From the NCBI GenBank assembly GCA_030704615.1, contig CM060731.1, forward strand, positions 23,498,001 through 23,562,000: a DNA stretch of 64,000 bases. The letters are read 5' to 3'. Positions 1 to 64,000 of the stretch are shown here, piece after piece. Position 1 is the stretch's first letter; every line of letters starts with the position of its first letter. The stretch is from Takakia lepidozioides (lineage: Eukaryota > Plantae > Bryophyta). The notes below the pieces were generated by a model, which saw only the letters and a program-made list of their open reading frames with translations, had not been told where the DNA came from and did not search any database. The translations under genes and the position numbers were made by a program.

Positions 1-722
1 AACACTAGACACGCACCCTTCATGCTCCCACATTCAGCATCAACAAGGACATTCTCCAGATTAATGTATGGTGCAATAAGCTTTAATGATGTCAGCATGG
101 ACCTCTTTGCCCTTCCCAGGGCTGCCAAGCTAGCACATGCATTGAGAAGGCAGATGAAGGTGACCTTGTTCGGCCTTACCCCCTCGATTTTTCTCAGAAG
201 TCTCAAAAGCCTCCATACCACACCCATGCTGCGCATACTCTGTGAGCAGTGCGTTCCATGAGAAGACATTCTGTTGAGCCATATTTTCAAACACTTGACA
301 CTCATCCTCCAAACTCCCACGTTTGGCATACATGTTAACGAGGGCAAGTGTCCAGAAAAATACCTGATAAAATTCTGGGGCAGTAGCCGCAAGGTGAAGT
401 GGCGTTTTAGTTGGCATACATGTTGACAAGGGTTCGGGCTACAACGATGCTTGGCGTGAGTCAGCTTTGGATCATGTGGGAGTGCACCTGCTTTCTTTCT
501 GCTAGACCTTTCATCTCAATGAACTCCTGAGACAGACATATGTGTTGTAATCTGCCGAAATTCCTCCCTGATTCAAAGTATGCAGAGCCTCTTTCACTTG
601 TCCTGCCTTACTTAGTGTCCTCCAATCCCAGTAGAGCAAAAAGATTTTGGGTTGACTCCCTCTCTTGGTCCTCCTTCAACAGCAGTGGTCATGGTTGAGG
701 TGCCTGTTTCAACCATGCCATC
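1..722 (-). pseudogene. PLS-class PPR gene relic (5' part; frameshifted; continues off the window start)
   Basis: ORF 130..429 contains ALVNMYAKRGSLEDECQVFENMAQQNVFSWNALLTEYAQHGCGMEAFE. Flanking DNA is homologous to the PPR genes at 9565-11520 and 19172-21698, with the same ATGCAG|GATGGC acceptor/start context near 721. Several frameshifts. Confidence 0.85.
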
Positions 723-994
723 CTGCATGACTGAAAACTTCGTTACAAACCAAACTCACCAGCATACACCTCACATCTCCTATATACTGCACAGAAAGAT
801 TGCTTCATGAGGACAGCTTCTTGCTACACCTTACCACAGTTTCGTTAGTTAATCTTCCACATCATGGCATGCAGGCCACAATCATACCAACCCAGACACC
901 AGCTTCAATACCAGTACTTTTCTGTATCTACTAGAGTCGCTTTAAAACAACTGAATTCACCTTCACAGTGACAGAAAAGTTACAACATTAAACG

Positions 995-1330
995 CATCTG
1001 CAAAACTCCCCTGCTGTTATACCCTCCTATGCAGTCCACCCACGCAGCTTTTCTGCTCAATTCTTGTCAAGGGAGAGAAGAACTACCACTTCTTCACACT
1101 CCTTGGGATATCACTGGGTGGAGACTACATAGCAGGACATCTGTGAAAGTGAGTCTGAGCGGTCTGATTATAAATGAGAGGGACTGCCATACTGCAAGGG
1201 CACCAATGATCCACCTCCACCAGGGCTTGCCACAGAATTCTGCCAAGCTTCTTCTAGCTTCTCCACGTGACCATCTACCCATGCAGCCTTCAAGGAGCTG
1301 CCCATCCACAGTGCCTCATTGCTACTTCAG
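995..1330 (-). repeat. Conserved module upstream of PPR genes, copy 1 (homologous to 18050-18365 and 18598-18935)
   Basis: Near-identical reverse-complement match; ORF translations GREELPLLHTPWDITGW (1029..1403+) and GREGLPLLHTPWDITGW (18111..18398-). Confidence 0.85.
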
Positions 1331-1719
1331 GAAAACACCACAATCCATGGTTGAAAGAAAATCTAGCTGCTTTCATGACACAAGGTCAATTAGAATGTGG
1401 TGAGGGCAACTTTTGAACACATTCCAGCCTGTTTTAAACTCTTACCAGTCATCCCTTTTTCATGTTGGGTTCTGCAAGTACGCTCATTGGGTGGATCCAT
1501 GATGGTTTGGAGTGATTTGAATGCCTATAAAGAGACAATCAGACAACAAGATGAACTGATCATCAATCCAAAAGGACCTCTTGTGTGTGCTGCTTATGTC
1601 TGTAGTCAGGTGATCTCCAATTGGTCTGTCAGGAGAACGGCGACTGTGCAGCTGAGCAACCATAGATTTAAACTCGGCCTTCTAAGACCAAGCTGACCCT
1701 CCCAAGTACCTTGTAAACA

Positions 1720-2128
1720 CCAGGGAAAATACCATTTCATGATACTAACAGGAGCCCACATTTGCGGGATGGATAAATCTCTTCGCATCCTACATTAAGA
1801 AAGCCACACCTTGTGGTCCCACCATTGAGAAGGATCTTTCAAAAACTCGTGCCAGCTCTGCTCCATGCTCCACAGTAGACCTTCGTGCCCGAAAATCCGA
1901 CAGCATCAACAGCTTGACGAGTTCGCTTATGGAGGAGTGCTAGTGAGCTGTCAACAACATTCATGCAGGTCACTTTGGGCTCCATTACACTCAACACAAA
2001 GAGGAACATGCGAACGTACACATATACTAAACCAGCTTGTGGCTGTAGTCTGGACAAATTGGAGTGGTCTGTGGAAACGACAAACGACCAGGGAGCAGCT
2101 GAGCAGCCACAGACTCATCCCTCCCAAG
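1720..2128 (+). repeat. Dispersed ~400 bp repeat, probably a degenerate LINE 3' fragment (second copy at 7677-8039)
   Basis: Direct match from CAGGGAAAATACCATTTCATGATAC to GCAGCCACAGACTCA.TCCTCCCAAG. The QLSSHRL motif resembles LINE ORF2 C-termini (family call is inference). Confidence 0.75.
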
Positions 2129-2377
2129 GTCTTTAGGGTTTCGAATTTGAATTTCTCGCACACGGGCCGGGACCGCCAATACCAACCAGGAATCCCGGTC
2201 AGGGGCTGGCTCGGTTTCGGTTAGGGTCTGCAAAGGGGAACAGCAGACAAAGGGGTTCGAGGAAGTGCCAAGGAAGACGGGGAAGATTGGCAGACCCGCG
2301 GTGTGAATTGTGCGAGGAGACTGCAGAATTGCACAGCTTGCGGTTTTGCATGTGAGAAATCGTTGAACGTGTCGCAT
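2129..2377 (-). CDS. Putative first exon encoding an organellar (mitochondrial-like) targeting peptide, possibly of the PPR relic at 1-722
   Basis: ATG at 2377 opens MRHVQRFLTCKTASCAILQSPRTIHT (Arg/Ser/Thr-rich, no acidic residues). The frame runs into the repeat insertion at 2128. The link to the PPR relic is inferred. Confidence 0.35.
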
Positions 2378-2513
2378 CCATCAGGGGTGTTGCTGGTTAC
2401 TGCTGGTGACCTAGACAGGACTCTTCTGGGATCGTTTACTGTGGCAGCTCATATCTCCCCTCCCGTTATAAAGAAGACACTGCAAGAGAGGAAAGAGAGG
2501 GGGAGAGAGACAG

Positions 2514-5332
2514 ATGGCAGGGGGACTGGTTGCAGTGACGGAGAGGAATGCGGACGGAGGGCCGTGTTTGGACGCCGCGGAGGACGAGAGGATAGCCCAG
2601 ATACAGTCGCTAGTGGGGATAGTGCTCGGTGAGGAGACTGTGGAGCTCACTGGCACTCTTTATGTGACTACCAGGTTGTTAGTCATCTCCTTCTGTCGTG
2701 CCTTCAATCGGTTTATGTTGGGAATATGGACTTCTGGAGGAACCGCATTCTATGGTGCTCTCTGTTGTATGCTAAATTCGTAGAAGGTAATGCTTTCAAA
2801 AGATTTGAAAGAAAGCGCTCCCTAATCCATCTGTTAGCTTGGATGCTGGTGGGCGGGAGGGTCCTCCCGCTATTCATTCGGGGACTATCCCTCAAGTCTA
2901 AGGTTTAGGTAACAGTTCCATAGTTCAAAGGGGATGGTCAATGTGGGTACATGTTCTTCCCTCCCTTCCTTGGCTCCCTCTAGTTTTCGCTCTGGACACA
3001 TTTTTGCTGGGTGTGGCTAATCAACTTGTCAACACTTTGCTTAAAGATATGTTTGTAATATTCTCCAAGTGTCTCTTAACACATCAAGTCGACCTAATAA
3101 CTCAAGGCCAATTGGATTTGGCAGCTTCCGTGAAAGACGTTGTATGGATCATTGATCGACCGTCACAAGCATGGGTAGTCTCTCTTTGGCCTGATGCTGT
3201 TGGGATAGACATGCTGAAGTGGCCCTGCGTGAGTGCAGGCGATTGGTGTGGTTGAGTGACGAAGATGTGCACAAAGGCTATGCTGTTGACTTTGTGTCGC
3301 TAACGATGCACGCCATCTCTAGAGATGCTGAGGCTTTTCCACTGCCCTGCATCTACACTCAGGTCCAGCCTTCTCCCTTTTTCATTCTTTGAATGGATTA
3401 AGGGTTGCTGCCCTCTTTGGATTTGCTAGTCCATGCAGAAGTCAAACCTAGCGCCCTATTTGAAACACTGACAGGAGCATGATGGAATCTGGTAGTAGCA
3501 CTGAACCATATTTGTTCAGAATCTGTGCTGTCACTTCTGTCACTGTAACAAATATGAAGATGTTGGGTTTTGTCCAGGTAGACAGTGGGGAGGATGAGGC
3601 GGATGGGTTTCAAGAAGAGGGCGAGGAGGGTGAAGAGGAGGAACCTTTGGAGGCTGAGGAGCATGATATTGTCAATGATTTGTCTCAAGTTACAGAGATG
3701 CGGCTGGTTCCCAGAGATTCTAGTGTGTGTATCCTCCACTTTTGGAACCTCTCAAACCCAAACATACATACAAAGGAACGTTACACAGGCATCCTTTTCT
3801 TTTCTGTTTGTGCATGTAACACAGATATGTGGGACTGTGTGTAAGGGTTCCTACTTCGGGGCAACAGCTAAATCTTGCCCCCCTTAACCATAGGGTGTCT
3901 TTGTCTCTCCAGTTGAAGTTGTGTTGTCAAGAACTATAGCTATGACCTATGGAAGAATTGCGGCTGTAGTGAATGTGTTTGGTAGATATATTAAATTTCC
4001 AGATTCATCTAAGCTTAAACCAAGTTGGATTTTAATGTCACATGGTGTCGGAGCAATGTTCTTGGCAAGCATTTTCAGGATTTGAAGTGATACCTTAACG
4101 ATACCTGAAAAACTCAGTGGATCACTTGTTCCAAGTGCTATGTGACTGCGCTGCCTTGAATCCAGATCCACCAGGAGGTAATTGTGCCTCCCTCTTGCTT
4201 TCTGTTGTTTTAAGGTTCCCTTGGATAGTGTTCTGAGTGATGAGACTGCATTCTTTCTGGATTCCTTCCATTTTGTTGTTGTTGTTTCTTTTCCTTATTG
4301 TTTTGTCCTGATGCCTTTGTTTTCAGCTTTGGCCTGCTCTTTGTTACTCACCCAGAATTGGACAAGCTTTCATGCTATCTTACTGTCTTTTGCTACTGTC
4401 AAGTTGAAATGGAAATTCAAGCGTCAAATTACCTGCTTCAACTTCCACAATGCTCCTCTCAACTCAGCAGTCTTTGGCAATTGCTAGGATTTGTGCAGTT
4501 TGGTTTTTCCAAGGGATGAACTACTGCATACTACTATTTAGTGGCTGTTTAGTATGTAAGAGTATGTATGTCTCTTCCCTCTTTTTAACAACCCTGCTGT
4601 GGGTATTTGTTGGGCATCCTTCAAAGCCTAGTTTCCAAAGAGGTTGAGAATATATTGGGTTTTCCCGAGCATACTATAAATAGGAGTAATATTCAGAATA
4701 TGTCATGCTACAAAGTTTTTATTAGAGCAATCACGTGTGCCATTTCAACTGTAAGCAGTCCATGGTCTTCCTACTAAATCAAAAACAACACTTGGAAATG
4801 CCAGCAAGTAGGATTGGTGTAATTGAGTGGGACAGAGAGACTAACAGACAGACAGCTATACCTTAATGGGATGAGGAAATTCTGTATCAAGTGGCTCAAG
4901 ACTTCTGTGGATGTTGGTTCTTGTTGGTATTCTACGTTGAGCCCAGAAGGTGAGGGGGAGTGGTTTTTTAATGAGGATGAGGTGCTGGCCAATGTCATTG
5001 GAGCCAACCCTTTGGACAATCATCACGATCTTGCTGAGGTATCATTCCCATCTCCAACAGTGCTGTCCCTGTTTAAAGGTTTCTGAATGCTAGTTGTGGG
5101 TTCCCGATACAACTCAATGATATTGCTGTGACTGGTCAAGGGTTTGAAACTTGTCGATTTGTTATGTGTTGAGACACCTCTTGCAGGACTATTGAAAACC
5201 TGGATTCTCTTAGGAGACCAGTTGTAGGGATGGTGTATGATACATCAAGTGATTATTGTTTTCGGTGCATGACAGCTGCTGATGCAGGACCCACGATTTG
5301 AGGATGCTGAGGAGGAAGAGAGTGCTGACTAA
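2514..5332 (+). CDS. CLNS1A: pICln / methylosome subunit (chloride conductance regulatory protein ICln); exons 2514-2674, 3239-3362, 3578-3728, 4118-4177, 4947-5038, 5276-5332
   Basis: Spliced translation GTLYVTTRRLVWLSDEDVHKGYAVDFVSLTMHAISRD...PCIYTQ, an acidic tract, EMRLVP...LDHLFQVLCDCAALNPDP...EWFFNEDE...DPRFEDAEEE* matches the pICln family. All intron phases are consistent. Confidence 0.93.
3729..4117 (+). other. U12-type (minor spliceosome) GT-AG intron in pICln
   Basis: 5' site GTATCCTC; branch sequence TACCTTAAC at 4091-4099, about 19 nt before the AG at 4116-4117; no polypyrimidine tract; splicing restores the conserved frame. Confidence 0.85.
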
Positions 5333-6095
5333 ATCCATCTTGTACAAATTCGTGAGGTCTCTTTAGAGATGTCTGTATATCTGGTGCAAAACTGTTTTAA
5401 AGCTGAGAGTCCAGGGTAGGTTTGTCTTTTTAACTACCAGTGGTGTAGAATAGCAGTATCAAAGCTGCTGTGAGTGAAGTTTTGCCATTTGAAAAATTAC
5501 AATATTTAAGGTACATGAGAAGTTTTGAGATTTTCCGTGCTGTAAGTTTATACGACACTGAGTCAGCAAATGAGATTGGCTTGGAGTTTTGGATTCTTGT
5601 GTAAACTTTGATCTGCATGGGTAGCGTAAATACCCCATTGGTAATGAGAACCTACACTAGGAGATCTTCCAGCATGATTATTCTGTGTATGGAACCTGAG
5701 TTTGCATGATAAGGCATTTTCATTTGCAAGATGGGCATGTAAGACATTCTGTGCCAGGTCACAGGTAGGTGAATGTCACCCTGAATGGAATGAAGATTGA
5801 ATCGGTAAAGTGACACCGGTGTCTTGGCAAGTCTACTTGATTAATCTGCAAAATTTCCTTTACTTCAGACCGGCCTTGAACATGGGAGGTATGATGTAAC
5901 AAGAGACGCCCATAAGATGGCAAGGATGGCTTGGCACAAACCCCTTCACTCAAGGTAAACTTCACAATAAACACTGCAGCACAAAACTGTATGGTTTGAT
6001 TACTCTTGGCCTGACTGATGTAACAGTTCAACTTCTGTCCTCTTTTATGTGAATCAGTCCATCTGAAGTGTACAAGGGAGACAGTGCTGCCGAAG

Positions 6096-6989
6096 ATGCT
6101 CGAGAAAGCACTCAAGAAAGCAGGGAAGTAGGCTAAGGGCAAACCGTTCGTTGTAAAAAGGATGAGCCGAGGCATGATGTATGATACCATGTGGTGCAGA
6201 GTGGTAAGAATAACATGTTTCCTTCGATTCGACTAAGAAGAATTCTAGAAATGGTTTGTTGCGAGTCTTGTCACTGATGAAATGACGACACTGTTTTTTG
6301 CAGTCTAGAATTCTAGACTAATCATCAAACGTTTCCTTTTTTTGTCTCAATGGCAGTTCCTGACGCTCCCCTGTATGAAAAAACACGCATATCACCGCAG
6401 TAAGATCGTAACTTTCGAAAGCCCAAAGGGGGAGATTTGGATACTAAGTTTTCAAAGAGATGGCCGCACCATTACTAGTGGGTGGAGGGAGTTCGCTTTT
6501 GATTTAGACTTGAAGCTGGACGATCATGTCTTCTTCATTCGTGATGCATGCTTGCATTTTGTTGTAAGAGTGTTTGACCAACTTGGGAGGGAGAAATTCA
6601 ATGTTTCTAACTCACGCAAGTATCCCTGGTTTTGTAACTATCAACAGAGAGCGCTCATCCTTGCATGCCAAGCGCATGCAGCCATCGCATCAAGTGGGGA
6701 AGAGTTGAATACTCCGAGAGTGGACAACAACGTCACTAGGAAGAAAGAGCTTTACCAGGCGGAAGAGACTAGACAGCTTGAAAACAAGCTTGAAAAGAAG
6801 ACCAAACTTCGAAGGAGGAGCAAGCGGCTTGCAAAGCATGCACCTATGATACCAAGTGGGGCAAATGCTGTGAAAGTTGACAACAACGTCAGTAGGAGCG
6901 AAGGACGTCGCCTTTGCCTTTGCCGAACGTACCAGCATACCTTGGATCTAGACTACATCGAATGCTGCACTCCGAATGGAGTGTACTGA
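6096..6989 (+). CDS. B3 (REM-type) DNA-binding domain protein, possibly a pseudogene; exons ~6096/6162-6203 and 6357-6989
   Basis: VTFESPKGEIWILSF...ITSGWREFAFDLDLKLDDHVFF...FVVRVFD is a B3 signature. An upstream exon PFVVKRMS ends at GTAAGA in matching phase 0. There is an in-frame TAG at 6129-6131 after the first ATG. Confidence 0.7.
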
Positions 6990-7369
6990 CAGATTCTTGA
7001 CAGTGACGAGGATTGATGCAGACGATAATTTATTTGTCCTGATGCGATGTACTTAGTTCTGCGAAATTGGTGATGTCGTTGACTTCTGATTCACGGATTG
7101 ACGTCCACCTAAAGGAGAGTTGGGATTTTGAAGGGATGAAGGTAGAATGTTATGGTTGAATCTGCTGGGCACTTACTAGACTTGTAAATAGTGTGTGTAA
7201 GAGGAAGAAAGAAGAAAGTAGAGACACAGATTTAGGAGTTTTGTAGCCACATCACAGTCATGTACATTTACACAGGGTCTAAATGTCATCAACAATTACA
7301 GCTTGTGAGCTAACGGATTTGCCAAGTACAGCTCTTTCGAACTGTCCTCTATCATTTTCCTCACTGTTT

Positions 7370-7673
7370 GATTGATCATCCCACCTGCCAGCAACAGTAT
7401 ACATGTTTAATAACAGAACATGCACTGCAGTATGCTGTGGATCTCTCACAATGTTTTGGCTGTACGTTCTGCTACCTCTACATCATCATTAAGTCCTCAG
7501 GCACCAAACAAGGCCCCCCACACCCTGGCATCTGATTTGATTGGCATTTTGTCAATCAAGTCTTAGGGTTCTTCCAATTATCCTGTGCAGCCGAGAAGGT
7601 GCACCATGCAGCCAAAATGCTCCACTGTTGGAGTGAAGCCATGATCCTGTCAAAAAAAGTAGTGACAGCCTTC
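7370..7673 (-). pseudogene. PPR C-terminal relic (L2-S2-E1 region)
   Basis: Homologous to 9660-9970 (GCAGCCAAAATGCTCCA = EHFGC; GATTGGCATTTT = KMPI); truncated by the repeat at 7677. Confidence 0.8.
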
Positions 7674-7676
7674 TTC

Positions 7677-8039
7677 CAGGGAAAATACCATTTCATGATA
7701 CTAGCAGGAGCCCACATTTGCAGGATGCATAAATCTCTTCCCACCCTACATTAAGAAAGCCACACCTTGTGGTCCCACCATTGAGAAGTTCAAAAACTCG
7801 TGCCAGCTCTGCTTCATGCTCCACAGTAGACCTTTGTGCCCGGAAATCCGACAGCATCAACAGCTTGACAAGTTCGCTTATGGAGGAGTGCTAGTGAGCT
7901 GTCAACAACATTTATGCAGGTCACTTTGGGCTCCATTACACACAACACAAAGAGGAGCATGCGAACGTACACAAAATTGGAGTGGTCTGTGGAAACGACC
8001 AGGGAGCACCTGAGCAGCCACAGACTCAATCCTCCCAAG
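7677..8039 (+). repeat. Second copy of the 1720-2128 repeat
   Basis: ORFs 1865..2224 and 7816..8013 translate almost identically (MLHSRP.CP.IRQHQQLD.FAYGGVLVSCQQH). Confidence 0.85.
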
Positions 8040-8861
8040 CAAACTCCAGGGAGAAGACGTGACGACCTTGCATCCTCCTTTCATGCCCTGTTAAGGAGGA
8101 ACAACCTCGATACCCACAGTAAAAGCAGTTTTGCAGAGCATAGATCCTCCACCTCACCGCCAGATCTGACGATACCTAGCAACCCATAATTTACAAAGCA
8201 ACATCTCACCACCATCTGCCAGACACTAATCCCTATGCTGAAAAGGTGGCAAGACTTTAGAATGTTTGTATGTAAAAGAGAAAGATGTCCCGAAAAAAGT
8301 GTGTGCGGATGTCCTTGGTGCCCGCCCAATTGTCACTCTCTTGAACATGGCCGCAGATTTAATCCAACAAGCTTTTTCATATAGCCCAGCATTTCCATAG
8401 CGCACGCAAGCAAGCAACAATCCAGATACAGGAAAATGAATATTGATTCATCCCCTCGTGTTGCGCTTATAGTAGACAGCATGAAGTTAGCCCCTAGTTG
8501 GCAACAGATGCGATGTATGGGAATGTGGTTGTCCAGTTACAGGGATTGAGTGTTGAAGAACTACTAAATCCCAACTTGCGTTCAGCCGATGGCAATCTCG
8601 TTACGGAGAATTGTGCATCATTTACCGGCATTGAGAGAACAGTGCCAATGTGCTTGAGTGAGTAGGTAGTTTCAAGGCCACCAGTCAAACTGTCAAAAAT
8701 GAAGGGTAATAACAGATAATGGACGATGCTCTGTTGGCAATCTGTGTGAAACCTTGGGGAGCTTCATTTACAAACTGACATGAGGTGACGGTAGAAAGGA
8801 CGAAAATTTCCCAAAGGAGGGGAAGGCCCTCTATGCAGGGTGGTGAGAAAGAGAGAATGTA

Positions 8862-8925
8862 CCGTAGCCTTGTGGCCATAGACACTGCGCCCAGTTTCGG
8901 CGGAACAACACGGAATAGACAGAAA
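8862..8925 (-). mobile_element. Very short 3'-end relic of the LINE family at 14755-16545
   Basis: The reverse complement contains TTCCGCCGAAACTGGGCGCAGTGTCTATGGCCACAAGGCTA, versus TTCCGCTCAAACTGGGCGCGGGGTCAATGGCCACAAGGCTA near 16375. Confidence 0.7.
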
Positions 8926-9564
8926 CGAAGTTAGGCATAAAACTCCCCTAAACTTGGGATGACCTGAAGGGCCTCGGCACTAGAAATTCGGGGCGGGGAG
9001 TATACCATTGAATAATAAACAGATGCAGAGAGAGGAAGGGATTGTCAATGCCTGATGTGTAGCCGGCCTGAAGATAATATCCACTTTCTGATACAATGTC
9101 TGGAGTATTCTCATCAGAGAGCAACCCTCTCAGGACCATCGACAACATAGTCCCTGCACCTCTGTTCTCCAACTTTCAAAATCTTGAGGCTACTTTCATG
9201 AAAAAGAAAATTAGGGGAACAAAATTTATAATATATAGACTCTAGTATTCAATGATGCTTTTGCTGAATTTAAGCATTAGTTTCATGAAGTGTAAGATGT
9301 TGGAGATCAGTGCTAGGTCTGTAACCCCCATTAAACAACACATGCAAGTACCTGCTACTACACAGCAAACTCTATTGTCTAATTTTTTTGAGCGCATTAT
9401 GATGACATTTCCTCAAATAATGCTTTTGCAGATCATCCTAGAATCACGATATTATCATCCGGGTAACAAAAACAGATATTTGGTGGCTTACCAGTCCCCT
9501 TCATTGGCACAGACAATCTCTTCAGCTCTGCATGGATCCTCAATTTGTGGGTGCAATTTATCCT

Positions 9565-12045
9565 CTACGAAGAACGTTTTCCGGCAGTTTTTGACCTCAA
9601 TGGAGCAGTGACCTGGCTCCTTTCCGACACACTGTCCATCATTTTTCTCACCTTTGCAGTATCATCCCACCTACCAGCTGCAGCATAGATGTCTGACAAT
9701 AGGACATACGTTGCGGCATCCTGTGGATCCCACTTAAGAAGGAATTTTGCCACACGTTCTGCCACCTCTACATTGCCATGAATCCTGCAGGCACCAAGCA
9801 AGGCCCCCAAAACAGCAGCATCTGGCTTGATTGGCATTTTATTAATGAAGTCCTCTGCTTCATCCAATCGCCCTGCACGTCCAAGAAGGTCTACGATGCA
9901 GCCAAAATGCTCCAATGTAGGAGTGAGGCCATGATCTTGACTCATTGCATCAAAGTAGTGACAACCTTCATCCACCAAACCCACATGGCTACATGCAGAG
10001 AGAAGACATATAAAAGTGATACAATCTGGATCAAAGCCTTCCTGTTGCATTTGCTCAAATAGTTGGAGGGCTTCCATACCGTACCCATGCTGCGAATATC
10101 CGGCAATCATTGTGTTCCATGAGACAACATTTCGTTGAGCCATATTGTCAAACACTTGACGTGCATCTGTCATGCTCCCACACTTGGCATACATGTCAGC
10201 AAGGGCAGTACCCAGCATGCTATCTGGAGCAATTGCAGCTTTGATGATGTCAGCATGGATCTCTTTGCCCTTGACCAGAGCTGCCAGGCTGGCACACGCA
10301 TTGAGAACAACAATGAACGTGACCCCATTGGGTGTCACCCCTTCCCATATCATCTTCTCATACATCTCCAAAGCCTCTCTACCACACCCATGCTGAGAAT
10401 ATCCAGCTATCATGGCACTCCATGTGAACACATCCGGCTTAAATCCTTCCTGTGGCATGTTTTCAAATAGTTCCAGAGCCTCCCTTCTACACCCATGCTG
10501 AGCATATCCTGCAATCATTACGTTCCATGAGACCACATTTCGTTGACCCATTTTGTCAAACACCTGGCGTGCCTCCTTCATCCTCCCACATTTCGCATAC
10601 ATGTCGGCAAGGGCAGTCTCTAGAATGGTATCAGGAGCAAGTCCAGCTTTGCTGATGTCAGCATGGACCTCTTTGCCCTTTGCCAGGGCAACCAGACTTG
10701 CACACGCTTTGAGAACACAAATAAAAGTGACCTTGTCCGGTGTCACTCCTTCCAGTCTCATTTTTTCATACATCTCTAACGCTTCCTTCCCACACCCATG
10801 CTTGGCATATCCTGCGATCATGGTGCTCCATGAGACCACATCTCGCTGAACCATACTGTCAAACACTTGTCGTGCACCCTTTATGCTTCCACATTTGGCA
10901 TACATGGCAACAAGGGCAGTGTCCAGAATGATATCTGGCGCAATTCCCACTTTGCCGATATCAGCATGGACCTCAATGCCCTTTTCCAGGGCTGCCATGC
11001 TGGCACATGCATTGAGAATGCAAGTGAATGTGACCTTGTTGGGAATCACCCCTTCCTGTATCATTTGCTCATACATCTTGCAGACCTCCCTACCACACCC
11101 ATGCTTGGCATATCCTGCCATCATTATAGTCCAAGTATAGACATCTCGTTCCGGCATTTCGTCAAACACTAGGCGGGCATCCACTACACTTCCACACTTT
11201 GCATACATGTTGACCAGGGTGGTGAGGAGAGAGATGTTTGGCTTTAATCCATTCCGAATAATGTGGGCATGCACCTGCTTTCCCTCTGCTAGGCCTTTCA
11301 TCTTGATGCACTCCTGCAAGAGACAGACATAAGTGTTGGAGTCAGCTGCAATGCCTCCTTGGTTCAAAATGTGCAGTGCCTCCTTCAGTCGTCCTGCCTT
11401 ACATAGGGTCCTCATATAGCCATCAGTGCCAGGAACTGCCTCTCTGGGCCCTCTTTCAAAAGCAGTAGTCATCGTGGAGGTGCCTGATTTAGAGAACTGT
11501 GCCTGATTCAGCCCTGCCATCCTGCATGACCCAAAGCCGTAGCACTCAAACAGGGCCCTTGGGACAGGAGAGCGACAGAAAGTGCTATCTTAGAATTGTA
11601 AGAAAGGTCTTCAAGACAACTGCTACGGACAAGAAATCACCTTAGTGTATCGATTGTCCCACCACTGACTGGGGTTTGAAGAAAACTCCCTCCAAAGCTT
11701 CTCCTCGTCTGTATATTGGTCTTTCTGATACGAATTGCCTGAGTTGGCAATTGTCTTGCCCAATGTAACCACGGGTGGATGCGGCTTCTCCTTTTCCTCC
11801 ACCTACAAGTAGCTTCCTTTCGCAAGCCCCAGTCCATAAACCTCCCCCTCCTCTGCTAATCTCCAGTGCCCCGAACTGGTCGAAACAAATATGAACGAAA
11901 TGCCAGTTGGAAAATGTAGAGAAGCGTACCCCCTACAACTTCTTGAAGAATTCAGCCCAGACCCAGATCTGCAAGCAGCGCTGTGAGGAGAAGCTGAGAT
12001 GACTGGAGAAGATGTGGAGAAAGCAAAGGCAGACATCACTGCCAT
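9565..12045 (-). CDS. PLS-class PPR protein (E type; E+/DYW region decayed); main exon 11521-9565, intron 11640-11522, upstream transit-peptide-like exon
   Basis: 651-aa ORF of P-L-S triplets ending in P2-L2-S2-E1-E2. A phase-2 intron (AG|GTGATT...TGCAG|G) joins ORF 11637..11837 in frame. The Ser-rich MAVMSAFAFSTSSPVISAS at 12045 is in another frame. A frameshift precedes the KEPG box. Confidence 0.85.
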
Positions 12046-13407
12046 GGCTGTTTCTTCACCATCACTCTTCTCATTCCCTTTTAAATTGTGAACCCAACAA
12101 TCCTGGATATTGATGGGCATATACACCAAGGTTCTTGATGACACGGACAGGCGTCCCAAGGGACTTACTCATCAGTCCAAATCAAAGGCCAGCTTCCCAC
12201 TGTGGTGCGCAAAAGAGAAGATTTCTTGTGTTCCTGCAATACAAAGCGCATTTCAGCAGGGATCTGGGTCTTTGGAACCTGGAATGAACTTGACATTTCC
12301 CCCAATAAACAGAAGAGATACGGTTTGTAACTTTGGGGCTCTGATATGCTGGCAAATTGTCGCATGCAACAAACGATGGTAGTGAAAGATACTACACACA
12401 GTCGTAAACAAGTTTGGGTGGCTGTTGGGGCCTGTGTATAAACAGTTCGTTGGGGCCTAAATTCTAGCGATACAAATGCTTGAGCCCAATCATGCACCAT
12501 ATGTAGTGGGTCATTCTCTGATTTTCAAATTGTGGCACATTGTTGAGTACTTGATGTTCATATGGTTTCTCTTTAAACATCATTTTGTGATGTGTTATAA
12601 CAAACCATGAGAAATGAAATATGTTTCGACGGTTTAAATACATATTTATCTTATGAGTGAATCCTCGCATATAGGGCATATAGGGCCTCAATTGCATAGT
12701 GGACGGTTGATCGCGTAAGCCCACGGTTACATGTCCAAGCTCACAAGCTCACCAACCATAAGCCTACGCTCACAATATTGCATTCCTGAATGTTTTTGGC
12801 CTATTCTCATGCATTTGTTAATGTGTGGACAAGAACCTGATTTCAGATCGAGGTTCCTGTGCAGCTTGATGGAGACATATGACATCTCTTATGCGACTGA
12901 CACCTCTTATGCAGTCGAGTGATAGTTTCCCAGGTTTGTATCTCAATTTCTTGCAATTTTCATCAATTCGAAAACTACAATGTTTAGCCTCTCATGTGTC
13001 ATTTAGTAGATGTGCGAAGGCTGGAGGTATGTTCAGGATTCCGAACCTGGGAGTTATGGGGTTTTTACTTGGTGAATTGATTTTTGAGGTTTTTCTTACT
13101 AATTCAAGTATTTATTTTGACAAGACTTCCAACATGTTGGAGTTTTGGGCAAGGTGTTCGAGGTGCAGACGGGTTTTTCTCACCTTCTCTGGCGTCAGAT
13201 AGGGCTGGCATCATGTAAGTATATGGTCACATCATGTGCCTTACATACCATACAGTGTGAAAATTAGGAAACCTGCACAAGCTCATGCCCACTTTGCCTC
13301 TCCACATTGAACCCCTGTCCGAGAATTTAGATTAGTGCAGCAAAGGTTTTGGTGGGTCAGTGTGCATTAGAACCCATCCCCTCATCTCCGACTCCTTCAA
13401 AGTTGCA

Positions 13408-13626
13408 ATGAGCAGCCAACAAAAGCCAATGAGTCCAAATGCAGAGATATTGGGAAGGGCGATAGGCGGAATGGCAATCGGGTTGGGTGTGGGTGTGGCT
13501 GGGGTGAGTGTGGGTATGGGCATTGCGGTTGGATTGTATTATGTCGGCAGAGGGTACTCAGTGCACTCGGATTCTCAACTGCAATCGACCACTGATCCCA
13601 GACCCTCCGTCAAGAGCTCTAAATGA
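13408..13626 (+). CDS. Small putative membrane protein with a glycine zipper (72 aa)
   Basis: MSSQQKPMSPNAEILGRAIGGMAIGLGVGVAGVSVGMGIAVGLYYVGRGY...: a ~30-aa hydrophobic GxxxG-rich stretch. Family not recognised. Confidence 0.45.
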   Translation: MSSQQKPMSPNAEILGRAIGGMAIGLGVGVAGVSVGMGIAVGLYYVGRGYSVHSDSQLQSTTDPRPSVKSSK

Positions 13627-13799
13627 CACCTCTCATGTAAGGCTGTTTCTTGCAAATTACGTTCAAGTTGGATTCTTAACATTCTGCTTGTTTTAGAGGA
13701 TACTTCCTGTGGGCTAGGTCTTGTTAAACCCCACTCTTCGAAAATGGGATAGTGACCAAGAGATGCAGGCCCCAAGATCTGCCACATTTCTATGAACTC

Positions 13800-14400
13800 C
13801 TTGAAGATCATCCAAAATGGTCGAAGCTATTGCATCCCTCTCTTTTGTGGTTTGTCGTAGTTAGGGTTCGATTTTGTAGGGAGTCATGCACTTCCTCTTC
13901 CGCCTCCGTAATCCACTGCTGTTCAAAAGAGTCGCCATGTAATGTACATATGTTGTGCAGAATTATGCATGCTGCTACAAAGTCAGGGACATGCTGGAGT
14001 GAGATATCCATTCTCTTCATTAATAATCGCCAACGCCCTTTCAATAAACCAAAGCTTCTTTCCACACACATGCGGGTTGAGCTTTGTACATAAGGGTCCA
14101 TGTCTTTGAAAGCACAAAGCGGTCTTTGGAATTAAACCGAACGAATGCCCAAGACCAGTCGCAAAGGCCACGCCTGTAAGTGCTGGTTTTTGTTGAAGAT
14201 AGTATCACAGGGTTTTTCATTCAACACCTCCATTCGCTCCTCAGAGCTACGGGCATGTTTGAAACACCAGAGCAGATCTCTATCGAACCAACTGTGAGAG
14301 AGGACTCTGGCAGCTTCATACTGACAACATCTCTCAACCGAGAGGACCATATCCTGTCGGCCCAGGGGTACAAGGCTGCATGTCATTGTAATGCTACAGC
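13800..14400 (-). mobile_element. PIF/Harbinger transposase relic (DDE_Tnp_4 C-terminus)
   Basis: SSTRMCVERSFGLLKGRWRLL...VAACIILHNIC in ORF 13808..14101; upstream part is degraded and the boundary is approximate. Confidence 0.85.
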
Positions 14401-14754
14401 CTGCATCTCATGGCTGCATTTTTGGGAGTGCGTGTGGATGCTTGTGCCTTTCAGCTTTCTAAGCTGATTAGATCCTCATAATGGAAAGTGGCATTCTTGG
14501 CCATGGAAGGAACAGCGTGTGTTTCCGAGATTGAGCATACTTGTCTTGGCTGAGCTGGCATGTACTATGGATAGCTCTTCACCTCCATTAGATCCGATGA
14601 GGCTGAACCAACCAGGCCTCTGAAGCAACAGGAACTGAAGTGGTTCCTCAAAGACTTTTAACCTCCGCCTCCAGGACTTCTACCTGGCTTTGGGTTTCGG
14701 AGTCGCCATGAGACTTTATGCAATGTCCACGTCTTTCTCTCTCTCTCTCTCACA

Positions 14755-16545
14755 CAGGGAACGAAAAAAGAAGGGAAACCCACGTATGTGTTTTTCTTGG
14801 ATGTCAAAAAGGCTTATGACACAGTGTGGAGAGATGGTCTATGGCTCCGCCTCTGGTCTTGCGGAATCAAGGGAAAAATGTGGAGAGTTGTCCATAACTT
14901 GTATGCTCACACCAAAAGCTGTGTCACTGTTAATGGACAAAAGTATAACTTCTTTGACATAGACCAAGGTGTAGCTCAAGGATGTACCCTCTCCCCTCTG
15001 CTCTTCAATGTTTCCATCAATCAATTCCTCGAGGATGTGGAACGTGAGGGATTTGGGTTAAGGGTGGGTGATGCCACCATTCCAGCCCTTATGTTTGCGG
15101 ATGACTTCGCAGGCATAGGGGAGACTCCTTCCAACCTCCAGGAATTGTTTGATTGCGCGAAGAGATACTTTGATCTTTGGGGGCTAGAGGCTAATGTCAG
15201 TAAATGTGCAGTGGTGGCATTTAACGACAGAGGAGAGGGAGGAAGTGATCTTAAGTGGCAGTGGGGTAGCCAAGAGATTCCAGTCCTCTCTTCCTGCACA
15301 TACCTGGGCGTTGAGTTTTCCTCCAACTGTAACTGGGATGCACATATCCAGAAAGTTGTTCTAACTGGCAAGAGCAAAGCGCTGAGTCTCACTAAATTTT
15401 TCCACTGCAGAGGGATTAACTCTGAGGTCAAGAAAACCTTGCTTTGCCGCGTTATTAGACCTGCCTTGGAGTACGGATCTGCTATATGGGTTGATAACTC
15501 CAACCAGGCTAAGTCTCTAGAATCCATTCAAGTGGGGGTGCTTAAGGAGTGCATGCCAGCATGCTCCAAAACAGCCAATGTGGCTGTTCAGGGTGAGTTT
15601 GGCATCCCTTCCTTAAGCTCCCGACGAGATGAATTCAAGGTCAGATGGTGGGGTCAGTTGCAACACGTCCAACACCAGATACCCTAAGTTAATCGACTCT
15701 GTATCTTGGAAACAGGACCGCCCTGTCAAACAGGCTAAGTCCTGGCAGAAGAGAGTAGAAGAGATTCTCAAGGATCTGAATCTGGACCCGCAAGTCTTGA
15801 CCTTGCTGGATAAATCTGACTTAGAGACTGTAGTGTCCAAAGCCATGTCTGTTACCAGAAAATTGTCTGATGCAAATGAAGTTAGGCAGAAAACTTCCCT
15901 GAACCTGTTTCCAGTCTGTGACATGGGGGAGAATATCATGGATGACCTCAAGGGTCTACCCACTCTCGGCACCAGACTGAAATTTAAACTCAGGGCAGGA
16001 AGCCTACCTTTGAACAGTAAACAGAAGCAGAGAGGAAAGGGAGAGTGCAATTGCCCGTTGTGTGGGCAACCCAAAGACAATATTCATTTTCTGATTCACT
16101 GTCCGGGGTACTCTCACCAGAGAGAAGCTCTCCTCCAATCTATCAAGAGAATTGTGCCTGTACCCCTGTTTACCAACTTTGAAAGTCTCGAGGCTGAGCC
16201 AAAAGCCCAGGCCCTTCTGAGGCCTAGTTTTTGGGCAAATCACACACAGCAGATTGATGCTTGTGTGAAGGGATTTCTAGAGGATATCTGGAAAACCCGA
16301 ATCAATTCTATATATAAAGGTAAGTCTGACTACCAATGTCAGCCCCTGACAGAGGTAGGTTCTGTCCCTCTGGTTTCCGCTCAAACTGGGCGCGGGGTCA
16401 ATGGCCACAAGGCTATGGCAAACGACGTCTTATGAGTACATTCTCTCACACAGCCCCTGACAAGGTAGTTTCTGTCCCTTTGTGTGCCTCTCAGACTGGG
16501 CGTGAGGTCAATGGCCACAAGGCTATGGCAAACAACGTCCTATCA
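14755..16545 (+). mobile_element. 5'-truncated non-LTR retrotransposon (non-L1; RTE-X/CR1-like RT plus C-terminal CCHC), one frameshift near 15665, duplicated 3' end
   Basis: FLDVKKAYDTVWR...QGVAQGCTLSPLLF...LMFADD...YLG in ORF 14788..15687; CPLCGQPKDNIHFLIHC in ORF 15629..16435. Confidence 0.92.
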
Positions 16546-17299
16546 GAACATTGTCCCTCTCTTGCCACAATTTCAGTAGTTCTTTGGCTTTCTTTTAGTA
16601 TTCAATAGTTCTTTGGTTGCGGATTCGTACCATGTCCATTGGGCCACCTTAGACATAATAACTCATTTTTATCCTTGTATGTTTTCATCTTTGAAAGCTC
16701 CTTTATCTTGGATGTGGCTATCTTTGGTTAGATGTCACATGTGAGTTTAGAGTCTACTGGGCTGCCGTATTGATGTAACGGTTGTTTCTTTCTTTCTTTA
16801 TCTCTTTGCCGTCATTCACCACCTATGAATCTGGCTGATTATTCTCCCTCTAAGGGTTAACATGGCCCTACTTCCAGATCTATTAATTGAGAAGTTTGCA
16901 AATCAGAATAGTGAACCCCTAGTTTTCTCCTGCCTCGTTCTAAGCAGAGCTGACACATGGGGCAAGTGAATGCAGGGAGACAAGGTGGTGGCAGACTGCA
17001 ACTTATATACCAAGCATAGAAAGACAGATTGGGAAGTACACTTTCTAAGCTTACCAATCTGCCATAGGACCCAAAATTCATGAATTCCACCAGACAGCCT
17101 AGGTTGATGAAGGAATCTAAGTACACTTTTTGGATGTTGCTTGGTTAAATTTTACATAGGTGGTTTCAATAATGATAGTTTTTGTTAGAATCTTGATGGA
17201 CTTTGCAAGCACATGGGCTCATTGCTTTTTGTTGTGAGTACTTTCCTTCACAGGACAAAAGTATCTAATCTGAGGTACAGTCGACTGTTATAGCCAAAC

Positions 17300-18010
17300 T
17301 AAAGCCCTGGCCCTCTTGGGTCTAATTGTTGGGCAGCTCACACCCAACAGATTGATGCTTGTGTGAAGGGCTTTCTAGAGGAAATCTGGAAAGCCCGAAC
17401 CAATTGTTTATACCCAAGGTAAGTCCCACTACCGGAGTGAGCCCCTCACAAAGGTATCGGACACTCTTCGTGCTTCCAGCATGACCTTAGACACTTCAGC
17501 CTCCAAAGTCAGCTTCATCTAGCAGGGCCAATTCTTCCTGGCTAATACTCAGGTACGTGAAAATCTCCTCTACCTTTTTCCGCTAGGACTTGACCTGTTC
17601 AAAAAGACGGTCTTGCGTCCAAGAAATGGAGTCGATAATCTTAGGGTATCTGGTATTAGGCATGCGAATCAAATGACCCCACCATCTGAGCTTGAACTCA
17701 TCATGTCAAGAGCTCAAGGGTGGTACGCCAAACTCCCTCCGACAGCCATGTTAGCTGTTCTAGAGCATGCTGACATTCTCTCTTTGAGCACCAAACGCTG
17801 AATGGATTCTAAAGTTTTAGAATGCTTGGAGTTATGGACCCACACGGCAGATGTGTACTCGAAGGTAGGCTTAATAACCTTGCAAGGTATGGTCCTTTTG
17901 ACTTCAGTATTAATCCCTTGGCAGTGGGGAAATTGAGTGACACCCAAAGCCTTGTTTTTGCTGTTTGAACCAATTTTTGTATATGCGCATCCCAGTTACA
18001 ACTGAAGGTA
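17300..18010. mobile_element. Degenerate rearranged copy of the same LINE (17300-17457 on +, ~17460-18010 on -)
   Basis: 17300-17457 matches 16201-16360. ORF 17714..17947(-) HCQGINTEVKRT...LESIQ...SACSRTANMAV matches 15400-15610. Confidence 0.85.
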
Positions 18011-18049
18011 AACGGAACACTGTGGTATGTGCAGGACCAGAATTTCTGT

Positions 18050-18935
18050 CACAAGTGAAGCAAAACGAGGCACTGTGGATGGACAGCTCCTTGAAGGCAT
18101 GGGTAGATGGTCACGTGGAGAAGCTAGAAGAAGCTAGAATTCTGTGGAAAGCCCTGGGGAGGTGGATCGTTGGTGCCCTTCCAGTATGACAGTCCCTCGC
18201 ATTTATAATGGATGTCCTGCTATGTACACTCCACCCAGTGATATCCCAAGGAGTGTGAAGAAGTGGTAGTCCTTCTCTCCCTTTTGACAAGAATTGAGCA
18301 GAAAAGCTGTGTGGGTGGACTGCATAGGAGGGTATACACCAGGGGAGTTTTACAGATGTGTTGAATGTTGTATGGTGCCGGTACAGTGGGTTGGTCACTC
18401 CACAAATATTGGGTAGTCACTGTCAGCTACATGGGACATGGAAGGAATCTATTCAAGTTCGTTTCGGAGGCAGGAGCAGCTGAAGGAAGAGGGATGGAAT
18501 GTGCATGCAGATCCAGCCCAGAAGACCAGTTTTCAGGCACAAGAGTACTTGCTGGTTTAATAGCCACAAGAAGCCTCGATGGCTAGATGTTCAGTTTGAG
18601 AAGCTGGAAGCAAGGCAAACGTCCATGGCGAGCTCTGGTGGAGGAGAATCGTTGATGCACTTCCAGTAAGACAGTCCCTCATCTTCTCTTAATGCATACC
18701 TTAGTGACTCCTGATCTTTCTGTGTCTGTGCTAATTGCATGGAGTGCTCTGATACGTTGTAATATCATTACCATAAGGGTAGACAGTGAGCCACCTACAT
18801 CCTAGAGAGAATTCTTCCTATGTTCTAAATGGAGGGTAGTTACTTCTCTCCCTTTATACTGGAGTGGAGCAGAGAAGTTGTGTGTTGGCACAGTGCATAG
18901 GAGGTTACACACCGGTGGAAGTTTACACAGATGTC
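18050..18935 (+). repeat. Two diverged tandem copies (18050-18365, 18598-18935) of the PPR-upstream module
   Basis: Shared blocks CTTCCAGTA.GACAGTCCCTC, GGTAGT..CTTCTCTCCCTTT and TGCATAGGAGG; homologous to 995-1330. Confidence 0.75.
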
Positions 18936-19171
18936 TTATGTTTAAACCTTTGTTACACAATTGTCAGAAGTTAGTTGATGAATAAAAGGACACTAGTGGC
19001 ATTTTAGCTGGTGCCCAAGTTTGTTCATTAAGGGTAATCAACACAAAAGCCCTGTGAATATGGAGCAAGGAGCCTGTCCTATGAAGTGATTGTTGTTTGA
19101 AGGAAACTTTTCATTGTATACTGTGAGTTTTCAGTATCAAAGTTTCACAGTAATATTGTGGAGTAACGCAG

Positions 19172-21698
19172 GAAGGCAGCATCGAATCAGACACAGTTGT
19201 TTCAACTAGGCACCTCACCCACGATCATTGCTTTTGAAGGAAGGGCAAGAGAGGGAATCAACAAGAACTCTTCAGGTACTTGTGGGAATTTGAGGACACT
19301 ATCAAAGGCAGGAGAACTGAAAGAGGTGCTGCATGTTTTGAACAAAGGAGAGATTTTGGCAGACTCTGATACTTATGTTCGTCTATTGCAGCAGTGCATC
19401 AAGGTAAAAGGTCTAGCGGAGGGAAAGCAGGTGCATGACCACATTATCCGAAGTGGATTCAAGCCAAACATCTTTCTATTCAAAACCCTTATCAACATGT
19501 ATGCCAAGTGTGGGAGTGTGGTGAATGCACATCGAGTGTTTGACAGAATGCCTGAACGAGATGTGTTTGCATGGAATATAATGATAGCAGGATATGCTCA
19601 GCATGGGTGTGGTAGGGAAGCTTTCGAGACCTATGAGCGAATGGCACAGGAAGGGGTAACACCCAGCAATGTCACATTCATTTGTGTTTTGAAGGCCTGT
19701 GCCAGCATGGCAGCCCTAGACAAGGGCAGAGGGGTCCATGCTGACATCATCAAATCGGGAATCCCATCAGATATCATTCTAGAAACTGCTCTTGTGAACA
19801 TGTACGCCAAATGCGGGAGCCTGAAGGATGCACGTCTAGTCTTTGACAATATGGCTCAACAAAATGTGGTCTCATGGAACACTATGATTGCAGGGTATGC
19901 TCAGCATGGGGGTGGCATGGAGGCTTTTGAAATGTACAAGCAAATGCTAGGGAAAGGGGTGATGCCTGACAAGGTCACATTCATTTGTGTTCTCAATGCG
20001 TGTGCCAACCTGGCAGCCCTGGAAAAGGGAAAAGAGGTCCTTGCTGACATTATCAAAGCTGGAATTTTGTCAGATATCATTCTGGAGACTGCCCTTGTTA
20101 ACATGTATGCCAAATGCATGAGCATGAAGGATGCACGTCAGGTGTTTGATAGTATGTCTGAACGGAATGTCATCTCATGGAATACCATGATAGCAGGATA
20201 TGCTCAGCATTGCCTTGGTACAGAGGCTTTCGAGATTTATGAGCAAATGGTAGCAGAAAAGGTAACACCCAACAAGGTTACGTTTGTTTGTATTCTCAAG
20301 GCATGTGCCAGCCTGGCAGCCCTGGAAAAGGGCCAAGAGGTCCATGCTGACATCATCAAAGCTGGAATTCCATCAGATATCATCCTAGATACTGCTCTTG
20401 TCAATATGTATGCAAAGTGCGGGAACATAAAAGATGCACATCAAGTGTTTAAGAAAATGCCTGAACGAAATGTCGTCTCATGGAACGTGATGATTGCAGG
20501 ATATGCCCAGCATGGTTGTCCTATGGAGGCCTTTGAGATGTACGAGCTAATGGTGGGAGAAGGGCTGACACCTGACAAGATCACCTTTGTTTGCATCCTC
20601 AATGCGTGTGCCAGTCTCGCTGCTTTGGAAAAGGGCAAAGAGGTCTATGCGGACATTGTCAAAGCCGGGATTTTGTCAGATATCATTCTGGATACTGCCC
20701 TTGTCAATATGTATGCAAAGTGCGGGAACATTAAGGATTCACGGCAAGTGTTTGACAATATGGCTGAACGAGATGTGATCTCTTGGAGTGCGATGATGGC
20801 AGGATATGCTCAACATGGACGTGGTATGGAGGCCCTGCAGCTATTTGAACCAACGCGGCAGGAAGGGTTGAAGCCAAATGGTATCACCTTTTTATGTGTT
20901 CTCTCTGCCTGTAGCCATGTGGGGCTAGTGGCTGAAGGCCAACACTACTTTCATTCCATGATGCAAGATCATGGCCTCACTCCTACAGTGGAACATTTTG
21001 GGTGCATGGTGGACCTTTTTGGCCGTGCTGGGCATTTGGAAGAGGCAGAGGACTTAGTCAACAAAATGCCGATTGCAGCAGATGCTTCTGTGTGGCGGGC
21101 CTTGCTTGGTGCTTGCAGAATTCATTGCAATGTGGAGATTGCAGAGCGTGCAGCAAAATGCCTGCTTAGGTGGGATCCACAGGATGCTGGAACTTACGTC
21201 CTACTATCCAACATCTACGCAGCAGCTGGCAGGTGGCACGACACAGCAAAGGTGAGGAAAATGATGCTGGACAGAGGTGTGAGAAAGGAGCCCGGGTGCA
21301 GTTCAATTGAGGTGGGAAACCAGGTGCATACATTCACGGTAGAAGACATACTTCATCCACAAATTGAGGAAATCCATGGTGAACTAAAGAGATTGTCTGG
21401 GCAGATGAAGGAGGCTGGGTATGTGCCTGACACCCGGTTCATATTACATGATATGGAGGACGAGCACAAGAAATTTTCGCTTTTTCATCATAGTGAGAAG
21501 CTGGCCATTGCCTTTGGACTCATTAGCACACCCCCTAGGATGCCTCTCCGCATCATCAAGAACCTTCGTGTGTGTGGCGACTGTCACACAGCCACCAAGT
21601 TCATCTCCCAGATTGTTGGGCGAGCAATTGTTGTGCGGGATGCCAACCGCTTTCACCATTTCCAAAATGGTGTTTGTTCTTGCGGGGATTACTGGTGA
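19172..21698 (+). CDS. PLS-E-DYW PPR protein (organellar C-to-U RNA editing factor); main exon, start codon must lie in an upstream exon
   Basis: Uninterrupted 833-aa ORF: L-S-P arrays, P2-L2-S2, E1-E2, KEPGCSSIEV (PG box), HSEKLA, CGDCH and CSCGDYW*. The acceptor ACGCAG|G at 19171 is homologous to that of the paralog. Confidence 0.95.
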
Positions 21699-22159
21699 AA
21701 CAATCAAGATGTTGCTTCAACCACAAGGTTGAAATGGTCAGAAATTGTCCTTCATTTTGTAAGCAAAGCATACAGTTGAATGGACTTGTGCCATCCAATG
21801 CCACCCTTAGAGCTACACTTCCCGTGAGCTGCCTAAGCAGATAATCACAACTCGGTATGATTCAGTAGGAGCAATCAGTAGCGCTTAAGTAACGGGAAAC
21901 GATATTGCAGATTTGTTAACAGATTGTGGAAGGCACAACAGGCATATGAAAATACTGAGTTTATGACCCCTATCTTCATGCAAATTCAAAGTTGAGCAAT
22001 GGGATCCCCCAAATACTGAGGACGATTGGGTGAATATTGGGCACTCAGTGAGCGATTGAAGTAGTATAGGTTCAGAGAGTGCAGGATGACTCAGGTCAAC
22101 TAGTGGATTTTCTTATAAGTAACTCGACTCAAGCGCCATTACTGAACATGTAAGTTGCT

Positions 22160-25100
22160 GACTTCCCAAGCGTTGAGAGATGGAGGAAGAAGAAGAGCTC
22201 CGCAATGGGCGGTGTGTGTAAGCTTCGCCGACAGCCTCCACACCTCTTCAACCCTAGCACTCGGACTCCCCTTCCTCCCCACTATCGCCTCTAAGTCCCA
22301 AACAAGCTAATGCAGTACCTCACCGAACATCATAACTCGGTGCCTTCGGCAGGCCCCATCCCAATCACCGGATCCAAGCGGCTGTCATGACGAGCCTATC
22401 TATCTTCATCAAAGTCGCATGCTTAGCCATAAGCTTCTCAGTTCACCTCTATTAATTCTCCCTAAAGCGCAGCCGCCAAGTACACAAGTCCCCCCCCCCC
22501 CCCTAATCTCCTGCCAAAACATCATGGCCAATCCGATCCCTTCCTTTTTCATCATGGAAATGATCAATGCCAACCTCTGGTTTCAGTTTCCTAGGAGCCG
22601 CCTTCACTAACTCACCCCTAAGCCCCTACCCGCGCTTCGCTGTAGCAGCTGATCAGCTTGGGCCTCGTTTTTCAGCTTGCGCCTTTCCTCCAGTCTTTCT
22701 TCTCGGCTTTCCTCGCCTGGCTAGCCTTAGGTGCCTGCAGGTTCCCTTTTGCTCGCATCTGGCTAGTTGATTCTTGTTATCCAGTTTCCTCTCAATTGCC
22801 CCTCCCCTCCTTCTCCTCCAGCTCCCTCTCATGTTGCTTCAGCTCGCTTCCTCTCCATGGCGCCCTTCCTTCACAAAGCCTTCAATTCGGCAACCCATCG
22901 CCCAGGTCAAGGCCCTAGATTTGCGGATCCTCGCAGACTCCATCCGTCAACGGGGACAGGTTTCTTCATTGCGCATCAAACCCATTCCATGGGCCTCATT
23001 GCGCACAGTTATTCTCAGGCAAACCGTCCCCCACCTCAGTTCGCTCCAGGCCCTCCCCTGAGGCCCCCCATTCACAATGTTGTTGCAGGGATCTCTTCCG
23101 GGCCCCACTCAGAATCCCGCAGCCCGCCCACGGATCTCTCGGAAGATTCCCCTTCAGACTCCATTGCCTTGCAGTCTGCAATCGCTAGGGACCACCCACT
23201 CGTCCCAGTGGAGCTCGACCAGATTGACTCAGATGCAGCTCAATATGAGAACAACGGTATCCTTCTTCATTTCCCAGGCAAGAAGGTGACTAGAAACCAA
23301 GCGCGAGACTGGGCTAATCGTCATCTGGGAGCAACAGGTGACTTGCTTCATCACTTTTGTCATGCAAGGGGCCGTGGATTCTTCTCCATTCTTTTTTATT
23401 CCAAAGAGGCAGCGGACAAAGCCCGAGCGTTCAATCCTCATCTGCATGGGCTTAACGTCAATATTTTCCCATGGTCCAAACAGGAATGGCAAGATATGGA
23501 GCCCAATGATCATATTGTTGCCTTACATTCCTGACCAATACCTCTTGAGCCTACCGGCTGTAGGCAATTATTTTGGTGTTTTTTTGGGATGTCTGGCGGT
23601 CTTTGACAAAGATTCATACACTGCCTCCCTGCGACAGCACCCAGCATGGAGAGGGGCTACCATTTCATCAAAGGCGAATGAAAACGGATTTCCTAAGATA
23701 GTGGTGTTAATGCCCAACGATCAGGAACTTCCAGAATTCATCAGGCTGCCAATTGACAATCAAGGCAATTATTTCTATGTGAAAGTGTCTGAGGACACGG
23801 TAGCTTCAGTATGTTATTATTGTGGAAAATCTGGGCACCTCAAGGCAGGTTGCCCCAGGCTGAAAAGAAGAAGAATGAACAACCCACAGGCTGGGCACGG
23901 AAGTACCGAAATTATTCAAAATTCAGCTCCTACCACAGATCCCCACCCAGGAATTCCAATCAATCACAAGGAGTCCTCTCTATGTCACCCACTCTCGCTA
24001 AAGAAAGTTGACCAGAGGCATGCCATTGATCGGAGCAACCATGCCTGGGATGGTGCAGTCAATCAGATTTCTATCTCCCCGCCAACAAAGAAAAGAAGGC
24101 AAATTGAGGACCTTATGGTCATTGAGGCCTCCTCTGCACCAGCTTCCAAATCCCACAGAGGCAAGGGCCCCATCATCTCAGAACTCCAAGCTGCAAGCAT
24201 CCAAGGCTCCTCTTCTTCGGATATCCTCAAAGCCCACCTTCCAGCAACACTTCCTTCAATGCCCACTCCCATTCCAATCCCAGGGATTATCAGTTGGGAG
24301 ATGGAACAGGCCAAGAACAAAGGGAAAGCATGTCCCAACATCATCACCAGGCACCCAGTGGAGCAGGCACATACACCACTTCGTCGCCCCTCACCGCTGG
24401 CACATAACCCTACAATTGCCAAAATCTGCGCCACTCTGGGAACATTTCCTTCGCTCTCTCTCAATGGCTGTTCGTAGCTAATCATCAAGGAAGATCCAGT
24501 CGGCACTTGTCTTACCCCGACGATTTTCAGAAAGAAACAAAATCTAGCTTTCAGGGTCACTGCCAGGGACAATATGCACTTTGACTCAATATGGATCTCG
24601 GTGCAGGACATCCACTCATTCATATCTAAGAGCCCCATGGACAGCTCCCCTATCCCTACCCTCTGCAACAAGATTCAGACCTATCTCAACTCCAACCTCC
24701 CTCTCTACTCTCTTTTCTCTCACTCTTTAGTCACTTGGGGCTCCTACGTAGAGGCCTTCCCTGGGCTTTGTCAAGATCTGTCTCCAAATACCAATATTTT
24801 GGCTCTCATGGATGAAAACCAGCTTCTTCAAACTGGAACCACTCTACCAGGAGTATGGGCAGAGGCTGACCACTTTGAAGGTCCTTACACTCCAAGCAAG
24901 GTCTTAACCAGGTCCAAAGATACCTTAAACCCCATCTACGTCCCCATGGGCTCTTGGTCGACCTCAAGCTCTTCCGACCTCCAGATCTCGCAATTCTTCA
25001 CGCAGCAGTCGCCAGAAGTCTCTCAACAGCACGTCGGGCCCCTCCACCCAGTCACAACTCTACTGCCTTCCCCGACACTAGCTCCCCTCTTTTCTCCATC

Positions 25101-28100
25101 CTTCCCTGTAAGTCACCCACTCCACACTCAATCTATTCCCCTGCTTTTCTTTTCGTTCTTTTCTGACAAGGTATGCAATATCCTATGTCTCTCGCCTGAG
25201 TCACTCCCCTCTATCCCAGGAGGCAACAAGTGGAAATTACTACCCTCATCCGCTTACCCACTGCCTCCTTTTCACCTCTCCAAACTTCTAAATTTGCCTA
25301 CCACCCCCCAGCCCACCATAGTTTCCATTAAAACCTCCTTTCAAGATTCCAACAGATTTATCCTTCTTGACGACGCATGCAACCCTCTACCTAGTCCGCC
25401 AAGCACACAAGTCATATTCATCCACCTCAAGGACCCCATCCGTGTGGAACCCCCAAGGCTCCACTGGTGTCCCTCCCCAAAGCCCACAGACAAACGTACT
25501 AAATTTCGATTCTTTGCTTCACCCAGGCCATCAATTGAGTCTCATCCCCTCAGCCTGTCTCCATCCCGCGATGCAGGTTAGCATGTCTTCCTGGAACATT
25601 AGGGGCCTGGGTTTTGACCACATGGCCCTCAAAAAAGTCAGGCTCTCAGCCTGGCTAGCACCTCTCATCACTACTCAGGCTATTGTCTTTCTCCAAGAAC
25701 ACAAACTCTGTGACAGGAAAATTCTAAAGCTCACCAATCAGCTTTGGCCTAAAGCTTCGGCTCTGTGGAAACCCTCTATTGAAGGAACTAGAGAAGGGAC
25801 CGCAATCCTTCTGTCCCCTTCCATCCACCAATTTCTCATCAAAGATGAGATCTGGGAACCAGGGAGAGCACAATTATGCTCCCTAAGGTCCCCCAATGAC
25901 ACTGAGCGTACATGTTTTATCAACATTTATGCGCCAAACGATTCTTCTCTCAGAGCGGATCTCTGGGCCAAGATAAACCTCCGGATGGCGTTTCACAGTG
26001 ACATCTGCAGATGGATTGTGGCAGGTGATTTCAACATGGTAGAAAAGGAATCTGACAGGATGGGGAGTACTGCAACTCACCTAAGCCCTGAAGAAGACCT
26101 CTACTGGCAGTCTCTAATCCAGTCTCACAGCTTGGCAAAATTAGAAGGACCCCCCAACGACCCGTTGGGAGCTAACCCCTTCTTCACCTAGACCAACAAC
26201 AGAGATATTAATGATCTCTGCATGGCAAGGCTTGATAGATTCTACTCCTCTATTTCCCTTTCCCCGGCTACCCGATTATGCCCTCAGGATCCTATTCCCC
26301 AAGGTTTTGATCATGCACGAGTGTTTGCATCCCTCACTCTACCCAATTCCCACCCTAGAGGTAGAGGGATCTATAGCTCCCACCTTCGAATCTCTTCCTT
26401 CATTGATGGCCTTAAGACAGCCTGGCTCTCCGCTGCAAACCACAACCCTTGCCTGATCCAAAGATTCCAAGCCAAACTTGTTGCCACTTGCAAAGTCAGT
26501 CAAGACCTCAGCCGGGCCATTGCAGAGGCACAGAAGAGGAAAGCACGGGCCCTCCAAAAATGCCTGGGTATCTGCCAAAGGAGAATTGAATCTCAATCCT
26601 GCGACGCACACACGTTTCAGTCATACCTGGAAGCTCGACATAACCTGGACTGCTACCACATAGAGCAAGAAAACAAAATGAAAATGCAGGCAGGGATCAA
26701 TTGGTCAACCAAGGGTGAAAAAATGAACAAATACTTCTTCCAAAACGTGAAGCTCCGTAGATCCACTCAGCCTATCTCCCAGCTCTACACGGATCTCCCT
26801 GATAACACTTCTTCCAACCCCAGGCAAATGTGCGCGTCTGCTTTCAATCACTTCTCTTCCCTATTTCAGGCAGACTTAAAGGATCATGACTACCCAAACA
26901 GGCTTGCTGCTTGCCTTCAAACCATCCCCACAACTCTGAAGGCAGAGGAAGCGCTCGATCTAGAGGCTAGTATTAGAGGATGCCCTTAAAGCCCTGAACA
27001 ACAACAAAGCCCCTGGGATCGACGGTATGCCAGTAGAGTTCTTCAAATCTCTCTGATCGACCATCTCCAAGGACTTCTGCGAAATGGCCAATGGCATTAA
27101 GGCCCAAGGCTTTATGCCTGACTCCATGACTCAGGGGGTAATAACACTGCTATTCAAGAAAGGTGACAGAGCTAACCTTTCCAACTACAAGCCCATCACC
27201 TTGCTCAATGTCGCTTACAAAATCATTGCCAAGGCCCTCGAGCCCCTTCTCCCTTCAATGATCAGGTCTGGTCAGGTAGGCTATGTGAAGGGAAGATACA
27301 TCCACAACATCCTCATGGCTCAAGAGGCTAACCATTATGCAAGCAAATCTGGCCAGGCACTTGTCCTCTGGGTCCTGGATTTTGAAAATGCCTTCGACAA
27401 GGTAGATTGGTCTTTTCTCATGGCGGTCTTAAGGAAATCAGGCATCCCACTTGGCTTTCGCCAGTGGGTTCAGATTCTCCTTCAAGGAGCAACCAGCAGA
27501 GTCAGGATCAACGGGCATCTATCCAAGCCCTTCATGCTACAACGCTCGGTCAGACAGGGGTGCCCTCTGGCGCCCTTTCTCTTCCTTTTTGTAGCTGATA
27601 CCCTTGGTCACATGCTGGACAATAACACTCAAGTGAGAGGCCTCTACCTGCAGAACCCAAGAAATAACCACCACAAACAGGTTAAGGATTCCATGTTTGT
27701 AGATGACACATTTCTGCTGCTTCAAGCTGACGATCCTTCCCTATTTGCGACAGAAAATACACTCTCTCACTTCTACAGTGTCTCTGGATTTAGAGTTAAC
27801 TGGTCCAAAACCAAAGCCATGCTTCTCGGAGACATCTCTAAATCGGCCATAGGAGCCAACCCTACCTGGGGGCAACATCTAGGGCTTCAGTGGCTTAAAG
27901 AAGGTGAGCCCACCACGTTACTAGGGCACACTTTCAGTATCAACCTATCTGAAGAGCAGCGAATAGGACCCACAATTCAGAAGCTCAAACGCAACGTGGC
28001 CTATGGAGGTCCTGTCACTTATCTATCACTGGTAGGGCATTAGTTGCCAACCAAATCTTGCTGGTAGGGATCTGGTACTTTGCTTCAACTTGGAGTTATG

Positions 28101-30532
28101 GGTCGAAACTCATCAAGGAAATCAAAAGATTAATTAGGAACTTCATCTGGGGAGCGGAGACTTCCACCCAGAATAAAAGGCCCCAAGTATCCTGGGCCCA
28201 AATATGTCTTCCAAAAAAAATGGGAGGCCTAGGTGTTCTGGATCCAGAATTGCAAATCAAGGCTCTTTTAGGAAAATGGATCCCTAGATTCATAGGGCCG
28301 GAGGGAGGCTGGTGGAAGCTCATGGTCTCTTCCACCATTTCCTCCTCCTCTCCCTTGCAACGTGTCCTCTGGCCTACATCCAATCGCTGGCTGCTGCAAG
28401 GCTTCAACCACAAATCTCCAGGTTCCCCTCTTTGGTCTTCAATCTGGAAATCCTAGAATTCCCTCAGGCCATTCTTGAGGAAACAAGACCCTTCCACGTT
28501 CCAGGAAACACTAAGACAACACTTGTTCCCGAATGAACCGAACCCCTCTCTTCTGGAAATACAAGCAGCAAAGAAATGGGCAGCTTGGGAATCTAGGGGT
28601 ATCTCGACAGTCAAAAATCTATGGGTCAGCTCCCCCCAATCGCTACAGCAAGCTCTAGGGACCACCCGCCTTAGATCCGGGATTGCTCAAGTCATCCTCT
28701 CCATCCCAGACACCTGGAAATTGATTCTCAGAGCAGGGCAAGGTGATCTTCATCCTGGTCAATGGGTTATGCACAATCCTCCCTCTCTGCAAGTCTTCTA
28801 CGTTTCCGAGGTCTCTCAACAATGGTTCAAGGGTTTCTGCTTCACAGCGAATGACCTCTCAGGCCGTCTCTGTCTCTCCAGTCAGGACCTAGTCACAGTC
28901 CCTAATTTCAACACCACCCTGGTTCCTATTTGTCATTGGACCTCCCCATACAAAGTATTCAATCCTACTGCACCCAGAGGGATAAACACCCTTACTTGGC
29001 TTAGCAAGGGACCTTTCGTCTAATTTGGGAATTTTGGCATTTCTACCTTGCAACTTATTTTTTCGTTGCTTAGCATGCGAAGACCAAAATGGAAATGGGC
29101 TTTCCAGGGAGAGCTCCACCCCCTGTTCTCATACACTGCCAAGATGGGCTACAGAGCGATGCTCGGAGCAAGCCCTCGTATCTCAAAATGGGAAGGCAGA
29201 TGGGCTCATGAAAACTTCAATCAAGAGAACTGGAAGGGCATATGGGCAACCATCTGGGACAAGACAAAGCCAGCCAAAATTAGTGCATTCTTATGGCAAG
29301 TGGCAAACATGGTTCTCAAAGTGGGCCAGTTTCTGAACTACAAAGATGCGCTCTGTGTCACTGTTGCACAAACCAGACAATAGAAACACTGGAACATTGT
29401 CTTCTCTACTGTTTGGCACCAACAACCATCTGGCCAATGGTGCAAAGCTTCTATAGCTCTTGGGATGCATTTCACTTTGGATCCATGGCAATCTTACTTA
29501 ACTATTGCAAAAGCCAAAAATCCAAAGCCGCTGACTGCCCTGTCTTTGAGTCTCTTAGAAGCTCGGTACTTTGGAACATATGGAAATGTCGATGTGCCTG
29601 GGCAATCAACAATGAGAACACCTCTGCATCAGCAATATTATCTCTGGTTTTCTTTGATCTGTTGATTGCTGCTAAAAAAGCTTGGGCCTCACTGTGTGCA
29701 GAAGCTGCCAAGAAACCTCAGCGTCTGCCTACCCTCATCTCTGTCTTCCGCGCCAATTGGGGCAAGGATGGGATCCTTTGTCGCTGCTCTGATGACCTCA
29801 CCTGTGTATGGGCAGACAAACTCCCCTGTTGTTGGGAGGGACACAGAGGTCTCCTCTTCGGCCTCCCCGGAATTTGAAAGATCCGAAATCAACTGGAAAC
29901 ATGCCCGTTCGTCTTCTGCAATGCGGCTCCACTTCCATTGGTAGCTTCTCGATTCATTCTGCCTCGGCTGCCTCTCTCCACCCCCCTGATCAGCTCCACC
30001 GTCCGCCCCGTTCCACTTCACAATCTCCACAACGTTCCGTTTCGTGGCCTACCCTACCCTCTCGACTCCCTATCTATACTCAGTTTTTCCTTTATTTTAA
30101 CCCTAGTCAGGCACTTGTGCAAGGCTCTTTTTTTGGCTTGTTCTTCTTTGCATGCATAAGAGAGCAGTGTATGCGCTTTAGCACTGCTTGGTCTTGGACT
30201 GAAAGATTTACTGGCACTATCTAGTAGTCCCCCATTCGGCAGAACGACTCAGTCTTTGTCTTCTGTCACAGTTTTTCCAGGGGGTTCACACACCCTCCCC
30301 TGGGCTTGTAAAGCCAATTATTTTAGGCAGCACGCCGGTAGAGCACTCGTTCTTCTTACGGAATATCCGGGAAGCATCCTCATGACGAACTTCAGTTATC
30401 ATGCATGGCTCTCATGCGATATGCCTTATGGCAGCCTCAAGGGTTTTAATTTTTTTTCCCTTCAATAATTCAGCAATAAAGTTACCAAACAGGGCCATGT
30501 CCCCTGTTCTTATAAAAATAAAATAAAAATAA
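22160..30532 (+). mobile_element. Full-length L1/Tx1-like LINE (~8.4 kb), inactivated; TSD AAGTTGCT (22152-22159 / 30533-30540)
   Basis: ORF1 pieces with the zinc knuckle CYYCGKSGHLKAGC; endonuclease SWNIRGL..FLQEHK..NIYAPN..GDFN..RLDRFY; RT SVRQGCPLAPFLF..FVDD; C-terminal CHCC..EHC; A-rich tail at 30511-30532; multiple stops and frameshifts. Confidence 0.93.
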
Positions 30533-30801
30533 AAGTTGCTTTTTCAAATGTGCTTCGATCAACGGGGTTACACGGTAGTTAGATGAACAGTTGAGGATAT
30601 AGTGGCCCATTTGACCTCCGGTAAAAACTAAATACGTCTGTTGTGCACCTCTAATAAGGGAGGTCCTCTCTGTATACCCAAAGGTTTTGGGTCCTGGTAT
30701 ACATGGGTATTCTGGTGGACGATCCCACGTAGGTGAGGACTGCAGCTCGCAGGTGGGTTGGGTCGAGACAGCAGTGTCGCACAGGAAGGAAGGTTAAGAT
30801 C

Positions 30802-33800
30802 ATGAAGGTAATGTTACGTCTGCTTGGTTCCGCAAGTTACCGAAGGTTACTTGCCAAGTTTGCGAATGTGGGGTTTAAGAATTGTATATGCTGGTGAGAT
30901 AGGATTTTCGAGTTGCTTATGGCTTTAGATCTTGAACTGAGAAAACCCTCTGTGGACTACGAGTGTATTGTTTCGGTAGAATTTCTTATCATAGTCTTAT
31001 CAAATCACGAGCTCATTCCCTGCATCGAGGAGTTACACCTGAGTTAAAAGATCCAAGATTTGAACCATAGAAGTTTTGAGGCCAACTGTTCTTGGTTTGG
31101 AATTTAGGTCTGGGTTGATGATGGATCTGTCACAGATTGCAGTGGAAGGGTGTGCTCATGGTGATCTTGACAACATATATGCTACGCTACAGCACTTGGA
31201 GCGGATTGAGAAGATCAAGATTGACCTCCTCATTTGCTGTGGTGATTTCCAGGTCTGTCTGTCTTGTTGCAGCACGTACTAGAAGACCAATTCTGTCTGG
31301 CTCTCCCACAACTTTTTGTTTATGTTATGAGGGGCAGATATAGATTAGCCAGCATTGTTGCTTTTCTTTCCCTTTCATATATTTGGACCTCAATTAACAG
31401 CTCCTATACACAGAGACAGAGAGATATACTTGTGTTGTAAGCATTGGCTGTGAGTGGAGGCCTGCTCACTATGGGACACTAATCCTTACTGTGCCAGTCA
31501 TGGAGTCGACGAACTCCTTAGGAAAATCCAGTGGGAAATTGCTGTAGTGCTTGCGTACAGCTGACAAGAATCCAGTTAGAGGGGATTGAGTAGCCTGTTG
31601 TTTCTTACTTCATTTCGTAGCCAGGACTTTTGTTGATGCGGACACTGTTGATCTTTGTTCAGGCTTTGAGAAATGAGGATGATTTGGAGTCACTTGCATG
31701 TCCTGTCAAGTATCGCGCAATGGGCAGCTTCTGGAGGTACTACTCAGGCGAAGAGAAGGCCCCTGTCCCCACCCTCTTTATTGGAGGGAATCATGAGGCA
31801 TCCAACTATCTATGGGAATTGTAAGTAACAGTTAAACCATCCCCATCTGTGTATCTCACATCCATGAAGGGAATTGTGGAATGACCTTTGTAGCTCATCA
31901 ACAAGCTAAGCATGTACCCCACAAGTGTATTTAGCCCCATGACACTAGCATAATTCATTTTTATTGGAAAAGCCTTTGTGCTTGGAGTTGGAAACTAATC
32001 ATTTGACCATATGTATATCTAAGTTCCTCTACTTATGATTGGAGGAAGTATTTCCAAGCAGGCTGAAGCAAGCCTCTTTTTAAAAGAGCCCACCCCCGAA
32101 AGGGGGCAGTAGCCGCAAGGTGAAGTGGCTTTTTTTTTAACTCTTTTTCTTATCTCTCTCTCTGGAGGAAGTATTGGTTTGTCCAGTGTTGGTTCCTGAC
32201 CTTCAATTGTCAAATTGTTATTAACTGGATTGCATTGTAATTCTACCATGCACTAAGTGGGACGTTTTGAACTGGGTGCATGGGCTAGGTCAGATATTAC
32301 GGAGGGTTTGTAGCACCCAATATCTACTTTTTGGGCTTTGCTGGAGTTGTTCAGTTTGGAGGCGTACGCATTGCTGGATTGTCAGGCATTTTCAAGGACC
32401 ACGATTACAGAAAAGGCAGGTCAACAGTTTCACGGTATCAGCGTACTAGTAAAGGATGCTGGATCATCCCTTTCAGCAGCTCTTTGCTCCAGTTCCTTTC
32501 AAGATAGTGTTGTTAGCCTTGTAAGAAGCAGCAGCAAAATTCTACTCTGTTGCTCAGCTTTAGGTCCTTCGCTCGGTGTGTTGTTCTGGTTGTCGTTCTG
32601 TTCTAGTCATCTAGCCAACCAATTGAGCACTAGATTATGTCTTCCTTATTCTCTCTGCCACTGATACAGAGGTGTTGCCATTTTCTCAGCTCGTATCTAT
32701 CTCATTATTAGTGCCCCCCTCTTTGTTTGTCCCATTAATTATGTTTGTTGGGCCTCACTACTCTTTTGCCACCCAGTGGGCACTTCAAAGAGGACGGGAT
32801 GCTAAGTGTAATAAGGTCTCCCTGGTCTGTCGTTGAGTTCTGCAATTTGGAGGCCTTGGCTTGGACTCTACACGCTATAGTCGTTGGGTTGGCCACAGAG
32901 TCACCGTGCCTTTCACGTGCGCTAGTGTGGTCTGGGGGGGGGCATCGTCCACATTTGGGCAAGGCAATGAGAGGCAGACCCATCACTGTTGGATAGATGA
33001 CAATGGAAGGAATGTTCTTTCACTGCCATGTGAATTATATATTGAAAAGTCTGTTTTTGTTTCTCAAAGCAGGGCATTTTGAGCAGGCCCCATATAATGC
33101 CAGCGATATTCGATCCATCTATCACGTGAGGGAGTATGATGTGCTCAAGCTTTTGCAATTGGAAAATTCAGTGGATATCTTTCTCTCTCATGATTGGCCA
33201 CGTGGCATCACACAATATGGCAACGTTCAGCAATTACTGCAGCAGAAGCCTTATTTCCAAAAAGAGGTACTTGCTTTGTAAGGACATGTGTGCATTCGTT
33301 GTCTTTCCTTTTCCTTCCCCAGTTCCCCCTGAGTGGTCAATAAGTACATATGTTCCCAGGTCCGTCCTGAGAGGAGCTATTTCGTCAGTTGTATTGGCAT
33401 TCAGGATGTCTCCTAAATACTTGAATAGATTGGATAGCAGGGGTTAAAGATTCAATTGTACATGATGCTGGGGTTGACCTAAAGCAACAGCTCCCCTCAA
33501 ACCAGTCTGGCTTGTTGGTGGGGACTGAGAATGGTTTTTGCAGCTAGAACTCATCTGCTAAGAGTTTGACCCAGATTTGTACAATGGAGAAAGTTTCTAG
33601 TACATCTCTGGCAAGACCTTATAGGTTGTGAGATATACTTGAAAGTCATTTGTAAATTGAAATTTATTGCTGTTAGTTGGTTGCCTGTATTGGACTAGGT
33701 CAACCTTTAGCTTGTTACGCTGGCAGGTGGAGCAAAATGAGTTAGGGAGCAAGCCTGGTGAGCAGCTGCTGCAAAAATTGAAGCCCTCATATTGGTTCTC

Positions 33801-35529
33801 TGCTCATCTTCACGTCAAATTTGCAGCCCTCGTAAATCATGGGAACCGCGCCACTAAGTTTCTTGCTCTGGACAAGTGCCTCCCAAGCCGCAACTTTCTT
33901 CAGGTGTTACCTTGAATACCTTGCCTTGTCCGTTACATATGCAGCTATCTCAACTAGTATATTATTTTCATGGTGCTTTCTACAGTTTGCTCCGCAGAAA
34001 CTTCATCTTTCTTTCTCTCTTTTGGGTTCTCTTGCAATTCTTCTGTGTCCCATAGGTCCTCTGGATCTTCTGTGGATCGAAAAGATTTGTGTCCTCTTTG
34101 TCTCCTTCCCACCCCAATGCAGTCTATAATGGGCTTCTGACTTTAAATCGATCTTATTGGGTAGATGAGAAAGACTTATTGTTCCTTGGAAGTCCTTAAA
34201 AGTTTCTTTTCTAGCAGAGTCTGCCAACCTGTGCTAATTTTTTGACGCGTTGTCAGGTGATTGATGTACCAGCAGCTGCTAAATCACTGGAGTTCACATA
34301 TGATGAGGAATGGCTGGCCATCACCAGGGCATATCAGCCATTCTTACCCTTGAGCAGAAGGCCTGCTCAGTTGCCGTATGTTACAATCGCTTTGTCTGTT
34401 ATTTCTCATGGAGTTTACCTTCCTCATGTTCCTGAAGGATCCCCTACTTCAAGGTTACAATTGAGAGTCATGCACAAGCCCTCTATCAGTCCCAAACATC
34501 CTCAATTGCAAAGTCAACAAATGAGACTCTCCTCTAACTGAGTTGCATCAGAACAAGGCCAAAATGCTAAAGATGAGTTCAGTGCTTGGTGCTAGTTATT
34601 CTATGCTGTGCTTTTTCCTTGTATCCATCTTATTTGGGGAGAGGGTCGGGGGTGGGTTTTCACAATCTGAGAAACTTACGAATCTGGAGGGCAACTTGCA
34701 TTGCAGGAGGGAACCTGTGCATTTGGAGACACACCGGCAGTGGGTGCAGAAGCAGTTGGCAGAGATGGGAGCCTCTATTCCATCACAGTTTACCATGACA
34801 GTGCCACCCTACAATCCACACCAACCAAGACGCAGTGGTAGTCAGCCCCAAGGTTGGCCCTCTTATTTCTCTACGGTGTCACTTTTTCCATATTTGTTGC
34901 AGGGTGCAGCATTCGTAGGTCCCTAAAATAAGGCGAAAACCCTGTAAGGAATTGGACAAATGAGAATTGATTCCACATCAATGATGTTCTTTGAAGCAAA
35001 AGCAAATTGACCTTTGTGGGTCTTGAAACAGCGCACATCCGAAACCCTCAGACGCAGGCATTCTTGCAGTTGCTGGAGCTATCCTATCTGCTGGATCACT
35101 CTCATCCAGTCCCCAATCAAGCTGCCATGCAACCATCAGTAGGTACATCTGGTACATGCTGAACCCTTTCTGTTTGCCTGCAGTCGTATTCAGTTTAAAT
35201 AACCAACAACTGATCCATGAAGTTTATGGTCAGGTTATGATGAGTTTGCTGACTAGATTTTACGCTGAAATGCAAGTTGGAAGTGTATTCATTGTTTCAA
35301 ATTGTAAATTGGAGTTCCTAACTTTGCGGACTGGATTGGTGTAGGCCAATCCATGGCAGACCCTGATGAGATTACCCTCAATGATGAGGGTTCAGAAGAC
35401 GAAGCCAATGATGAACTCGTGCCTGATGATATCGATGAGCTGGAAGCTGCTGCCCATCTGGATTTGAAAGACCCTGACGAAATCCCACTGGCAGAAAATG
35501 ACGAGGACTGGGATAGTGCAAACTCTTGA
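30802..35529 (+). CDS. DBR1: Lariat debranching enzyme; exons 30802-30807, 31136-31252, 31663-31820, 32294-32415, 33073-33266, 33727-33903, 34257-34375, 34707-34852, 35032-35142, 35345-35529
   Basis: MK|[88 protein letters not shown] and acidic DPDEI repeats; splice phases are consistent. Confidence 0.96.
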
Positions 35530-36000
35530 TTTAAGAAGTTGGAGGTGAACTGGCTTAGCTTTAGAGAGTGAGTATACTGCAAACAATTTTGAGAAGCAGA
35601 GGGACACATGACAGAATGTAAGGATTGGTCTTTTGTTGCAAGATCGTCTTGCGATTGTTGAGAGGTCAGGGCAGGTGATGTGGAACAACACCTCTAGGGC
35701 TCAAAACAGTTCAATCTTAGGTTGTGCCAAGGACATTTTTTCAAAATGAAGAGAACTAGATCAACATTATTCTGCTGAGCTGTCAATTTGCATCTGTCGT
35801 CCCTCCTGGATGGGTCGGGAAAGATGGGTTGACGGAGTGTGTCTCTAAAAACATGTATGTTTGGATAAGACACCGACTTATGTTCTCCGCACATCTATTT
35901 GGTATGCATATATATAGTGGTTGTTACAACTTTGTCTGCATTATTAGTGAGTTGCAGTCTCCCAATATTCAGCAACATACTACAGGACTAAGTTCGTGTG

Positions 36001-36550
36001 TCAAAAACCCAGTTGCAAAGAATGCATGGAAATTGTAAATTCTGGTGTCCATAAACTCTGAGACATGATATTGGAGTAGAGAGATGTCCTATGTCCGACT
36101 GATACATAGGTCACAATTTTGTCTTCTAAAAGGGAGTACAGGCGTGACTCATTAGCAGCATCAAGAGCACTACTTGCCTCATCCAAAAAGGCCACTTTTG
36201 GCCGATGCAAAATAAGCCGAGCAAAAGCCATTCGCTGCTGTTCTCCGGAGCTCAACACATTGGACCAATCGCAGACTGCAGATAGCCCTCCAATGCGTGA
36301 GGTAAGGTCCTTCAATGACACCTCTTCCAAGACATTCAAGAGATCCGTGTCAGTCATGTTGTAATTTGATGGAGAATTCTCTGCTGATGGGAAAAGAAGC
36401 TGTTAGGTGAAGGAATCCGATGGGCTCCGCATGTTGCGGTGAGGAGCCCGTGGGACTTAGTTTTTTCATGGCTCCTCCAGCCACGGACTCTGTTTCTGAG
36501 CTGGATGCAAGCCTCTCAGTGAAGCCGCATCACTCTTTTATCTTCTCGAC
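36001..36550 (-). pseudogene. ABC transporter subfamily D (ABCD2-like) nucleotide-binding-domain fragment
   Basis: DWSNVLSSGEQQRMAFARLILHRPKVAFLDEASSALD..YVSVGHR; upstream *QLLFP has a stop; no Walker A; no introns in the fragment. Confidence 0.85.
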
Positions 36551-37579
36551 TGTTGCCCGGTGGAAGACAACCTGTGCATTTTCCCGTGGGTCATGAGTTC
36601 AAACCCCTGTGGTGCTGTCTCTCTGCCTTCTGGCTCTGGCTTGTGCTCTGTCTCTGTTTGCTGTTTATTCCCTCGTCAAGGCCCATTGTTTGCTTACGTT
36701 CACTGGACGTTAAAGAAAACTTATCTTTTATCTTATCTTTCACTGATTTTTCAGATGTGGTGGATACTGGCTTAGTCAAGCCCTATCACCCAACCTCTCT
36801 GGTCATTTGAGGTGGAGGCGGGTTAAGTGAAACCTCGTCACCCCTCACCCCTCACCCCCTGACCCCGCATGCTCTGGACAGGAATAGTTCGTAATTTAAT
36901 AAATATAATAATAATAATAATAATTATATTTATATGAAAAAATTGAAACCCATTTAGTAATATTAAAACACTATCTTATGTTCCTCATGAACTATGTTTG
37001 ATACATCTAGAGTATGTACTTGTTAGGTTTAATTTTTATTTTGTGTTTATGTTGGTTTTAAAAATACAATGATGACTACAATATATAGAAATATAATAGA
37101 AAAAACTTATAAATATTTTAAAAATTAACATTTGATATTATAATCTTTTTTTTCAAATTGTCATCCATACATTTGATTTGGATGAAGTTCATACATGTGT
37201 AACCTGATCTCCATATGAACTCCCTTGTTGTTTTGTGTTGTTTTGCTTCTCTCTTCTAAGTGTTTGTCATCTCAATGTTGGTTATTGTCCTATCCCAAAG
37301 CTAAGACCCTATTTTTGTTTTGTATGTTCTTTTGTCTCTTTGTTTAGTCTTCTGAATAACTCTCATTTCCTTCAATATCTGGGTATTCTTATTTGCATAT
37401 TCTATGTCAGTCCAGTCTCATAGCTACAAGCCTCATTTTGCTTTGGCTATTCCTCTTTGTTTTTGATATACATAGATATACTATTTCATCTCACGCCTTT
37501 ATCATTTTATCATACAATACCCTTGAACAAATAAGTAAGAGAATGTAGGGTTTAGGGTGTAGGGGTTTAGAAAATCAAT

Positions 37580-38473
37580 ATGGAAGATGAAGACGATCTT
37601 GCAAATGGTGCATTTATTTATCTCTCGGACTTTGAGGATGAGCTGGAATATGTCGCAAGTTTGGAGGAGACTTTTGAAGGTACACACATACGTGGTGAGA
37701 ATCTTTCACCTCCCCTTTTTGATGAAGCATATTAACTTTCAGATGTTGTGTCGTATATTGATGGTGGATTGGAGACAACACACGAATCCAAATTTGACGA
37801 GCACGAAGAGGCATATGGAACTTTCCATATTGACAATGATGTGGAACCATGTGCAATGGGTGACGACCCTTCTCTATGCACTTTCGGGAATATAGAGATA
37901 GAACGTTCTCCAAAATTTATTCAATTTACATCTGGAAGTAGGAGCCTCATGATTGAATGTTTAGAGGCAAATATTTTGCCAACATTTGCACGTATTCGTA
38001 AAGTTGATCCCGATTTCCGACCACCTACTCATAGTCATTCGACGTCCTATAGATGCAAATGATCCCATAGCTACTCTTGAAAGATGGAAAAATCTTCAAT
38101 GCAACTGTAAGGTGTATTATTTTGAAGGAGGTAAGAGTTTAATTCCGAGAACTGATGCAAAAAATAGGCAAGTCCCTTGCTTGGAAAATTGGGTGTCCAT
38201 CATTGCCGAAGCTCACGTTCAAAATGGTGACAATTACTTACCATTGTACAAAACGCTTGCTACGGTAAAGAGTACTTGGAGCACTGATGGTTGACAAGGT
38301 GGTATTCTACCATCATTTGTCAAACAATGTATTACATCATGTAATGTGTGTAACAAGTCGTTTAATTGGGATGAGGTTTACAATGTTTCCCAAGAGTCTT
38401 TGGAGATGACCCTTTATGAAATTTGCACGAAATATGGTGTGTTGAGACGTGTGAAGTATGCAAAGACACGTGA
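37580..38473 (+). pseudogene. Degraded ORF with an integrase-type H2C2-like zinc motif, probably transposase-derived, cut by the LTR insertion
   Basis: Acidic N-terminus, then IIAEAHVQ...KTLATVKSTW...GI..SFVKQCITSCNVC read across stops and frameshifts. Confidence 0.4.
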
Positions 38474-39198
38474 TGTCGCGGCCCTTTGCCTTGAGGGCAG
38501 GGGGTCACGACACAAGAGGGGCTGCCCCTGTGGTGGGGGCAATGGCAACAATAGGTATGGGGGCTGAAGCACCCTTGAGTGCCCAAGGCACTCAAGGAGG
38601 CGGAGGCGCTCACTAGGTGGAGCCCCGCACACCGGGTTGCGGTGGGGGTGGTTCCACGAGGGGTGGTGGTAGCTTCGTGGGTCTTAGTGGGGGTGGCATA
38701 GGACTCATCATGGGGCGGAGACCTTGTGATGGAAGTCGTGGGGAGTCTTGGGACTCATCACGGTCCAATGGAGCAGTGGTGGGTAGGCCAAGACTCACTG
38801 CGACTCATCACCGGGAATTGAGGGTCTTCGTGGTGGTTTGCCATAAAATGACTGGGTTGTTTGTGAAACCCCCACGAACAGTCACAGAAATATATATAGG
38901 GAGTAGTAACCCCGAGAACGGAGCAAGCCCGTTGGTGACCAAAAACTAGTGAGTAAACGTGCGAGCCAGAAAGCGACCAAGGTGTGGGGAGCTGTTCCGG
39001 ACTGCCAACGACCAAAGGGAATTTCCACTAGGCCCAAAATGAGAGAGGGTCTTGTGGAGAAGCAAAGGGGGACCATTATGTCCCGGTGAGCAGCCGAAGC
39101 TCCGAGTTGGCCCGACGGTCAGTTTGGGAGTTAGGCGCGCACATCAAAGCGAGTAATTATGACTTGAAGGGGAGCTTACCAAAGTGAGGTATGTAACA
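38474..39198 (+). repeat. 5' LTR (725 bp, TG...CA)
   Basis: Highly similar to 47041-47766 and to 46848-47040 plus 47772-48125. Confidence 0.92.
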
Positions 39199-39200
39199 CT

Positions 39201-39212
39201 TGGTATCAGAGC
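39201..39212 (+). promoter_or_regulatory. Primer binding site for tRNA-iMet
   Basis: TGGTATCAGAGC, 2 nt after the LTR end. Confidence 0.92.
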
Positions 39213-40390
39213 CTAGAGTTCAGTACGCGATTGTCCTTGAGATCGGCCTCATCATGGGGTCGGGCAAAACAAAGTGAAAGCGGAACGGCCCGAAAGATGA
39301 TGATCCTGGTGAGCCCGGGGGGGGGGGCGACGTGTCACCGAAGCGGCAATTGGAATAGGAGATTCATGCTTCTGAAAGCGAGGCCGCTCGAGAACGGGAG
39401 GAATTTTGGGAGTCAAAGCCCGAGGACTTCCCAGAGGCTCCGCCAAACCAACAGATGTCTCCCCTACCAGCAGCATTTTGGGAAGGGTTGTTGGCGCAGT
39501 TTGGTGGGACGTTGAAAGACGTGTTGAGGGCGGCTAATGACACTTCCACTAAGGCAAAGTTTAAGGTGAAGCCTAAGGAACCCGACACCTTCGAGGGCGT
39601 CCGAAATCGGAAAGCACTCAACACCTGGCTTTTGGAGCTAGAGTAGTACTTCCAGGCGGCCAAGTTGAGTGACGAGGATCGGGTGGAAGTGGCTCCCACC
39701 TATTTGAGGGGTTATGCTCAACAATGGTGGCAAAAACACCTTCATGACCAAGGTCCAAACCCAGAAACCTTGAGCTGGAGTGGGTTCAAGAGACTTATGA
39801 AAAGACAGTTTGTGCCCCTCAACGCGTTCTGGCTCGTCCGGGACAAGATGAGGAATTTGAAGCAAACGGATGACATTCGAGGATATGTTCTGGCTTTCAA
39901 TGTGCTATTGCTCGAAGTCGCGGATATGACAGAACCAGAAATGGTCTTCAACTTTGTGGCGGGACTGGCCCCATGGCCCAGGCGGATGTTGGAGGAGAAG
40001 CCACCTAAGACTTTAAACGAGGCAATTGAAAGGGCTGAATGTTTCTCGGATGTCCCTAGGGGCAAAAGACAAGGCCGTACGGAGCTGAACCACAAGAAGA
40101 TCCAGCGGGAGGGTGACTCATTCCGACCGGAAAAGAAGTGGGATAGGCCACACGGCGACAATGGCACATGGAAATTGAAGGGAGGGCCTTTACACGTCAA
40201 GGCGGCACTCGGTGCTCCGAAAAGAAAATCAGGTGCGGCGGCTTTTGGCGGACAGAAGACGATCTTCGATGGAGTGAGCTTTAATTGCGGGGAGCCCGGG
40301 CACATGGCCAAGGAGTTCGCAAAACTCGACAATTGAACATGACTCGGGCGACCGCGGAGCTGTCCGAAGATTCCATCAGCCGCTTGGTGG

Positions 40391-40988
40391 GAGGGCAGCA
40401 AAGCCGTGAGCAAAACCTGTGAGCAGATTCCTGGATGTGTGAGCAAATTCCCCGAAGCATGAGCAGATTCAAAGTGTGAGCAGATTTCTGATGCGGACCC
40501 CAAAACCGTGGGAATAAGTGGGCCTATTGCCGTGGACGCCAACTTCACTACAACGACGCAATCTCCGCTCCATCGGACCGAAGATAGAAAGGCTCCATGA
40601 CGACAAAGTGGCACGAATGCACGATGAAACATTCACGGAAGAATGGATTTGGGATGGACGTAAAAGTGAAATGGATGAACGTTGGATGAAGCACGGATGA
40701 AAAGTTGTCCAGATGAGGGGACTATGGACAACTGTATGAGCATGTCTCGTGAGGGATCAGCAAGCGCAGGGACCAGGCATTAAGATGTCGTCAACGACAT
40801 CTTAAATCGCATGCTCAGCATGAGAAATGAACCCATGAAAATCGTTGCAAAAAAAAAAAATCTTGCCTGGAAAAAACCATATGAGGGAGTTGTAATCCTG
40901 CTCAGGGAAGCACGAATTAAGATGTCGTCAACAACATCTTAATCCCCTGCCCTGTTTGGACATGGGAATTTCACCAAACAGGATAAAA

Positions 40989-41023
<35 letters not shown>

Positions 41024-43615
41024 CCCTAAAATGGAGAAAGGTTTGGGTTTACTTGAACAAAGTGGATCCATGAAGAGTGACTGGTCTCATTTGCAAGAGG
41101 GTAGCTACCGTGTGAGCAGTTCACGTGAGCATGCTCATGCTTTAAGTGGTAAACGTGAGTAGAATCCCTTAAGCGTGAGCAGATTGCAAACGTGAGCAGA
41201 TTAGTGAATGGGAGCCTACAACCGAGGGAAGAAGATGACCTATTGCCATGGACAAAAACATTGTACGGACACAATCTCCACCCCATCTGACGAAAGAATC
41301 CTTCATGGGTGACGACCATATGGTACGAATGTGTGATGAAAAGCTGCAGGTTGAATGGTTTTGAGATGAATGAAAAAATGAATGGATGAATGTTGGATGA
41401 CTTTTGGATGAAAAATGAGCGACATGATTGAACCATGGTGCGTGTGCAGGTGCTCGGGATTAAGGTGTCGTCAACGACATCTTAATTCCCAGTACGAGTT
41501 GGCACATGACAACTTACGGAAAAACCAAAATCCCTGAATTTTTTTTTCCAAAAATATTAACCAAAACAAATTTCAACCCAAAAAACTTTCAAGGCGAAGA
41601 AACCTTGGCGGTGTGTGTGCAAGTGGTGGGGATTAAGGTGTCGTCAACGACATCTTAATTCCCAGCAAGTTTATAAATTTTTATTTTTATTTTAAAAAAA
41701 CTGTTTTATTTTATTTTATTTATTTTCCCCCTGAATGTGCCAGTTTAAGGTGTCGTCAACGACATCTTAATTCCTAGTACGAGTTGGCACATGACAATTT
41801 ATGGAAAAACAAAAAAAACCCAAAAATAAATCACCCAAAAAATTTCAACCCAAAAAAATCTGATGGCGAACAGCCTTGGCGGTAAGACGGTGTGTGTGCA
41901 GGTGCTAGGGATTAAGGTGTCGTCAACGAAATCTTAATTCCCAGTACGAGTTGGCACATGACAATTCATGGAAAACCAAAAACCCCAAAAACTTTCATCC
42001 AAAAAATTTCAACCCACAAAAATCTGATGGCGAACAAGCCTTGGCGTTAAGGCGGTGTGTGTGCAGGTGCTGGGGATTAAGGTGTCGTCAACGACATCTT
42101 AATTCCCAGTACGAGTTGGCATATGACAATTCATGGAAAAATCAAAAACCCCAAAAAAATTCACCCGAAAAAATCTGATGGCGAACAAGCCTTGGCGGTA
42201 AGGCAGTGTGTGTGCAGGTGCTGGGGATTAAGGTGTCATCAACGACATCTTAATTCCCAGTACGTGTTTTGAAATGTTTATTTATAAAGCACGAGTTCAC
42301 CTCTTTGCCTTCTTTAGATTTGGGTATGAGCATTTCTCTCAACCTTGGATACCGTTTGATTCAAGGTGGCCTCAACTCTGCACCTTTGTCCCTACTTTCA
42401 ATTTCAATGTAGTCTTGTGTTGTTCTGTGTTGTGCCATTCTCTTGTTTGATTGCTATTTGAGAGATGGAATTAAGGTGTCGTTGACGATACCTTAAATCC
42501 ATGCCCTCTTGGGATGAGTTTGCCATGAATGAGGATCTTACATGGTCAGATTTTTTTGAAAGTTGCCAACATCAGTTATGGAGTCCTGCCTCTTAGTGCC
42601 TGGATTAAGATGTCGTTGACGACACCTTAATCCTGAGAGTGAATTGCTACCATTTTGGGATCTTTTGGGATGGAGTGGGACGAGCAGCTCTACTCTCAAG
42701 TCATCGCATCTCTGTCTGGGGGTTTATCGCATTCGACCCAGACCAAGAACATTGTCATGGAGCAGGATCTGCGAAAGCCCAATGCTCTGGATGTTGATTC
42801 CGATTTCTCATGTGAGTAAGTGCTAGTTCAGTTGTGGTACTTCACTGACACGACGGCACATCCTTCTATTTCCATCTTTCCTGCACAAGTTGGGCCAGCA
42901 GAATGTATGTGGACTTATATTGTTTGTGTGTGTGTACAGGAGCCCAATGTCGCCACGGTTCCTCCCTTTCTTTGCAAACCCGCAATTTTTCCCAAGTCCG
43001 AAAGCAGATTTTAAATTGTCATGTTATGCGGAGGCTGCAGCTTCGAAATTTAGTCTCATCTCTTCTCCCCCTGCTGTGCTTTTAAACAGAGAGGGTTTTG
43101 TGCAAAGCAGGGCTAGTGTCTTCATAGACAGTTCTGCCTTCATTTCGGACGCCGACTCCAGTAGCATAGAATATTCTTCGTCGGAATGAATCTGCAGTTT
43201 TTAAACTATTTAGTTTGAAGCACCAAATGGCCTCTCCACCTTCTTTGCAATTGTGTGTCAGCAACTATGTCGACTTCTGATACCTGATGAAAGGACAATC
43301 ATAACCCTCACCAGTGGGCAGAGGTTCACTCTAGAGCTAGGTGGATTTAGCAACCACTACTCAAAAATGCATCTTAGTTTTGCATTCATCCACAAACTAC
43401 ATTCATCCATGTGCCATTCGTCGAACATACATTCATCCCCCATTCATCCATCATTCATCCATAACGATGAATGACATATGCATGATATACTAGACACAAC
43501 CCGCAGTAGTAGGTCTTCTAGGCCGAATAGGTGTCCGCGGTTATAGGTGAGCACATTTAGAATCGTGAGCAGAATTCTGCTCACGGAATTTTCTGCTCAC
43601 GGTTTAGCAATCCCC
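40391..43615. mobile_element. Non-autonomous Mutator-like element (3.2 kb) inserted at the gag/pol junction
   Basis: 9-bp TSD GCTTGGTGG (40382-40390 / 43616-43624); imperfect TIRs GAGGGCAGCAAAGCCGTGAGCA / TGCTCACGGTTTAGCAATCCCC; removing the insert restores the reading ...SISRLVEAVVAK... Confidence 0.88.
40780..42630. repeat. Array of ten 26-bp palindromes TTAAGRTGTCGT-CA-ACGACATCTTAA, partly within ~150-170 bp tandem units
   Basis: Copies start at ~40780, 40917, 41460, 41633, 41745, 41912, 42077 and 42228, and (opposite orientation) 42471 and 42605. Confidence 0.92.
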
Positions 43616-46600
43616 GCTTGGTGGAGGCGGTAGTCGCCAAGACTTGCAAAATAGGCAACTACTCTTGTGAGTTGTATCAAGAGACTAGCCCCTTGTGTAA
43701 AGGGAGTCAGTTAATGTTCATGAGTGGGATAATTTCCGGAACTAACGTGTCGTTGTTGGTGGACACAGGAGCGTCGCACTCCTTCATGACACCGGCAACG
43801 GCACGGAATCTGGGGCTCCCGACAAGTGATGTGGAGGCCTCTATTGAAGTGCGTTATGCCAAAGGAGAACCACAACTAGCGACGAGGTTGGCGTTCGATG
43901 TTCATCTTCAGCTGGGGAGTTGGGAAGGACGTGATAACTTCACCATTTGCGAGATCGATGAAGTGGATCTCATTTTGGGGATGACCTTTTTGAGCAAATC
44001 CGGAGTGATCATAGATGGGCGCAAGAGAGTAGTCCCGCTACCGTGTGGGGATGGTGGCGAAGTTTTACGGGTGTCGAAAACGCCCAACCGAGTGGGAGGG
44101 CGAATAAACCTACTGACAGCAAAGGAGTGGGCCGTGGAGGAGCCACACGAACCCCAGGTTTTGCTTTACGTAAGACAAGTTTCCGGGTCACAAAAGTGGA
44201 GTTCCTAGGGCATATGATTACACAGGATGGGATCAAAATGGATGACAGAAATGTGAGGGCGATCTTGGACTGGGAGCCTCCGACTTTGGTCCCAGGAGTG
44301 CGATCCTTCCTAGGACTCGCCTCCTATTACCGAAAGTATGTGAGGAATTTCGCCAAGATCGCGGAGCCGCTATCAGACCTTCTGTGTAAGTCCAAGGTAT
44401 GGGTATGGAACATCTTTTGTGGCCAAGCTTTTGCCGAGTTGAAGCAGCGGATGGCGGAAGCTCCAGTCCTGAAAATCCTGGAGTTTGACCGTCCATTTGA
44501 GATTCATGCAGATGTGTCAGACTTCGCAATTGGGGGTGTGCTCATGCAGGATGGACGTCTAGTGACTTACGAAAGTAAAAAACAGAATGAAGTGGAGCGA
44601 CAGTGGCCTACGCACGAGAAAGAAATGAAGGCGGTGGTGCATTGCCTTAAGCTTTGGCGCCACTATGTTGGTTCCAACCCGGTGAAGGTGTTCACGGACA
44701 ATGTCACAGTGAAGTATTTTGTCACACAGCTTAAGTTGTCCCCAAAACAACTTAGGTGGCAAGACACTTTGGCAGTGTTCGACGTGGATATCCAGTACAA
44801 ACCGGTACGGGACAATGTGGTGGCCGATGCTTTCAGTAGAAAGCAGTAGCTCATGTTGGTGTACAGGGGCGAGACGGCGCTCCAAAGAAGATCCGGAAGG
44901 CTTACCGGAAGGATGAGATAGCGAAGTCCGTGATGCGAGACTTGAGGTTGGGGGTTAAATCGTATTTCCACTTGCACAATGGGCTGCTTCGGTACAAGCA
45001 AAAGTGTCTCTACGTGTCGAAGGGAGGGATCTGAGATAGTCTCTTGAGAGAATGCCATGATGGCCCGCTTGCGGGCCACGGCGGAGCCAAGCGCACCGCG
45101 GCACTATTGAAGAAAGAGTATTTCTGGCCCAAATTGAGGGAGGAGGCCGATGAGTATGTCAAGAAATGCATTACATGCCAACAAAACCGGAGCGAGTACA
45201 AAAAGCAAGCGGGGTTGTTATTCACTCTTCCCGTTTGGCCGTCCGTCGTAGGTCGGAAGGCGATGCTCATCTTGAGCCTCGTCCCCATTTTCTTCCAAAG
45301 TGCCCTCCAAAATTTATTTGTAAATTTTGGATCGCGGTCCGAGACAATATCCTTCGGAAGTCCATGATGCTTGAAGACGTGGGTGAAGTAAAGTCACTTC
45401 GTCTCCTGCACCGTTGCCGTCTCCTTGGTGGGAATAAAATGGCCCATTTTACTGAACCTATCCACCACCACCATGATTGCATTGAATCCTTTTGACAACG
45501 GCATAGCAGTCATGAAATCCATTGAGACACTTTCCCAAGACCTCTCTGGAATCGGCAAGGGAGTTCTGTTATAATAATACAAAACACTCCACAACGAGAG
45601 TTTCCCCTTTCGTATTGGTCTATGGAAAAGCACCTCTGGTGCCGACAAGTTGGGCCGCCCAGGACGTTGAGGAACCGGCAGCAAGCACCAGTACTTCAAA
45701 GATGAAGTGTGTCCGAATCGGCATCAAGTGTTGCGTCAACCACCTGTGCTGTTGGATCATGAAAATGAACCTGAGTACGAGGTGGAGGCAGTGCTTAAGT
45801 CGAGAAGGTTCAAGAATCGAGAAACGGAGTATCTCATGAAATGGAAGGGCTATCATTAAGTGGAGGCAACTTGGGTGCGTGCCTCAGAAATGGGAAACGC
45901 ATCCGAGGCGGTTGCAGCTTTCGAAGGGCGACCTCAAAAGCGGAAGAAGCGTTGATGGGGACATCAACCTTGGATTGTGGGGGAGAAAATGCATGCTTAG
46001 TCCGGCTTAGCTAGCTTAGGAATCCGATTGCAAAAACTTGTGTTGTACAAATTTTATTTATAAATGAAATGGTTTTTAAATGTTGTGCTTCCTATTTTGT
46101 TTGGAATGGTGATGCATGGCATGGTTAGCTGCATGCTAACTTACGAAATTGGGAGAGATAAATTGGATTAATCGTGTGTTTGTGCAGTGCCGAAATCGGA
46201 CGACTCCTATCCAAGGGGCAAGAAAACTTGCGTCTTCTTTGGGAATTCACGTGCTAGTGCGCACCTGGCGCGTGCGCGTACTATAATTGCGCTACCGAGG
46301 GGTTGTCTTGTAGTGCGGGCTAACGCGGAAGTTACGTGCTTCCGTTCACGTACTATAATCGTGTAACCTCGGGACGAAGTCGTAGTGCAGCTTCGGCATG
46401 TTCCCGTACCTCAGGCCAGCATTCCAAGGCGGACCCAATTGTAGTGATTGGGGTGCACAGTTGGTTCAAGGTTATCTTCCTAGTAAAAAAAAGGGTTCAA
46501 GGTGAACCCTTCTCAAGGTGATGCCAAAAAACGGCATCATGAGCAATATAAGCAATGTTATGCAATAAGGCGATTCGATCCTCGGGGAGGATCGTTCTTT

Positions 46601-47040
46601 GGCCTTGAAGTGGACCAAAAAAAGTGCACTGGGTGGAGCTGGAGAGGCTCCACCCTTGGCCGAGACTTGGAGGAAGTCGGCCAAACTAGCTAATGGAGAG
46701 TAGAGTCAAGTGGGGGTTTGGTTCTTTGCCATGGGACGCCATGGTACGGAAACAAACCCCTTGATGTGGGACGCCACAACTTGGATGTTAGTTTCTACAA
46801 AATGGACAAGTCGTTGAGGACATCGACTCCCTGTTGGTAGGGGTGTGTGTCGCAGCCCTTTGCCTTGAGGGCAGGGGGTCGCGACACAAGAGGGGCTGCC
46901 CCAGTGGTGGGGGCAGTGGCAACAATAGGTATGGGGGCTAAAGCACCCTTGAGTGCCCAAGGCACTCAAGGAGGCAGAGGCACTCACTAGGTGGAGCCCC
47001 ACACACCGGGTTGCGGTGGGGGTGGTTCCACGAGGGGTGG

Positions 47041-47766
47041 TGTCGCGGCCCTTTGCCTTGAGGGCAGGGGGTTGGGTCACAGAGGGGCTGCCCCTGTGGT
47101 GGGGGCGGTGGCAGCAATAGGTACGGGGGGGCTGAAGCAACCTCGAGTGCCCAAGGCACTCGAGGAGGCGGAGGCACTCACTAGGTGGAGCCTCGCACAC
47201 CGGGTTGCGGTGGGGGTGGCTCCACAAGGGGTGGTGGTAGCTTAGTGGGACTTAGTGGGGGTGGCATAGGACTCACCATGGGGGCGGAGACCTTGTGGTG
47301 GGAGTCGTGGGGAGTCTTGGGACTCATCACGGTCCACGGGGATCGTGGTGAGTGGGCCAAGACTCACCGTGACTCATCACCGGGAATCGAGGGTTTTCGT
47401 GGTGGTTCGCCATAAAATGGTGGTGTTGTTTGTGAAACCCCCGCGGACAGTCACAGAAGTATATATAGGGAGTAGTAACCCCGAGAACGGTGCAAGCCCG
47501 TTGGTGTCCAAAAACTAGTGAGTAAGCGTGCGAGCCGGAAAGCGACCAAGGTGTGGGGAGCTATTCCGGACTGCCATCGACCAAAGGGAATTTCCACTAG
47601 GCCCAAATTTGGAGAGGGTCTAGTGGAGGAGTAAAGGGGGACCGTTATGCCCCGGTGAGCAGCCGAAGCTCCGAATTGGCCCGGCGGCCAGTTTGGGAGT
47701 TAGGCGCGCGCATCAAGCGAGTAACTATGACTTGAAGGGGAGCTTACCGAAGTGAGGTGCGCGACA
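47041..47766 (+). mobile_element. Solo LTR of the same family nested in the 3' LTR
   Basis: Termini TGTCGC...GCGACA; 5-bp TSD GGTGG (47036-47040 / 47767-47771); removing it restores the LTR sequence. Confidence 0.92.
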
Positions 47767-49440
47767 GGTGGTGGTAGCTTAGTGGGTCTTAGTGGGGGTG
47801 GCATAGGGCTCATCATGGGGCGGAGACCTTGTGGTGGGAGTCGTGGGGAGTCTTGGGACTCATCATGGTCCAATGGGGCCGTGGTGGGTGGGCCAAGACT
47901 CACCGCGACTCATCATCGGGAATGGAGGGTCCTCGTGGTGGTTCGCCATAAACTGACTGGGTTGTTTGTGAAACCCCCGCGGACAGTCACAGAAGTATAT
48001 ATAGGGAGTAGTAACCTCGAGAACGGAGCAAGCCCGTTGGTGACCAAAAACTAGTGCGTAAGCGTCCGAGCCAGAAAGCGACCAAGGTGTGGGGAGCTGT
48101 AACTATGATTTGAAGGGGAGCTTACGCGTGCTCCTGGGCCAAGAGGAGCAGATATGGATTTTGATCCACAAAGGGGGGAAGCAAGGCGACAAATAAGGCT
48201 TCCACAGTCTTTCACATTGGCTGAGACAGTGCCAACTATGTCATCGATGGCACCCGCTCGCCCAAGTGTGTCAGAGGTAGAGCCACAAGTGCCATTGGGG
48301 AAAGTTGGTGTGGCTCGGGATATGCTAGTGGGTGGTGCTGCAAAGAAAGGTGCAGCCAGTACAATGTTGGGGGCGGCTACGGCAATTTGTCAAGCTCCAT
48401 TGTTTTCTGCCACGACAATTGCAATGCCGGGGATGCGGCCAGCTGCAGTATTTAGACTGGCAGCTGTACTCTATGAGAGTGGTAATGCATCGGCACTATC
48501 TGCGGGGATAGCAGATAAGGTGCAATGCATGAATGCCTTGGATTCAAGGGTGAAGACAGCCACAGCTGCACCATGGCAAGCGGCAGCTGCAAAGTTGCAG
48601 GAGTTGCCAGCTAGGCCAGCCATTGAGCGCAGTATGGTGACTCCTGGGGTAGTCCTAGTGGACAATCAGGATGGTATGTTTCAGTTAGGTGGCCCAGCCG
48701 GGAGGAGGTATAGGCCACTACGGGTCTTGTTGGACTCGGAAGCACAACCATTGATGTTGGAGAGAGCAGCAATTGCAGGCTTAGGCCTTACAGAGGCGGA
48801 TTTGGAGCCTTGCCCTTTCCAAATTCAAACATCTTTGGGTGGTTCAGAGAAGGCACGAGGGATTACACGCCATGAGCTCTTCATTCGATTGCAGCCAGAT
48901 CATCCTACGGATGACTCAGTCATGAGAGCTAAAGCCATTATTACGGACGCGATGTCCTATGATGTGCTTGTTGGTGGGGCGATGTTATACCCCAGGCAAT
49001 TCACTCTGGACTTTTGGGAGGAAATGGCATCATACAGGCCGGAATGGCAGTCAGGAGAGGGCCGACGTGCACTGCTTCTAGTGTGGTTTATTGGGAATGT
49101 GGCGGTGGATCATAGGAACATGATGCCCACATTGGCTGCATTTTCAAGGGTGGTGGCTTGGGGTGGTGAGCTCTTGGAGGGCAATAGCCATGCAAATGAT
49201 AGGCCATCACCTAATGAGGACAAACAATTGGCATACAAGGCTGATTTGCTTCCTCATGTGCCCGTGCATATTTCACTGTGGGGTACGGTTGGGAATTTGC
49301 ATCGAGTAGCAGGCGAGTGTGTGCACCAAGCATGGCAGGAGGCATTTCCATTGATGAGTGAGAGGAGTTCAATGACATCACCTGGACCTCCTGAGTTAGC
49401 TCTTTTGGACACAGTGCCCATTACCTGACAACCACCTGAC

Positions 49441-50420
49441 TCAGGGATTTGTTTGCTACTGTTTGGAGGCATGAGCACTGGGCTTGCAGGAGTGTTGCAA
49501 GCAGGGATTAAAGTACGCAAGTACTTGTATGTGGAGAAGGATGAGATAGCTCAGCGTATTTCTTTACCTCACATCACCTTGCTCACACACCAGTATCCTG
49601 AGTTGTTGCCTCTCTCAACAATTCAAGGATATCAAAAGGCCTTGCCAACAGACATTACCTTGCTGGGGGCGGATGATTTGGACCGGCATGGTTCCATTGA
49701 CTTGGTGATAGCCGGATGGCTTTGCCAAGGACACTCTCCCGCAGGTCATGGGCTTGCATGATGCACAATCGCATTTGTTTTGGGAGATGTTGCGAGTGTT
49801 GCGGGACTTGCAGACGAGGCAAATGCAACCTCTAGGCTATATCTTGGAAAATGTTCCTCTTATGGGGGATTCTCGGGCCAGGGTTATGGCCAGTGTGCAT
49901 CAAGTGCGGTCTTGGATTGGATCGGCGGTGCTATTGGATGCAGCAGCGGTGGGATCACGCGCGCATCGACCTCGATTGTGGTGGACCAATCTTGCACCAC
50001 CAGAGCTGTTCAAGAGAGCATACGATTCCATTCAACGGCCACCCAATCTCACGGTTGAAGGCATTTTGGACCAAGGGAGGCAACCACAAAGAGTGCGACA
50101 TGATGATCGTCCACCTCTAGCAGTGGTCAATCGAGTGGGGCAGCCATGTGCGGCCTTGCCTACGCTCATGAGCTTTCCCTCGTCTCATGCTTTCTGAGAC
50201 AATGGTCCTGGGTTGATCTGGGACAATGTGCTACAGCAATTGGTGGAGCCCAATGCGGATGAGCGAGAGCGGGCAATGGGATTTGTCACTGGCACTACAG
50301 ATGTGCCAGCTTTGTTAGAGGCATCACGCCGCCAAGTGTTGGGTCATGCAATGGATCTAAATTGATTGACATGGGTCATTGGCTTGTGCATGGCTGAGCA
50401 ATGGAGATTGCAAGCATTGA
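49441..50420 (+). pseudogene. Retrotransposon-borne DNA (cytosine-5) methyltransferase domain, DNMT3-like (frameshift ~49750, stop 50195)
   Basis: Motif I LLFGGMSTGL; II YVEKD; III DIT; IV DLVIAGWLCQGHS; VI YILENV; VIII DAAAVGSRAHRPRLWWTNL; IX ERERAMGF..GTTD; X RRQVLGHAM. Confidence 0.9.
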
Positions 50421-53400
50421 TGACTACTTCTGCACTCCCATTAGATAGTGCATCCTCCCTGCCAACCGGGACGGTTGAAGCAGTGAGTGGGGGCGAGCAC
50501 ATGATCGTGGGTTGCAAACACCCATGGCAGATGTGGGATGAGATGCGCAAAGAGAGAGTCATTGGATCTCTCAAGTAGGGAGTGGGGAGAGCCATGGACT
50601 GAGGATCAGTTGGAGGCCAAGGTGGTCAAGGTTTTTAAAGAGGTTGAGAATGTTTATTGCTAAGAGGATGTTCTCAAGGTGGCTATGACGAAGCAAGTGG
50701 AGGCTACGCCATAGTCAGATTGGGCGGACAAGGCCCAAGAGGTTGTTATCTAGCAACCAAAGGATTCGTCTCCTACCTCCAAGCCTGGTGTACCCAAAGT
50801 TGCAGTCACTGAGGACAATTGGGAACCAGATGTTGGACCTACAGTCACCGGAGGAGAGAGACGGAGGATCCGGTGATTTCTATGGGCTTATAGAAATTGC
50901 TTTGCCTTCGGTTTGAAGGATTTGGGGAGTTTGAAGGGTCAGGAGATTTGTATTGATTTGGCAAGTGACACGCCAATCTTTCGAAGGCCCTACCAGTATA
51001 GTGACATGGAGAGGTCAGTGATCCAGTCACGGACTATGGAGTTATTTGAAGCTGGATTGGTGGAGTTGTCAGGCGGGGAGTATGCCTCGGCAACGGTGAT
51101 GCTAGCTAAGAAGGATTTCTATGGCAATTGGACAGAAAGAAGGATGTGTGGGGACTATCGTCCTGTGAACCGTCAGACTAAGTCCGACAGATATGCCATG
51201 CCAACTCTTGAGGAGATCTTTGATGCCATTGGGCATGCAAAGGTGTTTAGCACATTGGATTTGCGATCCGGTTATCACCAATTGCCAATCAAAGAGGCTG
51301 ACAAGCAAGAGACGGCATTTTGGGGGATTGACCAACATAGGAAGGATTGTTTGTACCAATGGCGGTTCTTACCGTTTGGGTTGAAGAATGCTCCTGCAGA
51401 GTTTCAGAGAGTCATGGATAGGATTCTCGCGGGGCTAGACTTCGTCCGGTGCTACATTGATGACATCCTCATCTTTAGTGCTACGGTTGAGGAGCATGAG
51501 AGACACCTTCAGGTGGTGTTTGAGCGCTTGAGAGCGCACGGGTTGAAACTGCACCTCGGAAAGTGCAAGTTCTTCCACGATCAGATTGAGTATCTGGGCC
51601 ACATGATATACCCTGGAGGATTGGGTGTTCAACAGACAAAGGTGGAGGCCATTGCATGCATTCCACGCCCCATGGATGTGAGCAGAGTTCGTGTTTTCAT
51701 GGGATTGGCAAACTACTATCGACGGTTTGTCAAGGGATTTAGCAGCATTGTAAAGGCTCTTACCAAGTTGACCAAGGTGGGTCAGGAGTGGCAATGGGAG
51801 GAGGAGCAGGAGGAAGCCTTTGAGGAACTCAAGGCTTGATTGACTTCTGCACCTATTCTGAGGCGGCCTATTCGGGGGTGGCATTTCCAGCTACATACGG
51901 ATTGGAGTATGCTGGGGATTGGAGCAATGCTCACACAAGTGGATGATGAGGGAAGAGAGTTCGTAGTGGCATATGCTAACCGCTCGAACAATGATGCCGA
52001 GACGAAGTATAGTTCCTATGAAGGGGAGTGTCTAGCTGCGGTATGGGCAGTGGCACATTTCAGATGCTACCTCTGGCAATCTCTTCACCCTTGTCACGAA
52101 TTACCAACCATTGAAGTGGTTGATGGAGTCAGACAAGCTTACAGGGAAGCTTGCACGGTGGGCACTTATGCTTCAAGAGTACGACTTCCAGGTGGTGCAT
52201 CGAGCCAGTATTGTCAATCGGGATGTAGTTGGATTGAGTCGTAATCCATGCACGAGCGAACATGATGATACTGGAGCTCAGTGGCATGGTGAGACGGATG
52301 AGGAGATGGTGCCAAGATGGCATGCATCGGCCTTTTTGTGCATTCTAGCAATGGGAGCTCAAGCTGGTTCATTCCATGCGATTGGTCATGTAGATAGCGT
52401 GCATGACGATCCAGAGACTAGTGAGGAGTTTGGTGGTGCTAAGGATGTGCATGAAGATGTAACAGTGTTGGCATACCTTCGTATCGGAGAGGTAACAACT
52501 AGTGTGACTGCTAAGGAGAGAGATTGGGTCCTACAACGAGCCAAGAGGTTCAAGTGGGAGGGGACTCACCTACTCCGGGTATGGGAGGATGGACGAGTGA
52601 GGATTGTGCCTCATCCAACACAACGAGCGCGATTGGTACGCCATGCCCATGAGGAGTTGGGACATTTTGGGGTGTGGCGCACTCATAGTTTGCTGCAAAG
52701 GCAGTATTGGTGGCGGGGCATGCATCCGGATGTGCAACAGTTAGTGGCAGGGTGCGTGGTGTGTGATAGAGTGTGGGCTTCTTTCAATGCCCCTATTCCA
52801 CAATTGCATCCTTTATCCATTATGGGTTTGGGCTATCGTTGGAGTCTTGACTTCGCAGTCCCATTAACACTGATGATTCGCCATAACAAGTATGTGCTGG
52901 TGATGGTGGAACACTTCTCCAAATGGATTGAATTGGTGGCATTGCCTGACAAGGCAAGTGAGGGGGCTGCGTATGCATTCTTAGATCGAGTGCTTAGCCA
53001 ATTTGGTGCTCCAGCCGAGGTACTCACGGACCAGGGGAGAGAGTTCTTGGGGGAGTTTCAGGCTTTGTGTGAGCAAGCCTTGATAGATCACCGCACTACT
53101 TCTCGGGATCATCCCGAGGCTGATGGCTTGGCGGAGAGAGTTGTTCAGACAGTCAAGAGAGGTTTGCGCAAGTACGGTTTGCAGAAGGGATACCTAGGAG
53201 ATTGAGACCTTCAGCTGCCTTGGCTAGCTATGGGCTATAGGTTCAGCAAACAAGCTTCACTTGCCGCCTTCTCACCTTATTTTCTTCTCTTCGGCCGAGA
53301 GCCGGATTTGCCTGCATCTATTCGCAGGGAGGCTGCAGTAGTTCTCAACCTTGATGATCCGGATGTGTAGACACAAGCATGTGCCCAGCGGGCAGAGTTG

Positions 53401-54151
53401 CTCAAGAGAGTCATGCCTATGGCTTTTGAGAACCTTGCTATTGCCCAACACCGAGACACATTGAGGTATGTCACTATACGTGGAGGGGGATATCGGCCAA
53501 GTGTTCGGCGTTTCCACCCTAAGGACTATGTGTATCTGCAGCAGACAACGCCTACGACCTTGGATGTCACAGCAGGATGTGTGATTCTAAGGGTCAGGGA
53601 GGTGTTGCCTTCAGGAGTGTTAATTCTGGAGGGTCGAGATGGCATGGTATGGAAGGACCATGTGCGCAATTGTGCGCCATGTCACCTTCCACATGTGGAT
53701 GAGATGATAGATCCCAACCTTTCAGTGGCACCTGCAGGGTTGCGTTGCATGCTATGTGGGCATTCTGGTGGCACCGCAACCATGTTGGTGTGTGACAAAT
53801 GCTCAAGGGGGTGGCACATGAGATACTTGACACCGCCACTTGAGGAGGTTCCTATCGGAGAATGGTTGTGTCCACGATGCCTTGGACAGAGGTAGTGGGC
53901 ATGACAATGGTGAGGCGGACAAGTGATCCAAGGGCTAGCTAGTGGGGCTTCAATGCCATGGATACTCAACTGAAGATCATGATTGCATGAAGGCGACTAA
54001 CGATGGGGCTACGTTTGCACCCGGCCTCTTGATCTATCAACTTCGGGTGTTGGGACTTGTGCAATTGAAGACCAAGCGATGATCTTATTGGGGTGGATAC
54101 TTGCAAGCTATTCGGTGTTAGAGGGACCTAATCACCAGCTAGGGGGGCGAT

Positions 54152-54674
54152 TGTGGCGTGGCTTTCTAGGACTATATGCTAGGAAGTGTGGTTGGATAGC
54201 GATGTATGTGGTGGCACGATGCTTAGGTGCACGACAGCTGTCATGGTTTTGTTTGTGATTAGTTAGAAATAGTTATTTCTAGCTAATTAGGACATTATAC
54301 ATTTATATTTGTATTTTGTTGGCATTGGGACTTCATTTGGTTCCATGTACCAAGTGAGGTGGCGAACCTCATTTGGGACGTGGAGATGTTATCTCCACGT
54401 GAGACGTAGGCAGGCTCGTCTTCTTCTAGTCGAGCCTCCCGAGGCCTCTCTCGCTGCCATAGCTCTAGTACTTGAGATGGAGAGTGGGTGAGGTATGTAT
54501 GGTGGAGTCCTTTAGCAAAGGTGCCATTGGCTTGACTTATATAACGTGATAGAGTGGTTTATCCTCTTTTCACCATTTCCGTATCATTGTGGCGTGGCTT
54601 TCTAGGACTATATGCTAGGAAGTGTGGTTGGACATCGATGTATGTGGTGGCACGATGCTTAGGTGCACGCCACA
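54152..54674 (+). repeat. 3' LTR of the methyltransferase-carrying element (523 bp) with an internal terminal direct repeat
   Basis: Follows the PPT; 9-bp inverted termini TGTGGCGTG...CACGCCACA; 54152-54236 is repeated at 54588-54674. Confidence 0.85.
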
Positions 54675-54884
54675 TGTGAGAAGGCATGTCCAACACTCTC
54701 GCAAAGATTCGAAGCAATCAAAATTCATTTGAACAGTTCACGATGGGTTCACCCTTTCAATATTTGCTTCACCTGATACTTGAGAGGACTTGTGACAAGA
54801 TATGTCCAACACACTCGCAAAGAATGAAAGCAATAAAAATTCATTTGAACAGCGATCGTTGAGTTCACGCTTTCAATCAATTTC

Positions 54885-56110
54885 TACGCGGTCGCCAGTG
54901 GGGCCTCGGGACCGCCCGGCTCCCGGTCCCTATTGCTTTTTTATTTTTCCATTTTTTTTGTACCCCTGCGGCTACTGTTGTGGCGGTCGCCGGTTGGGGG
55001 GTCGGGACCGCAAGACTTTCTTAAAATTTGTTTACCCATTCAGCGGTCCCTTTTATTTAGGTTTTTAATAATAATAATAATAATAATAATAAAATTTTAA
55101 ACCCAGGAGGCGTTCGCTGTGGCGGTCGCTTATTGGGGGCTCGGGACCGCGAGACTGGCGGTCCACACTTTAAAAAAAAAAAAGTGTTTCCACTTGGTTT
55201 TTTACCCATAAGGCGACCGCTTCGGCAGTCGGCAATTGGGGGCTCAGGACCGCTAGATTGGCGGTCCCCACCTTTTTCGTATTTGTTTCCACTTGTTTTT
55301 GTACCCATGAGGTGATCGCCTCGGCGGTCGCCGATGAGGGGCTCGGGACCGCCAGACTGGCGGTCCCCACCTTTTCTTTTTGTTTCTTTTTGTTTTTGTA
55401 CCCATGAGGCGACCACTGCGGCGGTCGCCGTTTGGGGGCTCGGGACCGCCAGACTGGAGGTTCCAATGTCGCTCTTGGCCGTGTGTGTGTGGGGGGGGGG
55501 GGGGGGGGGGGGGTGGTGGGGGCCGGGTGCTGCTAAGCGACCGCTAAAGTGGCGGTCGCCACCATCTCCACGTCACCCAGCACACAGGCGGCTGCCGCTG
55601 TGGCGGTCGCCATAATCGCCACGTCACCCACCCTGCCCAACCACCCTGCCACCCACCGCCCAGCCACCCTGCCCAGCCATCCTGCCACCCATCGCCCAAC
55701 CACCCACCCTTCCACGTGCTCGTATTGCAGCCGCGGCCCGTCAGGCGACCGCACGTGGCGGTCGCCCTGTTCTCCCTCCCTGCGACGGCACGTGGCGGTC
55801 GTTCTCTTCTCCCGCCTGCGACCTGCACGTGGCGGTTGTCCCGCCCGCCCCTCCGGGCACCCCCTGCTGCCTGACCGCCACCTCACCAGAGGCGACTTGC
55901 GCTTGAGGATGCCCTGCCGCCACCTCATAGGAGGCGACCGCCATGGTGGCGGTCGCCGAGATCGCCACCACGTCCGGCAGAGTGGCGACCGCCACTGAGG
56001 CGGGCGCTTGCCTCGCCACCTCACCCGGCTCAGGGGCGACCGACGCCAACTCACTGGCTCCGAGGTGACCGCATGACGTCATACTTGCCACCTCCTTGGG
56101 CACGCCGGCA
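54885..56110. repeat. GC-rich palindromic repeat region (GGCGGTCGCC / GGCGACCGCC / GGGACCGC), probably DNA-transposon subterminal repeats
   Basis: About five ~115-bp units at 54940-55470 (TTGTACCC...GCGGTCGCC...GGGGCTCGGGACCGC), a G run at 55491-55513 and many further motif copies to 56110. Confidence 0.75.
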
Positions 56111-56297
56111 ATTGTGCCATGCTGTCTAAAGACGTGGTAATGTTCTAGCCATGTCTTTACCTACTGACGTGACGTATGACCCAAATCCCGTCAGTGTCGC
56201 TGACGCCGACGTGACGTTAGTCACGTCAGAAGATGTATGTATGGGTCCGTAAAAGTATCATATCCAAGCTACATAATCCATAAATCTGAAGATGAGT

Positions 56298-56610
56298 GCA
56301 AGTGTAAGTGTCAATGAACATGAAGAGGAACCATACAATTTTATGAATATGACCCAAACCATGGAAGATTGACACAATATTGACTAACTTATACAACACT
56401 TCCAAACTAATTTATATACATTTTGTCTTATGTGTATGGTGGGATGTGTAAGCAGAGCAAGTGTAAGTGTCAATGAATATGGAGAAGAGCCATATACTTT
56501 TATAAATATGATCCAAACCATGGAATCTTCAGACAATATTAACTAACTTATATAACACTTCCAAACTAAGTTATATACATTTTTTCTTATGTGTATGACA
56601 GAATGTGTAA
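56298..56610 (+). repeat. Two-copy AT-rich tandem repeat (~160 bp)
   Basis: GCAAGTGTAAGTGTCAATGAA...CCAAACCATGGAA...AACACTTCCAAACTAA occurs twice. Confidence 0.85.
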
Positions 56611-57281
56611 TTGTATTATTATACATATGTAATTATACTTATGTACAACCATATAAGACCTAAATGTATTGCATTATACATTCAAACATTTGTAGAATTG
56701 ATTTGAGTATCACATGACATACAATATACTAGCATTGCAACATGAATTCATATATTCATGCAAGTGTTTCAAGTTCGCACAATCGTCTGTTCACAAAGAA
56801 ATGTGTCATCATCTAAACTTTCTTGGAACCCTTTCCTCTTGAACTTCCTCCCCTTGCTCACTTTCCTCCCCGTCCTCTCTTTCATTTTTTCCTTCATTTA
56901 TCTCCTCTTGTATTTCTCTCCTCCGGGACAATATCTCATTCTACCTCTTCTATTCCTTCTCCCTCATGCACTCTCTTTCTAGCCCGCTCCTGTGTCTCAC
57001 GCACTTTGCGAAGGTGCATCAAAGTCCATTTTCCTACTTTTTGTCCTCTCATTTCTTTCATCTACTCTTCTTTGTTTTCCCACAAAAGCTTTGCATATGA
57101 GTAATCGTTGGCTTCGAGGACAAGCCCAAGCGTGCCTGCTCGATCATCCAAGCCGTCTTCCCAACCGTCCTCTGTAGACACAAAAAGTCAAGATATAACT
57201 AACAAACAAATGATGAGCCTAAATAAATGATCAAAAACCACCAACACCAACACATGAATTGATGATGAGTTTAAAAATAGT

Positions 57282-57518
57282 TTATATACCACTGAAGATG
57301 TCGATGGTGGCATTCAATGACTCTTGTTCCTCCACGTTTGCAAGAGACTGTTGGTAGTGGGCGAAGCCCGTGCGAATCAATGTGGTCAACCAATGGTCAT
57401 GTATATTGAGGGGATGCACCAACATATGATGATGTTTGGTACGAACTCCCTTCAAACAATTCACAAAACCCGCGCGCATAGCCATCACCAAAGGGCAAGC
57501 TTGTATATCTGTTCTCAT
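57282..57518 (-). pseudogene. Possible Ulp1-like (C48) protease relic of a DNA transposon
   Basis: LVHPLNIHDHWLTTLI...YQQSL resembles the Ulp1 P.N..HW...Y.DSL motif; short and weak. Confidence 0.3.
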
Positions 57519-57659
57519 GTTAACTGGTTTCCCAACCCTCTCTCTCTCCCTCTCAAACTTAATGTCAAGTTTTCGTCAATGCACTTCAAAGCATTCCGCC
57601 TTGCATTTACCTCATTTTCTGTAGCCGCTTTCTGTCTCCTTATCCACTTCTCATTTTCA

Positions 57660-57767
57660 GTTTTCCCATGGTCCAGATGCATGGGAAACAGGAATGGCAA
57701 GATATGGAGCCCAAGGATCATATCGTTGCCTTACATTCCTAACCAATACCTCTTGAGCCTACCGGTA
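57660..57767 (+). mobile_element. ~105-bp internal fragment of ORF1 of the L1 at 22160-30532
   Basis: AAACAGGAATGGCAAGATATGGAGCCCAA.GATCATAT.GTTGCCTTACATTCCT.ACCAATACCTCTTGAGCCTACCGG is nearly identical to 23478-23558. Confidence 0.85.
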
Positions 57768-57809
57768 ATCAAGTAACTTGCGAAGTGTGAGCTTCACCAA
57801 AGACAAATT

Positions 57810-58640
57810 TAAAATACAAGACACAATGAAGTGGACATAAACTCTAAACTGCCTCGTGTATTGAATTCCACTATCCAAGACTACACCCAATGCGAACCCT
57901 AAACCCTAAACCCTAAACCCTAAACTAATACTTGTCACATTTGACTTAATATACAATCCTAGTGGAATCATAGATTAATGTTCATAAACTATGTTTGTAT
58001 CTATTTACAAGTGTATTTAAAACATAAAGACACCCAAAGCAAAGAGGATAGAGAAGAGAACTTCAAACATAGAATTTCAATGCTTAAAAAAACAAGACAC
58101 TATGAAGTGGAGATAAACCCTAAACTACCTCGTGTATTATTATCCAAGACTACACATACATATGTAGTTATACAATCCTAGTGGAATCATAGATTAATGT
58201 TCATAAACTATGTTTTGTATCTATTCACAAGTGTATTTAAAACTTGAAGACACGCAAAGCAAAGAGGATAGAGAAGAGAACGTCAAGCAAATAACTTGAA
58301 GCATTGAAGAGAGTTCAAGAGAACTTCAAGCAAGAGAATTTCAATGCTTAAGAAAACAAGACACAATGAAGTGGAGATAAACCCTAAACTACCTCGTGTA
58401 TTAAATTCCACTATCCAAGACTACACCCAATGCGAACCCTAAACCTCAACCCTCAACTAAAACTTGTCACATTTGAGTTAATATACAATCCTAGTGGAAT
58501 CATAGACTAATGCTCATAAACTATGTTTTGTATCTATTCACAAGTGTATTTAAAACTTAAAGAGATCCAAAGCAAAGAGGATAGAGAAGAGAACTTCAAG
58601 CATTGAAGAGAGTTCAAAAGAACTTCGAGCATTGAAGCAC
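57810..58640 (+). repeat. Three-copy tandem repeat (~220-310 bp) including interstitial (CCCTAAA)4 at 57897-57924
   Basis: ATACAATCCTAGTGGAATCATAGA at ~57951, 58170 and 58483; CAAGACAC.ATGAAGTGGA three times. Confidence 0.85.
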
Positions 58641-59019
58641 GAAAAAATATAAAATGGAAAGCACAAAGATTATAAACAGCACGGAAGAGTTGATGAAGCC
58701 ATACCTTAATTTGTAGACCAAGAACTTCATAGGAGAGAGGAGCCTAGGGCGGCCTGTGGTCGGCCCTTGAGGTTGACGGTAAGTCGGCTCTTCATTGCTT
58801 GGCAGAAGATACTGGTCTAGGTAGTATCACAGGAGCAATCACGTCGCTCCATAATGCCTCAAGCCTGACCATGCTTCATAACTAGGATTGGAATGGAATC
58901 GACAACATTCATGGCCTACAAAGTGATGTTGAAACCGTTGTCCTACCCCACTGCCCCAGTCGCATACACATTACACTGCTGCATTGAAGTTAACAGGAAT
59001 TATGGCTTGTGGCATGTTT

Positions 59020-62000
59020 CTACTTCCTCGTACTTGCTTCCTCCACCTCTCCCTTCCACTGCTACCTTCATCCTTCCTAGCAGCGCCTTCTTCACAGGAT
59101 TCTCTCCCCGTTCTAATCTACCAGAAACGTTGCACTCTCCAGTTTGGTGCCTCTCTCTTCCGCTTTCGCATTCCCTATCTAGTTCGTATTCTAACCAAAC
59201 TGCAACTGTGGTTGCCATGTCTTCTCGGGGAGAGCCCAGCAAAAGGGGTAGAAGGGGCGGCTCATCCTTTGGAAGCAGAGGCAAAGGTCGAGGATGGGCT
59301 AAGAAAGCAACTCCAGCTGATGGCAATGTCGCCTCCATTCTGGGGAAGGGTCCCTCGTCAAGGCCTCCCCCTCAATCCCCAATTACTTCCGAGCAGGGCT
59401 GGGACGACACAACGATACCGATTGACGCTGCACAACCAGTCATTGCGTTAAACAAAGAGAAGATGATGGCTCAAGCCCAAAAGCTGACCAAATAGGGTAT
59501 ATTGTTATACTTTCCTGGCAAGATGAGGCCTAGGGAATCGATTCGCAGATGGGTTGCTGAGCATCTTGGAGCGGATGGAGGCTTATCCCACCAGTTCAGT
59601 ATCACCATGGGAAAGGGATTTTATGCCGTCATTTTCTGCTCAGTGAAAGAGGCAGAAAAGGCCTCAATTTTAACACAAGGAATTCCTTAGTGAAGGTCCA
59701 CATCTTCCCATGGGTGCAGGACTGGGGGCATAAGGAGGGGGTCACCTGGAAGCCCCGAGTAATTGCAATCCCCTTCCTGCCCCCAACTTATCTCTCCTCG
59801 CTGCCAGAAATTGGTGCCAGTTTTGGCACTTACATTGGAGCCATCAGAGTGGAGGACCTAATCCTCAGCGTTGACAACGAAGCTGTCCACTTGGATTATA
59901 GCAAAGACAATGGAGTCCCCAAGCCAGTGGTCCTCATGCCGGAATCTGCAAACATTGGGTCATCAATCAAATTACCCACCTTGGATGACTCACTCATTGT
60001 GGTTGCAATTAGAGAAGATATACATGCGATTATTTGCTTTGAGTGCAATGGTGAGGGCCATGTTAAGGCGGACTGCCCACAGGCCAAAAGGAAACCATTG
60101 ATGGATAAGCAAACTGGAGACTCTGATTCCTCAAAGCCGGCACCGTTGTCCACCTCAGAAACAGTGGCAGTTGTGCCTCTGCAAGTCTCCTCAAAGGGGA
60201 AGGAGAAAACTGGGGAGGACCTGCAGCAATGGAAAGTAACCAAAAAGAGAAGAAGAAATGAGGACCTCACAGTCTGGAATCATCCACCACAGGCAAGTGG
60301 CTCAAGCCCAGCCAAAGAGGCCATGGCATGGGCAACCTTTCCTTTCACTAAGCAACATTTGCAGGAGCTGGACAGCTCCAGCTTGGCGGTGGCTTTCTTG
60401 GAACTCCACTCCTTTACTACTCTACCACTTAATGGCTGGACACCAGGCTCGGACTATGCTAGAGACTCAGCAGCAATTTGCATTACACCCCTGTTCTTCA
60501 CATTCATGGACGGGCTCACCAACTTCTGCCTTTCAAGCAAGCTAGAAGGATTCAAATTCACTTGGATCTCGGAGGAATCTGGCAACCAAATTCGATGTTG
60601 GGAAGGAGACGGACCTCATGCTCAAGGTCTCGTAGGACATTCTGGAATATTTCTTCCCAAATCTGGTGCCCACTCAGCCAAATATCGAAGAAGTCGGCGT
60701 TATGGTGGAAAACAGTCCACCATAACCCTGACCTCGCAATAATTCATGTTCTGCATGTCATCTCTAGCTACTACCTCAATCTAATTGGGGGGAAGAACAA
60801 TTGGGTTTGGGTCTCCAAAAACGGGCTAGGCTAGGTACCTGACCCCCCATCTGGGGCAAGAAATGCAATGATCCTACAAGAAGGCGTGAAAATGGTGGAG
60901 GAAATGCTCAACAAACAAAAAAGGAAGACGGCGACAGAGGCCAGGCCTGTGCAGGAACAGCCCCCGCGTCTTCAAGAGATGGGGGCTCATATGGCAGCAC
61001 CGGAGCTATCCATCACTCTCATGATTCAGGAGGAGATTGTCGACTCCCCACCAGTGGTAGGCATGCACCCTTGTGCCTACTCTCCCCCTTCCCCAACTTC
61101 TTTCTCAATGTTGTGCAAGTTGCCCCTACTGGTTCTGCTGATGGCCACCTCACCCACTGAAGTGGAGAACAAATTCTTGCCTCACCATAGATTTGTTGCA
61201 AGCCTCAATCACCTTGCTGGTTGCTAGGTCATAGGCAGACAGGGCAGGTAGAGGCTACAGTGCATTCAAAGGTTACAGTGCTTCCCCAGAAAAGGCCATC
61301 AATCATGATTGATCATGGGCCTCCAGCCCACCCCCTCATGAACTTCTCCTTGTATAGCTGGAATGTCCGGGGACTGGGGTCAGATCACTCAGCCCCCAAA
61401 AGGACAAGAATCAGATCTTGGGCGGCCAATCTGCTCTCTCGAAACTCCATAGTTTTCCTGCAGGAGCACAAATTGTCCCAGAGTAAGATAAGCTTCATTA
61501 GGACAATCCTTTTGGCCTTTTGTCAATGCCCTCTGGAACCCCACGATTGCTGACTCTAGGGGGGGAACAGCCACTCTAATCTCCCCCGCATTGGCCCCAT
61601 CGGAGGAAATCTGGATCCAAGGCCGTGCACAAAGCCTCTTTCTCTCAGGCAGTCATGTCATAGGAACAGTTGGCATAATTAACATTTATGCCCCTAACCA
61701 AGAGAAAGAAAGAGCTGTTTTCTGGAATCAGATCAGGGAAAAGATCCTCCTATATCCGGCTGTTCAGCACTGGATCTTAGGAGGGGACTTCAATATCCAT
61801 CTGACCATTTGGGCCCTAACAACCACACGATCTCACAGCAGAAAAGAAACGCGTGGGAAATGCTATGTATGTCAGTGGGGCTGCTAGATGCAACCCAGCC
61901 TCTGAACAACGAACTGCTATTCTCATGGACAAACAACAGGAACCTCCAGACCTCTATCAGGCAAGGTTAGACCGGTTCTATTGTACGACAAACCTGCTTA

Positions 62001-63759
62001 CCTGGTCCAAAAGAGTCCCCTTGAGGCCTATCCTTCCTGGGTTTGACCATGCCACCATTGAGCTCTCCATCCTGCCACCAGGCTCCAGGATCAAAGGTAG
62101 GGGTTTCTTCAAACTCAACCCTAGCATTCTTAAGGACACCGAGCTGGTTCAATCTCTGTCGAATGCATGGGCAGCCTCCAGACCTCCCTTCTCCTCTCCT
62201 ACCCTCATCTTCCTCTGCAAATTCCAAGAAGCTAGGCAATCTTGTCAGGTGCTCTCTCGGAAAAAAACGGAGGATTCCGCTCGAAAGGAGAAAGCTCTGA
62301 CTAAGTGCCTGCATGTCTGTCAATATCAAATTCAGGCAGGTAGAATAGGCGACAAACCCTCATGTCTTACAAAACAGCCAAGCACAATCTTGCAGCCTTC
62401 TTACATGCCAGAGAGCAGAATTTCAGGATGAAGGCAGGAGTCAACTGGCCTCTTGGGGGAGAAAAGATGACCAAGTACTTTTTTATAAAAGCTAAGCAAA
62501 GGAGAGCCGCAAACCTCGTGTCTTACCTGAAAGATGACAATGGCACAGTACGCTCTGACCCGCAGAAAATGGCAGACATAGCAGCGGATTTTTTCAAAAG
62601 TTTGTTTGAAAAATGCGGGTCTTCTGTGCGCTCAGATGCAGCCATCATTGATGCCACCCCCTGCTTGCTCTCAAACCAGGAAAAGCTGTACCTCTGTGCC
62701 CCTTTTACAGAGGATGAACTGGGGCTGGCGGTTACGGTCCTTGCCCCCAATGAAGGCACTTGGGCTAGATGGAATGCCAATGGAGTTCTTTAAAACACTC
62801 TGGCAAACCATAGCCCCAGATTTCCTGGCTATGGCAAACGACATTCTGGACAAGGGCATTATGCCTTCTCAAATTTCTCATCACTTTGATTTTCAAGAAA
62901 GGTAATAGGGACAATATAGCAAATTATCGTCCAATAACCATGTTGAATTCCATATACAAAATCATTGCGAAAGCGCTTGCCATCAGGATCCAACCTCTGT
63001 TTTCTAAAGTTATAAGGAGAGACCAGACAGGGTTCTTGAAGGACAGAATGATATTGGACAATATCATCCTCACCCAAGAGGCCCTTCACAGAGCTACCCT
63101 CTCCAATCAGCCGCTGGCCCTGCTGAGGTTGGACTTCGAGAAAGCCTTCGACTCCATAGACTGGTCCTTTTTGCTTCAAGTTTTGGACAAGGCTGGTTTC
63201 CAGGGATCATTCCTCAAATGGATTAAAATCCTTCTATCCTCGGCCTCAAGCAAGGTCATGGTCAACGACATAATCTCAACAGAGTTCTCTCTATCTCGAT
63301 CAGTCAGGCAGGGGTGCCCGCTGACACCCTTCCTTTTTCTCATTATAGCCGATAGCCTTGGTCATTTATTGGAATCCAAGCAGGATGTCATAGGCCTCCA
63401 CTTGCCGTGTCCAGTAATGGACAGCACCAACATGGTCAAAGTTTCTATGTATGCCGATGACACGACGTTGCTACTGGATAACTCCAATAGAGCCAACATT
63501 GACAGAGTGTTGAATGCACTGCAAACCTTTTGCTTGGGATCTGGGCTGCAAATTAACTGGAAGAAATCAGTGGGTATGCTCTCCTCCTCCACCCCAATAC
63601 TACTACATGCCACTATACCCCTTGGGGACAAGAACTAGACCTCAAGTGGCTGGCTGATGGAGAATCGCACACTCTCCTGGGGCACCAAGTAGGCCACAAT
63701 CTGACTGATGAATAGAGGTTTGCAAAAGTGCTCCAAAACTTGAAAATGAAGTTGGCATT
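59020..63759 (+). mobile_element. Second L1/Tx1-like LINE (diverged relative of 22160-30532), inactivated, interrupted after the RT
   Basis: ORF1 from 59217 with LYFPGK..HLGA..GKGFY and CFECNGEGHVKADC; endonuclease SWNVRGL..FLQEHK..NIYAPN..GDFN; RT SVRQGCPLTPFLF..YADD; the 5' boundary is approximate. Confidence 0.92.
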
Positions 63760-64000
63760 TGTAACACCCAGGATCTATACAAATTAGAATAGAAGTACTT
63801 CTCAACTTTTTCCCAAAATAACTCGATGTTTTGTAGGCTTTCATTGCATGTTTATATACCTTCACAATATGATTATTTTAAAGATTTGACTTGAGAGCCT
63901 CAACTCAAAACTTCCTAAATCAACCTTCCTAGGTTTGACATATTCTCCACAATATGACTTTATCACACATTTGACCTACTCTCCATAATATAAATATCTT
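63760..64000 (+). mobile_element. Probable start of another LTR inserted into the LINE
   Basis: LINE homology stops abruptly at TGTAACACCC, a common plant gypsy LTR terminus, and the sequence turns AT-rich. The other end lies outside the window. Confidence 0.5.

Follow-up and report, generated by a model that had tools for sequence, protein, structure and literature searches.

A bryophyte Ty3/gypsy retrotransposon family with a DNMT3-type methyltransferase ahead of a conserved, probably leaky stop codon

Why retrotransposons keep an enzyme of silencing has been a standing question since 2018, and the known hosts of such elements are awkward to work with. The question is raised again by an element in a 64,000-nucleotide stretch of Takakia lepidozioides DNA (GCA_030704615.1, contig CM060731.1, positions 23,498,001 to 23,562,000; here called the window), in which the original prediction placed a DNMT3-like cytosine methyltransferase (MTase) inside the pol of a Ty3/gypsy element. 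Relatives in Marchantia polymorpha bring it into a genetic model with methylation mutants. On balance, we favour the reading that a DNMT3-type MTase forms the end of the Gag-protease-MTase ORF, with a probably leaky UAG after it, and that this enzyme would be packaged and probably methylates CG sites of the element's own cDNA before integration.

Anatomy of the element and identity of the methyltransferase

The following features were assigned in the window.

48127..49425, strand +: Gag spacer (C-terminal), then the aspartic protease with LLDSEAQ (D at 48733) and a second spacer, from alignment to Marchantia P0010
49447..50368, strand +: predicted C5 cytosine methyltransferase domain of DNMT3 type with its motifs in the canonical order, the relative P0004 having been modelled
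50751..50759, strand +: in-frame stop, kept in 47 of 50 copies and here in a TMV-type readthrough context (TAG CAA CCA)
50765..50865, strand +: long RNA stem predicted downstream of the stop by minimum-energy folds, a lead only
50880..52182, strand +: reverse transcriptase (RT) and RNase H (PF00078, E=5.7e-34; PF17919, E=3.3e-23)
52615..53745, strand +: DDE integrase with H2C2 finger, rve core and C-terminal part (PF17921, E=8e-16; PF00665, E=3e-14)
53746..53880, strand +: PHD finger at the integrase C terminus (PF00628, E=3.1e-9)
54140..54149, strand +: polypurine tract, with the same motif ahead of B in relatives
54152..54236, strand +: repeat B1, 85 bp, 96.5% identical to B2
54239..54587, strand +: repeat A2, the 3' copy of a lost 5' repeat A, starting with TGTCATG as does A in relatives
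54588..54672, strand +: repeat B2, the right end of the element, from alignment to B1

The right end lies at 54674 instead if a 9-bp inverted match to the start of B is taken. The element has the gypsy order protease-RT-RNase H-integrase with a DDE integrase, and in well-kept relatives a single frame runs through Gag, protease, MTase, stop, RT, RNase H, integrase and PHD finger. The segment at 48127..49425 is 47% identical to residues 449-983 of Marchantia P0010; Asp_protease_2 matches in relatives fall under the Pfam cut-off. Gag and the 5' LTR had been described as missing, which holds for most of gag and for the 5' repeat (no copy of 5' gag or of 5' repeat A was found elsewhere in the window), but the C-terminal spacer of Gag is present from 48127. 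The PHD finger had escaped the original prediction; one of its zinc ligands is altered in the window copy, and the nearest relatives of the PHD finger in the related locus L051 are those of CHD4, PHF12 and PHF21A.

The window element is a dead, decayed Ty3/gypsy copy, as its stops and frame changes had already suggested. A TGA at 49426-49428, which is indeed in frame with motif I, lies ahead of the MTase domain, and the domain itself shifts frame at about 49745-49760 and is interrupted by stops at 50195 and 50363. Further lesions affect RT/RNase H (a stop at 51837 and a frame change near 52075) and the integrase (stops at 53203 and 53368).

All MTase motifs were found where they had been placed. 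LFGGMSTG (I) lies at about 49459-49482 and GWLCQG (IV) at 49714-49731, and beyond the frame change ENV, RAHRPRLWWTNL, ERERAMGF and RRQVLG follow in order. The suggested check against PF00145 is weak on the window alone, where a single piece matches at E=0.062 (13.2 bits, the cut-off being 22 bits) and the X-read pieces give no match, whereas 10 of the 11 relatives scanned lie above the cut-off at 35-49 bits. Against PDB sequences, the MTase piece of the window finds DNMT3A (E=3.4e-6). A further PDB sequence search ranks DNMT3A at the top, followed by DNMT3B, DRM and bacterial enzymes. A model of the MTase of P0004 (pLDDT 89.6) finds DNMT3A by Foldseek (E=6e-18), and resembles DNMT3B (VIA; Z 27.7, rmsd 2.7, 279 residues aligned) and DNMT3A (Z 27.1) more than HhaI (Z 21.9). 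A DRM methyltransferase was rejected, as the motifs run from I to X and are not permuted; with DRM2 the P0004 fold matches over 133 residues, compared with 279 for DNMT3B. Judged from the sequence matches and the modelled fold of the relative, the domain is a DNMT3-type C5-methyltransferase, non-permuted and encoded by the element as predicted.

An alignment of 50 sequences of relatives shows no variation at the catalytic Cys-Gln or at the glutamate of ENV. Among the top representatives, motif IV was located in 134, and 45 of these have a proline before its cysteine. Pairs of relatives show purifying selection on the MTase: dN/dS is 0.115, 0.113 and 0.158 in three of the five pairs tried, both pairs including the window being saturated. 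No special CpG depletion was found in the window element (o/e 0.53-0.56), the comparators being host PPR genes (0.34-0.39), a LINE (0.36) and the neighbouring gypsy element (0.78-0.82). The PPR genes are of the PLS-DYW type, which places the host among land plants, and the relatives of the element point to a bryophyte.

The family and its conserved stop

The MTase piece has 58 relatives, including named proteins of Marchantia, Calypogeia and Sphagnum, 60-70% identical. The MTase occupies the same position in these proteins and in metagenome loci, which bears out the claim that it was part of the polyprotein and not a passenger gene. Of 80 loci collected, 49 have at most 700 nt between the MTase end and the RT start; the loci were fished with the MTase as bait, so that MTase-less sisters may exist. 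RT was placed first in a quick tree, in which two long outgroup rows were unreliable and part of one lay out of frame, and then in a tree under LG+G4. The same sets come together in the MTase tree and the quick RT tree, and under LG+G4 the RT of the window is placed with L030, Calypogeia, Marchantia and a moss-type locus (100/98). The partial Klebsormidium RT P0339, from a predicted protein without an MTase, falls in an unresolved group of 20 rows (81/96). In a second, large type, the MTase is located between RNase H and the integrase, and in the deeper relatives (P0074, P0076 and Closterium proteins) the MTase runs on into RT uninterrupted by a stop, so that Gag-level expression is not needed by all. 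Among viral contigs, 21 pattern matches included no relatives. The family is old, is spread across liverworts, mosses and streptophyte algae and has a high copy number in bryophytes, and is not a rarity of one locus. A one-off insertion among family members without the domain had been named as the finding that would overturn the prediction; the MTase is instead confirmed as a family trait.

In 47 of 50 copies the MTase ends the Gag-protease-MTase ORF, with an in-frame stop ahead of RT. Its original placement inside pol is thus right as to the interval between protease and RT, but the domain lies on the Gag side of the conserved stop at 50751, not in the RT ORF, the RT domain lying 43 codons on. 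The strict context UAG-CAR-YYA, the TMV readthrough consensus in the part of PMC3159437 consulted, is found in the window and in all seven non-moss loci that keep the stop. One moss-type copy has TAA-CAA-CCA. The other 38 stops among the 47 belong to moss-type copies from partly redundant assemblies; CAA-CCC/CTC/CCT follows them in place of strict CARYYA, and most have an ATG six bases on. The +2 codon after the stop varies among CCA, CTA, TCA and TTA, that is, all four YYA codons, for three amino acids. In L051 the conserved stop is the only one in 2,400 codons before the terminal stop. In the host's family contigs, the stop at 50751 shows no variant at 15% or more; by contrast, about 95% of the depth carries a different sequence at the stop at 50712. 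A given stop would be followed by CARYYA with a chance probability of 0.0013, and the motif matches three times in any frame over the 6.6 kb of the window element; the private-looking stop at 49426 also has a CAA-CCA context, and the readthrough motif therefore does arise by chance in this element. On sequence context and conservation, the stop at 50751 is likely leaky and read through. The RNA stem at 50765..50865 appears in eight of nine minimum-energy folds (z -0.5 to -4.4), and the two registers tested for covariation disagree, one having no excess and the other reflecting a two-clade split; the predicted stem is only a lead.

Split repeats, proposed working and alternatives

The interval 54152-54674 had been taken for a plain 3' LTR and is instead a B-A-B split repeat, half of the layout A-coding-B-A-B. 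The complete layout is seen in L032 and L073, and the B-A-B half in the window, L061 and L069; in relatives, A also forms the 5' end. Five of seven complete loci have A-coding-B only. This form was considered as a product of one-LTR circles and rejected, since the flanks of L023 (A-coding-B) match those of L060/L061 (B-A-B end) at 93-96%, which indicates that A-coding-B can arise later by B-B recombination or assembly collapse. The B1/A2 boundary of the window is a palindromic junction, GACA-GC-TGTC, conserved in L010, L032, L061, L050 and L051, and the bases just ahead of B2 match those ahead of B1, which is primed from the polypurine tract. The termini of relatives are TG..CA with 4-bp target duplications, perfect in six of the seven loci with both ends and matching at three of four positions in the seventh; the target sites (TCTC, AATC, TACA, TGTT, TGTG) have no CG preference.

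Complementarity suited to self-priming extends over 10-17 nt in 8 of 18 moss-type rows and over 16 nt, of different sequence, in L051, and none of 1000 random 20-mers reaches 11 nt. The better matches lie about 30 nt below a TATA, the transcription start being placed from this TATA-like motif. The window's own priming site is absent because its 5' end is missing.

Since the MTase lies ahead of a likely leaky stop, it would be produced in large amounts together with the capsid. Ribosomes would pass UAG-CAR-YYA in a minority of cases to yield RT and integrase, as for the TMV replicase and MuLV gag-pol, and the protease would release the MTase within the particle. The conserved stop would set the timing and amount of the enzyme, which points to action inside the particle. 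Reverse transcription would be self-primed in a Tf1-like manner, the RNA 5' end in A pairing with the sequence right after A, presumably giving a cDNA with B+A at both ends. These ends might then join, and the DDE integrase would cut within the LTR, at the palindromic CA-nn-TG where B meets A, producing A-coding-B-A-B with a 4-bp duplication; the layout and the duplication are observed. Integration may proceed through such a circular intermediate, a dead end in textbook LTR replication, as the permuted repeats and clean 4-bp duplications suggest. The PHD finger would read histone H3 tails and steer integration. Probable self-methylation of the cDNA would let it arrive in the genome already marked, with its expression tempered or the element itself hidden from host surveillance.

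With the same anatomy, the PHD finger could instead direct the MTase to host DNA, either at the insertion site and its surroundings or in trans on host chromatin. PHD fingers of CHD4, PHF21A, UHRF1 and AIRE read unmethylated H3 tails, like the ADD domain of DNMT3. The PHD finger of the element resembles these chromatin readers, and in type II elements the MTase adjoins the integrase. Here, however, the PHD finger belongs to the integrase beyond the stop, the MTase would be cut free, and target sites are without CG preference, which makes action on host DNA rather unlikely. It is improbable that the stop is crossed by termination-reinitiation or splicing, by which the MTase would still be made with Gag. 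The moss-type copies conserve an ATG-G six bases past the stop and have a weaker stop context, but the window, L030, L072, L050-L052 and L078 keep CAR-YYA without an ATG, and the two ORFs remain in frame at fixed spacing.

A kept but non-catalytic MTase (for nucleic-acid binding in the particle, or as a decoy for silencing factors), or one that methylates RNA, would agree with the limited occurrence of the proline before the motif IV cysteine and with the lack of observed activity of KnitGypsy-Dnmt3 in yeast as given in PMC5890265. Its probability seems low in view of the invariant Cys-Gln and ENV glutamate and of the SymbioDIRS-Dnmt3 domains, which methylate CG de novo according to the same source. 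That this locus alone captured a piece of a host DNMT3, or that its assembly is chimeric, deserves hardly any credence: the PF00145 score of the window alone is weak, but the MTase is found at this position in the three named bryophyte genera as well as in 49 loci, the trees are congruent, and contigs of the host species cover the whole MTase, one of them bridging the protease-MTase spacer. The preferred reading remains methylation of the element's cDNA by a packaged enzyme. The wider proposition, for which we have limited confidence, is that a distinct green-plant lineage, from streptophyte algae to liverworts and mosses, would combine DNMT3 at Gag stoichiometry through TMV-type readthrough, self-priming and a DDE integrase that cuts circular cDNA at the palindromic site within the LTR, so that new copies are pre-methylated and circularly permuted. 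In practice, copies of the family raise the number of DNMT3 genes counted among bryophyte gene models and are missed by LTR finders built on two equal LTRs.

Comparison with known systems

The element type has been published from algae (Klebsormidium), and a land-plant report was not found in the literature searched. This literature, for the most part openly accessible main text, yielded no report of bryophyte copies, their readthrough or an integrase-plus-split-repeat route. A term look-up found no bryophyte copies in PMC9985172, PMC7466625, PMC12885004, PMC10952607, 10.1101/363937 or PMC8616336, nor did one in the text and supplement of PMC5784723 (six Mapoly ids). PMC12344493 and bioRxiv 10.64898/2026.05.21.726589 speak of "streptophytes" for their DNMT trees, which may include bryophyte copies.

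Like Phygy and Selgy of REXdb, the family consists of non-chromovirus gypsy elements of non-seed plants with a 4-bp duplication, and Phygy (8.6 kb) is of similar size; Phygy differs in its NCGN sites and tRNA-Trp primer binding site (PBS), and Selgy in its tRNA-Ala PBS and length of 5 kb, no extra domain being listed for either in the consulted part of PMC6317226. NCGN targeting would suit a CG methylase, but assignment to Phygy was rejected, as none of the seven complete relatives has an NCGN duplication and no TGG-type site follows A in relatives, the 5' end of the window copy being missing. Troyka (animals, CG..CG termini, 3-bp duplication; PMC12440569) was rejected by the TG..CA termini and 4-bp duplications found here, and DIRS/PAT by an rve integrase with target duplications in place of a tyrosine recombinase.

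In Tf1/Sushi and Tcn1, as described in the same part of PMC6317226, there is likewise no tRNA primer site and the presumed 5' end of the RNA has its complement in the sequence that follows the 5' repeat, although these are chromoviruses with ordinary LTRs. A leaky stop context also parts the structural from the enzymatic ORF in TMV (PMC3159437, PMC2754532, in part), MuLV and Tca2 gag-pol; here, by difference, the stop follows protease and MTase in a plant retrotransposon, and readthrough is predicted from sequence. EpiLTR and DAM-LTR, in the available portion of bioRxiv 10.64898/2026.05.21.726589, are also LTR elements joining a DNA methyltransferase to a chromatin reader, with DAM and DNMT4-like domains and a chromodomain instead, in Cymbomonas and Euglena.

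The closest systems are described in PMC5890265 (de Mendoza et al. 2018), cited here from part of its text. SymbioDIRS-Dnmt3 of dinoflagellates shares a DNMT3 domain in a retrotransposon polyprotein and split direct repeats, differs in having a tyrosine recombinase and not a DDE integrase, and methylated CG de novo in yeast. KnitGypsy-Dnmt3 of Klebsormidium nitens, a gypsy element with a DNMT3-type domain, is the nearest precedent, and the charophyte precedent named in the original prediction was therefore correct. Its domain gave no methylation in yeast, a test that its authors deem inconclusive, and the paper text consulted makes no mention of a PHD finger, self-priming or a palindromic junction. 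Gypsy domains, an intronless non-permuted DNMT3-type domain, purifying selection and a DIRS-like A-coding-B-A-B layout are common to both, whereas the present family differs in its land-plant host and in an MTase that ends the Gag-protease ORF before a conserved stop of the leaky type.

Anatomy and decay of the element

The motifs of a DNMT3-type C5 cytosine methyltransferase (MTase) and their positions, proposed earlier for a Ty3/gypsy element, were borne out by six-frame reading of the window sequence. Pfam recognizes RT, RNase H and the H2C2 and rve integrase domains, together with a PHD finger absent from the original prediction. The copy was rightly described as dead: stops occur at 49426, 50195, 50363, 50661, 50712, 50874, 51837, 53203 and 53368, the frame changes near 49750, 50577 and 52075, residues are changed in the protease, motif I, motif IV and the PHD finger, and the 5' end is lost, the remnant abutting an incomplete LTR that belongs to the gypsy element next to it. 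The window contains the following features, besides more PPR remnants near 1-550.

6309-6989, B3 domain fragment
9565-11589 (-) and 19242-21698 (+), PPR genes of the PLS class, both intronless, one with an E-motif end and one with a DYW end
14662-16435, 22767-29877 and 58869-63638, decayed LINE elements
38470-48125, ordinary gypsy element without MTase (gag, protease, RNase H); its LTR copies start at 38470 and about 47037, and a TGGTATCAGAGC primer site lies near 39201
40766-42636 and 54956-55472, arrays built of repeats 100-170 bp long, the former with the palindromic unit TTAAGGTGTCGTCAACGACATCTTAA
47767-48125, extra partial LTR copy of this gypsy, adjoining the truncated MTase element
53746-53880, PHD finger (Pfam)

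Identity and distribution of the methyltransferase

In the window copy alone, the proposed PF00145 comparison gave a weak match (E=0.062) on 49751-50194, and X-read pieces gave none. The same piece matches DNMT3A in a PDB sequence search (E=3.4e-6), and the window MTase piece is 70% identical to the relative protein P0004. The PF00145 cut-off was passed by 10 of 11 relatives scanned. P0004 matches DNMT3A best in the PDB, followed by DNMT3B, DRM and bacterial enzymes. Its structure model (pLDDT 89.6) matches DNMT3A in Foldseek (E=6e-18), and VIA-align places DNMT3B (Z 27.7, rmsd 2.7, 279 aligned) and DNMT3A (Z 27.1, rmsd 2.6, 273 aligned) above M.MpeI (Z 24.8) and HhaI (Z 21.9). The catalytic Cys-Gln and Glu are invariant among 50 aligned relatives, and dN/dS is 0.11-0.16 in three pairs, while two pairs including the window copy are saturated. 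Motif IV reads GWECQ instead of GWPCQ in many relatives (P0145-P0292), P being present in 45 of 134.

The domain is a trait of the family: a search with the MTase piece found 58 proteins among 847 candidates, numerous gene models of Marchantia polymorpha being among them, as well as proteins of Calypogeia fissa and Sphagnum. Most of the 80 metagenome loci retrieved by the MTase have the order gag-protease-MTase-RT-RNase H-integrase-PHD. The same sets of 22 elements are grouped by the MTase tree and a quick RT tree. In a careful 33-row RT tree, the window joins metagenome locus L030, Calypogeia, Marchantia and one moss-type locus (100/98), and MTase elements of Closterium, along with an incomplete Klebsormidium RT, fall within the same larger, internally polytomous group (81/96). 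In Closterium (Zygnematophyceae), MTase and RT are found in single predicted proteins (P0344, P0352, P0218), by which the family reaches the algal sisters of land plants. In organism A (run X1, whose contigs carry the host's own copies), 41,494 of 3,038,600 contigs map to 47800-55000 at 80% or above and leave no bin uncovered. Over the MTase their depth sums to 82,000-236,000, versus 54-78 for single contigs listed. This is compatible with a very large family, although it does not give a copy number, and the mapped interval takes in part of the neighbour's LTR.

A second architecture, RT-RNase H-MTase-integrase-PHD (P0077, P0080, P0081, P0084, P0087, P0090-P0092, L076:1065-5647), forms a separate clade in both MTase and RT trees, with a Haematococcus RT inside. 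With 36 complete examples, no other multi-domain form is as frequent in the top 150 representatives. The MTase profile at E<=1e-30 gave 491 clusters (50% identity). P0303 is a transcriptome-derived RT-RNase H-integrase-PHD protein (RT 68% identical), evidence that some organism transcribes a relative.

Terminal repeats and the stop before RT

The segment 54152-54674, predicted to be an LTR, is a terminal repeat, although of split B-A-B form and not a plain LTR.

54152-54236, B1, followed by two bases
54239-54587, A2
54588-54672, B2, 96.5% like B1

The complete layout, A-coding-polypurine tract (PPT)-B-A-B, is present in L032 and L073, and A-coding-B in five further loci; a 4-bp duplication is perfect in six of these seven. 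One A-coding-B locus has flanks in common with a B-A-B end, and thus the short form can be secondary. Both A and B are bounded by TG..CA, and the B|A junction is a palindrome, GACA-nn-TGTC, in the window, L010, L032, L061 and L050, nn being GT in L051. The bases ahead of B2 are the same as those ahead of PPT-primed B1. We infer that such ends would be the product of a two-LTR circle (LTR = B+A) opened between B and A.

No tRNA site was found 3' of A at the relatives' 5' ends. Instead, A contains a stretch complementary to the bases that follow it. In 8 of 18 moss-type rows the match is 10-17 nt long (at least 11 nt in four, two being the same insertion), and in L051, with unrelated sequence, 16 nt; none of 1000 random 20-mers reached 11 nt in either control. 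Most of these stretches lie some 30 nt downstream of a TATA-like motif. The complementarity resembles Tf1 self-priming (PMC6317226), and a similar priming may be proposed from these relatives for the window element, whose own 5' end is missing.

Predicted proteins of bryophyte type terminate 70-150 residues past the MTase. A stop in frame, with CA directly after it, stands 37-44 codons 5' of RT in 47 of the 50 copies (49 loci and the window) whose MTase end and RT start are at most 700 nt apart; L034, L058 and L079 are without it. In L051 it is the sole stop in 2,400 codons ahead of the terminal one. The context is TAG CAA CCA in the window and L030, and the stop is followed by CAA CTA in L072 and L074, CAA TCA in L050 and L078, and CAG TTA in L051 and L052. 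As all four YYA codons are found, the bases and not the residue are conserved. Organism A contigs have no variant listed at 15% or above at 50751-50759 (depth 120,000-131,000), and about 95% of the depth differs at the stop at 50712. The TMV readthrough consensus is UAG-CAR-YYA (PMC3159437), with 32% readthrough in one plant reporter (PMC2754532). Against readthrough, 38 partly redundant moss-type rows end in CCC, CTC or CCT, mostly with ATG six bases downstream, and the window stop at 49426, open in relatives, has the CAA CCA context by chance. A lead is offered by a long RNA stem that 8 of 9 predicted folds place 3' of the stop (z -0.5 to -4.4; covariation mixed).

Proposed working and known elements

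From the observed anatomy, the most likely working is that Gag, protease and MTase would be translated together, and the MTase would be packaged, released by the protease and then act on cDNA, while readthrough would yield RT and integrase-PHD, the PHD finger possibly serving in targeting. CpG content of the window element gives no support for this working. The domain of KnitGypsy-Dnmt3, a published Klebsormidium nitens gypsy element, was inactive in yeast, though inconclusively (PMC5890265).

The element does not match the defining features compared for Phygy, Selgy, Troyka, DIRS and DRM. KnitGypsy-Dnmt3 has DIRS-like repeats (De Mendoza et al., 2018, PMC5890265), and neither Marchantia nor PHD is mentioned in the available text of that paper or its term-searched supplements. 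Passages of later papers speak of 'streptophytes', citing or referring to De Mendoza et al. (2018), and in passages of a Marchantia methylome paper five DNA methyltransferases are named, the element MTases not among them. Our literature searches gave no report of such elements in bryophytes, nor of the readthrough, and supplements may contain copies. The element belongs to a known kind, the new and testable part being the suggested readthrough, self-priming and circle permutation.
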